Shown here piece after piece: positions 1 to 64,000 of a DNA stretch of 64,000 bases (the stretch's first letter is position 1; every line of letters starts with the position of its first letter). The DNA is taken from IMG/VR virus record IMGVR_UViG_3300045988_115146; one strand, 5' to 3'. The stretch is from a virus. The notes beneath the pieces were generated by a model. The model had not been told where the DNA came from, ran no database searches, and was given only the letters and a program-made list of their open reading frames with translations. Both the position numbers and the translations under genes were made by a program.

Positions 1-90
1 AAGTACATCCTTGAACTAAACGAAATGAATAATTACGAGGATGAAACTACCGTAAAGACGAATACTACATTTAGAGTTAGACCCAAATAA
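1..90 (+). CDS. 3' end of an upstream structural-module ORF (partial)
   Basis: Open frame runs from the window edge to TAA at 88-90. The C-terminus ...TNTTFRVRPK mirrors ...TNTTFTVTPKS of the next ORF, suggesting tandem paralogs. Confidence 0.4.
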   Translation, partial: KYILELNEMNNYEDETTVKTNTTFRVRPK

Positions 91-97
91 AAAAAAA

Positions 98-730
98 ATG
101 GCTGAAGTAAAACAGAACGGTGTAGTTGTTAGTCCTTCTACTGGTTCTGGTAATACCACTTTACAGGTAAAGGCAGAAGTTGCTAACCGTGGTAACCGTT
201 TAGCTCAGACTGCCACTTTTGAAGTAGAGGGTTCCGGTGTAGCTGAGAAGAAGCAATTTGTTGCTAATCATCTCCCAGCTGCAGAGTTCATTGAGTTTGA
301 TAATGCTAGCCCGGCAGTTGATAAGGGTGGTGGTAGTGTAACATTAACTGGTAAATCCAATACTACCGAGATTACCTTTTCAAAAGGTGCTGGAGATATC
401 ATCGGTGCAGATATTTCTGCAATCAGATTTACTGCAAACGGAGCTTCTGCAACAAGTGGTATTGCAATAACTGGTGACCCAGGTGCTAAAGCAAAGTACA
501 CTTTTAGTGTTACTTTGACTGCAGCAGCAAACGAAACAATTGAAGCCAGAACTCAGCAGATTATTGCTACTGCTGCTGGTGGACAGAAGGCTACGGCTAC
601 ACTGAATCAGACTGCTGGTGATCCATTTATCGAAGTTACACCGATAAAGATCGATGTACCTCAGGATGGTTCTGCAGTTCAGGTTACGGTGGATACCAAC
701 ACCACATTCACTGTTACTCCCAAATCGTAA
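98..730 (+). CDS. virion-associated protein, possibly Ig-like/BACON-like beta-sandwich (function unknown)
   Basis: 210 aa, T/A/G/V-rich and beta-strand-like. ANRGNRLAQTATFEV resembles the N-x-G-x-x-R-x-A-x-[IVF] pattern of BACON/Ig-like domains. It heads a long co-directional structural operon. Confidence 0.45.
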   Translation: MAEVKQNGVVVSPSTGSGNTTLQVKAEVANRGNRLAQTATFEVEGSGVAEKKQFVANHLPAAEFIEFDNASPAVDKGGGSVTLTGKSNTTEITFSKGAGDIIGADISAIRFTANGASATSGIAITGDPGAKAKYTFSVTLTAAANETIEARTQQIIATAAGGQKATATLNQTAGDPFIEVTPIKIDVPQDGSAVQVTVDTNTTFTVTPKS

Positions 731-744
731 AGATACGGAGTTTT

Positions 745-776
745 GGTATAGTAGGGTGGGATATCTCTACTATACC
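745..776 (+). terminator. 10-bp hairpin (ggtatagtag / ctactatacc, 12-nt loop) with no clear T-run; possible attenuator
   Basis: Perfect inverted repeat read directly at 745-754 and 767-776, between two ORFs. Confidence 0.3.
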
Positions 777-796
777 CCAAATTTAATACTTAAAGT

Positions 797-1105
797 ATGG
801 CAAAAGTTACTATACCATGGGGTGATGGCTCGGGTGATAATTTTTACATAGATTATACCGGAGTTGAAGGGAGTTCAGAATCACTCATAACTTCCGATAT
901 TAACCAAACAGGAGTAGAAAGAAGAAAAACTTTAGTATTCAGAACTACAACTTCAAATGTAGTAACTGCATTACAAGCCGAGGCTTATTTAACCGTAATC
1001 CAAAAGACCGACAGTTTAGTAGTAGCTATGTTTAATAACACAGTTGCTACGTTCGGTACTTCAGAAGTTAAAGCTGGTTGGAGAGATACTAAAAACAATC
1101 AATAG
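797..1105 (+). CDS. small BACON-like/Ig-like domain protein
   Basis: 102 aa. TIPWGDGSGDNFYIDY ... NQTGVERRKTLVFRTT fits the BACON-type pattern (W..., N-x-x-G-x-x-R-x-x-x-[IV]). Confidence 0.4.
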   Translation: MAKVTIPWGDGSGDNFYIDYTGVEGSSESLITSDINQTGVERRKTLVFRTTTSNVVTALQAEAYLTVIQKTDSLVVAMFNNTVATFGTSEVKAGWRDTKNNQ

Positions 1106-1107
1106 AT

Positions 1108-2379
1108 ATGGCAAAGTTCGTAGATATAAATTCTTTAACAGAGAAGACTTTGGATGGTAGTGAATCAGTACAAGTATCTGATACACAGAAATCTAAGTTA
1201 GTAAATATCCTTACACAGCTTGGGAAGAATCTTCAAATGGCTGTTAACGGTTCTGATAGTTGGCAGCTTCCTAACTTTGATACGAATAGTACTCCAGTCC
1301 AGAATTGGCTTAATGCCTTAGCATTTGCTTGCGGGTTACGAGATGAAAGTACAGGTTGGGGACCATTCAGGATCATAAACGGTAATGACGGAGATATTGC
1401 TTACTTTGTTATACTTTGGTATGACAACATCAATAATCTTACTGAGGCTTTCGTAATAGGATCGTATGCTAATGCTGTTGTAACGCTGTACGAGAAGCCC
1501 GGTAAGCAGCATCTTACTTCTAGTAGCGATCAGGATAATGACGTAATACAGGACATTCTTTCTACTGGTGGGTGGACTAAGGTAGTTACTATAGGTAATG
1601 GAGGATCAGAAATAGAATCACTGGCTGCAGAAAAAGTTTTAGTAGAAGCACCAACTTTATTCGATGAAAATACCTCAAGTACGTGGGACCCAAATTCCGC
1701 GAACAATTTGCAGGAGCTTCTCAACGGACTGCTTTACAGAACCGGTCTGAGAAGTACCTCTGACGGTATGAATTTAGGATTCCGCGTTGCGTGCGCTGAT
1801 GGTAAGATAGCGATCATAGCGAATGATTCGTCGTCGTCGGACTACTCGGTGTTCCTGTTCAGCGGAGGCTCCACGATACACACCTACCTTATTGACCAGC
1901 AGTACGTCATGGAGTGGGTGGGTAACTATTCGTCCGACCACGAAATAATATCGAGCATAGAGAGCGACGGTAGTGAAACGGGTATGCTTGATATGGCAGG
2001 TATATCGAATTTCGCTACGAAGGCATACGTCAAGCCGAACGATGTTGTACTGACGATGTTCCCCTCGGGTTACAGAACTGTTATCCCGGGAGAAAACCTT
2101 ACGACTAACTTAACCTCTGGGACACTGAAAATAGAGGTTCCCAACCTGTTGACCGCACAAGTAAAGAATGGTCCATTCCGTGATGCTGTAATAGACGTTC
2201 CATATGGTGTTACTGTACAGTTTGCTGATCAAGTAGGTATAGTATATAAAGCAGATGGTGTTGATGGATTTACTGCTACATCTGGTAGAAAGGTATATAC
2301 TATTCACTTTGTGCCTACAACGTCGTCGACTACTAATATAACCTTTAGAGCATTTGTAAACGTGACAAACTATAAGTAG
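1108..2379 (+). CDS. structural protein with an internal domain duplication
   Basis: 423 aa. NSTPVQNWLNALAFACGLRDESTGWGPFRIINGNDGDIAYFVI repeats as NSANNLQELLNGLLYRTGLRSTSDGMNLGFRVACADGKIAIIA. The second copy lies in a visibly GC/CpG-richer stretch. Confidence 0.5.
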   Translation: MAKFVDINSLTEKTLDGSESVQVSDTQKSKLVNILTQLGKNLQMAVNGSDSWQLPNFDTNSTPVQNWLNALAFACGLRDESTGWGPFRIINGNDGDIAYFVILWYDNINNLTEAFVIGSYANAVVTLYEKPGKQHLTSSSDQDNDVIQDILSTGGWTKVVTIGNGGSEIESLAAEKVLVEAPTLFDENTSSTWDPNSANNLQELLNGLLYRTGLRSTSDGMNLGFRVACADGKIAIIANDSSSSDYSVFLFSGGSTIHTYLIDQQYVMEWVGNYSSDHEIISSIESDGSETGMLDMAGISNFATKAYVKPNDVVLTMFPSGYRTVIPGENLTTNLTSGTLKIEVPNLLTAQVKNGPFRDAVIDVPYGVTVQFADQVGIVYKADGVDGFTATSGRKVYTIHFVPTTSSTTNITFRAFVNVTNYK

Positions 2380-2380
2380 G

Positions 2381-3409
2381 ATGCTTACTGCTTTTTTTGC
2401 TTCACAGAATGGTACAAGTAAAACAGTGCCAAAAACTCTGACATATCAGTTTGAGAATAGTTCTGGTATGGGATTATCCATAGTACAAGGTAACCCAGAA
2501 AACCCATTAACTTCAAGAACTGTAGATGTACCATTTAGTAATGATCCTTATGTAATTACTAGCAGGTTATTATCCGAGGGGAATATAACTCCTATGATAT
2601 CTGTTAAGTCAGAAAATAACTGGGTATTAAACATCAGAGTTTACTTAAGAAAGTACGGTACTGCTACGGATACTTTCTTAGGTGGGTTAAATGTAGATAA
2701 AGATCATTATGGTACTAACACTATAAGTGGTACTACAAAAGTTAACTTTGGTGATACTTTAATTTATAGAATAGGTTTACTTGATGGAGTATTAACTTCT
2801 AAATCTATTGCTAATACATTCCCAACAGGTAGTATTCAAGATCCCACTTGGGGATTAAGTTTGGAGGATTTATATACTACAAGTTTCATAGGTATGGAGT
2901 TAAAGAAAGGTGAACCATATCCTTATGACTTGGAAGTAAATCTTGGATCAAGTACTAAAGGTACTTTCGAAGATTGTAATGCAGTAGTAGAGTTCTACGA
3001 GAAATACAGTGGTAAGATTGATGAAGTAACATTCTATGCTAATACAGCAGAAGATGTTGGTAATATAGTAGTTGGTATGGATACCAATAAAAAGGTGGTT
3101 ATGTATTTGAAATATGTGACCAGTGCTAGTGTAGACCCACCAACTCCATCAAAAGTTGCCATTGATTTTACTGTGGGTATTTCTCCTCATTCACCCGGTA
3201 CAGAAACTACGATATCCATTTATAATAAGGCAAGAACCCAATTATTAAAGAGTGTGACTTATGAAGATGGAGATGTAAGAGTTGGTTCTTCTACAGAGTT
3301 TACTAACGTACCTAATAGTGATAACAATGTATATTACTTAGTTATTACTGGGTCAGTGAATAGGTCAGAGTTATTTAACTTCTACGATGGAGGAGTATAC
3401 ATTTTCTAA
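2381..3409 (+). CDS. hypothetical structural protein
   Basis: 342-aa ORF tightly packed with its neighbours (2-nt gap). No motif recognised. Confidence 0.5.
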   Translation: MLTAFFASQNGTSKTVPKTLTYQFENSSGMGLSIVQGNPENPLTSRTVDVPFSNDPYVITSRLLSEGNITPMISVKSENNWVLNIRVYLRKYGTATDTFLGGLNVDKDHYGTNTISGTTKVNFGDTLIYRIGLLDGVLTSKSIANTFPTGSIQDPTWGLSLEDLYTTSFIGMELKKGEPYPYDLEVNLGSSTKGTFEDCNAVVEFYEKYSGKIDEVTFYANTAEDVGNIVVGMDTNKKVVMYLKYVTSASVDPPTPSKVAIDFTVGISPHSPGTETTISIYNKARTQLLKSVTYEDGDVRVGSSTEFTNVPNSDNNVYYLVITGSVNRSELFNFYDGGVYIF

Positions 3410-3421
3410 AATAAAAGTATT

Positions 3422-3613
3422 ATGAAAATATCAAAACTTGGATGGCTGTACGTAGCATTGCTAATAGCCTCAGTAATAATCTTCTCTTGTATTTGGAGAT
3501 GGCTGGACAACGGACTGGTAGCATTCTTGCTCATTTTATATCCGATAGTGTATTTCATTGCCGGATATTTTGCTCATTATCTCAAAATAAAGGCAGCCAT
3601 TAAGAAAGAATAG
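3422..3613 (+). CDS. small membrane protein
   Basis: 63 aa with two hydrophobic helices (LGWLYVALLIASVIIFSCIW; LVAFLLILYPIVYFIAGYFA). Confidence 0.5.
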   Translation: MKISKLGWLYVALLIASVIIFSCIWRWLDNGLVAFLLILYPIVYFIAGYFAHYLKIKAAIKKE

Positions 3614-3616
3614 GCA

Positions 3617-4129
3617 ATGTCCAGTATCTTAAAAGAACATTCCCATAAAACTAAGTTAGGGAAGTTATTGCATACTCTAGTACATGTTCTTTTGTATATT
3701 TGGCAACTACCTCAAAACTTAGCAGGTTTAATATACATGATAGTACTGAGAGGAGAGAAAAGGATTCTTAAACAAAGAAGCACTGCTTTCTATGTAGCTC
3801 CTACAATGAATGGCGGTGTAAGTTTGGGAAACTACATCTTTCTTTCAGAAAGGTCAGGATTAAAAGAACCTGCTTATGATCACGAGTTTGGTCATTGCAT
3901 ACAGTCTAGAATACTTGGGCCATTATATTTACCCATCGTAGGATTGTGCAGTGGTCTTCATTGCCTATTCCATAATAGAAAGAATAATTACTACGAATTC
4001 TGGACAGAGAAATGGGCAAACAAACTTGGTGGAATAGAAGGTTATGCCGGAGAGTACCATTATCATAAGGATGGTGTAATAAGAACTGTTTACTCAGAGT
4101 TAAAGGACTTTTACAATAAACATTTTTAA
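3617..4129 (+). CDS. membrane-associated zincin-like metallopeptidase (HExxH)
   Basis: 170 aa. Hydrophobic N-terminal segment plus an HEFGH motif (YDHEFGHCIQS), resembling small membrane zincins of the DUF3267 type. Confidence 0.45.
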   Translation: MSSILKEHSHKTKLGKLLHTLVHVLLYIWQLPQNLAGLIYMIVLRGEKRILKQRSTAFYVAPTMNGGVSLGNYIFLSERSGLKEPAYDHEFGHCIQSRILGPLYLPIVGLCSGLHCLFHNRKNNYYEFWTEKWANKLGGIEGYAGEYHYHKDGVIRTVYSELKDFYNKHF

Positions 4130-4131
4130 CA

Positions 4132-4698
4132 ATGGCAAGAACGGTTAATATCTCCCTACCAAAAATATCAGACCTGGTTCTTCAAGTAAAGCTAAACGGT
4201 GAATGGCAAACGGTTGAAGCTTTAGTAAGTAACCTTGGTCAAAGTATGCAAATAGGGTATGATAGAGCCGTAGATAAGTTCTCAAGATCTTTACTGTCAA
4301 TAGTTAAGAAGTCACTAACTTTGGGTATACCACCAGTTGGTGGTGGGGTAACTTGGCAACCGTTATCCCAAGCTACTATAGAAAGATACGGACAACATCC
4401 TATTTATAACCTGACTGGCCTTTATTCTAGGTCAGTTGGGTTATATAGGTATAAATCGAGAGTTCTAATAGGATTGCCTATTGGAATTAGGAGATCTTCT
4501 CAGAAAAAATTAACACTAAACCAGCTTGCTAAAATGTTGGAATCTGGATCCAGTGATGGTAGGATTCCTCCAAGGCCAGTATGGGCACCTTCTCTTAAAG
4601 CTGTTGGTGGTAAGAATAAGCTAAAGCAACTTATCCTAACAGAGATACGTAGAGAACTTCAAAAATATGGTGTAAGACCCAATCAAGTAAAATGGTAA
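4132..4698 (+). CDS. virion morphogenesis / tail-completion protein (Mu gpG or HK97 gp10-like)
   Basis: VTWQPLSQATIERYGQHPIYNLTGLYSRSVG fits the W-x-PLS..T....L..TG.L..S pattern of that family. It lies upstream of the sheath gene. Confidence 0.4.
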   Translation: MARTVNISLPKISDLVLQVKLNGEWQTVEALVSNLGQSMQIGYDRAVDKFSRSLLSIVKKSLTLGIPPVGGGVTWQPLSQATIERYGQHPIYNLTGLYSRSVGLYRYKSRVLIGLPIGIRRSSQKKLTLNQLAKMLESGSSDGRIPPRPVWAPSLKAVGGKNKLKQLILTEIRRELQKYGVRPNQVKW

Positions 4699-5357
4699 AT
4701 TCTCAGGAAATTATAGAGAGGTCCATATACATGGCTCTATTGAATATGGCCATTGAATTGGGCTACACTATAAACCCAGAAGACTATCTCCCAACCAGTG
4801 CAGAAAATGCTGCAAGGTTTAAAGAAGACCTTAAAAAGATCATCGATGACAAGGGGTTCTATATAGGTATCTTTGGAGTAGGCAATAATCATTCCCGAGG
4901 TATAAAAGAAACCCCGAGAATAGTAGTTGATTCAGAGGGATTTTATCCAGGAGACATAGGACTACCAAGAAAAATAACCCAGAAAGAAGAGGGTATAGGT
5001 TACACAGCAACAGAAGTACCTTATGAATCCCTATCACAATATATGAACATAAGATTATGTGCTCATTCTTCAGAACATATGAGATTGTTGCACCAAATTA
5101 TGTTCTGGTCTGTACCTCAAAGAGGTTACTTAAAACCCTACGATGAACCCGAGTTCTTATTCACAGGTAACATATACCTTAGGATAGTTAACTTTTATAA
5201 TATGCCAGACCTGGAAAATGGGTTAATGGAAAAAGTATATCAATTTGAAGTACAGGATTGCCTCCTAGAGAAAAATACTCCTCCAGAGGTAATTACTCCA
5301 ATAAGAGATATTTCTGTTCTTCTAGAAAATACAGATTATACAATTAAAGTACCATAA
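4692..5357 (+). CDS. hypothetical neck/tail-module protein
   Basis: 221-aa ORF with a 7-nt overlap with the upstream gene. Confidence 0.45.
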   Translation: MVNSQEIIERSIYMALLNMAIELGYTINPEDYLPTSAENAARFKEDLKKIIDDKGFYIGIFGVGNNHSRGIKETPRIVVDSEGFYPGDIGLPRKITQKEEGIGYTATEVPYESLSQYMNIRLCAHSSEHMRLLHQIMFWSVPQRGYLKPYDEPEFLFTGNIYLRIVNFYNMPDLENGLMEKVYQFEVQDCLLEKNTPPEVITPIRDISVLLENTDYTIKVP

Positions 5358-5360
5358 TAT

Positions 5361-6428
5361 ATGGACAAAAGATTAAAAATACTTTTGGAAGAGGTTAAAG
5401 GTTCAGATCCTAACCTTGATACCATGGATAGAAACACAAGAGTAAGAGCTGGTAATTACCAATTCCCTTTCTCTGGTCAGCAGTTAGATTATCTGTTATT
5501 AACTTTAGCTAAGAAATTATCCGGTGATGATATACTGATATTCTCTGATCCAAGTAATCCTCAGACTGTATTAACAGAGATAACCAAATATCAGCTGGAT
5601 GATCCATCTAAAATATATACTTCTTATGAAGTAGTATTTGGAACTTATCTCGGTACATTAAGAATAGATTCTCAAGATACGGCTAGTGTATCCATATTAC
5701 AGTCAGGTAAGATAATTTACTGTAACATGGATTTAACAGATGGTCAAGTAACTCTAGAAAAAGAAATACAGTTAGATGACTTAGATAAGGTTACTCATGA
5801 GGAACATATATTAACTCTTGAGATAGGTGATTCTGCCGAAGTTAGCGAAAGGAACTTAGAAAAGTTGAGAGCTAATGCTGGAGAACATTTCCTATGTAAC
5901 CTTGATTATGGATACGGAGTAGGCAGGTGGAATCCAACTGATGGTGGTAGTTCAGTAATAATGACTTCTGAGGGTATAAAGACAAGTTGGGACTTAGCTC
6001 CTGACGGTTCTATATCCAAAATAGAAGACGAAATATTGCCAGATGTTCCTTACCGAGTAAGTGTACCAGGCACTTCTATAAATACAGTTGTTGATGAAGT
6101 GATAGGGTCACAAATAATCAAAGCTAGTGTACTGGTAATAGAAGGAGGATCTACTGGGCCGATATCTTATTTAAGATGTGTAGATTCTACAAGCAGTGTA
6201 ATTCAATTCGCTTCTATAACTAAAGATCTAAGGTTATCTGTACTCTCATATGATGTATCTGCAAGAAATTTGACCCAGGCATTCGTAAATATAAACGAAG
6301 AGCCAGAAGGTATTGCTAATTCATTATATCAGTACCTTGGATTTACTGAGGAAGAGTTAACTGCAGAACAGTTTAAGAATGGATTGAAAAATGCCATATT
6401 AGCTTACAAAGACGGGCCAATTGCTTAA
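5361..6428 (+). CDS. hypothetical structural protein
   Basis: 355-aa ORF immediately upstream of the sheath gene. Confidence 0.45.
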   Translation: MDKRLKILLEEVKGSDPNLDTMDRNTRVRAGNYQFPFSGQQLDYLLLTLAKKLSGDDILIFSDPSNPQTVLTEITKYQLDDPSKIYTSYEVVFGTYLGTLRIDSQDTASVSILQSGKIIYCNMDLTDGQVTLEKEIQLDDLDKVTHEEHILTLEIGDSAEVSERNLEKLRANAGEHFLCNLDYGYGVGRWNPTDGGSSVIMTSEGIKTSWDLAPDGSISKIEDEILPDVPYRVSVPGTSINTVVDEVIGSQIIKASVLVIEGGSTGPISYLRCVDSTSSVIQFASITKDLRLSVLSYDVSARNLTQAFVNINEEPEGIANSLYQYLGFTEEELTAEQFKNGLKNAILAYKDGPIA

Positions 6429-6450
6429 TAACACTTTAATATAATTAAAT

Positions 6451-8325
6451 ATGCCACAGACTCCAAGAGTAAGGTTCAACTTTAAGAACCTGAACGTGCA
6501 ATCGAGTGTGCCTCTGTTGGGCGTAGTCAACATGGTAGCTATGACTACTAAGGGTCCGTTCGAAGACCCAAGTGATTTGATTTCAAGCCCATCTCAGTTC
6601 ATTCGTATCTTTGGTTCGGAGATAGTTCCGGATGGTTCAGTATCGAACATAATGAAAGCCCTGGAAATGGGTGCAAAAGTTCGAGTATCTAGAGTAGCTG
6701 GTAAGGGAGCTAGTTATGGATGGGCAAAACCAATGGCTGTAACTCCAGCAGCTGCAGCACTCAGTGCACCATCAACTTCAGTTCCAGGCGGTTCAGCAAT
6801 TATATCCATAGTAATTTCTGATCCAAGTGGAGCAGAGAATAGCCTTACAATGAATATGGCTATTCGTACTCGGGAAGCAGGTTCTCCGGTACTTGATAAT
6901 ACTGGGGTAAATTTGAATCGTCCCTTCTACTTAAAATTGAATGTATCCACAGAGCCAACACTCCGTGCAAGTATCATTCAGTATGGTGCAAGGGATGAGG
7001 AAACTAAGATACCAACTTATGACAGTATCTTAAATGAGACACTGTTCTTCTCTGCTGTATCGGCAAATACTACTGATGGTGTAACTACCCCTTCTATCAA
7101 TGTAAATACTTTACAGAATTTCTTGGATAATGCTCCAAACATTACGTTCGAGGCAATTCAGGGAAAAGAAGGTGATGGCCAGGGAACTATGGAAACTCTG
7201 GCAACTGGCATACAGACCATGGAAGACATAGTTTCTATACTTCGTCAGTTCTCCAACTGGAATTCTACCATTATGATTGGTAAGATTGCTTCTGGAACGG
7301 TTGATACCGATGAAGTCAGTGATACCAATGTATACATGGAATGCTCGGAGGGAACTGTTGGTACAGACCCCGGTAAGGATGAGTGGATCTCTGCTTACAA
7401 TGCTAGCAAGGTTTACTATGAGGCATACTCGGTAGTACTCTCTCACATACACCAGCATCTGGATAATTATATAGAGGTATATACCGAAGTAGCTAATGAT
7501 GTACATACTACATTCGAGAATATGCTCTATGTAGAGGTACCAAAGTATGCAGCCGGAACCCGTACTCCTGCTACTGTTGATGAAACATTAACCGCTCTGA
7601 AGACTATGGTTCAGACCATTGGTCCCAAGAAGGAGGTAGCATATTTCGGTGGTGGTATCAAGTACTATAATGAAAACGGTTCTCTTCAGAAATGTGATGT
7701 ATTGGGTTCTGTAGCTGGACTTGATGCAACTTGTGCTTCTACTTATGGGCCTTGGTATTCCTTCTCTGGTATGAATCGTGGTGTAATTGCTTCGGCACTT
7801 GGACCCGTGATGAAGAACTTGGGAGGTCCAGCTGAGATAGATACTCTTAATGAGTTTGCTCAGTGGTACATGAACCTGTTCGTAATCAAGAATACCCGTA
7901 CTCAGGGCCAGCGTACTATGCTTTGGAATGGATTCACTTCCAATCCCGTGGATGACTCCGAAAAGTTCATTTCAATAGTACGTCTCAATCTCTACTTGAA
8001 GAAGAACCTTCGGCCTATTCTGGAGAGCTATATAGAAGAGCCTAATACTTTTGAAACGTGGAAAAGGATATACTACGAAGCAAAGGATCTTCTGGATGAC
8101 TTGCAGAATCGTAAAGCAATAACTACCTACACATGGTTAGGAGATCAGGATGCACAGAGCTATGAAGATCTTCAGGTTAATAACGAGGCCGATGTTCGTC
8201 AGGGTAAATACAAGGCTCAGCTGAAGTATAAGGAAATTGTTCCAATGCAGGATATAGAGATGGATGTTATCATAGATGTTTCGGTAAATAAGAGCACTGG
8301 TGAGATATCCATATCCGCACAGTAA
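6451..8325 (+). CDS. contractile tail sheath protein
   Basis: 624 aa. The N-terminus VPLLGVVNMVAMTTKGPFEDPSDLISSPSQFIRIFG matches the sheath family pattern (G..g..kGP...p..i.s...f...FG). It is followed by tube, chaperone and tape measure genes. Confidence 0.8.
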   Translation: MPQTPRVRFNFKNLNVQSSVPLLGVVNMVAMTTKGPFEDPSDLISSPSQFIRIFGSEIVPDGSVSNIMKALEMGAKVRVSRVAGKGASYGWAKPMAVTPAAAALSAPSTSVPGGSAIISIVISDPSGAENSLTMNMAIRTREAGSPVLDNTGVNLNRPFYLKLNVSTEPTLRASIIQYGARDEETKIPTYDSILNETLFFSAVSANTTDGVTTPSINVNTLQNFLDNAPNITFEAIQGKEGDGQGTMETLATGIQTMEDIVSILRQFSNWNSTIMIGKIASGTVDTDEVSDTNVYMECSEGTVGTDPGKDEWISAYNASKVYYEAYSVVLSHIHQHLDNYIEVYTEVANDVHTTFENMLYVEVPKYAAGTRTPATVDETLTALKTMVQTIGPKKEVAYFGGGIKYYNENGSLQKCDVLGSVAGLDATCASTYGPWYSFSGMNRGVIASALGPVMKNLGGPAEIDTLNEFAQWYMNLFVIKNTRTQGQRTMLWNGFTSNPVDDSEKFISIVRLNLYLKKNLRPILESYIEEPNTFETWKRIYYEAKDLLDDLQNRKAITTYTWLGDQDAQSYEDLQVNNEADVRQGKYKAQLKYKEIVPMQDIEMDVIIDVSVNKSTGEISISAQ

Positions 8326-8349
8326 TAAACAAATAAATGATATAATACT

Positions 8350-8817
8350 ATGGCAGGAGCTAAAGTAAAAAATCCGAGGAAGAAGTTCTTATGGCAAATT
8401 GTATTTGTCAAACATCCCATAAACGCATTCCTCTTTCAAAAGGTTGGTATACCAGAGGTAAGTATTGAACAAGTTTCACATGGTGATGTAAATTACGATG
8501 TAAAAACAGCTGGTAGAGTATCAGTTGGAAACTTAACAGCTTCCAAATTGGAAACTACTTCTGGGTCAGATACTTGGTTATGGGATTGGCTTATGTCAGT
8601 TCAGGATATGTTGCTTGGTGGGGGTTTAACTCCAAGCCAGTATAAGGAAACGGTACTCATCAATGAGCTGGCCGAGGATGGAGTATCTATCCTTAACTCC
8701 TGGACATGTACCGGAGTATGGCCTTGCAAGGTAAACGGACAGGACTTAGACCGAATGAGTTCGGATAACACTCTGGAGGATTTGGAGTTCTCAGTAGATA
8801 CCTGCGAGAAGCTGTAA
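8350..8817 (+). CDS. tail tube protein (T4 gp19 / contractile-injection tube family)
   Basis: 155 aa. KFLWQIVF...GIPEVSIEQVSHGD...GRVSVGNLTASKLETTSG is typical of tube proteins. It sits directly after the sheath gene. Confidence 0.7.
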   Translation: MAGAKVKNPRKKFLWQIVFVKHPINAFLFQKVGIPEVSIEQVSHGDVNYDVKTAGRVSVGNLTASKLETTSGSDTWLWDWLMSVQDMLLGGGLTPSQYKETVLINELAEDGVSILNSWTCTGVWPCKVNGQDLDRMSSDNTLEDLEFSVDTCEKL

Positions 8818-8829
8818 TAGTGAATCACT

Positions 8830-8862
8830 AAGGGAGAGCTCAGCAATGAACTCTCCCTTTTT
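8830..8862 (+). terminator. rho-independent terminator after the tube gene
   Basis: aagggagag (8830-8838) pairs with ctctccctt (8851-8859), followed by a T-run. Confidence 0.65.
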
Positions 8863-8908
8863 CGTTACAAAATACTATATTTTTCAGAATACTTAACAAC
8901 TCAACACA

Positions 8909-9697
8909 ATGGAAGATCAAACACTTTATGGTAAGAAACTTACCTTTAAACTACCAAGTGGTTATGAAGTAACCATACGGGAACAGAATGGAGAGGATGA
9001 TGATATTCTCTCAAACCCAGTAGATGCAAAAACATTTATGAACATCTCTAAATTTATTGCTGGTATTGTAACAGATACCGATATTACGGCTACAAGATTA
9101 CTCACAGCTGATGATGTTCAAAAAATGCCATCTCTTGATAGGTATACGATTATGATAAATTCTCGTATATTCTCTCTGGGAAAAACTCTTGAATTCAGGT
9201 ATGACTGGGAAGGCCCAGCAGAGGGTCAAGTAAGAACCATTGATTATGAAGTAGATCTTAAAGAAGAGTTCCTTTTTGACTATGGTACAATTCCTACAAT
9301 GCAGGAAATGGAAGCAAAACCGAATGCTATACCATTTTATCCAGTATCAAAACAGTCAAAGGGGATAACATTTACAACTAAGAGTGGTAAAGAACTTTGC
9401 TTTGATTTACTCAGTGCTGAAGGTGAGTCATACGTAATGAATTTACCAATGAACGAGAGAACTAAGAACCAGGAATTAATTGCTCGTAACCTTAAACTTA
9501 AAGTAGGTGAAAATTACGAGATCGTTAAAAACTTCAGAATGTTTTCCTCTCAGGATATGATGGATATTCGTTCCACTGTTAAAGGAATGGATCCAATATT
9601 CCCAGGAACTACTCAAATAGAGGACCCAGATACTGGTCAACGTATTATGGTACCAGTAATGGCAGTAGATAATTTTTTCTACCCACGGGAGAACTAG
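8909..9697 (+). CDS. tail assembly chaperone (gpG / P2 gpE analogue), zero-frame product
   Basis: 262-aa ORF in the conserved slot between tube and tape measure. A slippery heptamer lies near its 3' end. Confidence 0.55.
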   Translation: MEDQTLYGKKLTFKLPSGYEVTIREQNGEDDDILSNPVDAKTFMNISKFIAGIVTDTDITATRLLTADDVQKMPSLDRYTIMINSRIFSLGKTLEFRYDWEGPAEGQVRTIDYEVDLKEEFLFDYGTIPTMQEMEAKPNAIPFYPVSKQSKGITFTTKSGKELCFDLLSAEGESYVMNLPMNERTKNQELIARNLKLKVGENYEIVKNFRMFSSQDMMDIRSTVKGMDPIFPGTTQIEDPDTGQRIMVPVMAVDNFFYPREN

Positions 9698-9843
9698 AAG
9701 ATGTATATTTATATATTGTTAGAGCAAAGATTAGTATTGACTTTAACACTCTAGCAAAGCTCCCATGGCGGCGTAGGAAGAAATTTATAGAAGCTGCCGA
9801 AGCATATTACGAACAACTAAAAAAGGAGATGACCCATACATAG
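8909..9843 (+). CDS. tail assembly chaperone, predicted -1 frameshift product (gpGT / P2 E+E' analogue)
   Basis: T_TTT_TTC at 9673-9679 is in the X_XXY_YYZ register. The -1 frame is open for 54 more codons (LPTGELEDVYLYIVRAKISIDFNTLAKLPWRRRKKFIEAAEAYYEQLKKEMTHT) to TAG at 9841-9843. Confidence 0.45.
9673..9679 (+). promoter_or_regulatory. -1 programmed ribosomal frameshift slippery heptamer T_TTT_TTC
   Basis: Zero-frame codons are aat|ttt|ttc, verified by position arithmetic from the ATG at 8909. Confidence 0.5.
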
Positions 9844-9858
9844 GGTCATCTCTCTTTT
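9826..9858 (+). terminator. 10-bp perfect hairpin plus T-rich tail, upstream of the tape measure gene
   Basis: gagatgaccc (9826-9835) pairs with gggtcatctc (9843-9852) around a 7-nt loop, followed by tcttttgt. Confidence 0.5.
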
Positions 9859-9879
9859 GTTCTATAAATCTGAAACTAT

Positions 9880-11976
9880 ATGGCTTTTACAAGTGGTAGT
9901 CCTTCTGCAGGACAACTAGAGATAGGTATAGCTCTTGTCTTACAAGATAGGTTTTCTAACCAAGCAAGAGAAGCCAGCTCTGTTATAAGAGGTTTACATC
10001 GGGATGCTAAGAATGCTGTACAGGCTAACTTAACCGCTGTTCAGGCATATACAAATATGTTTGGTGGTATAGCCAGTAATATAGTGTCTTCCTTAGCTAC
10101 TACAATTACAACTGGAGCTGACTTCATCGATATGATGACTTCAGTGGGAGCTATCTCTGGAGCTACCAATGAACAGATGTCTGGATTATCAGAAACTGCC
10201 CAGACATTAGGTTTGAGGACCATGTTCATGTCAAGAGATATAGCTTCAGGTATGAAATACTTAGCAATGGCTGGTAATGATGCAAATCAGATACAGGAAA
10301 TGATATCTGGTGCTGCAATGATGGCCAATGCTACAGGAATGGAATTGGGAGGTAAAGGAGGTACTGCAGACTTACTGACCAATATAATGAGAACCTTCGG
10401 ATTGGAAGGTGAAAGAGCTGCTACATTAGTTGGTGACCAGCTTACTAAAGCTGCTATGGCATCTAATATGTCCATGACGGATTTGGCAGAATCTATCAAA
10501 TATTCCGCAGCATCCATGGTAACTCTGAGACAACAGTTACCTCAAGTAGCTGCTATGATAGGTACCTTGGGTAATGCAGGTATACAAGGTTCTATGGCAG
10601 GTACTTCTATCAGAAATATGGCAGACTACTTAACTCAGTCCATAACCAATCCAAATTTCAAGGGAGCTAAAGCTTTAGCTAGACTGGGATTGAGTAAAAA
10701 AGATTTTGTTGATGCTACCGGAGATCTTCAAGATTTTGGTGTAATTCTTGGTAAAATAAATGAAGCTACTAAGAACTTATCAACTGTAGATCAGAATGCA
10801 GTATTAAAGAGTATCTTTGGTGTACGTGGTATGCGTGCTGCAGTTGCCATAATGAGAGATACTGAAGGATACTTTGATCTCCTTGATAAGATACAAAATC
10901 AATCTGCTGGATTTGCCGAAGGAGTAGTAGCAAAACGTATGGAAACTCTTGCAGGTAAGATTGATATAATTCAATCAGCTGCAGAGAACCTTATGACTAC
11001 TTTTGCTGAAGCTATACAAAATAATCCTATCATTATGGGGTTCCTTGATATGGTAGGTTGGGCAATATCCCAAGTACGTGACTTAGTGGCAACTCCATTT
11101 GGACCTTGGATAGCTGGGTTAGCAAGTATAGGTGCTGGTGTATTATGGATTACCAATAAGATAGCTAACTGGAGAGCTAGATGGTTAATATTAAATGGTG
11201 ATACTCAAGTGACCTTCAGATCAATGGTTAGATTATTGATTGGAGGTTGGTCACAAGCTACTATATCTGCCCAAGCTTACCTCAATATGGAGAGAGCCAT
11301 CATTGCTCAACGTAAAGCTGGTATAGGAGCAAGTGCTACTATGGTTGCTGCAGAAGCTGGTTTACCAAGATATTACTATAATGGTAATATTCCAGCAAAA
11401 ATGGGAGCCAATGGTAGGTATTATGCTAATACTGGTAGAGGAGCTTCTGGATGGACTCCAGTACCAGCAGCTATGGTAACTACAACTAATGCTGGTAGGA
11501 TGACCAGAACTATAATGGGTACTGGTGCAGGAGCTGCAGCTGCTAATGCTGCTTCTCGGGGTGCATTGGTTTCTGTTGGTAGAGGACTGCTTGGATTCGG
11601 ATCTAGATTAGTTGGATTATTTGGAGGCCCAATTGGATTAGCCATAACCGGTATATCTATAGTTGGTCCAATGATATACAGTGCTATCAAAAGTAATCAG
11701 GCTTCTAATGAAGAGAATACCCGAGCAACTAATGATCTTGCATCTGCCGTTAGGGCTAGCAAAGAGGGATATAATTTAAAAAAGGATAATCTACAAGAGT
11801 TAACCGTTCAAGAGATGAGGTGGTTAGTACAGACTCTAGGATTATATACTGAAAAGCTTAATCAAAGAGAGAATAAGGGCAATACCACTATCATTAACAT
11901 AGACGGTAAAAAGGTATTCGAAGAATATCTCAACGAGAGAGATTCAGAAATAAATGTAGCTGCTGGAGTAAACTAA
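9880..11976 (+). CDS. tail tape measure protein
   Basis: 698 aa, A/G/M-rich. MIGTLGNAGIQGSMAGTSIRNM is the TP901-type tape measure core motif. Hydrophobic G/A-rich segments occur near the C-terminus, and the gene sits after the chaperone. Confidence 0.85.
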   Translation: MAFTSGSPSAGQLEIGIALVLQDRFSNQAREASSVIRGLHRDAKNAVQANLTAVQAYTNMFGGIASNIVSSLATTITTGADFIDMMTSVGAISGATNEQMSGLSETAQTLGLRTMFMSRDIASGMKYLAMAGNDANQIQEMISGAAMMANATGMELGGKGGTADLLTNIMRTFGLEGERAATLVGDQLTKAAMASNMSMTDLAESIKYSAASMVTLRQQLPQVAAMIGTLGNAGIQGSMAGTSIRNMADYLTQSITNPNFKGAKALARLGLSKKDFVDATGDLQDFGVILGKINEATKNLSTVDQNAVLKSIFGVRGMRAAVAIMRDTEGYFDLLDKIQNQSAGFAEGVVAKRMETLAGKIDIIQSAAENLMTTFAEAIQNNPIIMGFLDMVGWAISQVRDLVATPFGPWIAGLASIGAGVLWITNKIANWRARWLILNGDTQVTFRSMVRLLIGGWSQATISAQAYLNMERAIIAQRKAGIGASATMVAAEAGLPRYYYNGNIPAKMGANGRYYANTGRGASGWTPVPAAMVTTTNAGRMTRTIMGTGAGAAAANAASRGALVSVGRGLLGFGSRLVGLFGGPIGLAITGISIVGPMIYSAIKSNQASNEENTRATNDLASAVRASKEGYNLKKDNLQELTVQEMRWLVQTLGLYTEKLNQRENKGNTTIINIDGKKVFEEYLNERDSEINVAAGVN

Positions 11977-11982
11977 ACAATT

Positions 11983-12972
11983 ATGGCATCACTGATAGGA
12001 AAACCAGTTGGAAAAGTAGCTCAAGAAGTAGCTGATCTTGAGCAGGGGAGAATATTTCAATCTCCAATAAATAAGGTATGGAGATCTCTTATATTAATTA
12101 ATAGGAAGACTTCTCCTATGGCTAAAGCTGAGCCAGATGAAAAAAATAAAGAGTCTGATGCCATTAATGCTCATATAGCTAGGAATGGTTCATATTCTAC
12201 AGCTCAATCTAAAAATCCTTGGTATAAAAATATCATAGAAGCTAAGAAATCAGGTGTAGACCCAGATAAAATATTAAAAGCTAAATCTATTGATTATACC
12301 TTAGCTAATAAGTTAACATCAGAACTTATAAAGAACGATATAGTAATAGCTAACTTAAATGTATCACCCGCAATTAGCTTAGTAATACAGAATCGTCCAG
12401 ATAGGTTAAGGGTTGAACCCGCTGCTACTTGGGCAGCTGTTAAATCCATGGGTCGTAACAATCCATTCTATTTCTATACAGGTGGAGAAGATACCATAAC
12501 CTTCGATATATCATGGTATTCAATAGATGCAGATCACAGGGATGATGTAGTCAATAAATGCAGGCTATTGGAATCATGGGCAAGAGCTGATGGGTATATA
12601 TCTTCTCCCCCTACCTTAAGAATACAGTGGGGAAATTCTGGATTATTTGAAGATGACCTTTTCATATTGGCTTCAGCTCCATACGAGTTAACTAACTTTC
12701 AGAATGCTTCTCGTATGATGAGAAGATATGATAATGATCCAGATACTGGTCAGAGGATAACTAATACTGTTAGCCAACCATACGACCTTAAATTATTACC
12801 CAACTGTGCTACTCAAACTCTCACTTTCAAAAGGGTAACTAAAAACAATAGAACCTGGGAAGAAATAATTCCATCTAGTAAATTGCAATATACGCCTGGA
12901 GTAATTCTTGATGGTGGGGAAGTAGATTCTCTAGAAAATACTGATACAGAGAGAATAGGCACACAAAACTAA
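11983..12972 (+). CDS. tail/baseplate protein (positional analogue of Mu gp43 / P2 gpU)
   Basis: 329-aa ORF between the tape measure and the LysM tail protein. The call is positional only. Confidence 0.35.
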   Translation: MASLIGKPVGKVAQEVADLEQGRIFQSPINKVWRSLILINRKTSPMAKAEPDEKNKESDAINAHIARNGSYSTAQSKNPWYKNIIEAKKSGVDPDKILKAKSIDYTLANKLTSELIKNDIVIANLNVSPAISLVIQNRPDRLRVEPAATWAAVKSMGRNNPFYFYTGGEDTITFDISWYSIDADHRDDVVNKCRLLESWARADGYISSPPTLRIQWGNSGLFEDDLFILASAPYELTNFQNASRMMRRYDNDPDTGQRITNTVSQPYDLKLLPNCATQTLTFKRVTKNNRTWEEIIPSSKLQYTPGVILDGGEVDSLENTDTERIGTQN

Positions 12973-12978
12973 ATAATT

Positions 12979-13251
12979 ATGGTAACTATTCCTGGAACAA
13001 GTCCCTATGATGATAGTTATGTAATAAAGTTCCCAGATGGAGATATCTCATTGGAAAGAAATATATCATCTATATCTACCGATTATCTAATACACACCGT
13101 ACTTGAAGGAGAAACCATACAGAACATTGCCTTCAAGTACTATGGTGATTCTGGATTTTGGGGGGTGATTGCTGATGCCAATGATATACTCAATCCATTT
13201 GAGGACCTTCATGCAGATATGGAGTTAATCATACCAAACCATGGAGGATAG
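12979..13251 (+). CDS. LysM-domain tail protein (P2 gpX-like)
   Basis: HTVLEGETIQNIAFKYYGDSGFWGVIADANDILNPFEDLHADMELIIP is a LysM motif. 90 aa, upstream of the gpD-like hub. Confidence 0.7.
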   Translation: MVTIPGTSPYDDSYVIKFPDGDISLERNISSISTDYLIHTVLEGETIQNIAFKYYGDSGFWGVIADANDILNPFEDLHADMELIIPNHGG

Positions 13252-13795
13252 CAAACCGGTTCTCTTAAATGGTAATGGTACACCATATCTTGCAATATTC
13301 GATGGTGCAGGATCTCCAATAATGGATATCTTCAATGACCTGCCAATCGGTATGGAGGTAGAGAACTTTAATTACAAGTATACTGAAGGTAAAGGAGACA
13401 AAGGTAAGTTTACTATAGTAACTGACTTTGTGGATATAGTAGATCATCCATCTCTGCAATTCAAAATGCCCTTGAAAATACAGTGGGGGTGGATATTTAG
13501 TGATAGCTCTTTTAAGTCTAGTCCTGTAAGGCTAGTGAATATAAAAAGTCATCAGATAGAATTTACTCCAGATGGTGTAAGGTTTACCATAGAATTTGCT
13601 GATGCAAAGATGTTCTTGGAAGCAGAGCCATCAAAATTTGTGGGAGATAAGACCGATTATCTGGAAGTATTCAATGAATTAGCCATGGGTAATATGCCAA
13701 TGACAGTAATTGATTATTCTGAGAAAGCTGGTGTACATTTGGAAATAAGAGATAATAATCCATGTGATGGCAAAACAGAGCAACGAGAAAAGTAA
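13241..13795 (+). CDS. baseplate hub / late control D-like protein, N-terminal part
   Basis: 184 aa. KMPLKIQWGWIFSDSS...VRLVNIKSHQIEFTPDGVRFTIEFAD resembles the gpD/Mu gp44 N-terminus. It overlaps the next ORF by about 30 nt in another frame. Confidence 0.45.
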   Translation: MEDSKPVLLNGNGTPYLAIFDGAGSPIMDIFNDLPIGMEVENFNYKYTEGKGDKGKFTIVTDFVDIVDHPSLQFKMPLKIQWGWIFSDSSFKSSPVRLVNIKSHQIEFTPDGVRFTIEFADAKMFLEAEPSKFVGDKTDYLEVFNELAMGNMPMTVIDYSEKAGVHLEIRDNNPCDGKTEQREK

Positions 13796-15449
13796 GCCTT
13801 GCTTACCTTGTTATACAAAGATACAAAATAATGAGGAAGTAGATGATGGATTGGTGGGTGTAAAAATACTAGACCTTAGTCCAAGTAATTTAGCCAAACC
13901 ATATCAGGATCCAGAGAGATATAAATTAAGACCAGTACCAGCAACTTATGCGGAAGGAACCGTTATTGTTGGTTCAGCTACATTCCTGAATAAGTATTCT
14001 CAGTTAGTTGGTATTGCTAAGGCTATGGCTGGTGGGCCAAACTTTGTGGATACTCGGGATAATAAGATAGAGATACATAACGGTAAGCAATCTGGTAAAA
14101 CCGTATTTGCTTATACTTATGCTGGTGGTACTGGTGAACTATTGGAATTCAGAGTTCAAACCAAATATGTTCAAAGTATAGAGGCTGGTAAAGCTTCAAG
14201 TGTGGATCCAGATACTAAAACGGTAGAAACTGATTTAGTTCAATGTGTACCTACAAATGATGATCCATGTAAGCCGGATGCTTATGTAAGGTGGAATAAA
14301 GCTACTCCACTATTGATACAGAGAGATGTAACCAGGATGTCTAAAATAAAGGGATCTCTTGAAACATTATCTTCTTCTGTATGTCGTAAATTAAATACGG
14401 TTAAAACTACACGTACTGTATACAACTCAGTAGAGGATGCTAAGCAGCAAATAGCCTCAAATCCCTCACTAACTGAAGAAGAGGTTAAAGCATACAATTC
14501 TCAGATAGAGTCAGAATGGAGAACTTATTTGAGGAAGTTAGATGAATATGAGAAAGCTTTATTAGACTTTAATAATAAGGTAAGACAAGGTATAAAGGTA
14601 GATGAAGAAGATGCTCCTAAATTACCTCTTCCACCCGATGAAGTATCTTATTTTATTATAAAGAGGAAGGTATTGATACAAGTAGATCCATTACAATATG
14701 CTCCTAAGGATAGTAAAGCTTATTGGCAAAATAGATGGAGACAAGGTTATAATGCTCTTAAAAAGAACAAGGAGATAAACTTAGTCATTCAAGGATCTTC
14801 AGATGAAAGACCGTATGGAGATTATCCCTATGATTATCCTGGTTCAGATCGTTCAAAGGTACTTATAGAAATGGAATTAGAAGTACAAGTACCAGGTGTA
14901 CGAGTAGTATCTGATCCATTGTTTGCTACCCTTGGAGAGTTTATGTCTAATGACATAATAGAATCAGTAAATAGCCAGATTAAATCCAAAGCTAAGTTTG
15001 TTGGTAACCCATTAATGGAGTCTTCTCAGATTATTGAGATCAAGAATGTTGGTGAAAAATATTCTGGTGATTGGTATGCTAAAGAAGTTGAACATAGCTT
15101 TGATACTGGGGGATATTTTACTGAGGTGACTTTTGAAAAGAAGTCAAGAAACTCCATAATCAATAAGATATCTACTTCTGTTAATATGCAAGAAGTATTC
15201 CAGAAATCTCATGATATAGCTAAAGAGTCTTATACTACCGATGCTTGGAAGATACCAAGTAAAATTAAGGCAGAAGCTAGGAAGCATAGGGCATCTATAT
15301 GGGAAGAGGAGTATAATAGGACTGGAGATAAACCAAAGATTGGTACACAAATAGTTGTACGTCAAGATACAGATCCTCATAAATGGGAGATATTTGATGC
15401 TAGAACTGATTTTAGAGTAGATAGGGATATAAGCCCAAAAGAGCAATGA
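13767..15449 (+). CDS. baseplate hub / late control D-like protein, C-terminal part with a large coiled-coil insert
   Basis: The C-terminal EIKNVGEKYSGDWYAKEVEHSFDTGGYFTEVTFEKK matches the gpD C-terminal pattern (G.Y.v..v.H.f...GY.T). The ORF track starts at GTG 13764; ATG 13767 is the likelier start. Confidence 0.5.
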   Translation: MAKQSNEKSKPCLPCYTKIQNNEEVDDGLVGVKILDLSPSNLAKPYQDPERYKLRPVPATYAEGTVIVGSATFLNKYSQLVGIAKAMAGGPNFVDTRDNKIEIHNGKQSGKTVFAYTYAGGTGELLEFRVQTKYVQSIEAGKASSVDPDTKTVETDLVQCVPTNDDPCKPDAYVRWNKATPLLIQRDVTRMSKIKGSLETLSSSVCRKLNTVKTTRTVYNSVEDAKQQIASNPSLTEEEVKAYNSQIESEWRTYLRKLDEYEKALLDFNNKVRQGIKVDEEDAPKLPLPPDEVSYFIIKRKVLIQVDPLQYAPKDSKAYWQNRWRQGYNALKKNKEINLVIQGSSDERPYGDYPYDYPGSDRSKVLIEMELEVQVPGVRVVSDPLFATLGEFMSNDIIESVNSQIKSKAKFVGNPLMESSQIIEIKNVGEKYSGDWYAKEVEHSFDTGGYFTEVTFEKKSRNSIINKISTSVNMQEVFQKSHDIAKESYTTDAWKIPSKIKAEARKHRASIWEEEYNRTGDKPKIGTQIVVRQDTDPHKWEIFDARTDFRVDRDISPKEQ

Positions 15450-16141
15450 ATTTATATGAACTAATTCAACAAAGGGGTATAGAGGCAATAGGTAGGTTCT
15501 ATTCTACATATCGAGGAATTGTTATAACTAATTATGATCCAGACTCTCAGAATAAGGTATGTGTATACTTACCAAGTATATTGAGAGGAGTAGAAGTTTG
15601 GGCTTACCCTAAACATCAACAAGGGGGTCCAGGATCTGGATTCAAATGGTTATCACCAAGGGAAGGTTCTATAGTATATGTAGAATTTGAGAACGGAGAT
15701 CCAAGACACCCTCTATGGTCATATCATGGTTGGGCCATAGGTGAGATGCCTCCAGAATTGAATAAGCCCAATGTACTGGGATTTATAACCCCGAAAGGCA
15801 ATAAAATTATACTGGATGAAAGTGATTCTGGAGTATTAACTGCAATAATTCAGCAAGATATAATTATTAAATCTCTAGACGGTAATATAAACGTCGATGC
15901 GAATAGTATTATAATGCAGGGTGGAGAAGTTGGTATTCCAGAATCTACCTCAACAGTAGAGAGACTAAACAAAATAGAGCAGGATATAAATAATCTTAAA
16001 CAAGCTTTCACATCATGGACACCAACTCCTCAGGATGGTGGGGCTGCTCTAAAGACTGTTGTTGCATCTTGGTCTGGTAGTAAATTAACCGAGACTAAGG
16101 TGGAAGATATAGAAAGTGAAACTATTAAACAACCTAACTAA
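15446..16141 (+). CDS. baseplate central spike (gpV / gp5 OB-fold family)
   Basis: YRGIVITNYDPDSQNKVCVYLPS...WAYP...GSGFKWLSPREGSIVYVEFENGDPRHPLW fits the gpV/VgrG-type pattern. Confidence 0.7.
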   Translation: MNLYELIQQRGIEAIGRFYSTYRGIVITNYDPDSQNKVCVYLPSILRGVEVWAYPKHQQGGPGSGFKWLSPREGSIVYVEFENGDPRHPLWSYHGWAIGEMPPELNKPNVLGFITPKGNKIILDESDSGVLTAIIQQDIIIKSLDGNINVDANSIIMQGGEVGIPESTSTVERLNKIEQDINNLKQAFTSWTPTPQDGGAALKTVVASWSGSKLTETKVEDIESETIKQPN

Positions 16142-17247
16142 TGGCAAACTATAATCAACTCAACACAATTGGTAGTGGGCCTTATTTTCCCATAAAGTTA
16201 GAACAATCAATAGGTAGTGATGGTAAACCAGAATATATAGAAACTGTAGTCAGATATAAAGTTACACATGATTTGGATTACTCTACCGATCCGAACATTA
16301 TAGCTAATGGGAATTTTTTAGATGAGGTAGATACTTTAGATCAAGAATTCCTAAAATCTACCTATCCCGATGATGTGGTAATTGGGGATAGAAAATCTCT
16401 TAAAAGTAATTCTATTGGTGGAGCTGCTATAGAGGGTTATTTACCATATTCTAATATTCCAACTTCTTTACAATTACAACTGGGTGGTATCAAGAATGAT
16501 GGTAATAAATGGTGGTATGAATCAATAAAGACATTAAGTGGTTCTAATAACACTGCTTGTTCTTGCTGGACATTCTTTGTAAACAAAGACTGTAAATACA
16601 TTAAAATAGAATTCGAATTAGAACCTCAAACTACATTCACTCATATGTCTATGAGAGTATATAGAATGAGTGAATATACTTATATATGGGATATACCATT
16701 GAATTCTAATAAAGGAGTGATCTGTGTAAAATTAGAGAAAAACCAAACAGTTTTACTATTCTTACCAGAAAATGAGGGTGATGTGCTTACTGGTACTAAG
16801 TCAGTGAATATGATAAGTTGTAAAGTATCATATACTAATGAATCAGTGCCTGGTATGGTATATACAACCGAAGAAACAGAAATAAAAAGAGTGCCTAAAA
16901 TAGGATGGTATGTTCTAAATGGTGATATAGCTTTAATAAAGCAAAACTTAACAGCAATACTTACATATCAAATTGGTCAAAGATTTAGGCAAGAGGACTT
17001 TGGCTCTAGGACTTGGGAATGTTTAGAAGAGCCAAATACAAGTGCACTTAATCTGATGATTAAGAATTTTGTAAAAGATGGTATAGCTGCTTGGGAACCA
17101 AGAATCAAAGCCTTAAAAGTATTTGCTCTTAAACCCACAAAAGAGTCAATACGACTCCTGATATATTTCAAAGTACAGAACTCACAGAAAGTAGAAGAGT
17201 TTAACTTCCAATATAACTTAAACAACTTAACCACAGATGTCTACTAG
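16141..17247 (+). CDS. gp25/gpW-like baseplate wedge protein with about 250 extra N-terminal or inserted residues
   Basis: The C-terminal 100 aa (IKQNLTAILTYQIGQRFRQEDFGSRTWECLEEPN...IAAWEPRIKALKV) is the GPW/gp25 signature. An FP motif (GSGPYFPIKL) sits at the extreme N-terminus. Confidence 0.65.
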   Translation: MANYNQLNTIGSGPYFPIKLEQSIGSDGKPEYIETVVRYKVTHDLDYSTDPNIIANGNFLDEVDTLDQEFLKSTYPDDVVIGDRKSLKSNSIGGAAIEGYLPYSNIPTSLQLQLGGIKNDGNKWWYESIKTLSGSNNTACSCWTFFVNKDCKYIKIEFELEPQTTFTHMSMRVYRMSEYTYIWDIPLNSNKGVICVKLEKNQTVLLFLPENEGDVLTGTKSVNMISCKVSYTNESVPGMVYTTEETEIKRVPKIGWYVLNGDIALIKQNLTAILTYQIGQRFRQEDFGSRTWECLEEPNTSALNLMIKNFVKDGIAAWEPRIKALKVFALKPTKESIRLLIYFKVQNSQKVEEFNFQYNLNNLTTDVY

Positions 17248-19012
17248 CAATCCATGGCTTACCCCTTTTCAAAGGTCATACAATGGCATAAAAGCCAAAT
17301 TAATTCAATCTCTTAATGAAAGGGTTCCAGAGATTACTGATATGAGTGAAGGTAATATATTTATACTCACTTTATCCATATTTGCAGGTATTGCAGAAGT
17401 TATACACTACTATATAGATGGTATGGCAAGAGAAGCTTTCTTACCAACTTGTAGAAGGTATTCATCTCTATATAAACATGCCAAACTAGTGGACTACCAT
17501 ATAAAATCTGCTATACCATCTTCTGTAGACCTTACAGTATACATGCAGGATGGGACCTCATTTCCAGTAGATATCAATGTACCACAGAATACAGTATTTA
17601 ATTCTAAGGATGGTAAACCTTGGATAACTACTAGAAATGTAACCATTGAAAAGGGAACATATACTTATAAAGTTCCTGTTGCACAGAAGGAGGCTGTAGC
17701 TGAGGTAGAATTGGGAACTTATACTTCTCATGATATAATCATAACCTTGGGTGATCTGCCAGCTGATAGGAAGTATGTAGAGGGATCAATGGTACTTACC
17801 ATTGACGGTGAAGCTTGGACCTTGGTGGATACCTTTGCCTATTCTGGTCCTGGTGATAGGGTGTATAAGGTAGAATTGGATAGTACACTCCAACCGTATT
17901 TGGTATTCGGTGATGGTCAATTCGGTAGAAAACCAACCATCGGTTCTCAAATAAAAGGTCAGTACTACCTTACTTATGGTTCAAGTGGTAATATACCATC
18001 TAACCAATTTGATAAGGTACCAGAAGTAATGTCTGATGTAACTTCTGGTTTATCAATTACTAATACCATAGCTGCAACTGGTGGTTCTGACTATGAGGAT
18101 TTTGATACTCTGAAGGAGCATATTCCACTCAGTATAAAGACTCTTGGAGTAGCCATTACAAAAGAGGATTACGAAGCAATAGCTATGCTCATAGACGGTG
18201 TAGATAAAGCCTACTGTAATTATATATGCGGTAAATATGTAGAAGTATATATTACCCCAGATGGTGGTTCAGAAGCTAGTACCGAACTTATCAACAATGT
18301 TAAGCAGAGGATGGAATCCTCAAAAGTACTGACTACTAGAGTAAGTGTATATTCTACACATGCAGCAAAGATATACTTATCTGCAACTATAACCGGTAAG
18401 AAGTCATTTAAGTCAATAGATATAAGCAATCAAGTTAAGAAAGCTTTACTTGATGCTTATAACTACCAGAGTTCTGGTATAAACAAATCGGTAAGGCAAT
18501 CTGATTTATATGCTTTAATGGATAATCAACCAATGGTTGACTTCCTTACCATAACCGAGTTATACTTATTGCCGTACCCAATAGCTATAAATATAAATTC
18601 TCAGAATACCGAAGAGATAGTATCTGTACCAGCATTGAACATAACATATTTCAAAATGATATCGTTCAATACTGCAACTCCAGAGACTGACTATGAGAAT
18701 TGCTATATTCAGACGGTAATAGAAGATGGCAATGCTTTCTATAGAATATTCACCAATAAGAACGTATCTGGTAATGCCTTATATACTGGTCAATATGGTA
18801 AACCAATAAATGTAAGCTTATACAAATCTAAGTTTACTATGACCATCAACTTACCAGTTGAAAATGCAAACTATGAAAATGGTACAGTATATCAGTTAAC
18901 TACCCAACCAATGGGAAGCAATGGCAGACTGGTAGATCTTATACCTCATAACTATAATATACCAGTTATCAGTTCAGATAACATAACCTTAACAATCAAT
19001 GAAGTGGTTTAA
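17237..19012 (+). CDS. baseplate J-like protein (gpJ / gp6 family)
   Basis: 591 aa. ITDMSEGNIFILTLSIFAGIAEVIHYYIDGMAREAFLPTCRRYSSL is typical of the Baseplate_J N-terminus. It follows the gp25-like gene. Confidence 0.75.
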   Translation: MSTSNPWLTPFQRSYNGIKAKLIQSLNERVPEITDMSEGNIFILTLSIFAGIAEVIHYYIDGMAREAFLPTCRRYSSLYKHAKLVDYHIKSAIPSSVDLTVYMQDGTSFPVDINVPQNTVFNSKDGKPWITTRNVTIEKGTYTYKVPVAQKEAVAEVELGTYTSHDIIITLGDLPADRKYVEGSMVLTIDGEAWTLVDTFAYSGPGDRVYKVELDSTLQPYLVFGDGQFGRKPTIGSQIKGQYYLTYGSSGNIPSNQFDKVPEVMSDVTSGLSITNTIAATGGSDYEDFDTLKEHIPLSIKTLGVAITKEDYEAIAMLIDGVDKAYCNYICGKYVEVYITPDGGSEASTELINNVKQRMESSKVLTTRVSVYSTHAAKIYLSATITGKKSFKSIDISNQVKKALLDAYNYQSSGINKSVRQSDLYALMDNQPMVDFLTITELYLLPYPIAININSQNTEEIVSVPALNITYFKMISFNTATPETDYENCYIQTVIEDGNAFYRIFTNKNVSGNALYTGQYGKPINVSLYKSKFTMTINLPVENANYENGTVYQLTTQPMGSNGRLVDLIPHNYNIPVISSDNITLTINEVV

Positions 19013-19886
19013 TCCAGCGAAGACATTCTTCAGGGATTACATCTTCAGTAACCTTTTTGACCATTACTACAAAGCCAATGATACTTATCAAGATTCAGAA
19101 GGCAAGGGTATATTCGAAAGGTTCATAGATGTATGTTCTGGCTATTTCGATACTGAGGTAATGCCCGATATAGATAACTTCATGGAATGTCTGGATGTGG
19201 ATAAAGCCAATCCTATATTCCTGAACTATCTATGGGAATACTTTGGGTTCATCCCTTATGCTTATGGCGTATTAACTAAGGGAGAGCCCTATACAGAGGA
19301 GAATCTAGAGAATTGGGTAAAAGAGGACAGGGGTTTTCCCACTGCTGATTGCCGGTTAGTTCTAAGATACGCCATATCACTGTATAAGATTAGGGGAACT
19401 AAAAAGTTTTACGAAATCTTAGGTAGATTTTATGGTGTAACTTTTAACCTTACAGAAGTAGAAGGCAGTACTAAAGCTGTAACTGGATTTTCTGGTGATG
19501 GGTCAGTAAAGTATGACAATGTTTCTTACTATGATACTCCATCAGCTACTTATGATACAGAGACAGATTGTTGGGAATGTGTTCCTATGATTTTAACTAT
19601 CGGTATACCAAAAGGTCAATGGAATTTTATGACCAAGAAAGATCAAGAGATTCAGGAAAAACTTTTAGAAGAATGGAAGTCTATGAATCCCTATGCTACA
19701 GAAGAAGAGATTCAGCAAGCTAAGGAACAGATATATACTGAGCATCCATCAGATTATAGTGATAAGGTAAAAGAGACTTTGATAAACATAGTTAACAAAT
19801 ATCTGCCAGTAAATGTAAAGTACTTTGAACCAAATGATAGTTCAGTGGTATTTGAACAAACTTCTGCAGTAATTTATATCGTATAA
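18999..19886 (+). CDS. baseplate/tail protein I-like (P2 gpI analogue)
   Basis: LVLRYAISLYKIRGTKKFYEILGRFYGV resembles the gpI motif (hr.kGT..al). It sits after gpJ. Confidence 0.5.
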   Translation: MKWFNPAKTFFRDYIFSNLFDHYYKANDTYQDSEGKGIFERFIDVCSGYFDTEVMPDIDNFMECLDVDKANPIFLNYLWEYFGFIPYAYGVLTKGEPYTEENLENWVKEDRGFPTADCRLVLRYAISLYKIRGTKKFYEILGRFYGVTFNLTEVEGSTKAVTGFSGDGSVKYDNVSYYDTPSATYDTETDCWECVPMILTIGIPKGQWNFMTKKDQEIQEKLLEEWKSMNPYATEEEIQQAKEQIYTEHPSDYSDKVKETLINIVNKYLPVNVKYFEPNDSSVVFEQTSAVIYIV

Positions 19887-19887
19887 C

Positions 19888-20520
19888 ATGCCACTGATCT
19901 CATTATTATTTGCAGCTGCTCAAGATCAAAAAGTAGACAATGCAGTTCAATCTTTAACAAGGTCATCCATAGAGTTAGCGGAAGCAGCTTCTAACTACGG
20001 GGCATTAAAGGTAATCTTCGGTATCTTTATGGTATTAGTTCTAGTATTGGTAGTGATGTTTATGTATACCATCTGGAACTTAAACAAAAAGATATCTGTA
20101 GTATCAGAGTCTTCTAGTAAGGTCACAGAATTCTTCGATGGAGCTGCTGATTCTACAATAGGTGTAACTGAGGCACAGATTCTTATACGAAGGGAATTCA
20201 ATTGCCTTGGTCATATACTTAAGTATGCCATACTACGAATAAGACTCGAGAATCATATAGATAATAAAGAGTCAGTAATAAAGAAAGTAGACATATTAGT
20301 TAACAATGAGTATTCAGAACTATGTGGGCTTATGTCTAACTTTAATTGTAATGGCAAATCTCTTTCGACCATATTTGAACTTCAAGATAATGAAGCAATA
20401 AAAGATATGGTAATAGAACAAATATACATATCCAAGGATCAATTCTCCATTTCAAATATGGATCAATCAGTAAGTATGTATCTCAATGGATTGAAATTGA
20501 TGTACCTTAAAAAATTATAA
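19888..20520 (+). CDS. single-pass membrane protein (possible lysis accessory)
   Basis: 210 aa with one strong TM helix (ALKVIFGIFMVLVLVLVVMFMYTIW), directly upstream of the amidase. Confidence 0.4.
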   Translation: MPLISLLFAAAQDQKVDNAVQSLTRSSIELAEAASNYGALKVIFGIFMVLVLVLVVMFMYTIWNLNKKISVVSESSSKVTEFFDGAADSTIGVTEAQILIRREFNCLGHILKYAILRIRLENHIDNKESVIKKVDILVNNEYSELCGLMSNFNCNGKSLSTIFELQDNEAIKDMVIEQIYISKDQFSISNMDQSVSMYLNGLKLMYLKKL

Positions 20521-20522
20521 CC

Positions 20523-21149
20523 ATGGAACGAAAATTATTACCGATCATTGACTTTGCTCATGGGTCAGATGTACCTGGAAAACAATCACCAGATGGTAAA
20601 CATAAAGAATATTTATGGAGTCGTAAAGTAGGTGGAATGCTAGCTGAACGTCTCAAGCAGGAGGGATTCAAGGTAGCATTCACTAATACCTCAGATAAAG
20701 AAATCGGGTTATCTAGAAGAAGAGAAATTGCAAATAATCTAGATACTCCACTTGGGGGAACTAAATTTCTGCTATCCCTCCATAATAATGCCACAGGCAT
20801 GGGGAATGAATGGTGCACTGCAAGGGGATTTGAAATTTATACTACCAAGGGCCAGACTAGTTCTGATTTATTTGCTACAGTAATATTTGAGCAGCTTCAG
20901 GAAGACTTCCCGATTACCAATGGATATAAACACCGTATGGATAAATCAGATGGTGATCCAGATAAGGAAGCTAACTTTACTGTACTAATGGGAAATAATT
21001 ACTGGGGAGTACTGCTTGAGTGGCTCTTCCAGGATAATCCAGATGATGTAGCTTTATTAGAGGATGATAATATAAACCATAAATTGGTTGAGTCTTTAAC
21101 TAAGGCACTCATTTTCATAGACGAAAACTTGGATAAATTAAAACTGTAG
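20523..21149 (+). CDS. N-acetylmuramoyl-L-alanine amidase (Amidase_3-type endolysin)
   Basis: IIDFAHGSDVPGK...KEYLWSRKV...GFKVAFTN...GLSRRREIAN...FLLSLHNNA...GFEIYT matches the H/E/H Zn-ligand layout of MurNAc-LAA amidases. Confidence 0.8.
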   Translation: MERKLLPIIDFAHGSDVPGKQSPDGKHKEYLWSRKVGGMLAERLKQEGFKVAFTNTSDKEIGLSRRREIANNLDTPLGGTKFLLSLHNNATGMGNEWCTARGFEIYTTKGQTSSDLFATVIFEQLQEDFPITNGYKHRMDKSDGDPDKEANFTVLMGNNYWGVLLEWLFQDNPDDVALLEDDNINHKLVESLTKALIFIDENLDKLKL

Positions 21150-21153
21150 AGAT

Positions 21154-23067
21154 ATGGCTAATAATGTAACCGTGGTTAATAACGATGTAGTTCAACAGAG
21201 GTTCTATCAAGTATATGGTGACTTGATTGAATCCAAAGAAACCATGGAACCCATAGCTATTGCTCATGGTAATGGTCCTATATGTGGATTTGATATTGTA
21301 GATACTTCTACTGATCATGTAATAATCCGTGGTTCATGGGATCCCAATTTATCTAGCGATGGTATATCCGCTCCGCCAGTATTAAAGAAAGCTAATCGTA
21401 GAGTCATAATATCAGATGGAGAAAATAATGGTGGAAATGTAGTTAATGCCATAGTAACTAATGATGGGCTTATACATATATGTCCAGTTACTCTTGATTT
21501 TACTGATGTAAAGCCAACTGGTGGATGGTTTGATCTAAGTAATCCCAGTAAGTTTGTGGCTTTTGCTATGAAAGTAAGCCATACCTATACTCCAGTAGCA
21601 GATGCTAGTAATATTGGAGTTAGTGATTTTAGTATTACTTGGTTAACATTAGAAAAGAGTACTGGTGGTACTTATAGTCCTGCAGAGGTAGCCTCTTTAG
21701 ACTTCTCATCTCTTGTAGGCACTATATTACCATCTGGTTGGATAAATAGGAATACTGATTCTTTAGTTGGTATATACATTGTAGGGTATGACCCAAGTTG
21801 GGGAGACAACGATGTATATGCCTCTTTCGGATATAAAATGGCTTTGGTATCTTATGATGGTAAATGGCCAGTAAGTCCTTTCATAAACGGGTCATTTGAT
21901 ATCCTTTCACTTAATCAAAGAGTAAAAAATATACCAGTCATAGAAGATGATATTGATAGCTTGAAAGGGCTGAACAGTATACTTCAGAACCAGGTGAATA
22001 CTCTTGGTAAAGGTATAGAATGTGATTACACTTTAGATATTAATGTTACAGATGAAGGGACCGGTGATGGTACAGTAAGTATTACTATAAAGAAGCTGGT
22101 GTATCTCGGAGTAAGCCTCTATGAAGGAGCTGGGAAAACCTTCACCAGTAATACCATGTATTTAAACAATATAAAGGCCATATACTTAGACATATTATCA
22201 TCTGATACTAATCCAGATACTGGTTTACCTTCTATCTCTAAATGGGGATTAAGTCTTGGATTAAGTACTGTTAGGTTAACTAATCCAAGTGACATTAGGG
22301 GAGGCATATCTGGTGATTTTCAAGGAACTGGAGAATCTGGTTCTATATCAGCTGGTATTATATGCCTAATCAATAAGAATGGTCAAATGACTGACTCTTA
22401 TTATGGCCTAGTAGGTAATGGTAAAAGTTCAAAAGTAGTAAAACCCTCTGATGATCCAAGTTATTATCTGGCATTGGTATTAAATAACTTCTTTAATAGG
22501 TTTGCTAATACCGCTGATGTATTGGATACATCCTCAGAAAGGGATAAGAGGTATACTAGAGTATTCATAGATACCAAGAGTGGAGGTTTAACTTCAAGTG
22601 ATACTTGTGGAATAACCTTCAGATTGTACCCAACAGGTATAAACTTATCTTGGTATGTATACCTTAGTAACACTTCTTCCCCATATACACAAGGTACTTT
22701 CAGGTTAGATTTGAATTCTGAATTGGCTTTACATTTCAAGCCTTATGTATTAAAGAATCTATACGACTTCTATAAGAAGGTAACTGCTCAGGCATCTGGC
22801 GGGAAGTTGTTATTGCAAAGTATGCCGTTGATGGTTAATACTACTCAAAGTGGAACAGAGCAAGAAGTAAATGGTCATATATTTGTTTATTTACGAAATG
22901 ATTCGTCTGATAATTTCTACTTAGAAGTAGTAGTGGGTACTATAAGTGGTTCATCTTCTGCTACCATAAGGAGTACTTATTTTGGTACTACATTTATCCC
23001 ATTTATGTTGAATGATGTATGGGATTTATGTAATACTGGAGATGTATCAATTACTCCGAATGTATAG
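21154..23067 (+). CDS. tail fiber / receptor-binding protein
   Basis: 637-aa S/T/G/N-rich ORF at the distal end of the baseplate module, in the P2 gpH position. Confidence 0.5.
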   Translation: MANNVTVVNNDVVQQRFYQVYGDLIESKETMEPIAIAHGNGPICGFDIVDTSTDHVIIRGSWDPNLSSDGISAPPVLKKANRRVIISDGENNGGNVVNAIVTNDGLIHICPVTLDFTDVKPTGGWFDLSNPSKFVAFAMKVSHTYTPVADASNIGVSDFSITWLTLEKSTGGTYSPAEVASLDFSSLVGTILPSGWINRNTDSLVGIYIVGYDPSWGDNDVYASFGYKMALVSYDGKWPVSPFINGSFDILSLNQRVKNIPVIEDDIDSLKGLNSILQNQVNTLGKGIECDYTLDINVTDEGTGDGTVSITIKKLVYLGVSLYEGAGKTFTSNTMYLNNIKAIYLDILSSDTNPDTGLPSISKWGLSLGLSTVRLTNPSDIRGGISGDFQGTGESGSISAGIICLINKNGQMTDSYYGLVGNGKSSKVVKPSDDPSYYLALVLNNFFNRFANTADVLDTSSERDKRYTRVFIDTKSGGLTSSDTCGITFRLYPTGINLSWYVYLSNTSSPYTQGTFRLDLNSELALHFKPYVLKNLYDFYKKVTAQASGGKLLLQSMPLMVNTTQSGTEQEVNGHIFVYLRNDSSDNFYLEVVVGTISGSSSATIRSTYFGTTFIPFMLNDVWDLCNTGDVSITPNV

Positions 23068-23109
23068 ATACATATTAAACACAAGCCATAGTTGAGTTGG
23101 TTAAGTGGG

Positions 23110-23149
23110 GCCGGAGTTGGGTTATGTTTAATCCTGCTCTGGCTTTTTT
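23110..23149. terminator. weak hairpin plus T-run between convergent genes
   Basis: gccggag (23110-23116) pairs imperfectly with ctctggc (23137-23143), followed by tttttt. Confidence 0.25.
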
Positions 23150-23795
23150 ATTGTCTAAGATCTACAGCAGCTTGTTCTAAAGTTTTTTGTATGTTCTTTC
23201 TCATGTGAGAAAACATATTTACTGCAAATTTATCTCTTGGCAACTCAAAGTAATCAATCAAGTGAAGGATAGATAACTTACCGTGTGATTCCTTTATTCT
23301 TGACTCAAACCATTTGGGAGGTTCAAGCTGTATCTTCATAACCAAATACTCATCAGGTGTAAGATGTTCTTTCATGTATTCATGGAATCTTTGTGATTGT
23401 TCTTCCTTGATACGAGTTTCTTCTGAGTCATCAAGTAATTCCTTGTTATTATCAAATAGGACTTCAAATGAAGTTAACTCCTGATTAAATTCTGCCTGTT
23501 TAGTATAGGCATTACGCAATAACTTACTCTTGAAAGTTTGAAGGGAAGATAAAAGAGTGGCCTTTAATCTTTCTTCATCATACTCACTTTGATATTTATT
23601 GAATACATACAAGAACTTATCCCAGAAAAAAGAGTTGATTATATCTGGTGTAACATTAAATCTTCTAGAATCTATTCCCCTTACTAATCTGCGGATTAAT
23701 GGTTTACAGGTTTTATACAACCTATTAAACAAATCCTCATCATAAGGTTTTAATTCTGTCAAACGATGTAGTTCACTTCCGTTGTTGCCTTTCAT
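23148..23795 (-). CDS. sigma-70 family (ECF-like) sigma factor candidate
   Basis: This is the only convincing minus-strand gene. The region-2-like segment is FNRLYKTCKPLIRRLV...TPDIINSFFWDKFLYVFNKY...LLSSLQTFKSKLLRNAY. The region-4-like HTH is LTPDEYLVMK...ILHLIDYFELPRDKFAVNMFSHMRKNIQKTLEQ. Confidence 0.45.
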   Translation of the reverse strand: MKGNNGSELHRLTELKPYDEDLFNRLYKTCKPLIRRLVRGIDSRRFNVTPDIINSFFWDKFLYVFNKYQSEYDEERLKATLLSSLQTFKSKLLRNAYTKQAEFNQELTSFEVLFDNNKELLDDSEETRIKEEQSQRFHEYMKEHLTPDEYLVMKIQLEPPKWFESRIKESHGKLSILHLIDYFELPRDKFAVNMFSHMRKNIQKTLEQAAVDLRQ

Positions 23796-23818
23796 AGTAG
23801 TAAAGATTTTTTAACAAT

Positions 23819-23829
23819 GCAAATATAAT
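23819..23829 (-). promoter_or_regulatory. Bacteroidota-type -7 element (TTATATTTGCA on the minus strand) upstream of the sigma-like gene
   Basis: The plus strand reads tgcaaatataa at 23819-23829, 24 nt upstream of the minus-strand ATG at 23795. The 11-mer is the same as in the early promoters at 50-62 kb. Confidence 0.5.
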
Positions 23830-23964
23830 ATAATAAGTAACAACTTGTATGAATTTATAAAAATTATTTCACCGTTTGTGTTGAAGTTAGTTCAAAGATG
23901 AGCTTCATGAACTATATCATCTAGCAGATACTATTGATAATACATCCTGAATATTATATAATAT

Positions 23965-25431
23965 ATGAAACAAAACAAGGTAAAGAAGAGGTTAAACTCA
24001 TGTGATAAATTCACTTTTTCCATAGAGTTTCAATTAGAAGTATTAAGGTTTCTGATACAAGGCAAGGAATCTCTTTTATATATCTCAAAGATAAAGCCTG
24101 GGTATTTTACTCTGATAGAACATTCTATCTTAGTAGAAGCCTTGATCAAATTTGTTAAGAAGTATCAGAGAATCCCCAGTGAAGTTTTGATGATAGAACA
24201 GGTAAAGACTTTATTGGAAGGCAAGGATTATACAGATTTGGTTACAAAGGAAGATATCCCCAATATTCATAAGTTAATATATGAACTGTATAACAAGCCA
24301 TTAAAGGATGTAGATATAGTTTTGGAAAACATACATAAGTTCATTGCCTATATAGAATTAAAGGCTTTGAATGAGAGTATGGATTTCTCAGATTATAACT
24401 CATATGAAACATACCAATCAAAGCTAACCAAGATCCTTCAAAATTCAAAGCCACAAAAGAAGGATGAACCATTGTTAATGGTTAGTGGAACTGCAATGCG
24501 TCAACTTATGAGAAAGGTTGATCCGGATGTAGTTCCTACTCCATTTTGGCAATTGAATAAGTTGGGTAATGGGGATGGGTATCCTAAGAATTCTTTATTT
24601 GTGTTGATTGATCGACCCAAACGGAGAAAGACCTTTGCACTTATAAATATAGCAAGGGGATACTTGGCAATGAGGAAGAACGTATTATATATTGATACTG
24701 AGAATGGTAAGAACCAGTTAATGGATCGTATGATCCAATCTACTCTCAACAAAACTAAGAGAGAGATGTTAACTGGTGATTATGATAAGATGGAGCAAAG
24801 ACACATGCGTAAATATAAACGTCTTGGTGTAGAGTTTATAGTTGAGCGTGTACCAGCAACCATTGCCGATTGTAATACTATCAAGAATCTAGTCAGGAAG
24901 TTAGAATCAGAGAAAGGTATAAAGGTGCATGTCATCATGATTGACTATGCTGCAAAGTTAGCTTCTATTTCCAGAGATAAGGATGATGTAGAACGTATTA
25001 ACAATGTATATATAGATATAGATAATATGGGTGATGAACTTGGGCTAGATGCCATTTGGACTGCTCAACACGTTACCCGAGAAGGCGCTAAGCATCAAGA
25101 AACAAGATACGAGGATAATGATATTGCTTCTGCTATTTCTATCATAAGAAATGCAAAATGCGTAATGGGGTTAAATTCTACACCCGATGAAGAAGAACAT
25201 AATATAATGAGAATGGAAGTTGTAGTTCAACGAGATGGAGTTCCAACCGGTAGAGTTATGTTCAATATGGATCCAGAAAGACAACGTATGAAAGAGTTCT
25301 CAAGAGAAGCCAGAGCTAAATATGATGAGTCCATGGGTAGACAAGTAGATGATATGCTTAAAAAGAAAAAGAAGGTAAGTAATCCCAATGCAAACTCTGA
25401 AAAGAGGAGTAAAACCACTGGTGATATTTAG
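23965..25431 (+). CDS. DnaB-like replicative helicase (non-canonical Walker A)
   Basis: The N-terminus is EFQLEVLRFLIQ. The P-loop region is LIDRPKRRKTFALINIA (compare aRPsmGKTafaln). Walker B-like is HVIMIDYAAKL, and WTAQHVTREG corresponds to SQLnR. Confidence 0.55.
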   Translation: MKQNKVKKRLNSCDKFTFSIEFQLEVLRFLIQGKESLLYISKIKPGYFTLIEHSILVEALIKFVKKYQRIPSEVLMIEQVKTLLEGKDYTDLVTKEDIPNIHKLIYELYNKPLKDVDIVLENIHKFIAYIELKALNESMDFSDYNSYETYQSKLTKILQNSKPQKKDEPLLMVSGTAMRQLMRKVDPDVVPTPFWQLNKLGNGDGYPKNSLFVLIDRPKRRKTFALINIARGYLAMRKNVLYIDTENGKNQLMDRMIQSTLNKTKREMLTGDYDKMEQRHMRKYKRLGVEFIVERVPATIADCNTIKNLVRKLESEKGIKVHVIMIDYAAKLASISRDKDDVERINNVYIDIDNMGDELGLDAIWTAQHVTREGAKHQETRYEDNDIASAISIIRNAKCVMGLNSTPDEEEHNIMRMEVVVQRDGVPTGRVMFNMDPERQRMKEFSREARAKYDESMGRQVDDMLKKKKKVSNPNANSEKRSKTTGDI

Positions 25432-25464
25432 TAACATATTATAAACCTTAATAATTAAAGTTGT

Positions 25465-25677
25465 ATGGCACGTATTATTGATTCTATGGATTTGGCCAAG
25501 TTTGGAGAAAAGGTTACTTCCTGTCCCAAATGTAAAAAGGTAATAGCCTGTGTTCCAAATGAAGTATTCTTAGATTTATCTTATGGTCCTGGACATTTTG
25601 AAGAAGAGAGTATTGTATGTCCTCAATGTCATAGTATACTTCATCTCAATGAGTTTCATACTGTAGAACATATGTAA
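25465..25677 (+). CDS. zinc-ribbon protein
   Basis: 70 aa with CPKC...CPQC. Confidence 0.5.
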   Translation: MARIIDSMDLAKFGEKVTSCPKCKKVIACVPNEVFLDLSYGPGHFEEESIVCPQCHSILHLNEFHTVEHM

Positions 25678-25679
25678 TC

Positions 25680-26045
25680 ATGGATATCAGATTGCTAAAG
25701 ATATTCCGTAGGAGAGCTTCTAAAGAGATATGCTTAAGAAGACAACCAGGTAATAGGTATGAAGTGGTATGTCCAATAAATGAAGAAAATACTCTTGGAT
25801 GTTTTACTAAACAATGGGTTCACATAAATAGTCCAAAAGCTTCTATTACATTTAAGATGTGTACTCCCAATGGCAGTACTTTCATAAATAGAATAGGGTA
25901 TAATCAATACGATGCGTATATTATACCATTTAACACTAATTTTCTAACTATGGAAGAAGCTATTTTAGAGATATCCAAGATTAGGAGAGGTTATATACAA
26001 TATCACTTAGTGCCGGAGTTCTGCAAAGGATTACCCATTAAGTAG
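25680..26045 (+). CDS. hypothetical protein
   Basis: 121-aa ORF; no motif recognised. Confidence 0.45.
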   Translation: MDIRLLKIFRRRASKEICLRRQPGNRYEVVCPINEENTLGCFTKQWVHINSPKASITFKMCTPNGSTFINRIGYNQYDAYIIPFNTNFLTMEEAILEISKIRRGYIQYHLVPEFCKGLPIK

Positions 26046-26050
26046 TAATC

Positions 26051-26083
26051 ACCCGGCTATGGATAACATGGTCGGGTATTTTT
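26051..26083 (+). terminator. rho-independent terminator
   Basis: acccgg (26051-26056) pairs with tcgggt (26072-26077) with one G-U pair, followed by attttt. Confidence 0.45.
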
Positions 26084-26093
26084 ATTTATTGAT

Positions 26094-26165
26094 ATGAAAC
26101 TCAACAGCAATATAAAAGGTTTTCCTTTATACCATGTAACTAAAGATGGAAAGGTATATACATAA
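26094..26165 (+). pseudogene. 23-codon remnant resembling the NUMOD4 N-terminus of an HNH homing endonuclease
   Basis: MKLNSNIKGFPLYHVTKDGKVYT* compared with the N-terminus of the ORF at 40399 (NIPYFDCYHVTRSGDVYS) gives 10 of 18 identities. Confidence 0.3.
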
Positions 26166-26182
26166 AATAAAGACTGGTTATT

Positions 26183-27136
26183 ATGAAGCTTAATAATAAT
26201 CTCAAGGGCAGGCTCCATCAATACTTTATAAGAAAGATAGGGGCTTTTGATTACAGACACTCATGGATGAAGTCAGATTGTCCATACTGTGGTAGAGAAA
26301 AGAAGTTTGGTATTAACCTTTCAAGTAATAGGTGCAATTGTTTCCGATGCGGAGAACATCCCTCCCCTATTGGATTAATCATGTATCTAGAGAATACCGA
26401 TAGTTTTCAAGAAGTACTGCATATACTTGAATCGGGTGATTATTCTGGATATGTATTTAAGGAGGAGAAGGTTGAATTAAAAGGTAAGAAAGAATTTTTC
26501 CTCCCTGATGGATTCAAGAATATATCTATGGGTAATTCTGTATTGGCAAAGTCAGCCAGGAATTATTTGAAGAGAAGAGGATTCAATATAGATGAATTGG
26601 CTCGTAAGGGATGGGGATATTGCAATGAAGGTAAGTACCTGGGTTATGTAATTATCCCATTTACGGAGCATGGGCAATTAACTTATTTCAATGCCAGATT
26701 ATATATGGGCGCTGGCCCCAAATATAACAATCCAGAAGTAGATATAACAGGTTTGGGAAAGAGTTTTATTATTTATAATGCAGATGCTCTAGAAATATAT
26801 AAAACAGTTTATATTTGTGAGGGTGCAATTAATGCAGAGACTATCGGAGAAAATGGGATTGCAACGGGAGGCAAGGCCATTTCAAGATATCAGGTGAATA
26901 GATTTATTAAAAGCCCAGTAGAAAAGTTTATTATATTAATTGACCCAGATGCTAAGGATAAGGCATTAGACCTGGCTTTCAAATTAGTACCCTTTAAAAA
27001 GGTAAAGGTGGTATTTCTACCTGATAATGAAGATGTGAATTCTTTGGGTAAGAGAAAGACTTTAGAATATGTACGAAAGACGACATATCAGACTTATCAA
27101 GAACTTTTAACTATAAAATCAGAACTAAAATTATAA
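26183..27136 (+). CDS. DNA primase (zinc finger + TOPRIM)
   Basis: The zinc finger is CPYCGREKKFGINLSSNRCNCFRCGEH. TOPRIM is shown by the Glu in YICEGAINAETI and the DxD in ILIDPDAKDKA. Confidence 0.8.
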   Translation: MKLNNNLKGRLHQYFIRKIGAFDYRHSWMKSDCPYCGREKKFGINLSSNRCNCFRCGEHPSPIGLIMYLENTDSFQEVLHILESGDYSGYVFKEEKVELKGKKEFFLPDGFKNISMGNSVLAKSARNYLKRRGFNIDELARKGWGYCNEGKYLGYVIIPFTEHGQLTYFNARLYMGAGPKYNNPEVDITGLGKSFIIYNADALEIYKTVYICEGAINAETIGENGIATGGKAISRYQVNRFIKSPVEKFIILIDPDAKDKALDLAFKLVPFKKVKVVFLPDNEDVNSLGKRKTLEYVRKTTYQTYQELLTIKSELKL

Positions 27137-27139
27137 ATT

Positions 27140-27523
27140 ATGGCACTTTTAATTTGGGTTATATCAGTGGTATTACTTTCATTTATTACACTTATTGTAA
27201 CTACTTGGTTATGCAATATAACCGACTCTTCAAATAGCCTTATTCATAATAACAAATATAACAAGTATAAGATTTATTACGATGCCTCATGTGACCTATA
27301 TTATTGTAAGATGGTAACTAACTATCTGTTGGGTATTATCCCTATTTGGAGGAAGGTCAAATATTCAGTACCATCAGGATTTGAAGATTCAATTTATCAT
27401 ATATGGTATGAAGATAATTCAGAAATTATACGGGTTGAGATGAATAAAAGTTACACTGAATACTGTGAAAGAAATGATAAGTTAAAAGCTAAGGCAAGAG
27501 TAGTATATAAGAGTTATGAATAA
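27140..27523 (+). CDS. hypothetical protein with an N-terminal TM helix
   Basis: 127 aa; N-terminus MALLIWVISVVLLSFITLIVTTWL. Confidence 0.45.
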   Translation: MALLIWVISVVLLSFITLIVTTWLCNITDSSNSLIHNNKYNKYKIYYDASCDLYYCKMVTNYLLGIIPIWRKVKYSVPSGFEDSIYHIWYEDNSEIIRVEMNKSYTEYCERNDKLKAKARVVYKSYE

Positions 27524-28358
27524 GGTAAAGAGAGAACCGTCAATCCATATATCCAAATCTTTATTCCGTAAATTATGGAATGAGATTGGGGATAAAGTAT
27601 CAGAAGAATTTGTGGATAAATTTTTTACAAGAGCCAGGCAATATTCTTTGGATCACAGATCTGTAGTAGGAGAGAATAAACCAGTAAGAAAAAAGGCTAT
27701 CAGTAGAACTTCAAGTAGTATAGGAGATGCTAATTTATTAGCCGATATTATATACTCTACTAGAATACAACTAAAACATATAGGAGTAACTAAAATAAAG
27801 CAAACAGATTTACAATGGGCATCAATAAAAGAGTTGGTACCTGTTGTAAATGAATTCTGTCAGAAGTATGGATTTGAACCTCGTCAAGGTTATATTGAAT
27901 TTGTAACTACTGGCCTTAAACTCATGGCTCAAGCCAAGAGAGTTAATTATAACTTCTGTGCTAATTGGTTACATCAAAGAGTTAATTGGATAATTGAGAT
28001 ATATGATTCTGAGATAGAAGTTAAAGAGGATAAATATCCAGAATATACTAGAGAGGTATATGAGAACTATACAAAGGAAATCCTCGACAGAATAGGTATC
28101 AACAATACTTATGATAAGAATCCGCAAGAATATGTATGGTTTGTAAGAGCAAGAAAACTTGCAGATGAGATAGGGGTTGACTATGAAACTTTTGTTCAGG
28201 CTCAATTCTATGCTCTTGAATTCTGTAATGGTATACCTAAGATAGAAGATTTATCAAATGATAAGGCTCGTCAAAGAGTAATCAATTATATGGCTAAATT
28301 TAATATTGTATCCCGACCCAAATCAGAACATGTGGATTGGGATGCCTTTAAAAGATAG
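27516..28358 (+). CDS. hypothetical protein
   Basis: 280-aa ORF in the replication module; no motif recognised. Confidence 0.45.
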   Translation: MNKVKREPSIHISKSLFRKLWNEIGDKVSEEFVDKFFTRARQYSLDHRSVVGENKPVRKKAISRTSSSIGDANLLADIIYSTRIQLKHIGVTKIKQTDLQWASIKELVPVVNEFCQKYGFEPRQGYIEFVTTGLKLMAQAKRVNYNFCANWLHQRVNWIIEIYDSEIEVKEDKYPEYTREVYENYTKEILDRIGINNTYDKNPQEYVWFVRARKLADEIGVDYETFVQAQFYALEFCNGIPKIEDLSNDKARQRVINYMAKFNIVSRPKSEHVDWDAFKR

Positions 28359-28361
28359 GAT

Positions 28362-28481
28362 ATGAAAAGATATGATCCAATGGTAGAAGCAGCTAAACCC
28401 TTATTAGTGTTATATACTGTAGCTATAATAATTGGTTTGATATTGGGTATTATTTGTTGGATATTTGATATAAGAATATGA
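28362..28481 (+). CDS. small TM protein (39 aa; below the ORF-track cutoff)
   Basis: MKRYDPMVEAAKPLLVLYTVAIIIGLILGIICWIFDIRI*. Its stop overlaps the next ATG (ATGA). Confidence 0.35.
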   Translation: MKRYDPMVEAAKPLLVLYTVAIIIGLILGIICWIFDIRI

Positions 28482-29908
28482 TAACTATAACTATCAAGAA
28501 CTGTAATGTTTGTGAGATTTCTGGCCCAGCTAAATTCACAAATAAATTATATGAGGCTTTCAGGATCAAGCATCCTGATGCCTGGCATATATTGATGTAT
28601 AGCAGGGCAAAGAATTGGGATGGGTATGTAAAATATATCTCAGATTATGGTCAATTCAAGATAGGCCTACTGAATAAGGTTTATAATGAATGCTGTAAAA
28701 TGGGACAAAAAGTAAAAATTATAGATAATAGACCCCCGTTAGGAATTAAACCAGTAATTCCAGATGTACTGGGAGATAAAAATCTACGGGAAGTACAAAA
28801 AGAAGCTCTAGAAAAGATACTAAATAATCGTGTAGGGGATACTCCTTTCCTGATTTGTGCATCAGACCTGGCTGTAAATTTTGGTAAGACCCTTATATTT
28901 TGTGGGTTACATCAAGCCTTCAATAGGAAATTGAAAACTGTGTTGTTATTAAACAGTGCAGATTTGTTTAAGCAATTCAAAAAGGAGATTCCAGAGTTGT
29001 TACCAGGTGAAAAGATTGCATTTATCCAAGGTAGTAAATGTAATGATTGGGGTAACTTCAATGTGTGCATGGTACAGTCATTATCGTCTAACATAAAACG
29101 GTACCAAAGATTCCTATCAGAAATTGATATGGTATTAATAGATGAGGCTGATGTCATAGATAACAAAACCTATAAAACCGTAATACAGCACTTATACAAC
29201 TCTAGAATACGAATTGGATTGAGTGGTACAATTTACATGAGTGACCAGAAGAAGAAATTGATACATAACCTAAATATCATGTCTTTCATTGGTGATAAAG
29301 TTAACCAAGTAAAACTGGTTGATATGATAGAGAAAGGATATTCTACTCCCATCACCTGTAAACTGGTATATGCTCCCTTTAAGTATTCTAAAGAAGTTGA
29401 CTATCCAACAGAATACAAAGAAGTGATATGTGATAACAAAGAAGCTTGGAAGTTTTCTCTTGATCGTACAAGATACAATCTGAAGAGAAAAAGATTGCCA
29501 GCTCTTATTGTATGTAAGTTCATTGACCATTGTGAAAATCTTTACAAGTATTACGTTAAACATCTTGGAAATGATTACAGTATACAATATGTACATCATA
29601 AGACAAAAGGGCGTGATAAAATTCTACAAGATTTCAGGGAAGGGAGAATTGATGTGCTAATTGCTACTACAATCATTTCTAGAGGTCAAAATTTCCCTGA
29701 ATTGAAATATCTTCAGAATACTGCATCAATGGATTCTAATGAAAAATCGATACAGATATTGGGACGTCTTGCAAGAACTCACATGAATAAGAAGAAGGCA
29801 TATCTTGATGACCTTCAATTCCCTGGTCATTACCTTAAGAGGCATGGCAATCATAGAAAAACGTATTATCAGAAAGAAAATTTAAAGGTAATCAAGGTGG
29901 AGGGATAA
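28478..29908 (+). CDS. superfamily 2 DEAD/DEAH-type helicase (UvsW / type III Res-like)
   Basis: The motifs seen are AVNFGKT (I), LIDEAD (II), GLSGT (III), ATTIISRGQNFP (V) and QILGRLAR (VI). Confidence 0.75.
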   Translation: MITITIKNCNVCEISGPAKFTNKLYEAFRIKHPDAWHILMYSRAKNWDGYVKYISDYGQFKIGLLNKVYNECCKMGQKVKIIDNRPPLGIKPVIPDVLGDKNLREVQKEALEKILNNRVGDTPFLICASDLAVNFGKTLIFCGLHQAFNRKLKTVLLLNSADLFKQFKKEIPELLPGEKIAFIQGSKCNDWGNFNVCMVQSLSSNIKRYQRFLSEIDMVLIDEADVIDNKTYKTVIQHLYNSRIRIGLSGTIYMSDQKKKLIHNLNIMSFIGDKVNQVKLVDMIEKGYSTPITCKLVYAPFKYSKEVDYPTEYKEVICDNKEAWKFSLDRTRYNLKRKRLPALIVCKFIDHCENLYKYYVKHLGNDYSIQYVHHKTKGRDKILQDFREGRIDVLIATTIISRGQNFPELKYLQNTASMDSNEKSIQILGRLARTHMNKKKAYLDDLQFPGHYLKRHGNHRKTYYQKENLKVIKVEG

Positions 29909-29909
29909 T

Positions 29910-30073
29910 ACGCACGCGTATGCGTATATACTTACCTGTATATCTCTATTAGTATTTTAGTATACTAAAATACTAATAGAGGTTTATATAGCTAAAGCTA
30001 TATAAACTTATACTTTCTATACTTACTTTAGTAAGTCTTTAAGCTAAAGCTTAATAATGCGCACGCACGCATA
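29910..30073. repeat. compound palindromic intergenic region flanked by CGCACGC boxes (candidate origin or regulatory hub)
   Basis: Four palindromes lie at 29944-29981, 29982-30007, 30021-30036 and 30039-30054. GC-rich boxes acgcacgcgtatgcgta (29910-29926) and tgcgcacgcacgcata (30058-30073) flank them. Confidence 0.7.
29944..29981. repeat. perfect 38-bp palindrome
   Basis: ctctattagtattttagta | tactaaaatactaatagag, verified base by base. Confidence 0.95.
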
Positions 30074-30165
30074 AGGGATTGCCTGAAAGTTAGTGCATAT
30101 ACTATTCTACATCAATGAAACAGAAAAACCTATTAACTATTGAATGATATCAAACACTCGAATAT

Positions 30166-30567
30166 ATGGCTAAGAAAAAGAAAGACAAACTTAAAGATGC
30201 CAGGGAAGAATTAGAATCAGGTGATATCCTTGAACCAATGGATATTTCTAAGTTGGGAACAAACGGAGATGTATGCTTTGGTAAGCATTATGATCTTTCA
30301 ACCAAGGAATGCAAGATGTGCGGGGATTCCGAATTATGTTGTATCAAGTTCACAGATCTAATGGGTAAGACCAGAAAGGAATTAGAAGCTGATACCCAAT
30401 ACAAGGATTTGGAACCTTTGATTGATATGGCAGGTTGCAAGAAGTATTACCGTAAATTGGTAAGGGATAAACTTGGTAAGAGAGAAATACTTGATAAGCT
30501 TCAGAGTAGGTTTGAATTATCACGTAAAGAAGCAAGAGACTTATACCGTAAATTTAACAGTAAATAA
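30166..30567 (+). CDS. hypothetical K/E-rich protein with a Cys cluster
   Basis: 133 aa; CFGKHYDLSTKECKMCGDSELCC. Confidence 0.45.
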   Translation: MAKKKKDKLKDAREELESGDILEPMDISKLGTNGDVCFGKHYDLSTKECKMCGDSELCCIKFTDLMGKTRKELEADTQYKDLEPLIDMAGCKKYYRKLVRDKLGKREILDKLQSRFELSRKEARDLYRKFNSK

Positions 30568-30568
30568 C

Positions 30569-31144
30569 ATGATTCAATTAGAGTTCACAAAGATTCGGGA
30601 GGTTAAATCCCCCAACCGAGCAAACGAAGGGGATGCAGGTTTAGATTTCTATATCCCTAAGTTATCAGAAAAGGATATACTAAGGGTGGGGGAAAAAGAT
30701 TTACGTGATATGGTTGGTATCAACCGTAAGATGTATAGTAAAGGTTATATCAAGTTCAATGGTATGGGAACTGATGATCTTTATGTAATCGTTAAACCTC
30801 ATGGAAGGTTGCTTATTCCATCAGGTATAAAGGTACTGATCAATCCCAAAGAGTCTATGCTAATGGCAGCAAACAAATCTGGGGTTGCTACTAAAGATGG
30901 GTTGACATTCACTGCAGAGATTGTGGATAGTCCATATACTGGTGAAATGCACATAGGTATACAAAATAATTCACCTGAAGAAGTATGGATACCTCTTCAA
31001 CAGGATAAGAAGATAATGCAGTTCATACATGTTCCAATCCTACTTTCAAATCCCATAGAGATACCTAATGAGGAGTATGAAGAGAAAGCAAAGGACTGGG
31101 GAACAAGAGGAGACAAAGGATTTGGTGCACACGATAACAAATAA
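30569..31144 (+). CDS. dut: trimeric dUTP diphosphatase
   Basis: The ANEGDAGLDFYIP motif and beta-rich sequence fit dUTPase, and the C-terminus ends GDKGFG. ATG at 30569 directly follows the upstream stop, so the track start at 30473 is an overlapping upstream extension. Confidence 0.75.
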   Translation: MIQLEFTKIREVKSPNRANEGDAGLDFYIPKLSEKDILRVGEKDLRDMVGINRKMYSKGYIKFNGMGTDDLYVIVKPHGRLLIPSGIKVLINPKESMLMAANKSGVATKDGLTFTAEIVDSPYTGEMHIGIQNNSPEEVWIPLQQDKKIMQFIHVPILLSNPIEIPNEEYEEKAKDWGTRGDKGFGAHDNK

Positions 31145-31148
31145 GAAG

Positions 31149-32060
31149 ATGGACTCGAGGGACATAATTCAGGAACCTGGTATCATACCCGGTGATAAGT
31201 ATTTGGAAGAGATATACTCTATGCAAAAAGAACTGTTATCTGGTTATATAGGCATAGAGGGATTACCACAATACCCAATAGACATAAATACTAAGGCATC
31301 ACAATCCTTGTTGAAGGATTTCACTGCTAGAGTGGTAGAGGAATTATCAGAGGGATATGAATCATTCCAAGCTATCAGTGAAAGTATGAGTAAAAATCAT
31401 TGGAAGTTAGCTAATGGTAATTGTGAAGACTCAATCTACATTGAATTGTTAAACAATCTTCAAAATGCCAATGAAGAGAATGCAGATGCAATACACTTCT
31501 TTGTAGAGTTGCTAATATATGCAAATGTAGGTCCAGATGACATTATGTCATATATGGAGAAGTATGCTAAGGATAATCACTTCAATAAGATTGAAATTGA
31601 TAGTTTCAATGAAATGAGAGGTGATGTATTATATACTGCTCAGAATATGGGAGTGAAATGGTTGATGGATGAGGGTAATATTGATGTTACACTTAATCAT
31701 CAAAAGATAGATCTCTTAAAGTGGTATGAGAATAAAGATAGTGGATCTTTACCTGAATACAACATAAACTTATTAGTTGGTGGTAGGATGTATAACTATG
31801 AGGACTATGAAATTCAATATCCATACATACTGTGGAAGATAACCCATCACCTTAACATTGCTCGTAACTTTTTGAAGAATAAGCCTTGGAAGCAATCTCA
31901 GGTAATGACTCAAGAGTTAAAGTACCAGGCTGAATTAGTGAAGGCATTCATATATTTCTGTGGATACCTTGGATGGATAGGTATGGATTCAAAGGAAGTA
32001 TTCTACATCTACTTCAAAAAGAATCACATTAATATGTTCCGTCAAAAGTCGAAGTATTAA
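31149..32060 (+). CDS. all-alpha NTP pyrophosphohydrolase (dimeric dUTPase / MazG / dCTPase-like)
   Basis: FTARVVEELSEGYES (ExxE) and NANEENADAIHFFVELL (EExxD) are typical of dimeric dUTPase/MazG-type enzymes. The likely start is ATG 31149 (MDSRD). Confidence 0.5.
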   Translation: MDSRDIIQEPGIIPGDKYLEEIYSMQKELLSGYIGIEGLPQYPIDINTKASQSLLKDFTARVVEELSEGYESFQAISESMSKNHWKLANGNCEDSIYIELLNNLQNANEENADAIHFFVELLIYANVGPDDIMSYMEKYAKDNHFNKIEIDSFNEMRGDVLYTAQNMGVKWLMDEGNIDVTLNHQKIDLLKWYENKDSGSLPEYNINLLVGGRMYNYEDYEIQYPYILWKITHHLNIARNFLKNKPWKQSQVMTQELKYQAELVKAFIYFCGYLGWIGMDSKEVFYIYFKKNHINMFRQKSKY

Positions 32061-32061
32061 T

Positions 32062-33051
32062 ATGAACATAGTAAAGAGCAATAGGCCAGTAGATGCTTGG
32101 GAGCAAATACTTGAAAATTTTTTGGTTAAGAAACCAGAATGGTTTAGTGAAGGGATAGGGTATAACTTAACCGATTCATTATTCACTTATGATCTGGTAG
32201 TAGAGATATCAGAAGCTAAGTTTGATCCAGAATTTGATTTTGGTAAGTTATTTGGATATACAGCTACTAAGTGGACTGGATTAATAACTAATTACCTTGA
32301 TCTTGATATTCTTGATCAGGCAAAGTTAATGATAAGGAAGTTAGAGGAGAATAAGGCAGTAAATAGGAATTATCACATCGGTTTCCATTTTGCTGACAAT
32401 CATGGCAGTGGAAAAGGATGCTTGGTTGGAGGTATATTCTCCCGTAAGATTGGGGTTGATAATCCTGAGGTAACAGTAATCATACGTTCATCCGAAGTAG
32501 TTACAAGGTTGCCAATAGACATGTTGCTGTTCTGTCGTATGGGACAGTACATTTATGGTCATGATAATTTTTCATTGAAGTTAGTTATCAAGGCTGCTTG
32601 GGCAAATGATACTACCATACTTCTATATCAGAATATAAAGGACTTAAAAGAGTTCTTGAAAGAAAACTGTAATGATGAGGCTCGTAGGAAAAAGATACGT
32701 AAGTCACTGAAAAAATTAATGACAAGTGATGAGGCTAGTTATAAAACCTATGGCAACAGTTTTAGAGCTTTCAAAGTACTTAGGAAAGATTTAGGATATA
32801 AGCAAAAATCAATGTTGGCCTCTGACTTAGAAATTGGAGATTGGGATGGAATTCCATTACCAGAGGTATGTCCATCAATTCTAAAGCGTAACATGATAAA
32901 GAAGACATATCTTAAGTTCACAGAGAAGTATGGCCTTAAACTAAAGTTGGAAGAGAATACAGAGAAGAAAAAGAAAAAGTTGATATCATTCTCTTCACCT
33001 GATGAAGATGATATGGATGATAACGAACCAATAGCTGAGGCTAATGAGTAA
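32062..33051 (+). CDS. divergent thymidylate-synthase-fold protein, paralog A
   Basis: NRNYHIGFHF...GKGCLVGGIFSRK...VTVIIRSSEVVTRLPIDMLLFCRMGQY parallels the ThyA segments sRR.i.s / PC.. / RS.D. It is clearly paralogous to the next ORF (DPEFDFGKLFGYTATKWTGLITNYLD versus DPEFDFGRHFNYTSAKWKSLIANYID). Confidence 0.4.
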   Translation: MNIVKSNRPVDAWEQILENFLVKKPEWFSEGIGYNLTDSLFTYDLVVEISEAKFDPEFDFGKLFGYTATKWTGLITNYLDLDILDQAKLMIRKLEENKAVNRNYHIGFHFADNHGSGKGCLVGGIFSRKIGVDNPEVTVIIRSSEVVTRLPIDMLLFCRMGQYIYGHDNFSLKLVIKAAWANDTTILLYQNIKDLKEFLKENCNDEARRKKIRKSLKKLMTSDEASYKTYGNSFRAFKVLRKDLGYKQKSMLASDLEIGDWDGIPLPEVCPSILKRNMIKKTYLKFTEKYGLKLKLEENTEKKKKKLISFSSPDEDDMDDNEPIAEANE

Positions 33052-33829
33052 GTTAAAAGTAAAGAATAACCTGTTAGTGTTCCGAAATAGCATGAAAGCT
33101 TGGGAGGGGCTTAACAGGTTATTCTTATTCAATATTCCCGGTTTGGATATTGAAAGAATTGGTAAAGCTCAATATATAAATGATTTGGTTATTTATATTA
33201 AAGAACCTCTAGTAGACCCGGAATTTGATTTTGGAAGGCACTTTAATTATACATCTGCTAAATGGAAATCTTTGATAGCTAATTATATAGATGAGAATTC
33301 AATGATTGATCTGAGACAAGAAGTGGTGAGATCATTGAATTCAAGAAAGATTTTCAACATAGGGTATCAGTTTGATAATAAGCATGCACATGGAAAGAAT
33401 TGTTTATTATCATTGACAGTATCAAAGAAAGCTGGTATGGATTATCCCATGATAACGGTATTCATGAGGGCTTCTGAAGTAACTAAAAGACTAATATGTG
33501 ATCTTTTATTAATACAAAGAATTGGTGAATACATATTCACTGGGGATAAATTCTGTATATCAATACACTTTAGTCAGATATTCAATGATGATACGGTATT
33601 ATTGATGTACCATGCTCATGAGGATCTATTAAAGCTTAGTGATAGAATTGGTATATATGATAGTAATTGGTATGATAGGCTGAAGTATCTACTAAAAGTA
33701 GATCCCGATAAGATAAAGTATAAGGTACATAAAAGAGCATTGAAAGTACTTAGGCCAGAATTGTTTAAGTATCCTAAAACTCTGGCCAAGGATTGTACAC
33801 TGGGTAATGAAGACTGGCTACCTTTCTAA
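33044..33829 (+). CDS. divergent thymidylate-synthase-fold protein, paralog B
   Basis: SRKIFNIGYQF...GKNCLLSLTVSKK...ITVFMRASEVTKRLICDLLLIQRIGEY. It is a tandem paralog of 32062-33051. Confidence 0.4.
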   Translation: MSKLKVKNNLLVFRNSMKAWEGLNRLFLFNIPGLDIERIGKAQYINDLVIYIKEPLVDPEFDFGRHFNYTSAKWKSLIANYIDENSMIDLRQEVVRSLNSRKIFNIGYQFDNKHAHGKNCLLSLTVSKKAGMDYPMITVFMRASEVTKRLICDLLLIQRIGEYIFTGDKFCISIHFSQIFNDDTVLLMYHAHEDLLKLSDRIGIYDSNWYDRLKYLLKVDPDKIKYKVHKRALKVLRPELFKYPKTLAKDCTLGNEDWLPF

Positions 33830-33873
33830 GAAAGGGAAGTCTATTGAATTGCAAACATAAAAAAATTATAACC

Positions 33874-34644
33874 ATGAGAATATATTCAAATCCCTACGAA
33901 TTGATGTCTGAGACTGCCCGTAATATATGGGAGATGGGTACAGAGGTAAAACCAAAAACTTACCAAAACAAAGTAATAGAAGGCAAAGATGAGTTCATAA
34001 CTAAAGAGCTTATTTGTGAACAATATTGCTTAACTCACATGGATGATCCATCTCCATTATTTGTATTTACCAAATCTAAAGATTGGGCAGATGCCGAATT
34101 TAAAGAGAGAATTAGTGGAGTAATGGAAAATCCAGGTAAAGCTTGGGAATTACGTAAAGATATCTGGGAAGAGTTCTTAGTAAATGGGTTCTTTGATTAT
34201 ACCTATGCTGAACGTATGAATGAGACAGTTTCATATAAAGGCAAGGCATTTTCTAAAATAGGAGCAATTATAGAGTTGTTAAAAACAGACAACGATACTA
34301 GAAAAGCCATACTAAATATATATGGTGAGGATGGTTTTAATGAGGATTGTGATTCAAACTATCTTGGTGGTGAACATAGAATACCATGTTCAATGTATTA
34401 TGATTTCCTTATCCGGGAGAATGCCAGAGGAGAAAAGCAATTAAATATTTGCTATCACCAAAGATCATCCGATTTTGTAACTCATTTCGGAAATGATGTA
34501 TATTTGGCATGGAGACTGATGGAATATGTAGCTAGTGAAGTAGGAATTAAACCTGGATATTTATATCAAACTATTGATAGTTTGCATAGCTATAAAAAAG
34601 ATTGGGTAAAGTTAAAGACATCAATCCAAACTGAATTGAGATAA
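33874..34644 (+). CDS. ThyA-family enzyme (thymidylate synthase or dNMP hydroxymethylase/methylase)
   Basis: TRKAILNIYG...RIPCSMYYDFLIR...LNICYHQRSSDFVTHFGNDVYLAWRLMEYVA aligns without gaps to the ThyA segments PCH..QF and [20 protein letters not shown]. The track start at 33844 is TTG; ATG 33874 is likelier. Confidence 0.7.
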   Translation: MRIYSNPYELMSETARNIWEMGTEVKPKTYQNKVIEGKDEFITKELICEQYCLTHMDDPSPLFVFTKSKDWADAEFKERISGVMENPGKAWELRKDIWEEFLVNGFFDYTYAERMNETVSYKGKAFSKIGAIIELLKTDNDTRKAILNIYGEDGFNEDCDSNYLGGEHRIPCSMYYDFLIRENARGEKQLNICYHQRSSDFVTHFGNDVYLAWRLMEYVASEVGIKPGYLYQTIDSLHSYKKDWVKLKTSIQTELR

Positions 34645-34648
34645 CCTC

Positions 34649-34723
34649 ATGGGTAATGGTATGTTTTGAATGGTGTCCTATCTGAGAATTGAGATTAAAG
34701 CTAAATAAATTACCATTACCCAT
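34649..34723. repeat. 13-bp inverted repeat with a 49-nt spacer, upstream of the tRNA cluster
   Basis: atgggtaatggta (34649-34661) pairs with taccattacccat (34711-34723). Confidence 0.8.
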
Positions 34724-34727
34724 CTTT

Positions 34728-34804
34728 GGGCCCATAGCTCAGTTGGTAAGAGCAGCGGACTCATAATCCGAAGGTCGGGGGTTCAAGCCCCTCTGGGCCC
34801 ACCA
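34728..34804 (+). tRNA. tRNA-Met (anticodon CAT; could be an Ile2-type if lysidinylated), CCA encoded
   Basis: The cloverleaf was folded by hand: acceptor gggccca/tgggccc, T-arm ggggg-ttcaagc-ccctc, anticodon loop ctCATaa (CAT at 34762-34764). Confidence 0.85.
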
Positions 34805-34903
34805 AAGATTTTCTCTTATTTTCTTATTTTGTGCGTGGACAATACAAACAGTCCTGGTAAATTCGAAGGTACTAGACAGTAGTGATACAGGCTAGTACCA
34901 ATT

Positions 34904-34978
34904 ACGGGAGTAGCACAGTCAGGTTAGTGTACTTGCTTTGGGAGCAAGTGGTCGCAGGTTCGAATCCTGTCTCCCGTA
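34904..34978 (+). tRNA. tRNA-Pro (anticodon TGG)
   Basis: Acceptor acgggag/ctcccgt, anticodon stem cttgc/gcaag with loop ttTGGga, T-loop ttcgaat. Confidence 0.8.
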
Positions 34979-34991
34979 CATATTAGTAAAG

Positions 34992-35074
34992 GCTCGGATG
35001 GAGAAATAGGTAAACTCATCAGATTTAAGCTCTGACGGTCATTGACCTTGCGGGTTCGACTCCCGCTCCGAGTA
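34992..35074 (+). tRNA. tRNA-Leu (anticodon TAA), class II with a long variable arm
   Basis: Acceptor gctcgga/tccgagt, anticodon stem tcaga/tctga with loop ttTAAgc, variable arm cggtcattgaccttg, T-arm gcggg-ttcgact-cccgc. Confidence 0.8.
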
Positions 35075-35098
35075 CATAGTATCAAATACTCTTGTCTT

Positions 35099-35797
35099 AT
35101 GAATGATGTTATAATTACCATGGCTGGAAAGGGTACAAGAACAAATAAAGAAGTACCCAAACAATTCTTAAAAGTATCACAAGATAAATACCTATTTGAA
35201 ATCTCATTAGATAAATTTATACGTACTGGATGCTATCGTAAGATAGTTCTTGTTGTGAATCCAGAGTATGTAGAGTGGGTAAAAAATAGAATATCTAATA
35301 ACTATCCAGGTAAATTAGGCAGATTAATCACAGTAATACCAGGTGGTGATACTGCACAACACTCGAGAATCTTAGGATTTGAAAGCTTATTAACAGATGA
35401 GGAATCACTTTGGCCAAATACAGTTACTTTCCATGATGGTGTAAGAGTTGGTTTCGATGAAAATCTACTAACATTCATGATTAATAATTGTAGGTTTAAT
35501 AGCACTGCATATGTACCGTATATTCCAGCAACTGGTACATTAAGATTAGATTCTGATAAGGTAGTATATACTAAGGATAAGTACATGAGGCTTCAGACTC
35601 CCATGGTATTTCCATTTTACCAATTCTATGGATGTTATAATAAGGCAAAAGATAAGGGTATAGAATACCAAACAGCTTCTGATTTGTATGAAGACAACAG
35701 TGGTTTAGTGAACTATGTAATGGGTAATAGATTGAACTTCAAGGTAACTTTCGCAGAAGATATTGATGTAGTAAGATTATTATACAATCATGAATAA
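35099..35797 (+). CDS. IspD/TarI-family cytidylyltransferase (CDP-alcohol synthase)
   Basis: The N-terminus is [23 protein letters not shown] (compare AAG.G.R......PKQ.L), followed by HDGVRV and LQTPMVF. The true ATG is 35099, because the track start at 35042 lies inside tRNA-Leu. Confidence 0.75.
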
Positions 35798-36662
35798 TAT
35801 GAGTTATATTAGTAATCATATCCATAATGGTCATCTAATAAGCAACCTTAGGAGAGAAGTATGGGATATAGAACTAGATATGTTAGATCTAGTAGTTAAT
35901 ATATGTGACAAGATAGGAGTAAAATATTATCTTGATGCAGGTACACTATTAGGTGCAGTTAGACACCAAGGATTCATACCTTGGGATGATGATATCGATT
36001 TGGTAATGTTCAGAGATGAATATGATAAGTTTATATCATACTGTAGGGAAAATTTAGAATATCCATATTTCTTACAAGTACCAGAAACTGATACTTCTAT
36101 TTATCAACATGCAAAGATAAGGAGGAGTGATACAACAGCTATATTAGAAAGGGATCTAGAAGCTAATTGGGATTTTAATCAAGGCATATTCATAGATATA
36201 TTCCCATTAGATAGAGTTCCAGAAGATAAGGGGAAAAGGGAAAGATTTCTATATGAATTGCAATTAATTAAACTAGAACTCTTCTTTTTAAAGAATAGGA
36301 GCTGGAAATTTGCTAATATTCCCCTTGAAAGGGAAAGAATGAATTACCTTAAAAACCTTTATGAAAAGAATAGGAAAAGGTATAATAACACTCAAGAGAA
36401 TTGTTGGGCAACATTAGCTTTTCCTGAACATAACAATATCATAAAGAATATTGATTTTTACAAGAACCAATATCCGGATGTATTCTTAACATTTGAAGGT
36501 AGAAATTTGAGAGTACCGAATATTTACCATGGAGTATTGGAAGACATATATGGAGAGGATTACTTAACTCCCAAGAAATATTCTGGATTACATGGTAGGA
36601 TATTGGTGAATACTCATAAAACATATAAAAACAATATGGAAGACTTTCAAATATTGAAGTAG
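35790..36662 (+). CDS. LicD-family phosphotransferase (phosphocholine / ribitol-phosphate transferase family)
   Basis: [36 protein letters not shown] is the LicD signature, including the DxD. Confidence 0.75.
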
Positions 36663-36667
36663 GTTAT

Positions 36668-36697
36668 AGACAGTATACCGTAAAAAGTATACTGTCT
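36668..36697 (+). terminator. 11-bp hairpin after the LicD-like gene
   Basis: agacagtatac (36668-36678) pairs with gtatactgtct (36687-36697). The downstream T-tract (tattg) is weak. Confidence 0.45.
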
Positions 36698-36782
36698 TAT
36701 TGTCGAATAAGCTAAAGAATCTCAACAGAGTTATGGTTTATTAAATAACTATTGAATACTGCAATATTTAATAATATTATAG

Positions 36783-38351
36783 ATGGAGTCAAGATATGCC
36801 ATAATAAAGAGTTTTTCACAGGTTAAGAAACTTGTGAAAGCTTGTTTGAAGACAGGTATAGCTTCAATAGACTATGAGACTAATGCTGAAGGCATATACA
36901 ATAAAACATTTAGACCAACAATTCTATCAGTAACTTTCCAGGTTGGTTCTGGAGTATCTATTCCATTATGTCATCATGAATATGATAACCCTCATTGGAA
37001 AAAATGGCTTCTATACTTTGGTAGAAAAGTAGTTGAGAATCCAAAAGTAACTAAAGTAGGTTGGAATCTGAAGTTTGACCTTCAGATATTCGAGTTGTAT
37101 GGTATATATGTAAGAGGTACAGTACTTGATGGTATGTTAATGAAGTATCTCTTAAATGAAGAGAAACCAAATGACCTTAAATCAATGGTTCGTAGGTATT
37201 TACCAGAACACGGAGATTACGAAAAAGCTGATAAGTTTGATAAGATACCATGGAATAAAAAGCCACTGGAACCACTCTGCAAATATGGATGTCAAGATAC
37301 CGATTATACCCTACGATTATCTATGTTCTTTGAGAACAAATTGATAGAAATAGGTATGTATCCATTATTAAGGCATCTGATAATGCCAGCATCAAGAGTA
37401 TTACAGCATGCAGAGAAAACTGGTTTATACCTTGATAGGAAATTCAATCAGGAATTACTTGAATCTTACAAGCCAAAGATTGATCAAGCAACTTTAAATT
37501 GCTTGAATCTTCCCAGAGTTAAAAGATTCTCTAGATGGCTTATCCAAGAAAGAATAAGCAAATACATTTCTTCAATTGAAATGGAACTTGAAGACTTGGA
37601 TTATAGTGATCCAAAAAATGCAAGGAAGATAGCTAGCAGGGAACAAAAAATATCTAACATAAGAGCTGGTGTATATACAACCAAGAAAGAATTAGAATTA
37701 ACCCGTGATATAAATCTTGGTAGTAAAGTAGACTTACCAATGTTGTTATATTCTGAAAAGGGGTTCAAATTCCCTATTATAAAATATACGAAGGATAAGA
37801 CTACAAATCGTGATACTGATAAGCCGAGTACTGATGAGGATACATTGGTAGAACTTCGGTTGTCAATTAAGAATCCCGAAAGTCCCAAAGCAATATTCTT
37901 GGATAATCTACTCAAGTTGAGAGGATTGAAGAAGATGTACACTACATATATAAAAGGGTGGCACGATAAAGTACAGGATGATAATAAATTACATGGAAGA
38001 TTTTTGATACATGGAACAACTAGCGGGAGATTGAGTTGCATAGGCGGAGATACAAAAGTATTAACTCAATATGGAGAAATACCAATTATAGATATTAAGG
38101 ATTGGATTGGTGAAGGATTATGTGCCATGACTAAAGATGGGTGGCAATTAATAGAAAACTTCATATATAAGGGTGTTGATGATATGTATGAAGTAACACT
38201 TGAAGATGGTACTTCTATTCAATGTACTTTAGATCATAAATTTATAACTAATAAAGGTACTAAAAGATTAAGGGAAATTTACAATAAATACCGAAATACT
38301 ATTGATTCTAAAATTAAACTTTTAAGATATGTCCCAGACTACGAACAATAG
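36783..38351 (+). CDS. family A DNA polymerase, N-terminal fragment (3'-5' exonuclease + start of the pol domain) fused to a split-intein N-half
   Basis: The exonuclease motifs are SIDYETNAE, GWNLKFDLQIF and YGCQDTDYTLRL. The pol motif TTSGRLS is followed by CIGGDTKVLT...TLDHKF (intein blocks A and B), then a stop after 104 intein residues. Confidence 0.8.
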   Translation: MESRYAIIKSFSQVKKLVKACLKTGIASIDYETNAEGIYNKTFRPTILSVTFQVGSGVSIPLCHHEYDNPHWKKWLLYFGRKVVENPKVTKVGWNLKFDLQIFELYGIYVRGTVLDGMLMKYLLNEEKPNDLKSMVRRYLPEHGDYEKADKFDKIPWNKKPLEPLCKYGCQDTDYTLRLSMFFENKLIEIGMYPLLRHLIMPASRVLQHAEKTGLYLDRKFNQELLESYKPKIDQATLNCLNLPRVKRFSRWLIQERISKYISSIEMELEDLDYSDPKNARKIASREQKISNIRAGVYTTKKELELTRDINLGSKVDLPMLLYSEKGFKFPIIKYTKDKTTNRDTDKPSTDEDTLVELRLSIKNPESPKAIFLDNLLKLRGLKKMYTTYIKGWHDKVQDDNKLHGRFLIHGTTSGRLSCIGGDTKVLTQYGEIPIIDIKDWIGEGLCAMTKDGWQLIENFIYKGVDDMYEVTLEDGTSIQCTLDHKFITNKGTKRLREIYNKYRNTIDSKIKLLRYVPDYEQ

Positions 38352-39383
38352 GCAAAAGGTATTCAAAGATAAATCTATCAACGGTCCAAGGAGAAAATTA
38401 AAGTTAATAGTAGAGGATGGTAAAAGATATATAAAGAAAGAAGATCTTTTACATTACTTCTTTCAAGAGAATTGGAATATAGAAGACTTTAATTATCATT
38501 TTGGCATTGGTCATAGGATAGTGAGAGGTTCTCTATATAAATGGTTTACTAGGGAAGAAATAGAGGAATCTCATAGAAAGAAGATTGCTAATAAACAGAT
38601 TGGTAGTAATAATTCTAATAGGATTAATTGGTATAAACCCCGTAAGCTTATACCTTTATTGGATTTAGAAGAAGCCGTTAAAAAATCTACTTGTAAACAG
38701 GATTTGAAGGAGAGACTACAATTAACTTCTTGGGAATTGTCACACATACAACAGTTCTATAACTTTAAACTACCAAATAGATCTCCTTTACTTAATACTA
38801 AACTACAGTATTCTCTTTCTAGATGTGATATAAAACTTTTATGTAAAGTTATTACTGGAATGGGATGGGAAGATGTATTTTTCTATAATACTCCTAAGGC
38901 TATCTATAAAATGGATTGTCTTATTTGGGAACTTAGGAAGATAAATCGTTCTTTGAGGAGAGCTTTTAGGAAACAGATAGTAGATAATGGTATTAAGTTT
39001 CCTACAAATTTGATAGAGTATAAATTTCACAAAGCTCTAGAAAAAATGGATATAGAGCATGAAATACAATATTATATACCAGAACATAATATACATCTAG
39101 ACTTTTTAATAAAAGGTCATTACAACTTGGAATTAGATGGAAATTTGCATGAAGAAGAAGCAGATAGTGGTAGAGACCGTATTCTCAAATCTCTTGGCTA
39201 TAAAATTATAAGACTAGATTTAAAATCTCTAAATCTTACTAGATTCTCAAAAGAAAAGGAGGTAAGGAAATGTATAAAGAAATTGGTATTACCAAAGTTA
39301 AACCAATAGGTAAGAAAGGTGTATATGATTTATCCGTTATGAACTGTCATCAGTTTGTGGCTAATAATATCCTAAATCATAAT
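38037..39383 (+). mobile_element. split intein (IntN 38037-38348, IntC 39270-39383) enclosing a free-standing endonuclease gene
   Basis: IntN starts at Cys (tgc 38037-38039). IntC is MYKEIGITKVKPIGKKGVYDLSVMNCHQFVANNILNHN, followed by Ser+1 (tct 39384-39386). The joined exteins read TSGRLS/SQEPNLQQIP, which is the PolA T.TGRLSS..PNLQNIP motif. Confidence 0.75.
38329..39309 (+). CDS. free-standing homing-endonuclease candidate with a Vsr/DUF559-like PD-(D/E)xK C-terminal domain
   Basis: The C-terminus is HKALEKMDIEHEIQYYIPEHNIHLDFLIKGHYNLELDGNLHEEEADSGRDRILKSLGYKIIRL (DUF559/Vsr pattern). It uses a different frame from both polymerase halves and overlaps each by 23-40 nt. Confidence 0.6.
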   Translation: MSQTTNNRQKVFKDKSINGPRRKLKLIVEDGKRYIKKEDLLHYFFQENWNIEDFNYHFGIGHRIVRGSLYKWFTREEIEESHRKKIANKQIGSNNSNRINWYKPRKLIPLLDLEEAVKKSTCKQDLKERLQLTSWELSHIQQFYNFKLPNRSPLLNTKLQYSLSRCDIKLLCKVITGMGWEDVFFYNTPKAIYKMDCLIWELRKINRSLRRAFRKQIVDNGIKFPTNLIEYKFHKALEKMDIEHEIQYYIPEHNIHLDFLIKGHYNLELDGNLHEEEADSGRDRILKSLGYKIIRLDLKSLNLTRFSKEKEVRKCIKKLVLPKLNQ

Positions 39384-40424
39384 TCTCAAGAACCAAACTT
39401 ACAGCAAATCCCAAAGACTTCAGTAGACCCAAATATAAAGAAGCAATTAGTAGCCCCAGATGGTAAGTTGTACATGGCTCTTGACTACTCTCAAGCAGAG
39501 TTAAGAATCATGGCTCATCTGTCTGGGGATGAAACATATCTTGAGGCTTTTGCAAAAGGTCAGGATCCTCACCTTGCTATTGCAGCAAAGAAGTATGGGG
39601 TATCATATGAGGAAGCATATAAAGCTTACAGTGATGAACAACACCCAGATCATAATCTTTGGAAGAACCGAAGAAAGCAGGCAAAACAGATTTGCTTCGG
39701 TATTATCTATGGTATTCAGAAGAAACTGCTTGCAGTTAAATTGTCAGATCCAAAAGCTGGTATTATTGTAACACCAGATGAAGCTCAGCAGCAGTTAAAT
39801 GAATTCTTCTATGAACATCCTAAGATTAAAAAGTTCATGATTCATCAAGAAAAGGTATTGATTAAGCATGGGTATATAAAATCTTTGTTCGGAAGAAAGA
39901 GAAGGTTACCTCAGGTATATTCCGATAATGAACAAGAAGCAGCATACGCAGTACGATTATCTGTTAATATGCCATGTCAATCAGCAGCATCTGATATGAA
40001 CTTATTTGCTTCAGTATTAAACTATTGGAAAATGAGACAAGGTAAGTTGCCATTTATGCAAGAGACTTGTAATGTTCACGATGCTACCTACTATTTGGTG
40101 AGGCCAGAATATATAAATACATGGGTAGTACATGAAATATGGGAAACTTGTCGTAACCCTAATACAAAAGAATATTTTAACTTTCAGATAGACGACGTCA
40201 ATATGAGCATGGATTTTGTTATAGGACGTTCAATGGCAGAGGAATTACCATTTATACCCGGTTATGATTATAGGAAAATGCTTAAACCAGATTTTAATCC
40301 AGATGAGTACTTAGAAGAACATCGTAAGTACAGAGGTATTGAAATAGAAGATTACCCTAAGTTGTATCCAGAAGAGATAGCTAGGAATAAAATGGAATTT
40401 GAGAAAAGGATATATGAAAGGTAA
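39270..40424 (+). CDS. split-intein C-half fused to the family A DNA polymerase C-terminal fragment (palm/fingers)
   Basis: Motif A is LDYSQAELRIMAHLSGDE, motif B is RRKQAKQICFGIIYG, and motif C is NVHDATYYLV. Confidence 0.8.
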   Translation: MYKEIGITKVKPIGKKGVYDLSVMNCHQFVANNILNHNSQEPNLQQIPKTSVDPNIKKQLVAPDGKLYMALDYSQAELRIMAHLSGDETYLEAFAKGQDPHLAIAAKKYGVSYEEAYKAYSDEQHPDHNLWKNRRKQAKQICFGIIYGIQKKLLAVKLSDPKAGIIVTPDEAQQQLNEFFYEHPKIKKFMIHQEKVLIKHGYIKSLFGRKRRLPQVYSDNEQEAAYAVRLSVNMPCQSAASDMNLFASVLNYWKMRQGKLPFMQETCNVHDATYYLVRPEYINTWVVHEIWETCRNPNTKEYFNFQIDDVNMSMDFVIGRSMAEELPFIPGYDYRKMLKPDFNPDEYLEEHRKYRGIEIEDYPKLYPEEIARNKMEFEKRIYER

Positions 40425-40908
40425 TATACCATACTTTGATTGTTATCATGTTACAAGAAGTGGTGATGTATACTCCAAGTATAAAGACAAAGTTACTTGG
40501 AGGAAAATGGCTAAGAGAAAGAAGAATAATGGTTACATTATAGTAAGCTTAAGAAATAACGATGGGGTTAAGTATACATTTAACATACATAGGTTAGTAG
40601 CTGAAACTTATATACCTAACCCAGATAATAAGCCATGTGTAGGTCATAAAGACAATAATAGGGAAAACAATACAGTAGAAAACTTATACTGGTGTACTCA
40701 TAAAGAAAATACTAAACAATGTATAGATGATGGTAGATTTAATATACCAAGCCAAAAGTTAAATGATGAGTCTATAAATAGTATGATAGAAGATTATGAA
40801 AGTGGTATGAGTAACATACAGATAAAGGCCAAATACAAAATAAGTATTATGACCATGTATAAATACTTCAACGAAAGAGGTGTTATATGGAAAAAAGTCA
40901 AAAGGTAG
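40399..40908 (+). CDS. HNH homing endonuclease (NUMOD4 + HNH_3 + C-terminal HTH)
   Basis: YHVTRSGDVYS (NUMOD4), GHKDNNRENNTVENLYWCTHKEN (HNH), and MSNIQIKAKYKISIMTMYKY (HTH-like). It overlaps the polymerase 3' end. Confidence 0.75.
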   Translation: MRKGYMKGNIPYFDCYHVTRSGDVYSKYKDKVTWRKMAKRKKNNGYIIVSLRNNDGVKYTFNIHRLVAETYIPNPDNKPCVGHKDNNRENNTVENLYWCTHKENTKQCIDDGRFNIPSQKLNDESINSMIEDYESGMSNIQIKAKYKISIMTMYKYFNERGVIWKKVKR

Positions 40909-41333
40909 TACGGTTATCCCAGATTAAGAAAAATACCTTGAAGATACTTTTTCAAGGGAAGACCTATGAGATTGATTTAGATCAGGAGCTCATGATTTAT
41001 GAGAACTTGGTTAATCAGTCTTTAAGAAAGAGCCCTTCTAATTATGCTTTACTTGTAATGGTTAGGGATAGGCTTATCTATAAAAGGGATAAGCTTGAAA
41101 AAGCCAAAGATCAAGCATATAGCAAGGCATGGCTTTATTATAAGGAGTCAGGTAATGTAAATAATGAGGCAGCTTCACATAAGGCCGAAAATAATAAAGC
41201 CTATCAAGGAGCTTTGAAAAGGTATATGAAGGCAGAATACAATGCAAATAAGTTCATTGGAATATGTCGTGCATACGAGTCAAGAGAAAACATATTGAGA
41301 ACTGTATCAGCTAACTTACGTAAACAACAGTAA
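40887..41333 (+). CDS. hypothetical protein
   Basis: 148-aa helical K/E-rich ORF. Confidence 0.45.
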   Translation: MEKSQKVVRLSQIKKNTLKILFQGKTYEIDLDQELMIYENLVNQSLRKSPSNYALLVMVRDRLIYKRDKLEKAKDQAYSKAWLYYKESGNVNNEAASHKAENNKAYQGALKRYMKAEYNANKFIGICRAYESRENILRTVSANLRKQQ

Positions 41334-41335
41334 CT

Positions 41336-41710
41336 ATGTCAAAAGTAGAATTAAACCTTCTTTCAGTAGAAGAAGCAAAATGGTTAAACGAAAAACTGAA
41401 AGGTGTAGGAACACCAACAGGTGGGAGGGTATTAATTGTATCCCCGAAGGTAACATCAGAGACTAAAACTCAGAGTGGTCTTTATATCCCACAAGATCAT
41501 GATAAGGATACTGTACCACGTAAAGGGGTAGTAATTCAAGTGGGGTATATTACCAAAGAACAGGAAGTAGATTATCCAGGTCTTCAGGTTGGTGCAGTAG
41601 TAACTTATGGTCTATATGCAGGTAAAGAATTAGATGTAATAGACCTTCCTGATCAGGTAACAACTATATTATCACTGAACGAGATACTTTATATTGAAAC
41701 CAATAAATAA
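41336..41710 (+). CDS. GroES/Cpn10-like co-chaperonin (T4 gp31 analogue) with an N-terminal extension
   Basis: GGRVLIVSPKVTSETKTQSGLYIPQD...PRKGVVIQVGY...VGAVVTYGLYAGKELDV fits the Cpn10 pattern. Confidence 0.6.
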   Translation: MSKVELNLLSVEEAKWLNEKLKGVGTPTGGRVLIVSPKVTSETKTQSGLYIPQDHDKDTVPRKGVVIQVGYITKEQEVDYPGLQVGAVVTYGLYAGKELDVIDLPDQVTTILSLNEILYIETNK

Positions 41711-41714
41711 AGCT

Positions 41715-42497
41715 ATGAAAGAGAAAACTAAAAAGAGTTCAAGTAGTGTAATGACTACTAGAGAGAAAATGCTCGCTAGAAAGAAGGATTTAGAAAAGCG
41801 AGGTGGTGGTGGAGGGATGATATATCCAAAAGAAGGAACAATACGAGTACGTATTAAATCCCGAGGTGCCGATGAGGAACTTGGTATAGAAGTTGTTCAA
41901 TTCTACCTTGGTCCAAAGGATGGTGGTATCATATCCCCGGCAACATTTGATGAGCCATGTCCTTTCATGGAGAAATTCCAGGAGCTTAAGAATTCTGATG
42001 ATCCAGATGATAAGGCACTTGCATCTAAGTTAGTACCGAGAAGAAGGTATATATTAGGGGTAATAGCTTATAAAGATACAAAGGGAAAAGAGGTAGATCC
42101 TGATAAGATTGATAAACCCATGATGGTACCCCGTTCGGTATATCAGGATATCATAGATTTATACCTTGATGAGGAGGATTGGGGTGATATGACCGATCCA
42201 ATTGAGGGGTATGATATCAAGATTACTAGAACTGGATCAGGTAAGATGGATACCAGCTATTCTGTATCTCCATGCCAGAAAACAAAGCTTGATAAAAAAT
42301 ACAGAGAGGATGTAGATCTTGAGAAGGCAGTAAGAGCAAGTATCCTTCCCTATGATCAATTGGAAGAGAAGTTGGCATCTTTCCTTAATGAAGGAGGTGA
42401 TGATGAGGATGAAGATGATGCACCCGTAAAATCTTCTAAGAGCAAGCTAGCAGATAAAAAGAAGAAAAACGGAAAGAAATATAAGGGTGATATCTAA
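41715..42497 (+). CDS. possible ssDNA-binding protein (position plus acidic tail only)
   Basis: It lies immediately upstream of the RecA-like gene and has a C-terminal GGDDEDEDDA tract. No diagnostic motif was found. ATG 41715 avoids an overlap with the GroES-like gene. Confidence 0.3.
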   Translation: MKEKTKKSSSSVMTTREKMLARKKDLEKRGGGGGMIYPKEGTIRVRIKSRGADEELGIEVVQFYLGPKDGGIISPATFDEPCPFMEKFQELKNSDDPDDKALASKLVPRRRYILGVIAYKDTKGKEVDPDKIDKPMMVPRSVYQDIIDLYLDEEDWGDMTDPIEGYDIKITRTGSGKMDTSYSVSPCQKTKLDKKYREDVDLEKAVRASILPYDQLEEKLASFLNEGGDDEDEDDAPVKSSKSKLADKKKKNGKKYKGDI

Positions 42498-42522
42498 AAT
42501 TTCTAGATATATACCCAAACAG

Positions 42523-42554
42523 AGAGTGGGATATAATTTATATCCCACTCTTTT
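42523..42554 (+). terminator. rho-independent terminator (13-bp perfect stem)
   Basis: agagtgggatata (42523-42535) pairs with tatatcccactct (42539-42551) around the loop att, followed by tttc. Confidence 0.7.
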
Positions 42555-42573
42555 CATCTAATATCAAATAAGT

Positions 42574-43764
42574 ATGGCAAGAAAGGCAAAAGCTCCCAAG
42601 AAATCAGGGGGCAGGAAATTTAAGGTACCAACACAAAATGAGATACTCAAGAAGTATGGGTCATCTTTACAATTTAAAGCTAGTACCATAAATCATCATG
42701 GATTATGGATTCCATCTACTTTCTTTGCTCTCAATTATCAAATGGGTGGTGGTGTACCATTCGGTAAGATAATTGAAATAATGGGTGAGGAATCATCTGG
42801 AAAATCACTGATAGCATATAACTTTGCTTATGCTACTCAACAACTAGGTGGTCATGTAATATGGGTAGATGCTGAACAAGCATGGATGAATTCATGGGCA
42901 GAAGAGAATGGATTGGATCCAGAAAGAGTAACAGTATTAAATGATACCCGTATAGAAACAATATCTGATGCAATAGCAGACTTAGCAATATATTGGAGAT
43001 CAAAGTTAGTGAATAATGAACCTATCATAGTTGTGATAGATTCAATAGCTGCTCTTGATTCAATAGAAGCCATAGATGCAAAGATGGCAGATGGTAAAGC
43101 CGAGATGGGTAACCGAGCTAAGCAGATATATAAGATGTTCAGAATAAGGAATGAATTATTCTATCGCTTAGGTGTAACTATGGTGTGTATCAATCAATTG
43201 CGTAGTAAACTGGGAGCAGGATTTGGTCAAGATACTAACACAACTCCCGGAGGTGCTGCTCTTAAGTTTTATGCTTCAATCAGGTTGGCTTTCTTTTCGG
43301 GTAAGACTCTAAAGATTAAGTATAAAGGTAAGGAAAGACGGGCAGGTAAGTATGTAACTATTCAGATGAAAAAGAACAAGGTATCTCCCCCAAGAGAAAC
43401 CATATCTAAAGCCCCGATATATTTCAACCCAAAGTATCATGAGATTGGATTCGATAGATACTTCTGGTTAGAAGAATCTTTAGAAGATGCTGGTGTAATT
43501 GAAAAGCTTGGTGGAGGTACATACGTGTTCGAGGGTAATAAACTATGCCGTGGTGAAGATGCTTTCCATAGGTTGATAGAAGAAGATGGAGATCTTAGGA
43601 AAAAATTACTCAGGGCAGCAGGAATAAATACCATAGGAACTACTAAGCGTAAGCTAAAGAAGATTACACGAAATATGTTCCCTGTTGATGAAGATTTAGA
43701 CTATGAATCTCAAATAGAATCAGATGATACAGAAGAAGATGAAATCATCCCAGACGAGGGGTAG
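42574..43764 (+). CDS. RecA/UvsX-family recombinase
   Basis: Walker A is GEESSGKS and Walker B is IVVIDSIAAL. NQLRSKLGAGFGQDTNTTPGGAALKFYASIRL matches the RecA core. Confidence 0.85.
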   Translation: MARKAKAPKKSGGRKFKVPTQNEILKKYGSSLQFKASTINHHGLWIPSTFFALNYQMGGGVPFGKIIEIMGEESSGKSLIAYNFAYATQQLGGHVIWVDAEQAWMNSWAEENGLDPERVTVLNDTRIETISDAIADLAIYWRSKLVNNEPIIVVIDSIAALDSIEAIDAKMADGKAEMGNRAKQIYKMFRIRNELFYRLGVTMVCINQLRSKLGAGFGQDTNTTPGGAALKFYASIRLAFFSGKTLKIKYKGKERRAGKYVTIQMKKNKVSPPRETISKAPIYFNPKYHEIGFDRYFWLEESLEDAGVIEKLGGGTYVFEGNKLCRGEDAFHRLIEEDGDLRKKLLRAAGINTIGTTKRKLKKITRNMFPVDEDLDYESQIESDDTEEDEIIPDEG

Positions 43765-43774
43765 AAAGCCAAGA

Positions 43775-44674
43775 ATGCTTATGGTAGTGGACGGTAGTAA
43801 CCTTGCTCACCGTTCATACCATAAGTTTAAGAATCTTAAAGCTAATAATGGAGCTGGAACAGGATTAGTATATGGGTTCTTAAGAATATTTGGTTCATAC
43901 CTTGTAAGGTTTAAGCCAAGTCATGTGGTAATTACATTTGATACACATAAGAGTAAATCATCAAACTTCCGTAATGACTTATTGGAGGGTTATAAAGCTC
44001 ACAGAAGTAAGGTAAGTATGGATTATGAAGACTTCAATAAACAATTGGCTTTGTTGAGAAGGATATTGAGATTACTTGGAGTTCAAATGATCATAGACAA
44101 TAAAGGATTGGGACATGAATCAGATGATTACATTGCTTGGTTGGTAATAAACCATAAAGGAAAATCACTGATAATATCTTCTGACAAAGACTTCTGTCAA
44201 TTGTTAGATAAGAAGGTAAAGATATTCAACCCAAGTAAAGAAACTCTAGTACATAACCAGACATGTAGAGAGATAATGGGATATTCAGCAGAAGAATGTG
44301 TTGACTACTTAATACTCAACGGAGATAAGTCAGATGACATACCTGGTTATTATGGTATGGGAGAAGTAAAGACTAGATCATTCCTTGATAAATTTGGTAG
44401 TATAGCAGATTTTATTAATGATAGTGAAGCAGAATTCAAAGGTATAGAAAGAGATCAATTAGAAGAGTTATATAAGAAGAATAAGTCTCTGATAGACTTG
44501 AGATCTGCTTTGAATCTGTATCCAATAAAGATAATCCCTTGGGTAAAAGGATGTACTAATAATATAAGGAAAGACAGGTTATTCATGGTATTAGATAAGT
44601 TTAACCTAAGATCTTTCAAGATACCAGATTTTTTAGAACCTTTCAAAAAACTACAGACTTATGTATCACGGTAA
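43775..44674 (+). CDS. 5'-3' exonuclease / flap endonuclease (T4 RNase H / Pol I N-terminal domain family)
   Basis: The motifs are MVVDGSNLAHRSYH, ESDDYIA, SSDKDFCQL and GDKSDDIPG. The start was chosen after the RecA stop. Confidence 0.8.
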   Translation: MLMVVDGSNLAHRSYHKFKNLKANNGAGTGLVYGFLRIFGSYLVRFKPSHVVITFDTHKSKSSNFRNDLLEGYKAHRSKVSMDYEDFNKQLALLRRILRLLGVQMIIDNKGLGHESDDYIAWLVINHKGKSLIISSDKDFCQLLDKKVKIFNPSKETLVHNQTCREIMGYSAEECVDYLILNGDKSDDIPGYYGMGEVKTRSFLDKFGSIADFINDSEAEFKGIERDQLEELYKKNKSLIDLRSALNLYPIKIIPWVKGCTNNIRKDRLFMVLDKFNLRSFKIPDFLEPFKKLQTYVSR

Positions 44675-45320
44675 GTATCAAATTATGTTCACCGGTGTTT
44701 CTGGAGTAGGGAAAACTACTATAGCTAAAGAAATAGCCGAATTATTGAATATACCATTCATATCTGGGTCATATTCAGATTTAGTACCAGAAACAAAAGA
44801 TATGCCACATGCTGATATGATACAGCAAGATGCAAAAACAGTATTTATGCAAGATATGCAAGTATTGAATCTACGTAACAAAGCTTTCCGAATGGAAGAT
44901 AACTTTGTAACAGATAGATCATACTTTGATTCTGCAGCATATTTCATTAATAAGTTATCCCATAGAATTGAAGAATGTGATCTAGATCATGCCATCAACT
45001 TATGTAGAATGTTACTTGGTCAACAGTGTACACATTTGATATTCATACCATTTTCGGATAAATTCTTTAATGAGTGGGTAACTGAGAATAATGGTAAAAG
45101 GGTATTGTCAAAGTACTACCAATATCAAGTATCTCAAATAATGTATGGTTTATTAAAAGTATGGGGATATAAACCAGATTCAAAAATATATCAACTATGT
45201 AATGGAGTTCCCAATACAGGGGTGATGGATATAATGGGTTATAAGGTAAAAGTTCTCATACTTGATGAGATGAATCACGAAAAGAGAGAATACTTAATCA
45301 GGAAGTTTCTTCAGTTATGA
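44661..45320 (+). CDS. P-loop nucleotide/nucleoside-monophosphate kinase-like protein
   Basis: The P-loop is FTGVSGVGKTTIAKE, and the protein is small (219 aa). Substrate is unknown. Confidence 0.45.
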   Translation: MYHGKYQIMFTGVSGVGKTTIAKEIAELLNIPFISGSYSDLVPETKDMPHADMIQQDAKTVFMQDMQVLNLRNKAFRMEDNFVTDRSYFDSAAYFINKLSHRIEECDLDHAINLCRMLLGQQCTHLIFIPFSDKFFNEWVTENNGKRVLSKYYQYQVSQIMYGLLKVWGYKPDSKIYQLCNGVPNTGVMDIMGYKVKVLILDEMNHEKREYLIRKFLQL

Positions 45321-46279
45321 AGGTAATAGGAATAGCATTTTCTGACTTGCACTTAGGAGAATATTCTAAGTTCAATGAGGATAACAAGAGGACCCTGAAT
45401 CATATAAGGGTCCTCTATTTGATTAAAGACTTATGTATCAAGTATAAATGTCCTGCATTCTTTTGCGGTGATTTTATGCACCGTCCAGAATTTATAAGTA
45501 CTTCACTGGATGAAATTATAATTGAACAGTTCGAAGAATTAAATAGGTGTGAAGAATTCAACATATATGGTATATCAGGGAATCATTGTATGCCAAAAGC
45601 TAATACCATAGAACACCGTTCTCCTTCACATTGGGCAAATTTATGTCGTAGGTATTCTTTCTTACACAATATAGATTTTTCATATCATGATTTTGGTAAG
45701 TTCAGAGTAGTAGGTATACCATATATTGATCACAATAATGGATTGGATGGTTTGATAAAATCTGAATTGAAAGGGGCTATGTTAAAGCCAACCATATTAT
45801 TGTTACATACAGACTACCCAGGAGCTAAAGATACAGATAACACTGAAGTTGGAACAGTAGAGAATTTGAATGTAAATTTACTCTCTAAGTTCAAATTAGT
45901 ATTGATAGGTCATATACATAAACCTCAAAGGTTAGGGAAGAAAGTATACATGGTAGGGGCTCCTTTACAACAGAGAAGAACAGATCGTAATTGTAAACTT
46001 GGATATTGGAAAATATATGAAGACTTCTCAATGGAATTCAAGCCATTCAAATGCTTCCCAAAATTCATAGATGTATCATCAGAAGATGAAATTATGGATG
46101 ATGGTAATTACTATACGGTCATTGCTAGTAAGTCTAAAGTTATGGAAGTAGAAGATACCCCTCAAATAACCAGGGAACTTTCTAAGAAATCAATGGTACG
46201 AAAATATATGAAAGCTAATGGCATAAAAGATAAGAAAAAGAAGGCTACATTATTAAAGGTAATAAAGGAAGCAGAATGA
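45317..46279 (+). CDS. SbcD/Mre11-family nuclease (T4 gp47 analogue)
   Basis: The phosphoesterase motifs are SDLHLG, CGDFMHR, SGNHC, LLLHTD and GHIH. Confidence 0.8.
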   Translation: MKVIGIAFSDLHLGEYSKFNEDNKRTLNHIRVLYLIKDLCIKYKCPAFFCGDFMHRPEFISTSLDEIIIEQFEELNRCEEFNIYGISGNHCMPKANTIEHRSPSHWANLCRRYSFLHNIDFSYHDFGKFRVVGIPYIDHNNGLDGLIKSELKGAMLKPTILLLHTDYPGAKDTDNTEVGTVENLNVNLLSKFKLVLIGHIHKPQRLGKKVYMVGAPLQQRRTDRNCKLGYWKIYEDFSMEFKPFKCFPKFIDVSSEDEIMDDGNYYTVIASKSKVMEVEDTPQITRELSKKSMVRKYMKANGIKDKKKKATLLKVIKEAE

Positions 46280-47991
46280 TACAGTTTGGTAATATCATTA
46301 TAGAAGGTTTCTGTTCTATACCATATTTAGAATTAAACCTTGGTTTAAGGGGAATAACCGTAATAAGGGGAGCTACTGGAGAAGGTAAGACTACAATCTT
46401 ATCAGCTTTAGTATGGGCAGTATATGGTAAGAATATAAAAGGTAAGTCGGATGTTAATACCTGGGAGAAATACAGGCAAAAGAATTATCAAGGTACAAAG
46501 GTAGAGATATACTTTAGTAAAAGTGGAAAGATCCATAAGATAACCCGTTGCCTTAAATATAAAGGTGAAGTGAATGGAGCAAAGGGTAAAGACAGACTCA
46601 TATATGAGATAGATGCTATAGAGGTATCAGATAAAAATAAGAATGACATACAGGCGCTTATAGTAGCCGATTTAGGTATGTCTTATGACCTTTTCATGAA
46701 TTCAATAATGTTTGGTCAGGGAATGAAAAGGTTAATACAGGAATCACCATCTGATAAGAAAGACTTGTTTGAGGAGATATTTGAATTGGGGTATATCTCT
46801 AAGGCAAGGGAAATTGCTAAGGGATACTACACTAAATCATTAGAAGAGTATAATGATACCCATCAGAAATATTACTCAATCAAAGAAAAGAGACAGTCAG
46901 TGCAAAGGATGCTTGATGACTTAAAAGAACAAGCCAAACATATAAAGACTGATCTGTCTTCAAAGATAAAATCCTTAGAAAAGAAATTATCCATGCTAGC
47001 TAAGGCTAAAAAGTCAAATGAACTTAAGGATACAGTAACTCAGAAGAACCTAATTGAACAAAAGATACAAGAAGCAAGGGATTCTCAAAAGGAATTACTT
47101 GATAAAATAAATGATGCCAGGAGTAAAACTAAGGTATCTCTAGAAGAGTTTATTGGTATTATTATAAAGTTATTAAAGAAAGGGGATATTAAGAACTCTT
47201 TGAAACGTCTAATGGATGTTAAAAAAGCATTCGGAGACATAGAGAAGTTTCAAGATAAATATTCCAGGATATCAGATAGCATATCAAGCTATCGTGATCA
47301 GTTAGAGGATATAAAAGATAAAGAATACGAATCAAAAAAGGTACAAAGAGATATAGACAACATAGAGGCTGAAATCAAAAATTTATCATCAGAGAAAAAA
47401 ACTGGTGTTAACGTAAGCCTTATTAAGAAGTATAAAGAACAATTATCTACCTTAACAGATAAGTTGTCTGATATAGAAAATCAGATGGAAGAGAAAAAAG
47501 TAGTGGTAGATAATTATAAATGGGTGATGGATGATCCACTCGGTAACAGAGGAATAAAGGCATTCTTATTTGAGAGCTCATTAGATATATTGAATGAGAC
47601 TCTTGATTCATATTCTGAAGTATTGGGATTCAGTATACTGTTCTATGTGGATATACAAGGTGTGAAGAAAGACTTCAATACCCAAATCATAATGGATGGT
47701 ATAGAAGTATCATACGAAGAATTATCTGGAGGCCAACGACAATTGGTTAATTTAGCTATGGCTTTTGCCATGAATGAAGTGATGACTAAAGCTAAGGGTA
47801 TAAATATAGCATTCTTGGATGAGGTATTTGAAAACCTTAGTTCAGAATATATTGATTTAGTGATAGGTTTAATACGAAAAATATACAGAGATAAAACCCT
47901 ATACTTAATCTCACATCAAGAATCACTTCCAATACCAAATGCCAGGGTGCTTACTGTGACCAGAGAGAGGGGCCTTTCACAATACCAATAA
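46276..47991 (+). CDS. SbcC/Rad50-family ATPase (T4 gp46 analogue)
   Basis: Walker A is GATGEGKTT, with a long coiled-coil middle, the signature LSGGQRQL, and Walker B IAFLDEVF. Confidence 0.8.
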   Translation: MIQFGNIIIEGFCSIPYLELNLGLRGITVIRGATGEGKTTILSALVWAVYGKNIKGKSDVNTWEKYRQKNYQGTKVEIYFSKSGKIHKITRCLKYKGEVNGAKGKDRLIYEIDAIEVSDKNKNDIQALIVADLGMSYDLFMNSIMFGQGMKRLIQESPSDKKDLFEEIFELGYISKAREIAKGYYTKSLEEYNDTHQKYYSIKEKRQSVQRMLDDLKEQAKHIKTDLSSKIKSLEKKLSMLAKAKKSNELKDTVTQKNLIEQKIQEARDSQKELLDKINDARSKTKVSLEEFIGIIIKLLKKGDIKNSLKRLMDVKKAFGDIEKFQDKYSRISDSISSYRDQLEDIKDKEYESKKVQRDIDNIEAEIKNLSSEKKTGVNVSLIKKYKEQLSTLTDKLSDIENQMEEKKVVVDNYKWVMDDPLGNRGIKAFLFESSLDILNETLDSYSEVLGFSILFYVDIQGVKKDFNTQIIMDGIEVSYEELSGGQRQLVNLAMAFAMNEVMTKAKGINIAFLDEVFENLSSEYIDLVIGLIRKIYRDKTLYLISHQESLPIPNARVLTVTRERGLSQYQ

Positions 47992-48019
47992 TGACTATTG
48001 GTCATAAAGGTATAAAATC

Positions 48020-48547
48020 ATGAGAAAGAACAGTAAAAGCAAAGGTAATCGATTTGAAAGATCTGTTTGCAAGGCATTCCAAAATTGGTCAGGATATGAA
48101 TTTTCTAGAACTCCAGCTAGTGGTGGATTAAGGTGGAAAAAAGCCGATAACATATCTTCAGATGTAGTATGTTCTGATCCAAAACATGCAAAAAGATTTT
48201 CTCTATCTATAGAGTGTAAGAGTTATCATGATATAAAATTTGAGCATCTGTTACTTGGTATGAAGAGTTGTAAAATAGACAGTTTTTGGAATCAAGCTAA
48301 CAGAGATGCAGAAAGGGCTAAGAAAATACCTGTATTAATAATGAGGTATAATTCTATGCCCAAAGATGAAGCTTTCTTTATGGTAAATGAAGAAGTGGAT
48401 AATTTTTTGAAGAATCAATCACCAGAAATTTCCAGAATGGAAGTGAGCACTCCAAAGATACATGTTTTTGTTTACATGTTCAAGGAAGTTCAAAGATTGA
48501 TAAATTATGGAGATTTACATAAGTATGTACGTAAATTGATTAAGTAA
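48020..48547 (+). CDS. PD-(D/E)xK nuclease candidate (possible Holliday junction resolvase)
   Basis: GNRFERSV...SDVVCS...LSIECKS gives an E...D...ExK arrangement. It follows the recombination genes. Confidence 0.4.
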   Translation: MRKNSKSKGNRFERSVCKAFQNWSGYEFSRTPASGGLRWKKADNISSDVVCSDPKHAKRFSLSIECKSYHDIKFEHLLLGMKSCKIDSFWNQANRDAERAKKIPVLIMRYNSMPKDEAFFMVNEEVDNFLKNQSPEISRMEVSTPKIHVFVYMFKEVQRLINYGDLHKYVRKLIK

Positions 48548-48548
48548 T

Positions 48549-49259
48549 ATGAAGACCCCCTATGTATACTGTATATTCAGGCTTGATAGGAAGTTCTATA
48601 AAAGGATTAACTCTGACTTAAAAAGTAGGGGGTATAAAAATGTGAAGGCAATTATCCCTACTATAAGCGTATTAAAGAAATCACGTAAAGGTAATAATGA
48701 GTACGATGATGTTCCATTATTATTCAACTATGGATTCTTACGAATGAAGCCAGAAAAAGCCTTCGATAGATATTATTTGAACAAACTAAAGAGAGATATC
48801 CCAGGTATACTGTCATTCTTAAAATCCCTAGATTATAGGCCAAAAAGGAAAAGGCTAAGAGTTGACAATGCTGAAGACTTTGATGATTATTCTGTAGTGG
48901 CTACAATAACCAAAGAGGAAGTGAAAAAATACCGAAAGATGTCTAAAGCAAACAAGATATTTTCGGCTGACGATATAACAAGAGTAGCAATTGGTGATTA
49001 TGTAGTACTTAGAGGATATCCATTTGAAGGAATACCTGCAATATTATTAGAAAATAACCTAACTACCAAAATGATGCTAGTTAGGTTATATCCAGAGATG
49101 GATGGTAGTTTAGAAATAGAAGTACCAAGAGAAAATGTACTATACTCTGCTTATCATGAGTCAGATGAATATAAAATGTATTCTGCAGACTACGATGTTG
49201 ATTTGTCACAAATACCAGATGGTAGTACAGAAGAAATTCTAATGAACAAACAATACTGA
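48549..49259 (+). CDS. NusG/UpxY-like transcription elongation or antitermination factor candidate
   Basis: The NGN-like part is YVYCIFRLDRKFYKRINSDLKSRGYKNVKAIIPT...DVPLLFNYGFLRM. The KOW-like part is IGDYVVLRGYPFEGIPAILLE. Confidence 0.45.
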   Translation: MKTPYVYCIFRLDRKFYKRINSDLKSRGYKNVKAIIPTISVLKKSRKGNNEYDDVPLLFNYGFLRMKPEKAFDRYYLNKLKRDIPGILSFLKSLDYRPKRKRLRVDNAEDFDDYSVVATITKEEVKKYRKMSKANKIFSADDITRVAIGDYVVLRGYPFEGIPAILLENNLTTKMMLVRLYPEMDGSLEIEVPRENVLYSAYHESDEYKMYSADYDVDLSQIPDGSTEEILMNKQY

Positions 49260-49261
49260 AT

Positions 49262-50191
49262 ATGGAAAGACATCAAGAATTAGCTTGGGATTGTTTGACT
49301 GATGCAGAAGAGAATAGCCTTATGTTCATACAAGGGAAAGGTCTATCAACTTGGGAAGCTGGAGAAATTTTAAAGATGCCTCATTATAAGTATTTAGAAC
49401 TTAAGGCAAGGGCAGAAAAGTTTTTTAAGTTGTTCTCTGACTACTTCGAATTACATCCATCATTGGTAAACCCAAAATCACCCATTGAGCCAAGGTTCAG
49501 AGATTACTTATTCGGGGCAATGATTAAAAGATTATCAAAGGAAGAAGCAAAAATACACTCAGGAGATTCATCTTGGTTATTAACATCCATAACTAACTCA
49601 AGAATAATAACCAATATGAAAAGGCTTAAAGAATCAGGGAATAAGTGGGATAAAGACTTATATGCTCTGATTCTTGAGTTTGATAGGTGGAATAATTATA
49701 GGATATTACCAAGAATATTGCAAGCTCCATCTGCATATAAGAGAAGGTCAACCAAGAAAGATAAGGTATATTTATCGTATCTTCATAGAATACCCGACTT
49801 TAAGATAAGGCAGTTGATAACTGAGTATTGGAAAAATGGTCCTTCTGGTAGAAGGTATTTTACAGCTATAGTATCAGATGAACTTTTCCCAGAAGAAGGG
49901 TATGGTGTAATGCCCATAAAAAGATCTGATTATGTTATTAAGGCTATAACAGATTTAAGGATATACATATTCGAAAGCCAGACCATTGCAGATACTTTCG
50001 GATTTTTGGTGACAAGATACTTTGAAAAAACTGTTGATAGTAAAGGTGGATTGAAGTTCTGGAAAGAGTACAGAGAAATAATCCAGAAATCTATTAACTA
50101 CAAATCAATAAATAACATGGATTTTACATGTGAGACTCTAGATACTGCCTATAAATTACACAGGAAGAGGAATCTAGTATCAAACTCTTAG
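49262..50191 (+). CDS. hypothetical protein with an N-terminal sigma region-4/LuxR-like HTH
   Basis: LTDAEENSLMFIQGKGLSTWEAGEILKMPHYKYLELKARAEKFF. Confidence 0.35.
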   Translation: MERHQELAWDCLTDAEENSLMFIQGKGLSTWEAGEILKMPHYKYLELKARAEKFFKLFSDYFELHPSLVNPKSPIEPRFRDYLFGAMIKRLSKEEAKIHSGDSSWLLTSITNSRIITNMKRLKESGNKWDKDLYALILEFDRWNNYRILPRILQAPSAYKRRSTKKDKVYLSYLHRIPDFKIRQLITEYWKNGPSGRRYFTAIVSDELFPEEGYGVMPIKRSDYVIKAITDLRIYIFESQTIADTFGFLVTRYFEKTVDSKGGLKFWKEYREIIQKSINYKSINNMDFTCETLDTAYKLHRKRNLVSNS

Positions 50192-50208
50192 AATTTTTAT
50201 ACAGATAT

Positions 50209-50241
50209 TTTGTAACTTCGATAAATTTGTTTATATTTGCA
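50209..50241 (+). promoter_or_regulatory. Bacteroidota-type promoter (-33 TTTG, 19-nt spacer, -7 TATATTTG)
   Basis: TTTG at 50209-50212 and tatatttg at 50232-50239, followed by CAatgaaGAAATAATAAA. ATG at 50281. Confidence 0.65.
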
Positions 50242-50280
50242 ATGAAGAAATAATAAATATAATTTTATACTTATATTAAT

Positions 50281-50847
50281 ATGCGCAAAGGAAAGAAAAA
50301 GGACAAAAGGCCCTTAAAACTAAACAAAGAGAAGATCAAGGTAATGGGTAGTGGGTTAGAAAATATGACCTACAAAGATATGAAGAGAAGGGCAGTTTCT
50401 CTTGGTATGCCATTCCCAGATGCTTGTTCTGCAGACTACAATGGGTTGGCTTCATATATTCATCATTCGAATAATAAGCCAGACAATTCCCTCATTGATG
50501 AATATGATAAGTGGATGGATAATCAACTTGAATTAGCAGGTTATGCTAAAGATGATCCAATGAGAAGTTATCAACTTAATCTCGGATTTATCAGTGAGGA
50601 TACTGTAACAAAGCAGAAGAAGACAAAGAGGATTAAAGGATTAGAGAAACCAAAGAAACCCAAGAAAGAAAAGGATGATAACGGTCTTTGGAAAGGAACT
50701 AAGAAATCATATGTTTTTGAGCTAACATATAAAGGATTACCAATAGATCGTATTATCAGAAGAGTACAAAAGAAATTCCCGGATGCTAAAGAAAAGTCAA
50801 TTCAGCAATGGTATAGGGCAGCACTACGTAAACAAAAGAAAGAATAG
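50281..50847 (+). CDS. hypothetical K-rich protein
   Basis: 188 aa; first gene after the promoter. Confidence 0.5.
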   Translation: MRKGKKKDKRPLKLNKEKIKVMGSGLENMTYKDMKRRAVSLGMPFPDACSADYNGLASYIHHSNNKPDNSLIDEYDKWMDNQLELAGYAKDDPMRSYQLNLGFISEDTVTKQKKTKRIKGLEKPKKPKKEKDDNGLWKGTKKSYVFELTYKGLPIDRIIRRVQKKFPDAKEKSIQQWYRAALRKQKKE

Positions 50848-50853
50848 GTATAT

Positions 50854-51684
50854 ATGCCAAGAATATGGTATTTTCATAGTCATGACGATTTTGAGGAAGC
50901 TTGTTATAAGCTTGGTATACCATGGGTACCACCTGCTATAATAAATAACTCCAGTATATATTTTAAGCAGCTGTGGCTGAGAAAAGTACTTATGGGTAAG
51001 ATAAAGATCCATAAGTATAGGCAAAGAGATAAACGTTTTCTAGACAGATACAAAGAATGTATTAAAGAAGCTACAGTAGTAAATGGAGCAATAGATCCTG
51101 ATTCATTACCGCCAGATGTAAGAGCTTATTACTTCGAGAAAAAGAGAAGAGCTGATTTTCATAGGAGACATGGTAAGTTAATAAGGGAGATGGATGTTAA
51201 GATATATCTCCATAAATGGTATCCATGGTCTTATAATTACAAGGGGGAACCAGCGGTAGTATTACAGGGATTTTATTCATTAAAGGCTGCTAGACAAAGG
51301 TTCTTAATTTATTACGGTAGAGAAAACCTAAGATCAGTTCATTGGATAAAAGGAAAGACTGCCTTAGAAAAGAAATTTGTAATAGGTAAATCTCTTTTGA
51401 TAGGTGGAAAACGTAAAAAGCCGATTTCTAAGATACTGCTTACTGAGGCATATAGAAATGCAAAATCTAGTGCTCAAAGAACTCTTGGTGAAAGACTTGC
51501 TAGAAAGAAAAGACTTAGTTCACAACAAAAAGAGAAATACTTTATAAATCTGGTAGAGAAGTTTAATTATGGAGCAAAAGAATATAGAACTTTACTCAAA
51601 GCTGTTCCAGAAAAGCTTGTTAAGCTATCGAAGGCTAAAGAGACTGAGTCTAAAAGAAAGAAAACTCTTTACAAAGAAGAGTGA
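50854..51684 (+). CDS. hypothetical basic protein
   Basis: 276-aa K/R-rich ORF. Confidence 0.5.
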   Translation: MPRIWYFHSHDDFEEACYKLGIPWVPPAIINNSSIYFKQLWLRKVLMGKIKIHKYRQRDKRFLDRYKECIKEATVVNGAIDPDSLPPDVRAYYFEKKRRADFHRRHGKLIREMDVKIYLHKWYPWSYNYKGEPAVVLQGFYSLKAARQRFLIYYGRENLRSVHWIKGKTALEKKFVIGKSLLIGGKRKKPISKILLTEAYRNAKSSAQRTLGERLARKKRLSSQQKEKYFINLVEKFNYGAKEYRTLLKAVPEKLVKLSKAKETESKRKKTLYKEE

Positions 51685-52114
51685 TTTGGGATGGGGTCAA
51701 ATAAAAGTAGCTCTTGCATATAAATCCATAACTAAACGGTCTACCATAAGTTCTATCAGATGGACTAAAAGACATTGGGATGAATATAAAAAGGCAGTAT
51801 CCCAAAGACTGGGTGATATGCCACAAGTAAGGAGACTCCTAAAAGAAGAGTTTATTCTCAAAGAACTATTAATTCAGGGATTTGTTCCAATGTCAGAGTT
51901 TCCTATGAAAATGAAGACAGGGTGGTATGCTTATTTAGTAACTAACAGAAAAGTATGTGGGGATTACTATATATATCCTGAACATTTTGCTCATGATTAT
52001 AGGGCATATAAAAAAGGTTATAGGGATATTCATATTGCTCTAAATTCAGGTATAGGACAAGAAGGATATACTAGAATCTATTACACTGCATATAAAAACG
52101 GAATAGCTAAATGA
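51569..52114 (+). CDS. hypothetical protein (start uncertain)
   Basis: 181-aa ORF. It overlaps the previous ORF by 116 nt in the +1 frame, and no internal ATG occurs until much later. Confidence 0.35.
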   Translation: MEQKNIELYSKLFQKSLLSYRRLKRLSLKERKLFTKKSDLGWGQIKVALAYKSITKRSTISSIRWTKRHWDEYKKAVSQRLGDMPQVRRLLKEEFILKELLIQGFVPMSEFPMKMKTGWYAYLVTNRKVCGDYYIYPEHFAHDYRAYKKGYRDIHIALNSGIGQEGYTRIYYTAYKNGIAK

Positions 52115-52371
52115 CGGTAGTAAAAAAGAAAGAGCCTGAAAATCCCTGGGATGGTATAAAGCTCATAGTGGGAGTTAAAAAGTATTATACAGAAACAGAT
52201 AAGGCAGTTGATGATAATTTTACTCAAGAAGGTGAACCCTTTGAGGTAAAAGATCAAAATGAATTCACTCAAAAGTTGGAGGCTATCAGAGATAAAAACG
52301 TATTCTTGAAAGCTATAGCAGTCCAAGAAAATAAAGAGATATATACTCAAAAGTTTATTACAAAACTATAA
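52111..52371 (+). CDS. hypothetical protein
   Basis: 86-aa ORF; ATGA overlap with the upstream stop. Confidence 0.45.
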   Translation: MTVVKKKEPENPWDGIKLIVGVKKYYTETDKAVDDNFTQEGEPFEVKDQNEFTQKLEAIRDKNVFLKAIAVQENKEIYTQKFITKL

Positions 52372-52413
52372 TCAATCAAACAGTTTTCAAACAACTTTTT
52401 AATTAATTCAATT

Positions 52414-52965
52414 ATGGCAAAGAAAAAAGCTGCAGCAGCAAAAGAGGTAGAACGCAAGGTTCTCTCTAATGGTGTAATTCTCATCAAGTATGATGACGGT
52501 TCCTATGCACTTCTGACTCCTATTTCGGCTGAAGATTCTGAAGATGTATTTGGCGGAGAAGCTGAGGAATCTGATGACGATGATTCGGATGAAGATGAGG
52601 AATCTGATGACGATGATTCGGATGAAGATGAGGAAGAAGGTGATGATGATGACGAAGAGGATGAAGATGAAGACGATTCTGATGATGACGAAGAGGATGA
52701 TTCTGAAGATTCGGATGAAGATGAAGATGACTCAGACGATGAGGAATCTGATGACGAAGATGAAGTAACTCCCGAGGATCTGGCCGAAATGGATTTTGAG
52801 GCTCTTGAAGATCTTTGCGATGACAAGGAACTCGAAACAGATCCTGATGAGTTTGATGAAGAGGATGTAGAGAAACTTCGTAAGGCAGTAGCTAAGGAGT
52901 TGGGTATTGCTTTGCCCAAGGCAAAGGCTGCTTCTAAGAAAGACACTAAGAAAAAGAAGAAGTAA
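52414..52965 (+). CDS. extremely acidic D/E/S-repeat protein (DNA-mimic candidate)
   Basis: 183 aa. Residues about 45-115 are almost entirely D/E/S, and both termini are short basic stretches (KKKAAAAKE; SKKDTKKKKK). Confidence 0.6.
   Translation: MAKKKAAAAKEVERKVLSNGVILIKYDDGSYALLTPISAEDSEDVFGGEAEESDDDDSDEDEESDDDDSDEDEEEGDDDDEEDEDEDDSDDDEEDDSEDSDEDEDDSDDEESDDEDEVTPEDLAEMDFEALEDLCDDKELETDPDEFDEEDVEKLRKAVAKELGIALPKAKAASKKDTKKKKK
52564..52629 (+). repeat. perfect 33-nt tandem duplication inside the acidic-protein gene
   Basis: gaggaatctgatgacgatgattcggatgaagat occurs at 52564-52596 and again at 52597-52629. Confidence 0.95.
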
Positions 52966-52991
52966 AGGTAATTCCGACTATAACCAAATCC

Positions 52992-53065
52992 AAGGGAACT
53001 TCAAGTTACAATATAGTTAAATTTCATAGGTGATAATAGGCAATAAACTTGAAGTTCCCTTTTTC
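52992..53065 (+). terminator. 16-bp perfect inverted repeat with a 38-nt loop and T-run
   Basis: aagggaacttcaagtt (52992-53007) pairs with aacttgaagttccctt (53046-53061), followed by tttt. Confidence 0.55.
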
Positions 53066-53093
53066 AAAGAAACCCATAAAATAAATTAAAGAT

Positions 53094-53516
53094 ATGGCAA
53101 CTAAGAAAAAGGCAGTAGAAGCAAAGGCTGCAAAAACTAAGACTAAGAAAAGCGGTAAGAAGGAATTGACCGCAGAGGAGAAGAAGGCCAAACGTGAGGC
53201 CATGAAGGAGCGACTCAAGAACCGGGCACCTGGTCAGCGACCCAACAGCAAGCAGTGCGATATTATCGACCTTGGTGGTGGTAACGTAGTAAAGACCTTT
53301 GCCATGAACGTACGTAAGTACGGTGTCCTCATTACGTCGGTAGTAACCGATAAGGATGGTAAGGTAATTGCTGTCTCGAATGAGACAATCCCTGGCGTAT
53401 CGGTTAAGTCCAAGAAGGAGCACGGGAACCTTGTTCCTAAGATGCCCGGTATGGGTAAGAAAGGCAAGGAAGCCGAGGAAATCGTGGACGATGAGGATGA
53501 TGAAGATGAGGAGTAG
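53094..53516 (+). CDS. basic protein with an acidic tail (K-rich N-terminus, DDEDDEDEE C-terminus)
   Basis: 140 aa. It is visibly GC/CpG-richer and uses AAG-biased codons compared with its neighbours. Confidence 0.55.
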   Translation: MATKKKAVEAKAAKTKTKKSGKKELTAEEKKAKREAMKERLKNRAPGQRPNSKQCDIIDLGGGNVVKTFAMNVRKYGVLITSVVTDKDGKVIAVSNETIPGVSVKSKKEHGNLVPKMPGMGKKGKEAEEIVDDEDDEDEE

Positions 53517-53562
53517 GCTTTATGCCAAATAACCGATTCTGACTTCAGTTTTGAGTCATGCA

Positions 53563-53604
53563 GGGGAGGTCATCCAAGTAGCCTGGGTGAACCTCCCCAT
53601 TTTG
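53563..53604 (+). terminator. rho-independent terminator
   Basis: ggggaggt (53563-53570) pairs with acctcccc (53591-53598), followed by attttg. Confidence 0.55.
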
Positions 53605-53615
53605 TATAGAAATAT

Positions 53616-53834
53616 ATGCAAGAAGACGATGATATTATATACCTGGCATTATGTAATCAATTGCAATCATATCAGCTATTGCTAGAGGAAGAAAAAGATC
53701 TTTCCGAAGAAAATAGAATGATGGCGGAATATATTATCTCTAGAACATTGCATTTGATTGAAATATATGCCCAGAAAATAGGAAGTGATACCTCTATTCA
53801 AAAACCAAAATGGGACAATTTAACTCGTCAGTAA
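53616..53834 (+). CDS. hypothetical protein
   Basis: 72-aa ORF. Confidence 0.4.
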   Translation: MQEDDDIIYLALCNQLQSYQLLLEEEKDLSEENRMMAEYIISRTLHLIEIYAQKIGSDTSIQKPKWDNLTRQ

Positions 53835-54190
53835 ATGGGCTGATCTATCGTATAAAGGACCTGAGTAAGTTAATTCAGGATATAGATATAAGGTTATCAA
53901 TACCAGGATTATCACCCGGAAAAAAGCAAGCCTTAATAAAGGATAGAACCTTAAAATTAGGCAAGGTGAAGTCACTAGTGAAGAGGATAGGAGATCTCAC
54001 AAATGGTAATATAATAACTATAACCTTTGAAGATAAGAACACTAGTGATAGATTCAGGATAGTATATACCAACATATCTCAAGAGGACGCCATTGTTCAC
54101 CTTAAATTAATGGCTAGTTTACAAAAGAGAGAAATAATTATCTCAGAGGTAAAGGAAGTGCAAACCAAAAACTCCTTGACTAAACTATAA
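53810..54190 (+). CDS. hypothetical protein
   Basis: 126-aa ORF. Confidence 0.45.
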   Translation: MGQFNSSVNGLIYRIKDLSKLIQDIDIRLSIPGLSPGKKQALIKDRTLKLGKVKSLVKRIGDLTNGNIITITFEDKNTSDRFRIVYTNISQEDAIVHLKLMASLQKREIIISEVKEVQTKNSLTKL

Positions 54191-54234
54191 TCATGTAAAG
54201 GTAATCAAAACTCATTTTAATCAACTCAACTACA

Positions 54235-54780
54235 ATGGCAAAAGAAGTTAGTAAGAATGACCTGGCTGCTCGTAAAGCACGCAAGGCTCAGAAGGAAATG
54301 CTGGCCTACATGGAAGAGAACAATCTTGATCCTAAAAAAGATTGGACAGGCCACAAGAAACATGGTAAGAAAATACAGGCTTGGATTGATATCATTAACC
54401 TGGGAAACAAAAAGGCTCGTGAATTGAATGAGGAGAAGGCAATTGAGAGACACGAAAAACGGAAGAGTAAAAAGCCCGAAGTTCATCCCAAGAAAGAGAA
54501 GGTAACTAGCACTCCTAATGCTTATGACTACCCGAAGGTTGATGGCAAGGAAATGACTTCTGATCAGAAAAAGAAGTATCGTCAGAAGATGCGTACTCTT
54601 CTGAAAACTATGTCTAAGGAAAAGGCAGAAGTGGAAGGAAAGAAGTATGCTGAAAATTTGGCAAAAGAAAAACCAGTTATTCCATTTAAGAGGAAAGAGG
54701 AGCCTGTAAAGGTGAAAAGGGTAGAAAAGAAGGCTTCAAAGGATAAGAAGAAAAAGAAGGCCAAGAAAGAGGAGGATTAA
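54235..54780 (+). CDS. K/E-rich protein, paralog family with 57099-57554
   Basis: 181 aa. YDYPKVDGKEMTSDQKKKYRQKMRTLL parallels YIYPADCEDTLSRKKFRQQVRNKI in the ORF at 57099. Confidence 0.55.
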   Translation: MAKEVSKNDLAARKARKAQKEMLAYMEENNLDPKKDWTGHKKHGKKIQAWIDIINLGNKKARELNEEKAIERHEKRKSKKPEVHPKKEKVTSTPNAYDYPKVDGKEMTSDQKKKYRQKMRTLLKTMSKEKAEVEGKKYAENLAKEKPVIPFKRKEEPVKVKRVEKKASKDKKKKKAKKEED

Positions 54781-54809
54781 TAGATTAGGCAATCTGTAAA
54801 CCTCTAATG

Positions 54810-54840
54810 CCCCGGATCATACTCAGGTTCGGGGTTCTTT
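54810..54840 (+). terminator. rho-independent terminator
   Basis: ccccgga pairs with ttcgggg (one G-U pair), followed by ttcttt. Confidence 0.5.
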
Positions 54841-54874
54841 GTTAGATATACCCATATAACACCACTGAATTTAA

Positions 54875-54908
54875 TTTGCATATTATAATTAGAAATATTA
54901 TATTTGCA
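54875..54908 (+). promoter_or_regulatory. Bacteroidota-type promoter (-33 TTTG, 20-nt spacer, -7 TATATTTG)
   Basis: TTTG at 54875-54878 and tatatttg at 54899-54906, followed by CAtaacGAATAAA. ATG at 54928. Confidence 0.7.
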
Positions 54909-54927
54909 TAACGAATAAATTTAAAAG

Positions 54928-55386
54928 ATGAAAATTAATCGAGGCTGTATCAGGTTAAAATTGCAAAGTCATTTATCCGCTCAGGATATCTGGAATCAAA
55001 TTATGGATGTGCAGATTCAGGCGCTAGAATCCCTTTTAGAGGATAAAAGCTTAGATAAATGGAAAATTATATTCCCTTGTTATGGAACTTCTCTAGAATC
55101 AGTAGAATCATGGGCAAGGGAATATATAGAATCCTTTAAAATGATGAAAGGAGATACCTTTAATAATAGGTATGATGATATTGAAAACATGTTAGTAAAT
55201 GGACTAAACCAAAGATGGTTCAATACTATAATGAGTACATTATATATGATGGAAGAGGACTTAATGGAAATGAGTTCTGATTCAGTATTCATTCTTTGGG
55301 ATATTTTATTTACTTGCCAGGCATTGAGGAAGGAAAATAATGTAGTAGCTATGGGACTTAATATTTTCGAGCTTAAAGGACGATAA
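54928..55386 (+). CDS. hypothetical protein
   Basis: 152-aa ORF after the promoter. Confidence 0.5.
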   Translation: MKINRGCIRLKLQSHLSAQDIWNQIMDVQIQALESLLEDKSLDKWKIIFPCYGTSLESVESWAREYIESFKMMKGDTFNNRYDDIENMLVNGLNQRWFNTIMSTLYMMEEDLMEMSSDSVFILWDILFTCQALRKENNVVAMGLNIFELKGR

Positions 55387-55388
55387 CG

Positions 55389-55616
55389 ATGAAAGAAGTA
55401 TTTAATACCACGGGATCATCCAGAATTGAAAAGGTTATTTTTGACCTCGATAATAGGGATATAACCATAACTTTCAAGGGAAATAAGGTATACAAATATG
55501 TTTCTGTATCGGAGTTTGATTTTAATACTTTCAAGGATGATATTGAAAATGGTTTATCAGTAGGCAAATCATTTGAAAGAAGGATTAGGAATAAATATGC
55601 AGGCCAAAAGCTATGA
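55389..55616 (+). CDS. KTSC-domain protein
   Basis: SSRIEKVIFDLDNRDITITFKGNKVYKYVSVSEFDFNTFKDDIENGLSVGKSFERRIRNKY fits the KTSC pattern (S..i..v.Yd...L.v.F..g..Y.Y..V....f.......S.G..f...Ir..y). Confidence 0.55.
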   Translation: MKEVFNTTGSSRIEKVIFDLDNRDITITFKGNKVYKYVSVSEFDFNTFKDDIENGLSVGKSFERRIRNKYAGQKL

Positions 55617-56032
55617 AAAGGTATTACACACCAGAAGGAGAACCAGATGAAGCAAAAACTTTATGGGAAGCCGTTAAAACTGGTATCATAGGAATATCGG
55701 CATTTAGTGTAATCTGCATACTATGGGATGGTCAAACAGTTCCCCCTACTCCTGATTCAGAACCTCATTGGAAAAACTGGGATAAATCTAGACATGTATC
55801 AGAAGTAAAAAGTTATGACTACGAAAATGGTATAATTCATTATAGAGATGAAGTTACAGGATATAGACCCAGGGAGTTCAATCTTCATGGGTCTCCCGGT
55901 AGTTATGGTTCTGGAATAACATTGCAAGTATCAGGAGCTTCAGTACATTTGGATATGGAAGTAGAAGAACTGATGGATCAACTAACAGAAGATGTAGATT
56001 TTTACGAATACTTTGAACGAAATATGGATTGA
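55613..56032 (+). CDS. hypothetical protein with one TM helix
   Basis: 139 aa; TM segment GIIGISAFSVICILW. Confidence 0.45.
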   Translation: MKRYYTPEGEPDEAKTLWEAVKTGIIGISAFSVICILWDGQTVPPTPDSEPHWKNWDKSRHVSEVKSYDYENGIIHYRDEVTGYRPREFNLHGSPGSYGSGITLQVSGASVHLDMEVEELMDQLTEDVDFYEYFERNMD

Positions 56033-56033
56033 T

Positions 56034-56369
56034 ATGGCTGGTCTAATTAAATTCAGATTGAACAAGTATGTTAATGGCGATAGGCATAAAAGTATTTATG
56101 GATTCAAACCCAAAGCCGTTATTAAGTTTGAAAGAGTTACAATCGGTCAAATAATTGATAATGAAGTCTACTTCTACATAAGGGTAAAACCAGGAGAATC
56201 AAAGCATGCCTGCTTGAATTATATTCCAATACTGTGGAAAACTTTTAGCAGTCATCTGGAAGCTAAAGATGCAGTAGTAAAACAAGCAGAATCTATTTGG
56301 GAATCATTAGACATTTTTCATCCGTTAAAGAAAGTTAAATCAACCTATGGATTATGGGAAAAGAAGTAA
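56034..56369 (+). CDS. hypothetical protein
   Basis: The track start at 56013 is TTG. ATG 56034 follows the upstream stop. Confidence 0.45.
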   Translation: MAGLIKFRLNKYVNGDRHKSIYGFKPKAVIKFERVTIGQIIDNEVYFYIRVKPGESKHACLNYIPILWKTFSSHLEAKDAVVKQAESIWESLDIFHPLKKVKSTYGLWEKK

Positions 56370-56677
56370 AGAAAACTAATAGCTGGGTATGGAAGAAAGT
56401 ATTTGGTATAACTCTATTGGGATGGATGAATATCTTGATATTTCAATGGCTATTCATAAGGATATCCTATCATTGGGTATATGTAGACCCTAAGAATGAT
56501 GATGATGCTAGAACAGATGATTTTTGGGATGCAGAGAAACAGCAGTTTGTTGCAAAAACTTTCTACTACTATGCCATTATCGGGTGTATTATACCTCTAA
56601 CTGGATGGTGGGGAGACTATGTAATGCCGTTCAAATTCAAATGCCGTTTAACTAAAGTAAAAGAGTATTACGAATGA
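56354..56677 (+). CDS. hypothetical membrane protein
   Basis: 107 aa with hydrophobic segments (VFGITLLGWMNILIFQWLFI; YYYAIIGCIIPLTGWW). Confidence 0.45.
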   Translation: MGKEVKKTNSWVWKKVFGITLLGWMNILIFQWLFIRISYHWVYVDPKNDDDARTDDFWDAEKQQFVAKTFYYYAIIGCIIPLTGWWGDYVMPFKFKCRLTKVKEYYE

Positions 56678-56862
56678 GTACAGTAGAATTCAAATCAGCA
56701 TGTGCAGCACATAGAAAGTGTTGTCCATATAAGGCAACAGGTATGACAAAGTGTGGTGCCAATGAAAACATTACTCCTGACGGTAAATGTACTAATAAGG
56801 AATGCCACTACATGAATCAGTTCAAAGCTATACTAAGAAAACTATCAGCTAGTAAGCCATGA
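56674..56862 (+). CDS. small Cys-rich protein
   Basis: 62 aa with 6 Cys. Confidence 0.4.
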   Translation: MSTVEFKSACAAHRKCCPYKATGMTKCGANENITPDGKCTNKECHYMNQFKAILRKLSASKP

Positions 56863-56890
56863 ACAGACCTTTAAATAATTAGCAAAATAA

Positions 56891-56924
56891 TTTGCAGGGG
56901 TTCATATTTATATCTATATTTGCA
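56891..56924 (+). promoter_or_regulatory. Bacteroidota-type promoter, distal of a tandem pair (20-nt spacer)
   Basis: TTTG at 56891-56894 and tatatttg at 56915-56922, followed by CAtaaacAATAAAA. Confidence 0.6.
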
Positions 56925-57003
56925 TAAACAATAAAAGGGAAAGCAATAAAAGGTTAACACACTAGAGACCAAGAACACAACCACTAAGAAATTGATAAAA
57001 ATA

Positions 57004-57037
57004 TTTGCACATATAAAAAAGTTACTTTATATTTGCA
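57004..57037 (+). promoter_or_regulatory. Bacteroidota-type promoter, proximal of a tandem pair (20-nt spacer)
   Basis: TTTG at 57004-57007 and tatatttg at 57028-57035, followed by CAttagGAAATAAAA. ATG at 57099. Confidence 0.65.
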
Positions 57038-57098
57038 TTAGGAAATAAAAATAAAAATAACTTTTAATTAATTGTATAACCATTTAAAATTGTAAGCC

Positions 57099-57554
57099 AT
57101 GAAAAAGGAAAAAAACACCAAGGCTCAGGAAGTTAAAAAGACCAATCTGGTAGAGGGTATCAATAACCTCATCGAAGAAAAAGCTGAGAAGGTCGAAAAA
57201 TCAAAGAAAGCTCTGAAGGTAGTTGGCAAAGAAAAGGAAGCTACAGAAAAGGCCTCAGAGAAGAAGGTCAAGAAAACCAAAAAAGAAAAACTGGTTGATA
57301 AAACCAAGAAAAAGGTGGAAGCCAACCTCGTAGAGGAGGTAGTAACAAAAAGGGAAGTAAAGTATATTTATCCCGCAGACTGCGAGGACACTCTTTCAAG
57401 AAAGAAGTTCCGGCAGCAGGTAAGAAATAAAATCCACCAGCTGGAATTGGCAATGCTCAGAATCGAGAACCAAGATTCTAAAGAGTTCAAGAAAGCCAAG
57501 AAGGAGTATCTTGAATATAAGAATCAATTCGTAAAAGAATCAGTTGCAATCTAA
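57099..57554 (+). CDS. K/E-rich protein, paralog family with 54235-54780
   Basis: 151 aa. It shares the Y-x-YP...KK[FY]RQ..R motif, and its codon usage is GC-richer. Confidence 0.55.
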   Translation: MKKEKNTKAQEVKKTNLVEGINNLIEEKAEKVEKSKKALKVVGKEKEATEKASEKKVKKTKKEKLVDKTKKKVEANLVEEVVTKREVKYIYPADCEDTLSRKKFRQQVRNKIHQLELAMLRIENQDSKEFKKAKKEYLEYKNQFVKESVAI

Positions 57555-57638
57555 TCTTTCATAGTAGGAGAGGGGTACAGGGCTAATTATTAAGTCCTGG
57601 CCCCTTAGTATAATGATCATTTAATGTTATGAAAGATT

Positions 57639-57944
57639 ATGATTGTTGGCTTACCAGAGAAAGCAATTCAGAAAGTAGATCATGAATTGTTAGAATTACA
57701 TAAAGAAGTTCTAAGAGCATATCTTACACAGAGAAATCTGAAACATAGGCATCAGAAGAAGTTTTTTAGGCTATACGATTACTACATTACTGAGAAGAAT
57801 ATAAGGAGATTCTTCTTCCGTTCTGCTAAGTTATTCGTATATGCCTTGGTAACTAATCGGCTGGATGATATAGAAGACTATGTACCAATAAAAGAAAAAA
57901 AAATTAATGTTTCCAGAGAAAGTAAAAAGCGTAACGCTAGATAA
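57639..57944 (+). CDS. hypothetical protein
   Basis: 101-aa basic ORF. Confidence 0.4.
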   Translation: MIVGLPEKAIQKVDHELLELHKEVLRAYLTQRNLKHRHQKKFFRLYDYYITEKNIRRFFFRSAKLFVYALVTNRLDDIEDYVPIKEKKINVSRESKKRNAR

Positions 57945-58323
57945 ATCAAGGATAACTTACTACCTTCAAACTACCAATATTGATAATATTTATAATGAAT
58001 TACCAGTAAACCCAGAGATATATAAGGTAGAAGATTTGGCATTTGACTGCAGTATAAGGTCTAGTCAGTATCTTCCAGATTATGCTATCAAGGGATATTT
58101 TAAGGTAGACGAAAATTTAAGGTATCCAGTATTTATAGAGAACACAAATGGGCCTCATTTATTATATATTACTGGGATGCCAAAGAATATATCGGTAGAA
58201 GAGAAGAATAAGTTCAGGTTTCAAAATCATATGTGGTTATCATACTGGGAAGATAACCTGGTAGGATATCTTTTTCAGGTAGTATCTAGAGAACAAGCAT
58301 TAATACACTTAATAAATCAATAA
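57907..58323 (+). CDS. hypothetical protein
   Basis: 138-aa ORF. Confidence 0.45.
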   Translation: MFPEKVKSVTLDKSRITYYLQTTNIDNIYNELPVNPEIYKVEDLAFDCSIRSSQYLPDYAIKGYFKVDENLRYPVFIENTNGPHLLYITGMPKNISVEEKNKFRFQNHMWLSYWEDNLVGYLFQVVSREQALIHLINQ

Positions 58324-58343
58324 TTTGTAAATAATAAAACACT

Positions 58344-58808
58344 ATGAAGACCAATGAGTATGTAAAACAGTTTAAGTTGGATAGAGAAAATTACAACTTC
58401 AACCGGGAAAAATTCATGGAGGCCTTTGGCCAGGAGTTTAAGGACCGTATTGAGGCAATGATAACTGCCTGCCAAAAAATGAAGGTTCAGTTCACATACG
58501 AAAAATTCCTTCATGCAGTAAAAGAACAGAAGGATAAATTCCGGAGTATTTCTAATAGGAAAGCTGGTGAGCCATTCTCTGAAAAGTTATTCTCTGCATT
58601 CTTTGCCTTACATGTAATTCCTATTAGAGCAAACCTTTTCCCCAATCTACATGCAGAATTGGAAGAGAAAAGGAAAAAGGCCATTGAAAGGTATGAAAAG
58701 ATTAAGGCAGAATTAGAGGCCAAGGAGAAAGAGGAAAAGACAAAACAAAAGCGAATGGAACCCATTTTGGAAGCAATAATAGCTTATGGAGCTGCACATG
58801 AAAGATAA
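58344..58808 (+). CDS. hypothetical protein
   Basis: 154-aa helical ORF. Confidence 0.5.
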   Translation: MKTNEYVKQFKLDRENYNFNREKFMEAFGQEFKDRIEAMITACQKMKVQFTYEKFLHAVKEQKDKFRSISNRKAGEPFSEKLFSAFFALHVIPIRANLFPNLHAELEEKRKKAIERYEKIKAELEAKEKEEKTKQKRMEPILEAIIAYGAAHER

Positions 58809-58893
58809 GCCTAATATGAAGAGATAATTCCTAATAATACAAGACTCTAAAGTTACTAAGATTTTATGAAGACCATTTTTAGAAATTGCCAAA

Positions 58894-59127
58894 TTGGCCC
58901 AGGATAAAATTGTAAACTTCTATCAAGGAGCTGGTGAAAGTGAAGTAAATATAAGCTTTTGCTATAGTATTAGTTCAGTGGATATAGAGATAGTATATCC
59001 CATACATGTACAAAAGCTATTTTCAGAACTTTTTGCTATGAGTAACCAGCTTAAAGCTGAATGTCATATTGGGGAATATAAAATAACCCTAAGCTCTTCA
59101 AAATTGAAGGTAAGCCTAATTCAGTGA
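58894..59127 (+). CDS. hypothetical protein (TTG start)
   Basis: 77-aa ORF whose only start is TTG. A nearby ATG at 58866 is in another frame. Confidence 0.3.
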   Translation: MAQDKIVNFYQGAGESEVNISFCYSISSVDIEIVYPIHVQKLFSELFAMSNQLKAECHIGEYKITLSSSKLKVSLIQ

Positions 59128-59159
59128 TCCAGCAACCTGATTATTAAATAGTTAACTCT

Positions 59160-59188
59160 AAAAGGCCCTTTATTTGGTAAGGGCCTTT
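59160..59188 (+). terminator. rho-independent terminator (10-bp stem)
   Basis: aaaggccctt (59160-59169) pairs with aagggccttt (59178-59187), followed by a T-run. Confidence 0.7.
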
Positions 59189-59235
59189 TATTTGGTTATT
59201 AATAGATCAACTATTAGATACCAAAATACAACACT

Positions 59236-60090
59236 ATGAAAGAACAAAAAATAGCTCAAAGGTTCCCAAGAGGAATTGGTATAACTCAATTGGCTATACA
59301 AGCTAACAATGGCGATGATGAAGCTATGAAGAATTTGACCAAGTTCATAATCCATATATGGATAGTGAATAATGGAAAACTTTGGTCAAGATATTATTCA
59401 GTAAATGAACTAGCAGATTTTCTTAGATGTGAACCCGCAATAGTTCAGATGCAAATGAAACAAACGTTTCTAGACAACGGTTTATTTGACCGTAACAAGA
59501 TGGAAGAAATCGCTGATTCATTGATGGGGGCTTGTATAGGCTGGGCACTTGAGGATCGTATGGAAATAAGCCAACAGCTTCAAATACTCCGGGATTGTCA
59601 GGGAGGAAAGTATGCTCCTTTCATAACCTCTGAAGTAAATAAAGCTATCGGGTTAAAACAACAATCTACAACTTCTCTTCAGAGTCTGGTAAGAGCCATA
59701 TCCGGAGGTGGTACTGTGAATATTTTCAATCAACAGAACAATCAATTCAACAATGGAGTATCTGAAGAACAGACTTTAACTCGGGATGAAGCTATGACTC
59801 TGATCCAAAAAGAGATTGCCAATAAGGGAGGTATAAAAGAGTTAGAGTATGTAGAAAATCAGTATGACTTCAAAGAATTGCCCGTTGTAGTTGCAACTAA
59901 ACAAGAAGGTAATAGGGGAGATAAAGAAGGATTAACTCTCAGAAAGGCCGAATTAGATAGCGTAACAGCAGACTATCATGGTGCCTTAAAAGCCTTTGAT
60001 GAAGATCATCACCAAATCCGACGAGAAATCGAAGAGGGGATAGACTATGAAGAAATCGACCCAGAACTCGAGGATAACCCCGAAATTTAA
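59236..60090 (+). CDS. hypothetical protein
   Basis: 284-aa ORF with an acidic C-terminus. Confidence 0.5.
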   Translation: MKEQKIAQRFPRGIGITQLAIQANNGDDEAMKNLTKFIIHIWIVNNGKLWSRYYSVNELADFLRCEPAIVQMQMKQTFLDNGLFDRNKMEEIADSLMGACIGWALEDRMEISQQLQILRDCQGGKYAPFITSEVNKAIGLKQQSTTSLQSLVRAISGGGTVNIFNQQNNQFNNGVSEEQTLTRDEAMTLIQKEIANKGGIKELEYVENQYDFKELPVVVATKQEGNRGDKEGLTLRKAELDSVTADYHGALKAFDEDHHQIRREIEEGIDYEEIDPELEDNPEI

Positions 60091-60124
60091 TTTGCAAATA
60101 TTGATTTAATTCGTTATATTTGCA
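60091..60124 (+). promoter_or_regulatory. Bacteroidota-type promoter (20-nt spacer)
   Basis: TTTG at 60091-60094 and tatatttg at 60115-60122, followed by CAtatcGAATAAAAAA. Confidence 0.7.
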
Positions 60125-60148
60125 TATCGAATAAAAAATAATAAAACT

Positions 60149-60289
60149 ATGGATTTAATAATTCAGGCAAGAGGGGCTAAGATTACTATCGAGGTTGATG
60201 GTAAATTAAGGGCAGTATCAGCAGATGATAAGGAAGTGAAATTCTACATTTCGGGTGAAGAAGATATCCGAGAAGCCTCTAAAAATTAA
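60149..60289 (+). CDS. small ORF (46 aa; below the ORF-track cutoff)
   Basis: MDLIIQARGAKITIEVDGKLRAVSADDKEVKFYISGEEDIREASKN*, starting 25 nt downstream of the promoter. Confidence 0.4.
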   Translation: MDLIIQARGAKITIEVDGKLRAVSADDKEVKFYISGEEDIREASKN

Positions 60290-60409
60290 CATCTTTCAAT
60301 ATCTGGCACAATCCCTACCCTCATTATTTGGGTATTCCCTTTGAAGTAGGAGATTTAGAACCGAGATATAAAGCCGAAATTCAATTCAATCTATAATTAA
60401 ACACCCACT

Positions 60410-60931
60410 ATGAAAGAAATTCTAAATGCAACCAAAGTAGTTGACAAGGTTAATCAACTAATCTCTGAGGGTAAGAAAATCAAGGTATTCGGTTTACCCT
60501 ATCCCCCCTATCAGGAGGATATTGTATTCACAGATACTAAGGTGAATCGACAGGGATGGTTATGCACTAACAGCAAAGTAACTCTGTCAGTAGCTGCATG
60601 TGCAACCAAGATAAAGATACATACCATTACAGGTTGGTCTAATCTTTTCAAGTACATGGAAAATGGTAGATATGTAGATACCATTAGTGAGGATGGTAAA
60701 TACATCGGAATGTTCATCACAGAAGATATATGTCCTGGCATGCTTCTGGGTGCATTCGATACTGATAAGCTCATAAACTTGGGTATGATATTGGATGTAA
60801 CCGATAATGAAGAGGGAACTCTTCGTACAGTGACTTCCATAAATAGGGACTTCAGTGAAGGGCTTTATCATTTTCCCTCTCATACTCCCGAGGAAAATGG
60901 AAAATACTTTGTATTTGATCGGATAATGTAA
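60410..60931 (+). CDS. hypothetical protein
   Basis: 173-aa ORF. Confidence 0.5.
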   Translation: MKEILNATKVVDKVNQLISEGKKIKVFGLPYPPYQEDIVFTDTKVNRQGWLCTNSKVTLSVAACATKIKIHTITGWSNLFKYMENGRYVDTISEDGKYIGMFITEDICPGMLLGAFDTDKLINLGMILDVTDNEEGTLRTVTSINRDFSEGLYHFPSHTPEENGKYFVFDRIM

Positions 60932-60949
60932 TATTAACCCTTTATAACT

Positions 60950-61303
60950 ATGCACACTAATAATAAGATCAATCTTTTAATCCGGGCTAGTAGACTTTAC
61001 TGTCGACCCAAATATCTTGAATTCAATTCAGGGTATTATCCCCAGATCGAATACATTATCAGAGGTTTTATCAATAAGATATTCGGTACAAAACCCCTGG
61101 AAAGAATGGTGAAAATATCGATATTACCTCTATTTCGGACTGTATTCACCGGTAATAACTACTACACTAAATATGTGGGGATAACAATAAATGTAGTATT
61201 CCCCGATACTTCGGAATTGAATTTTGAATTATGGGCTGAACCCCCTATCATTAATGCTTGGACTCATTCATATAAGCCTAAACCTGTACCAACTAAGGCT
61301 TAA
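60950..61303 (+). CDS. hypothetical protein
   Basis: 117-aa ORF. Confidence 0.45.
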   Translation: MHTNNKINLLIRASRLYCRPKYLEFNSGYYPQIEYIIRGFINKIFGTKPLERMVKISILPLFRTVFTGNNYYTKYVGITINVVFPDTSELNFELWAEPPIINAWTHSYKPKPVPTKA

Positions 61304-61319
61304 TTTAATAAAGACCATT

Positions 61320-61347
61320 AGACCTCTTATCTAGAGGTCTTATTTTT
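61320..61347 (+). terminator. rho-independent terminator
   Basis: agacctct (61320-61327) pairs with agaggtct (61333-61340), followed by tattttt. Confidence 0.65.
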
Positions 61348-61425
61348 GTTTCTTAAGTAACTAGAACCCTTTATAATATAAAAGTTCTAGAAATCCCTAC
61401 CACATGCCAATACCGAGAACTTTTA

Positions 61426-61459
61426 TTTGCATATTAAGTATAATTTTATTATATTTGCA
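61426..61459 (+). promoter_or_regulatory. Bacteroidota-type promoter (20-nt spacer)
   Basis: TTTG at 61426-61429 and tatatttg at 61450-61457, followed by CAtaaagaGAAATAAAG. ATG at 61500. Confidence 0.7.
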
Positions 61460-61499
61460 TAAAGAGAAATAAAGATATAAACCCTAAAATTTAAAGGCT

Positions 61500-61703
61500 A
61501 TGGAAAAGAGAAAAATCAAGGATTTGAAAAGAGGAGATTACTTTACTCTTACCCCTGTTAAAGAGCCTAACATCTCTCAAGTATGGGTCAGAGGAGAATA
61601 CATTCCTCAGGCTAAATGCTACAGTACATACAAATGGGAGAACATCAATCATGAAGTAATCCGAAGAGGAGACAAAGAAGTTTACACGGATTTCACATTC
61701 TAA
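61500..61703 (+). CDS. hypothetical protein
   Basis: 67-aa ORF after the promoter. Confidence 0.45.
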   Translation: MEKRKIKDLKRGDYFTLTPVKEPNISQVWVRGEYIPQAKCYSTYKWENINHEVIRRGDKEVYTDFTF

Positions 61704-61715
61704 TCAATTACCACT

Positions 61716-61973
61716 ATGAAAACTAAGAGTTATCCAATCGATTCAACCTTTACGGTAAAAGATCTGATGCAAGTATTGGAGGATATGGACCCTCTGGCAC
61801 CAGTAATGGTAGCAGTTCAGCCTATGTGGCCACTCGAACATGGTATTACTGGAGTAGTATGCGACTGCAACGGCACAGTTTATCTTGCAGCTTCAGAAAA
61901 ATGCGAATATTTATCAGAAGAGGCTAAAGAAGCATTCGAAGTAGCTGGTATACCATTCCAGGCCGACCGTTAA
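61716..61973 (+). CDS. hypothetical protein
   Basis: 85-aa ORF. Confidence 0.45.
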   Translation: MKTKSYPIDSTFTVKDLMQVLEDMDPLAPVMVAVQPMWPLEHGITGVVCDCNGTVYLAASEKCEYLSEEAKEAFEVAGIPFQADR

Positions 61974-61979
61974 TTTTAA

Positions 61980-62013
61980 TTTGCAGATATAAATTAAATT
62001 GCTTATATTTGTA
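61980..62013 (+). promoter_or_regulatory. Bacteroidota-type promoter (20-nt spacer; TTTGTA variant)
   Basis: TTTG at 61980-61983 and tatatttg at 62004-62011, followed by TAatgaaGAAATAAAA. ATG at 62039. Confidence 0.65.
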
Positions 62014-62038
62014 ATGAAGAAATAAAATCGCATTAATT

Positions 62039-62395
62039 ATGAAAGATTACAAGAAGGTATTACTCAAAGGGTTGGAAGAATCCAAGGGTATACATGAAGA
62101 GGATCAGGAATATATCAAAGAAGCTATCAATGATATTTATTCTGAGATGATTGAAGAGCTTGACAACAGACTCGGGCTTCAGTTATATGATTACAGGGTG
62201 GATGTTAAATATGATTCTGAGGGAATCCCCGAATCATTTAAGCATACATTCTGGTTAAACTTCTGGGATGATACTCTAAAAAACCTGCGCTTCATCACAG
62301 CAATGCAGCAATTGATACATGTTCTATCAACTGGAGATGATGAAATAAAGGTTACTCTTTTGAACATCGGGATTAAAATAGAATTGGTAGCATGA
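62039..62395 (+). CDS. hypothetical acidic protein
   Basis: 118-aa ORF. Confidence 0.5.
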   Translation: MKDYKKVLLKGLEESKGIHEEDQEYIKEAINDIYSEMIEELDNRLGLQLYDYRVDVKYDSEGIPESFKHTFWLNFWDDTLKNLRFITAMQQLIHVLSTGDDEIKVTLLNIGIKIELVA

Positions 62396-62580
62396 GTTCT
62401 TTCAATAGGATACAAAGACAGTATAACTGGATATGCAAGAATATCAAAGGACCGTTATACAGAATAAAGATGGGGAAATTGTATATAAAGACTAAAAAGG
62501 CAATACTTGACCCTCATTTGACTCCAGAACAAAAACTAATACTAATCGGTATCAGAGATACCATAAAATCAAAACTATGA
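62392..62580 (+). CDS. hypothetical small basic protein
   Basis: 62-aa ORF with ATGA overlaps at both ends. Confidence 0.4.
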   Translation: MSSFNRIQRQYNWICKNIKGPLYRIKMGKLYIKTKKAILDPHLTPEQKLILIGIRDTIKSKL

Positions 62581-62696
62581 AAAAGCTAATCATTGTAATG
62601 GCAATCCTCTTAACTTCATGCGTAGAAAAGAGAGTAGAATCAACCGATTGGGTTGATATCGGAGGAAAACCCGATGTTCTCATTCATAAAATGTGA
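62577..62696 (+). CDS. small lipoprotein candidate; the frame stays open past an in-frame TGA to 62798
   Basis: The signal peptide and lipobox read MKKLIIVMAILLTSC. TGA at 62694-62696 is followed in frame by NHQVLTFTFEQDGHKYMVGIYNQGGIDMIEIPE*. Confidence 0.4.
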   Translation: MKKLIIVMAILLTSCVEKRVESTDWVDIGGKPDVLIHKM

Positions 62697-62815
62697 AATC
62701 ATCAAGTATTGACATTCACCTTTGAACAAGATGGCCATAAGTATATGGTGGGAATCTATAATCAAGGTGGAATTGATATGATAGAAATACCTGAATAAGT
62801 AAAGATTACCCTACT

Positions 62816-63061
62816 ATGAAGATGTTCGAATTAATTCCTTACATATTGGAATTAGATTATGACTCAGAAATAAAGATCATAGAAGATCTAGAACATAATG
62901 AAGGTGAATTACCTAAGATGATGGATGTAGTTCCCACTATCATGTTAAATACCGTAACAGGTAGGAAAACCTTCACCATGATAGAGAAAACGGCAATGGA
63001 TAAGTACATTGCACAGAATAATACAGTGACCAAATTAAAAGTATCAGATAAAATATCATGA
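62816..63061 (+). CDS. hypothetical protein
   Basis: 81-aa ORF. Confidence 0.45.
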   Translation: MKMFELIPYILELDYDSEIKIIEDLEHNEGELPKMMDVVPTIMLNTVTGRKTFTMIEKTAMDKYIAQNNTVTKLKVSDKIS

Positions 63062-63408
63062 AAGAGCAAGAAGAACAAGGCTGTTTGAAGCCAATGGTGA
63101 TAGGTATCATCATAGCAGCTATATTCATCTTAATGGCTTTCCTATTCGTACCTCACCACAAACCAGAGACTTATAATCCATTAGAGGATGTAATCATGGT
63201 ACAAGAACCTGTACTGAAAATTGATAATCAAGGCAGGTATTACATCTCTACCAAAAGATCCTACTACCGTATCAAATCTGAAAAGGAAGGCAAAGAACTC
63301 ATAGAATCTGTAGAAAAGAAAAGAGATGAGCTTGAAAAGCAGGTTCAACAGCAAAACATCAACATAAACCACAATATCCATATCACTATCGAAGACGATA
63401 CCTGGTAA
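63058..63408 (+). CDS. hypothetical single-pass membrane protein
   Basis: 116 aa; TM segment MVIGIIIAAIFILMAFLFV. Confidence 0.45.
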   Translation: MKEQEEQGCLKPMVIGIIIAAIFILMAFLFVPHHKPETYNPLEDVIMVQEPVLKIDNQGRYYISTKRSYYRIKSEKEGKELIESVEKKRDELEKQVQQQNININHNIHITIEDDTW

Positions 63409-63502
63409 AAACCCAAGATCAAGATAATCCCTATCTGAAAGACTTAGATTCAGAAACCTCAGCAATATATGGGTAACTTCAAACCGAATACTACGTACAA
63501 TT

Positions 63503-63874
63503 ATGACTACTCAGGAAAAGAATAGATGGCTAAGACTAAGCCAACGTTACAGAAAACTCGGAGTAACCGCAGTAAATGGAGCATTCGCTGAACTAGAGAA
63601 TAACCTCTGGGAAGAAGGCTGGTCAGGCAATCCTCTATCTTATAGGCAAACAGATCATGGCATCTACATAGAAGTAATGTTAAGATCCATAGGAGAAATA
63701 TCTCTGAAATACAAAGACTATGATGACTTCTGGAATAAAGTAAAAGATGAGGAGGGAGCTTATAAGGTAGCTCAACCAATCTATAATAAATGGTCAGAAC
63801 TACTTTATCCTCAAATCCAACTAGTGAACGGATTAAATCAAACCAAAATCCCCGAACAAGTACTCCGAAAATAA
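63503..63874 (+). CDS. hypothetical protein
   Basis: 123-aa ORF. Confidence 0.45.
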   Translation: MTTQEKNRWLRLSQRYRKLGVTAVNGAFAELENNLWEEGWSGNPLSYRQTDHGIYIEVMLRSIGEISLKYKDYDDFWNKVKDEEGAYKVAQPIYNKWSELLYPQIQLVNGLNQTKIPEQVLRK

Positions 63875-63882
63875 ATAAAACT

Positions 63883-64000
63883 ATGAAAATCAAAGCAACA
63901 GCCTTATCAAACTATACTTCCAAGGAATGGGTATTACTTCCAACAATAGTTATCACATCCCAGAGACCATTCTACATCATCCTATCCTGGCTGAGATGGT
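63883..64000 (+). CDS. 5' end of an ORF running off the window (partial)
   Basis: ATG at 63883; MKIKATALSNYTSKEWVLLPTIVITSQRPFYIILSWLRW... stays open to the window edge. Confidence 0.3.
   Translation, partial: MKIKATALSNYTSKEWVLLPTIVITSQRPFYIILSWLRW

What the first reader, a model, noticed from the sequence alone, without database searches (positions are those of the whole stretch)
35099..36662. IspD-type cytidylyltransferase plus LicD-type phosphotransferase pair inside a phage replication module
Both signatures are strong. The two genes overlap by 8 nt (35790-35797), suggesting translational coupling. They sit between a tRNA cluster and the DNA polymerase, and a hairpin follows at 36668-36697. 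No reductase (TarJ-like) or kinase that would supply the alcohol phosphate is visible nearby, so the donor precursor would have to come from the host. This gene pair is normally found in teichoic acid, capsule or LPS decoration loci, not in a virulent-looking phage DNA-metabolism block.
Basis: partly seen in the sequence, partly recalled or inferred. Interest (0 to 1): 0.7.

Follow-up and report, generated by a model that had tools for sequence, protein, structure and literature searches.

The report
Phage two-gene phospho-alcohol transfer cassette
A gut Bacteroides-type phage carries an optional two-gene cassette, one enzyme that probably activates a small alcohol-phosphate with CTP and one that probably transfers it onto a sugar; the pair was already noted in this phage family in 2021, its target is still unknown, and it turns out to be an old, phage-specific module shared by several unrelated phage groups.

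Summary
An IspD-family cytidylyltransferase gene (35099-35797) and a LicD-family phosphotransferase gene (35790 or 35799-36662) lie between a tRNA-Met/Pro/Leu cluster and a fractured polA.

It is not a recent host fragment:
- The LicD is at most 49% identical to anything outside its own lineage, and at most 36% to any of 185,579 species genomes.
- The IspD-like protein is at most 36% identical to anything among 1.84 billion representatives.
- Both genes are under purifying selection, and their GC matches each carrier phage.

It is not new as a sighting. Benler et al. 2021 described an ispD+licD insertion in the replication module of some "Flandersviridae", and the window fits that family.

What I add:
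- The pair is an accessory cassette, present in 12 of 77 related loci, at an insertion hot spot.
- The same adjacent IspD-then-LicD module occurs in at least four phage groups, as phage-only clades.
- The cellular counterparts carry a reductase gene that the phages always lack.
- The IspD-like enzyme fails the curated IspD and ribitol-5-phosphate models.
- The genomic context varies: replication module, tRNA arrays, or tail-fibre neighbourhood.

Best reading: a CDP-alcohol is made and its phospho-alcohol is transferred to a glycan, probably on the host envelope. DNA hypermodification is not supported, but it is not excluded.

The parts
35099..35797 (+). IspD-family (GT-A-like) cytidylyltransferase, 232 aa. 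Inferred role: makes a CDP-activated alcohol (CDP-X) from CTP and a host-supplied alcohol phosphate.
   Evidence: Pfam IspD 89.8 bits. Catalytic residues are kept: G10, G12, R14, P20-K21-Q22, G82-G83, S89, H112-D113, R116, Q166-T167-P168, N213, K215, T217, D221. It fails the curated models: TIGR00453 IspD 105.2 against a cutoff of 181.3, and NF001183 ribitol-5-P cytidylyltransferase 61.6 against 166. dN/dS is 0.13-0.26.
35790..36662 (+). LicD/FKTN/FKRP-family phosphotransferase, 290 aa (287 aa if it starts at 35799). Inferred role: transfers X-phosphate from CDP-X to a hydroxyl of an acceptor and releases CMP.
   Evidence: Pfam LicD 135.3 bits, full length. The 'WDDDID' motif aligns with the FKRP metal-binding motif. 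The AlphaFold model has pLDDT 88.7. FKRP is the only whole-domain match among solved structures, E about 1e-6. dN/dS is 0.07-0.18.
34728..35075 (+). tRNA-Met(cat), tRNA-Pro(tgg) and tRNA-Leu(taa) cluster. It forms the upstream edge of the cargo slot, and the pair is probably transcribed with it.
   Evidence: ARAGORN and Rfam. The same three tRNAs are present in relatives without the pair. tRNA-Leu ends 23 nt before the IspD ATG.
36668..36697 (+). Conserved hairpin, terminator-like or regulatory, upstream of polA. It forms the downstream edge of the cargo slot and belongs to the phage backbone, not to the cassette.
   Evidence: 11-bp stem, -14.5 kcal/mol, z = -3.76. It is conserved with compensatory changes in L002, L131, L114 and L129. 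It did not meet the simple terminator scan's criteria.

Best explanation
The two genes form one short pathway carried as an optional cassette.

Step 1 (inferred from family and intact catalytic residues). The IspD-like enzyme condenses CTP with a small alcohol phosphate taken from host metabolism and makes a CDP-alcohol. The alcohol cannot be read from the sequence. Candidates are ribitol-5-P or another pentitol/pentose phosphate, or methylerythritol-4-P.

Step 2 (inferred from family, motif and fold). The LicD-like enzyme transfers the alcohol-phosphate from that CDP-alcohol to a hydroxyl group of a sugar and releases CMP. FKRP/fukutin and bacterial LicD-family enzymes work this way.

Acceptor and purpose (inference). 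The most likely acceptor is a lipid-linked precursor of a host envelope polysaccharide, such as capsule or LPS/LOS in a Bacteroides-type host. Infected or carrier cells, and their debris, would then display an altered receptor. That would limit superinfection by competitors or wasteful re-adsorption of progeny.

Cassette behaviour (shown). The cassette is dispensable. It sits in a cargo slot between a tRNA cluster and a conserved hairpin upstream of polA. It belongs to an old, phage-only lineage of such pairs that moves between unrelated phages.
For: Shown:
- Domain membership and intact catalytic motifs.
- The LicD model matches only FKRP, a CDP-ribitol-dependent ribitol-phosphate transferase, over the whole domain.
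- IspD-then-LicD adjacency is kept in groups A, B, C1, C2 and D, although identity between groups is only 25-36% for IspD and 41-49% for LicD.
- Phage LicDs separate from the nearest cellular LicDs in 300 of 300 bootstraps. Monophyly of the phage IspD-likes has 77% support.
- Purifying selection and GC matched to each carrier.
- Cellular relatives of this LicD lie in polysaccharide loci next to their donor-making cytidylyltransferase: LicC plus choline kinase, or CTP_transf_like plus PEP mutase.
- 16 of 80 cellular loci hold an adjacent IspD-family gene.
- A giant-virus protein named IspD (456 aa) aligns over 282 columns with the LicD model. This suggests a fusion of the two functions.
- Accessory status: 12 of 77 related loci carry the pair, and the same slot holds other cargo elsewhere.
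- The module lies directly after tail-fibre genes (Peptidase_S74) in T4-like phages and after structural genes in group B. Receptor-modifying genes of phages commonly sit there (general knowledge).
- Bacteroidales genomes have LicD-containing polysaccharide loci, so suitable acceptors exist in the presumed hosts.
- Published proposal of LicD-family ribitol-phosphate transfer using TarI-made CDP-ribitol in E. faecalis EPA (PMC7188991).
Against: - No experiment exists. Donor, acceptor and benefit are all inferred.
- The IspD-like protein fails both curated substrate-specific models. It has lost residues that are invariant in true IspD and gained its own invariant Arg90, so the donor may be something unanticipated.
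- No reductase is present, unlike the cellular pairs I inspected (6 separate genes and 1 fusion among 7 loci).
- All 16 phage-clade LicDs are acidic (pI 4.8-6.7), whereas 11 of 20 nearest cellular LicDs are basic. This could mean a non-membrane, possibly protein or soluble, acceptor.
- A surface change is of unclear value to a strictly lytic phage. The lifestyle of this family is unknown (PMC8008677).
- The host assignment to Bacteroides/Parabacteroides rests on the published family-level CRISPR matches. Family membership of the window is inferred from architecture and genome size only.
Confidence: 0.45

Rival explanations
1. DNA hypermodification. The phage replaces cytosine with a 5-hydroxymethyl (or similar) derivative, and the LicD-like enzyme adds an alcohol-phosphate to that hydroxyl on DNA, using the CDP-alcohol made by the IspD-like enzyme. 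It would be an optional anti-restriction decoration, analogous to T-even glucosylation.
For: - In the window the pair lies in a T4-style nucleotide-metabolism and replication block: dUTPase-like, MazG-like, TS-like, dNMP-kinase-like, PolA, gp32, UvsX.
- The TS-like enzyme has Asp where thymidylate synthase has the base-reading Asn. From general knowledge, this marks dCMP-specific hydroxymethylases.
- Optional presence among close relatives resembles the variable glucosyltransferases of T-even phages.
- A LicD-only relative sits between ligase/endonuclease V and the 5'-3' exonuclease.
Against: - The context is not conserved. Group B has the pair among structural genes, group C in tRNA arrays, and group D and L267 after tail-fibre genes.
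- No TS-like gene lies within 10 kb of the pair in groups B and C.
- 65 of 77 relatives keep the TS-like gene without the pair.
- All phage-clade LicDs are acidic.
- No LicD-family enzyme is known to act on nucleic acid. Fold matches to nucleic-acid nucleotidyltransferases are only generic (E > 0.01, TM about 0.2).
Confidence: 0.1
2. Virion decoration. The pair adds a phospho-alcohol to a phage structural protein or its glycan, such as a tail fibre, adhesin or capsid decoration. This would alter host range, mucus or epithelium adhesion, or immune recognition.
For: - The module sits directly after tail-fibre genes in T4-like phages (L265, L267).
- In group B it sits directly after tandem structural paralogues (w1108-like, w2381-like). 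One of these shows recent exchange, 75-80% identity.
- The acidic pI of the phage LicDs suggests a soluble, non-membrane acceptor.
- Giant viruses carry LicD domains fused to glycosyltransferases. From general knowledge, giant viruses glycosylate their capsid fibrils, and some mycobacteriophages glycosylate virions.
Against: - No phage glycosyltransferase was found in the window or next to the pair to build a glycan acceptor.
- In the window's own lineage the pair is far from the structural genes.
- Direct transfer to protein hydroxyls is not known for this family.
Confidence: 0.12
3. Two unrelated auxiliary genes, as proposed in 2021. IspD boosts the host MEP/isoprenoid pathway, and LicD independently adds phosphocholine to teichoic acids.
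For: - Published suggestion (PMC8008677).
- The IspD-like protein scores higher on IspD models than on the ribitol model. It clusters on the IspD side of a midpoint-rooted tree.
Against: - The two genes are adjacent or overlapping in every IspD-carrying group.
- The IspD-like proteins score 105-129 bits against a cutoff of 181.3 that true IspDs pass.
- They have lost IspD-invariant residues: Arg to Ala/Cys at position 86, TDD to QTA, Gln169 to Met/Glu, and the conserved Arg (window position 159) has become variable.
- No LicA/LicC genes for CDP-choline are present.
- The presumed Bacteroides hosts are Gram-negative and lack teichoic acids (general knowledge).
- One step of a seven-step pathway is an unlikely flux control point.
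Confidence: 0.05
4. RNA acceptor. The LicD-like nucleotidyltransferase-fold enzyme modifies tRNA (phage or host), which would explain why the pair sits in tRNA arrays.
For: The pair lies 15-443 nt from tRNA genes in groups A, B, C1 and C2. Weak fold resemblance to CCA-adding enzymes and MenT toxins.
Against: - The flanking tRNAs differ in identity each time.
- The T4-like loci have no tRNA nearby.
- tRNA regions are general cargo hot spots; the same slot holds HNH genes and other ORFs.
- The fold matches are generic nucleotidyltransferase cores (E 0.015-1).
Confidence: 0.04
5. A recently captured, possibly decaying fragment of a host capsule or LPS locus with no role for the phage.
For: Gene pairs of this kind are typical of cellular polysaccharide loci.
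Against: - The best cellular LicD match is 36% identical, and the best cellular IspD match about 31-33%.
- GC is adapted to each carrier, and dN/dS is 0.07-0.26.
- The clades are phage-only.
- The gene order is the reverse of most cellular pairs inspected, and the reductase is missing.
Confidence: 0.01

Closest known systems
ispD + licD insertion in 'Flandersviridae' gut phages (Benler et al. 2021, Microbiome 9:78; PMC8008677)
   Same: Two adjacent nucleotidyltransferase-superfamily genes, ispD-family and licD-family, are inserted in the replication module of some members only. The phages are myoviruses with DnaB and PolA, followed by a block of about 20 kb of unknown ORFs. The window matches this architecture and the 76.9-81 kb size class of the family. 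This is very probably the same thing.
   Different: The paper treated the genes separately: LicD acting on teichoic acid, IspD on isoprenoids. It reported them in one family. Here the pair is shown to be a coupled module present in at least four phage groups, as phage-only clades, without the reductase, and with a non-canonical IspD. Family membership of the window was not tested by TerL or PolA phylogeny.
Bacterial CDP-ribitol/CDP-polyol synthase (TarI/TarJ, Bcs1 type) plus LicD-family phosphotransferase in teichoic acid, EPA and capsule loci
   Same: An IspD-family cytidylyltransferase lies next to a LicD-family transferase. Examples are the E. faecalis EPA model (PMC7188991) and 16 of the 80 nearest cellular LicD loci.
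   Different: Cellular sets include a Rossmann-type reductase of about 350 aa, separate or fused, and lie among glycosyltransferases and flippases. The phages have neither. Gene order is mostly LicD-then-IspD in the cellular loci inspected and IspD-then-LicD in phages. The phage IspD-likes form a separate clade and score below the ribitol-5-P model cutoff.
Mammalian ISPD (CRPPA) plus fukutin/FKRP pathway
   Same: It has the same two-enzyme logic: an IspD-family enzyme makes CDP-ribitol and a LicD-family enzyme transfers ribitol-5-phosphate to a glycan. FKRP is the only solved structure matching the whole phage LicD model, and the metal-binding Asp motif aligns. No dedicated adjacent reductase is involved.
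   Different: Sequence identity is only 13-15%, and TM-score is 0.45-0.49 normalised on the query. FKRP has an extra stem domain and acts in the Golgi on O-mannosyl glycans.
LicA/LicB/LicC/LicD phosphocholine pathway (S. pneumoniae, H. influenzae)
   Same: The LicD family transfers a phospho-alcohol from a CDP-alcohol to a surface glycan. Close cellular relatives of the phage LicD sit beside LicC-type cytidylyltransferase and choline kinase genes.
   Different: The phage partner is IspD-type, not LicC-type. No choline kinase or transporter is present.
Phage-encoded receptor or O-antigen modification (gtrABC, Oac, S. aureus prophage TarP); analogy from general knowledge
   Same: Accessory phage genes, often next to tail-fibre or tail-spike genes, decorate host surface polysaccharide and change phage susceptibility.
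   Different: Those enzymes are glycosyl- or acetyltransferases, mostly in temperate phages. None uses a CDP-alcohol/LicD mechanism.

Membership tests
Pfam IspD family (PF01128), GT-A-like cytidylyltransferases | Profile match above the gathering score, plus the catalytic GxGxR, PKQ, HD..R and K..T motifs | tested here: met
   89.8 bits against 27. Motifs are conserved.
True IspD (MEP cytidylyltransferase, TIGR00453 equivalog) | Score at or above the curated cutoff of 181.3 bits | tested here: not met
   Window 105.2 bits. Partner proteins from the other phage groups score 109-129 bits. True IspDs P0131, P0133 and P0138 score 183-197 bits.
True IspD (MEP cytidylyltransferase, TIGR00453 equivalog) | Residues invariant among IspD/IspDF sequences: Arg at window position 86, the T-D-D motif at 191-193, Gln169, and the conserved Arg at window position 159 | tested here: not met
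   Phage clade: Ala/Cys at 86, Q/L-T-A/L at 191-193, Met/Glu/Gln at 169, K/N/R/Q/T/H at 159. A clade-specific invariant Arg90 is gained.
D-ribitol-5-phosphate cytidylyltransferase subfamily (NF001183; TarI-like) | Score at or above the cutoff of 166 bits | tested here: not met
   61.6 bits for the window and 88-102 bits for the other phage partners.
D-ribitol-5-phosphate cytidylyltransferase subfamily (NF001183; TarI-like) | Accompanying ribulose-5-P reductase (TarJ, or an SDR domain as in Bcs1) | tested here: not met
   The cellular pairs inspected have a reductase-like gene of about 350 aa, or a fusion. No homologue is found in the window or in 42 phage loci.
D-ribitol-5-phosphate cytidylyltransferase subfamily (NF001183; TarI-like) | Use of ribitol-5-phosphate as substrate | not testable with these tools
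   This needs an enzyme assay.
LicD/FKTN/FKRP family (PF04991) | Full-length profile match above the cutoff | tested here: met
   135.3 bits against 22.6, model positions 1-227 of 227.
LicD/FKTN/FKRP family (PF04991) | Metal-binding Asp motif (DxD type) and nucleotidyltransferase fold | tested here: met
   W65-D66-D67-D68-I69-D70 aligns with FKRP WDYDVD. D136 and D141 are invariant. The model matches FKRP at E about 1e-6.
LicD phosphocholine transferase (lic operon type) | Partner genes for CDP-choline: LicC-type cytidylyltransferase, choline kinase, transporter | tested here: not met
   None is present in the window. The NCBIfam cholinephosphotransferase model Mf1 scores 76.8 against a cutoff of 225.
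'Flandersviridae' ispD/licD insertion (Benler 2021) | Myovirus with sheath and baseplate, DnaB and PolA, then a block of about 20 kb of unknown ORFs; genome 77-87 kb | tested here: met
   Weak, sub-threshold tail-sheath match (19.1 bits, cutoff 26.9), tape measure, baseplate J and DnaB. PolA. Unknown ORFs at 48.5-60 kb. Lineage contigs are 75.5-78 kb, and family contig sizes match the published list.
'Flandersviridae' ispD/licD insertion (Benler 2021) | The pair is inserted in the replication module and present in only some members | tested here: met
   It lies between the TS-like gene/tRNAs and polA. 12 of 77 loci carry it.
'Flandersviridae' ispD/licD insertion (Benler 2021) | Monophyly with the family in TerL, PolA and DnaG trees | not tested
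Phage DNA hypermodification systems (T-even glucosylation type) | The modifying enzyme consistently co-occurs with the enzyme that makes the hydroxymethyl base | tested here: not met
   A TS-like gene is adjacent only in group A. None lies within 10 kb in groups B and C. 65 of 77 TS-carrying relatives lack the pair. Whole genomes of the other groups could not be read.
Phage DNA hypermodification systems (T-even glucosylation type) | A modified base in virion DNA | not testable with these tools
   This needs nucleoside mass spectrometry.

The most novel reading that the evidence does not exclude
The phage-only IspD-like/LicD-like clades could be a dedicated viral phospho-alcohol tagging system. 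Its donor would not be CDP-ribitol or CDP-ME. The IspD-like enzyme has lost IspD invariants, gained an invariant Arg next to the active-site Ser, and never travels with a reductase. Its acceptor would not be a host envelope glycan but a phage macromolecule. Candidates are hydroxymethyl-cytosine in phage DNA, a virion fibre or adhesin, or tRNA. That would be a new class of covalent modification made by phages.
Probability: 0.15. Interest if true: 0.85.

Novelty: new variant of a known kind. Interest (0 to 1): 0.42.

Why it matters
The phages concerned are reported to be about as widely detected in human guts as crAss-like phages (PMC8008677). The cassette itself is common: the 90%-identity clusters of the two window proteins hold 1,921 and 704 member sequences.

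A phage-borne pathway that rewrites a surface glycan would bear directly on three things. The first is how Bacteroides phages compete and coexist. The second is capsule- and LPS-dependent phage susceptibility. The third is host-immune recognition of gut bacteria.

If the acceptor turned out to be phage DNA or the virion, it would be a new type of phage macromolecule modification. Natural pair-positive and pair-negative sister phages exist (for example MT121964-like against MT836181-like), which gives a ready-made comparison. The finding also corrects the published reading that the ispD gene is an isoprenoid auxiliary gene.

Tried and rejected
- PHROGs gave no useful family for either protein, nor for the structural neighbours.
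- The word-index homology search for the IspD-like protein found only its own lineage. The exhaustive HMMER search was needed.
- A literature search for MT121964 found nothing. Searches combining LicD with phage terms found only Benler 2021 and papers on cellular polysaccharides.
- The sigma-70 promoter and terminator scan was no better than shuffled sequence around the cassette, and it missed the conserved hairpin. Bacteroides-type promoters are not covered by the tool.
- PDB sequence searches for w1108 and w2381, the genes next to the pair in group B, gave nothing, so I could not show that they are receptor-binding proteins.
- I looked for IspD-LicD fusions among the long IspD hits. None was found; they are IspDF or other fusions.
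- I considered co-mobility of the pair with a particular tRNA and rejected it, because the flanking tRNAs differ between groups.
- I considered CDP-ME as donor, on the grounds that the host MEP pathway would supply it without a reductase. The loss of IspD-invariant residues and the failed equivalog score argue against it but do not exclude it.
- My first coordinates for the hairpins in relatives were off and were corrected.
- Whole genomes of groups B, C and D could not be read, since only 10 kb on each side is available. Genome-wide co-occurrence with hydroxymethylase genes therefore remains untested.
Full report
**1. Observation**

The first runs from ATG 35099 to the stop at 35795-35797 and encodes 232 aa. 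It matches Pfam IspD at 89.8 bits against a cutoff of 27. The second runs from ATG 35790 to 36662 and encodes 290 aa. It matches Pfam LicD over the whole model at 135.3 bits against a cutoff of 22.6.

The 8-nt overlap depends on which start is used. An in-frame ATG at 35799 is the start used by gene callers on close relatives (287-aa products), and it leaves a 1-nt gap. Upstream lie tRNA-Met, tRNA-Pro and tRNA-Leu at 34728-35075. Downstream lies an 11-bp hairpin at 36668-36697 (-14.5 kcal/mol, z = -3.8), followed by polA from 36783.

**2. Which phage this is**

The window is about 94% identical to the uncultivated 75.5-kb 'Phage DP SC_6_H4_2017' (MT121964.1, human faeces, Ireland). It encodes:
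- a weak, sub-threshold tail-sheath match, a tape measure and a baseplate J protein;
- DnaB;
- a nucleotide-metabolism and replication block with dUTPase-like, MazG-like, TS-like, PolA, HNH, Cpn10, gp32, RecA/UvsX, 5'-3' exonuclease and P-loop kinase genes;
- SbcCD-like and PDDEXK genes, followed by a long run of unannotatable ORFs.

This is the architecture published for 'Flandersviridae', which were assigned to Bacteroides and Parabacteroides by CRISPR spacers (PMC8008677). The family's representative genomes fall in two size classes, 85-87.7 kb and 76.9-81 kb. The window's lineage (75.5-78 kb) fits the smaller class. Contigs recovered through its TS-like gene (for example 87,739, 79,485, 77,959 and 76,829 bp) match the published sizes closely. 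I did not test membership by phylogeny.

**3. Prior report**

Benler et al. [quoted passage not shown] They say neither had been reported in phages before. They suggest that LicD might modify teichoic acids to block superinfection, and that ispD might add the isoprenoid pathway to the list of phage-manipulated pathways. Further literature searches found no functional follow-up.

**4. Not a recent host fragment**

- For the LicD-like protein, identity falls from 87-99% within its own lineage straight to 49% or less.
- A scan of one genome for each of 185,579 bacterial and archaeal species found nothing above 36% over the full length.
- For the IspD-like protein, the word-index search found only its own lineage.
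- An exhaustive HMMER search of 1.84 billion representatives gave a best non-self hit of 35-36%.
- The GC content of the pair follows each carrier: 0.32 against 0.34 in the window lineage, 0.50 against 0.48 in group B, and 0.30-0.32 against 0.31-0.35 in group C.
- dN/dS is 0.13-0.26 for IspD and 0.07-0.18 for LicD.

**5. An accessory cassette in a cargo slot**

Relatives of the neighbouring TS-like gene occur on 473 viral contigs. Of 77 fetched loci that span the TS-like gene to polA, only 12 carry the pair. The gap comes in discrete states:

| Gap size | Content |
|---|---|
| about 60-125 bp | nothing |
| about 825-880 bp | tRNAs only |
| about 1.9 kb | tRNAs plus three small ORFs |
| about 2.13 kb | tRNAs plus the pair |
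| 2.58 kb | tRNAs plus an HNH gene plus the pair |

The close relative MT836181.1 has the same flanks and tRNAs but no pair. The downstream hairpin is conserved in all states, with compensatory substitutions: AGACAGTATAC/GTATACTGTCT in the window, AGACAGCATA/TATGCTGTCT in L002, and AGACAGTACA/TGTACTGTCT in L114. It is a backbone element.

**6. The same module in other phage groups**

Adjacent IspD-then-LicD pairs occur in several groups.
- Group A is the window lineage.
- Group B has contigs of 45-92 kb and GC 0.48. Its LicD is 47-49% and its IspD about 31-36% identical to the window proteins. It has the same MNNM start and ...HE* junction.
- Group C has contigs of 100-170 kb, with in-frame TGA at conserved Trp positions. 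It splits into two subgroups whose IspDs are only about 50% identical to each other.
- Group D is T4-like, with a Gp23 capsid gene.
- LicD alone occurs in further T4-like or unclassified phage contigs.

The best relatives of the window's IspD-like protein in the whole library are these partner proteins. This is judged from cluster contig sizes that match groups C and B, and they rank ahead of the first named cellular IspD (31%, Thermotogota).

In neighbour-joining bootstraps, phage-borne LicDs separate from the nearest cellular LicDs in 300 of 300 replicates, and groups A, B and C group together in 297 of 300. The phage IspD-likes of A, B and C are monophyletic in 77%.

**7. Context is not conserved**

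- In group B the pair lies between homologues of window genes 2381-3409 and 3617-4129, next to tandem copies of a w1108-like structural gene.
- In group C it is embedded in a tRNA array.
- In group D it follows a 920-aa Peptidase_S74 tail-fibre gene.
- In L267 two tandem LicDs follow a 904-aa Peptidase_S74 gene.
- In L021 a lone LicD lies between ligase/endonuclease V and a 5'-3' exonuclease.

The 'replication module' setting, which is the main reason to think of DNA, is therefore particular to group A.

**8. Donor**

The nearest cellular LicDs (33-36% identity) lie in polysaccharide loci directly beside the enzyme that makes their donor. In some this is a LicC-type transferase plus choline kinase. 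In others it is CTP_transf_like plus PEP mutase or an aminotransferase.

Sixteen of 80 cellular LicD loci have an adjacent IspD-family gene. In the seven I inspected, a Rossmann-type reductase-like protein of about 350 aa lies next to it or is fused to it. No homologue of these reductases exists in the window or in 42 phage loci.

All phage IspD-likes score 105-129 bits on the curated IspD model (cutoff 181.3, which true IspDs pass) and 62-102 bits on the ribitol-5-P model (cutoff 166). They keep every catalytic residue. They have lost positions that are invariant in true IspD/IspDF:
- Arg to Ala/Cys at window position 86;
- T-D-D to Q-T-A at positions 191-193;
- Gln to Met/Glu at position 169;
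- the conserved Arg at position 159 has become variable.

They have also gained an invariant Arg at position 90. I conclude that the enzyme is an active cytidylyltransferase of unassigned substrate. It is unlikely to be a housekeeping-type IspD, and its alcohol phosphate must come from host metabolism.

**9. Transferase**

The LicD-like protein keeps the W-D-D-D-I-D motif that aligns with FKRP's metal-binding motif, as well as further invariant Asp residues. A confident model (pLDDT 88.7, pTM 0.88) matches only FKRP over the whole domain among solved structures (E about 1e-6). FKRP is the CDP-ribitol-dependent ribitol-phosphate transferase. All other hits are generic nucleotidyltransferase cores.

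Among predicted viral structures it matches LicD proteins of giant viruses. Some of these are fused to glycosyltransferases. One is a 456-aa Bodo saltans virus protein named IspD, which aligns over 282 columns and is probably an IspD-LicD fusion. I could not inspect that sequence.

**10. Acceptor**

Nothing computed here identifies the acceptor.

For a host envelope glycan:
- every characterised family member acts on glycans;
- the presumed hosts have LicD-containing polysaccharide loci;
- the module sits beside tail-fibre genes in several phages, where receptor-modifying genes often lie.

Against, or at least odd:
- all 16 phage-clade LicDs are acidic (pI 4.8-6.7), whereas 11 of the 20 nearest cellular ones are basic;
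- no glycosyltransferase accompanies the pair;
- the benefit to a lytic phage is unclear.

The acidic charge also argues against direct DNA binding. The pair's closeness to tRNA genes in four (sub)groups, with different tRNAs each time, is most simply explained by tRNA regions acting as cargo hot spots and recombination anchors. I could not test this.

**11. Verdict**

The feature is real, functional and conserved, and it was already reported as a sighting. The mechanism I commit to is CDP-alcohol synthesis followed by LicD-type phospho-alcohol transfer to a glycan, most likely on the host envelope, carried as a dispensable cassette. My confidence is about 0.45 overall and about 0.75 for the coupling itself. 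DNA hypermodification (about 0.10) and virion decoration (about 0.12) remain open. The 'two unrelated auxiliary genes' reading (about 0.05) and the 'recent host fragment' reading (about 0.01) are disfavoured.

Noticed in passing
window 36783-40424: polA is 'fractured' into three pieces. ORF 36783-38351 holds the 3'-5' exonuclease, the N-part of PolA and an intein N-piece (starting about CIGGDTKV). ORF 38329-39309 is free-standing and has a DUF559/Vsr-like endonuclease domain. ORF 39270-40424 holds an intein C-piece (...VANNILNHN|S) and the C-part of PolA. Relatives L002 and L023 have one uninterrupted polA (772 aa in L023). It looks like a split intein with a homing-endonuclease gene between the halves.
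   Followed up: partly
window 30473-34644 and 44661-45320: The TS-like gene (33844-34644) has Asp where thymidylate synthases have the base-reading Asn ('QRSSDFVTHFGND' aligned to 'YQRSADMGLGVPFN'). Nearby are dUTPase-like (30473), MazG/dUTPase_2-like (31068) and P-loop kinase (44661) genes. Together this suggests a dCMP-modifying pathway, that is, modified cytosine in the DNA. Two paralogous genes of unknown function (32062-33051 and 33044-33829, about 34% identical to each other) sit just upstream.
   Followed up: partly
window 1108-2379 (compare L039, L041, L042, L045, L046 at about 5075-6130): The C-terminal 330 aa or so of this unannotated structural-region protein is 75-80% identical to proteins of group B phages (GC 0.48), whereas neighbouring genes are only 40-59% identical. 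Group B carries 3-4 tandem paralogues. This suggests recent exchange of a module between phage groups, possibly an adhesin or receptor-binding part, and shared hosts.
   Followed up: partly
window 34644-36783; loci L105-L184: The gap between the TS-like gene and polA is an insertion hot spot with at least five states across relatives: empty, tRNAs, tRNAs plus three small ORFs (127/202/81 aa), tRNAs plus the pair, and tRNAs plus HNH plus the pair.
   Followed up: yes
L018-L020, L047-L058 (group C phage contigs, 100-170 kb): In-frame TGA occurs at conserved Trp positions of LicD, which indicates code-4-like stop-codon recoding. These contigs also have very large tRNA arrays, a tmRNA in L050 and a tRNA with anticodon cta in L047.
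   Followed up: no
L105 6798-12798: The contig is 99% identical to the window up to tRNA-Met, then continues into unrelated, poorly coding DNA. It is either a chimeric assembly or a rearrangement at the tRNA.
   Followed up: partly
L001 7907-9263 (group B, downstream of the pair): The accessory region next to the group B pair holds a MazG-like ORF (7078-7485, Pfam-confirmed), a DUF3109 ORF (8661-9263, Pfam-confirmed) and an ORF that looks like GTP cyclohydrolase I by eye (7907-8659, not tested).
   Followed up: partly
window 40399-40908 and 41336-41710: An HNH endonuclease with a resolvase-type HTH lies immediately after polA. A Cpn10 (GroES-like) co-chaperonin gene lies before gp32.
   Followed up: no
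L021/L022 90-1040 and 6304-7254: A phage-like contig with a lone LicD also carries an AsnA (aspartate-ammonia ligase family) gene next to DNA ligase and endonuclease V, which is unusual cargo for a phage replication region.
   Followed up: no
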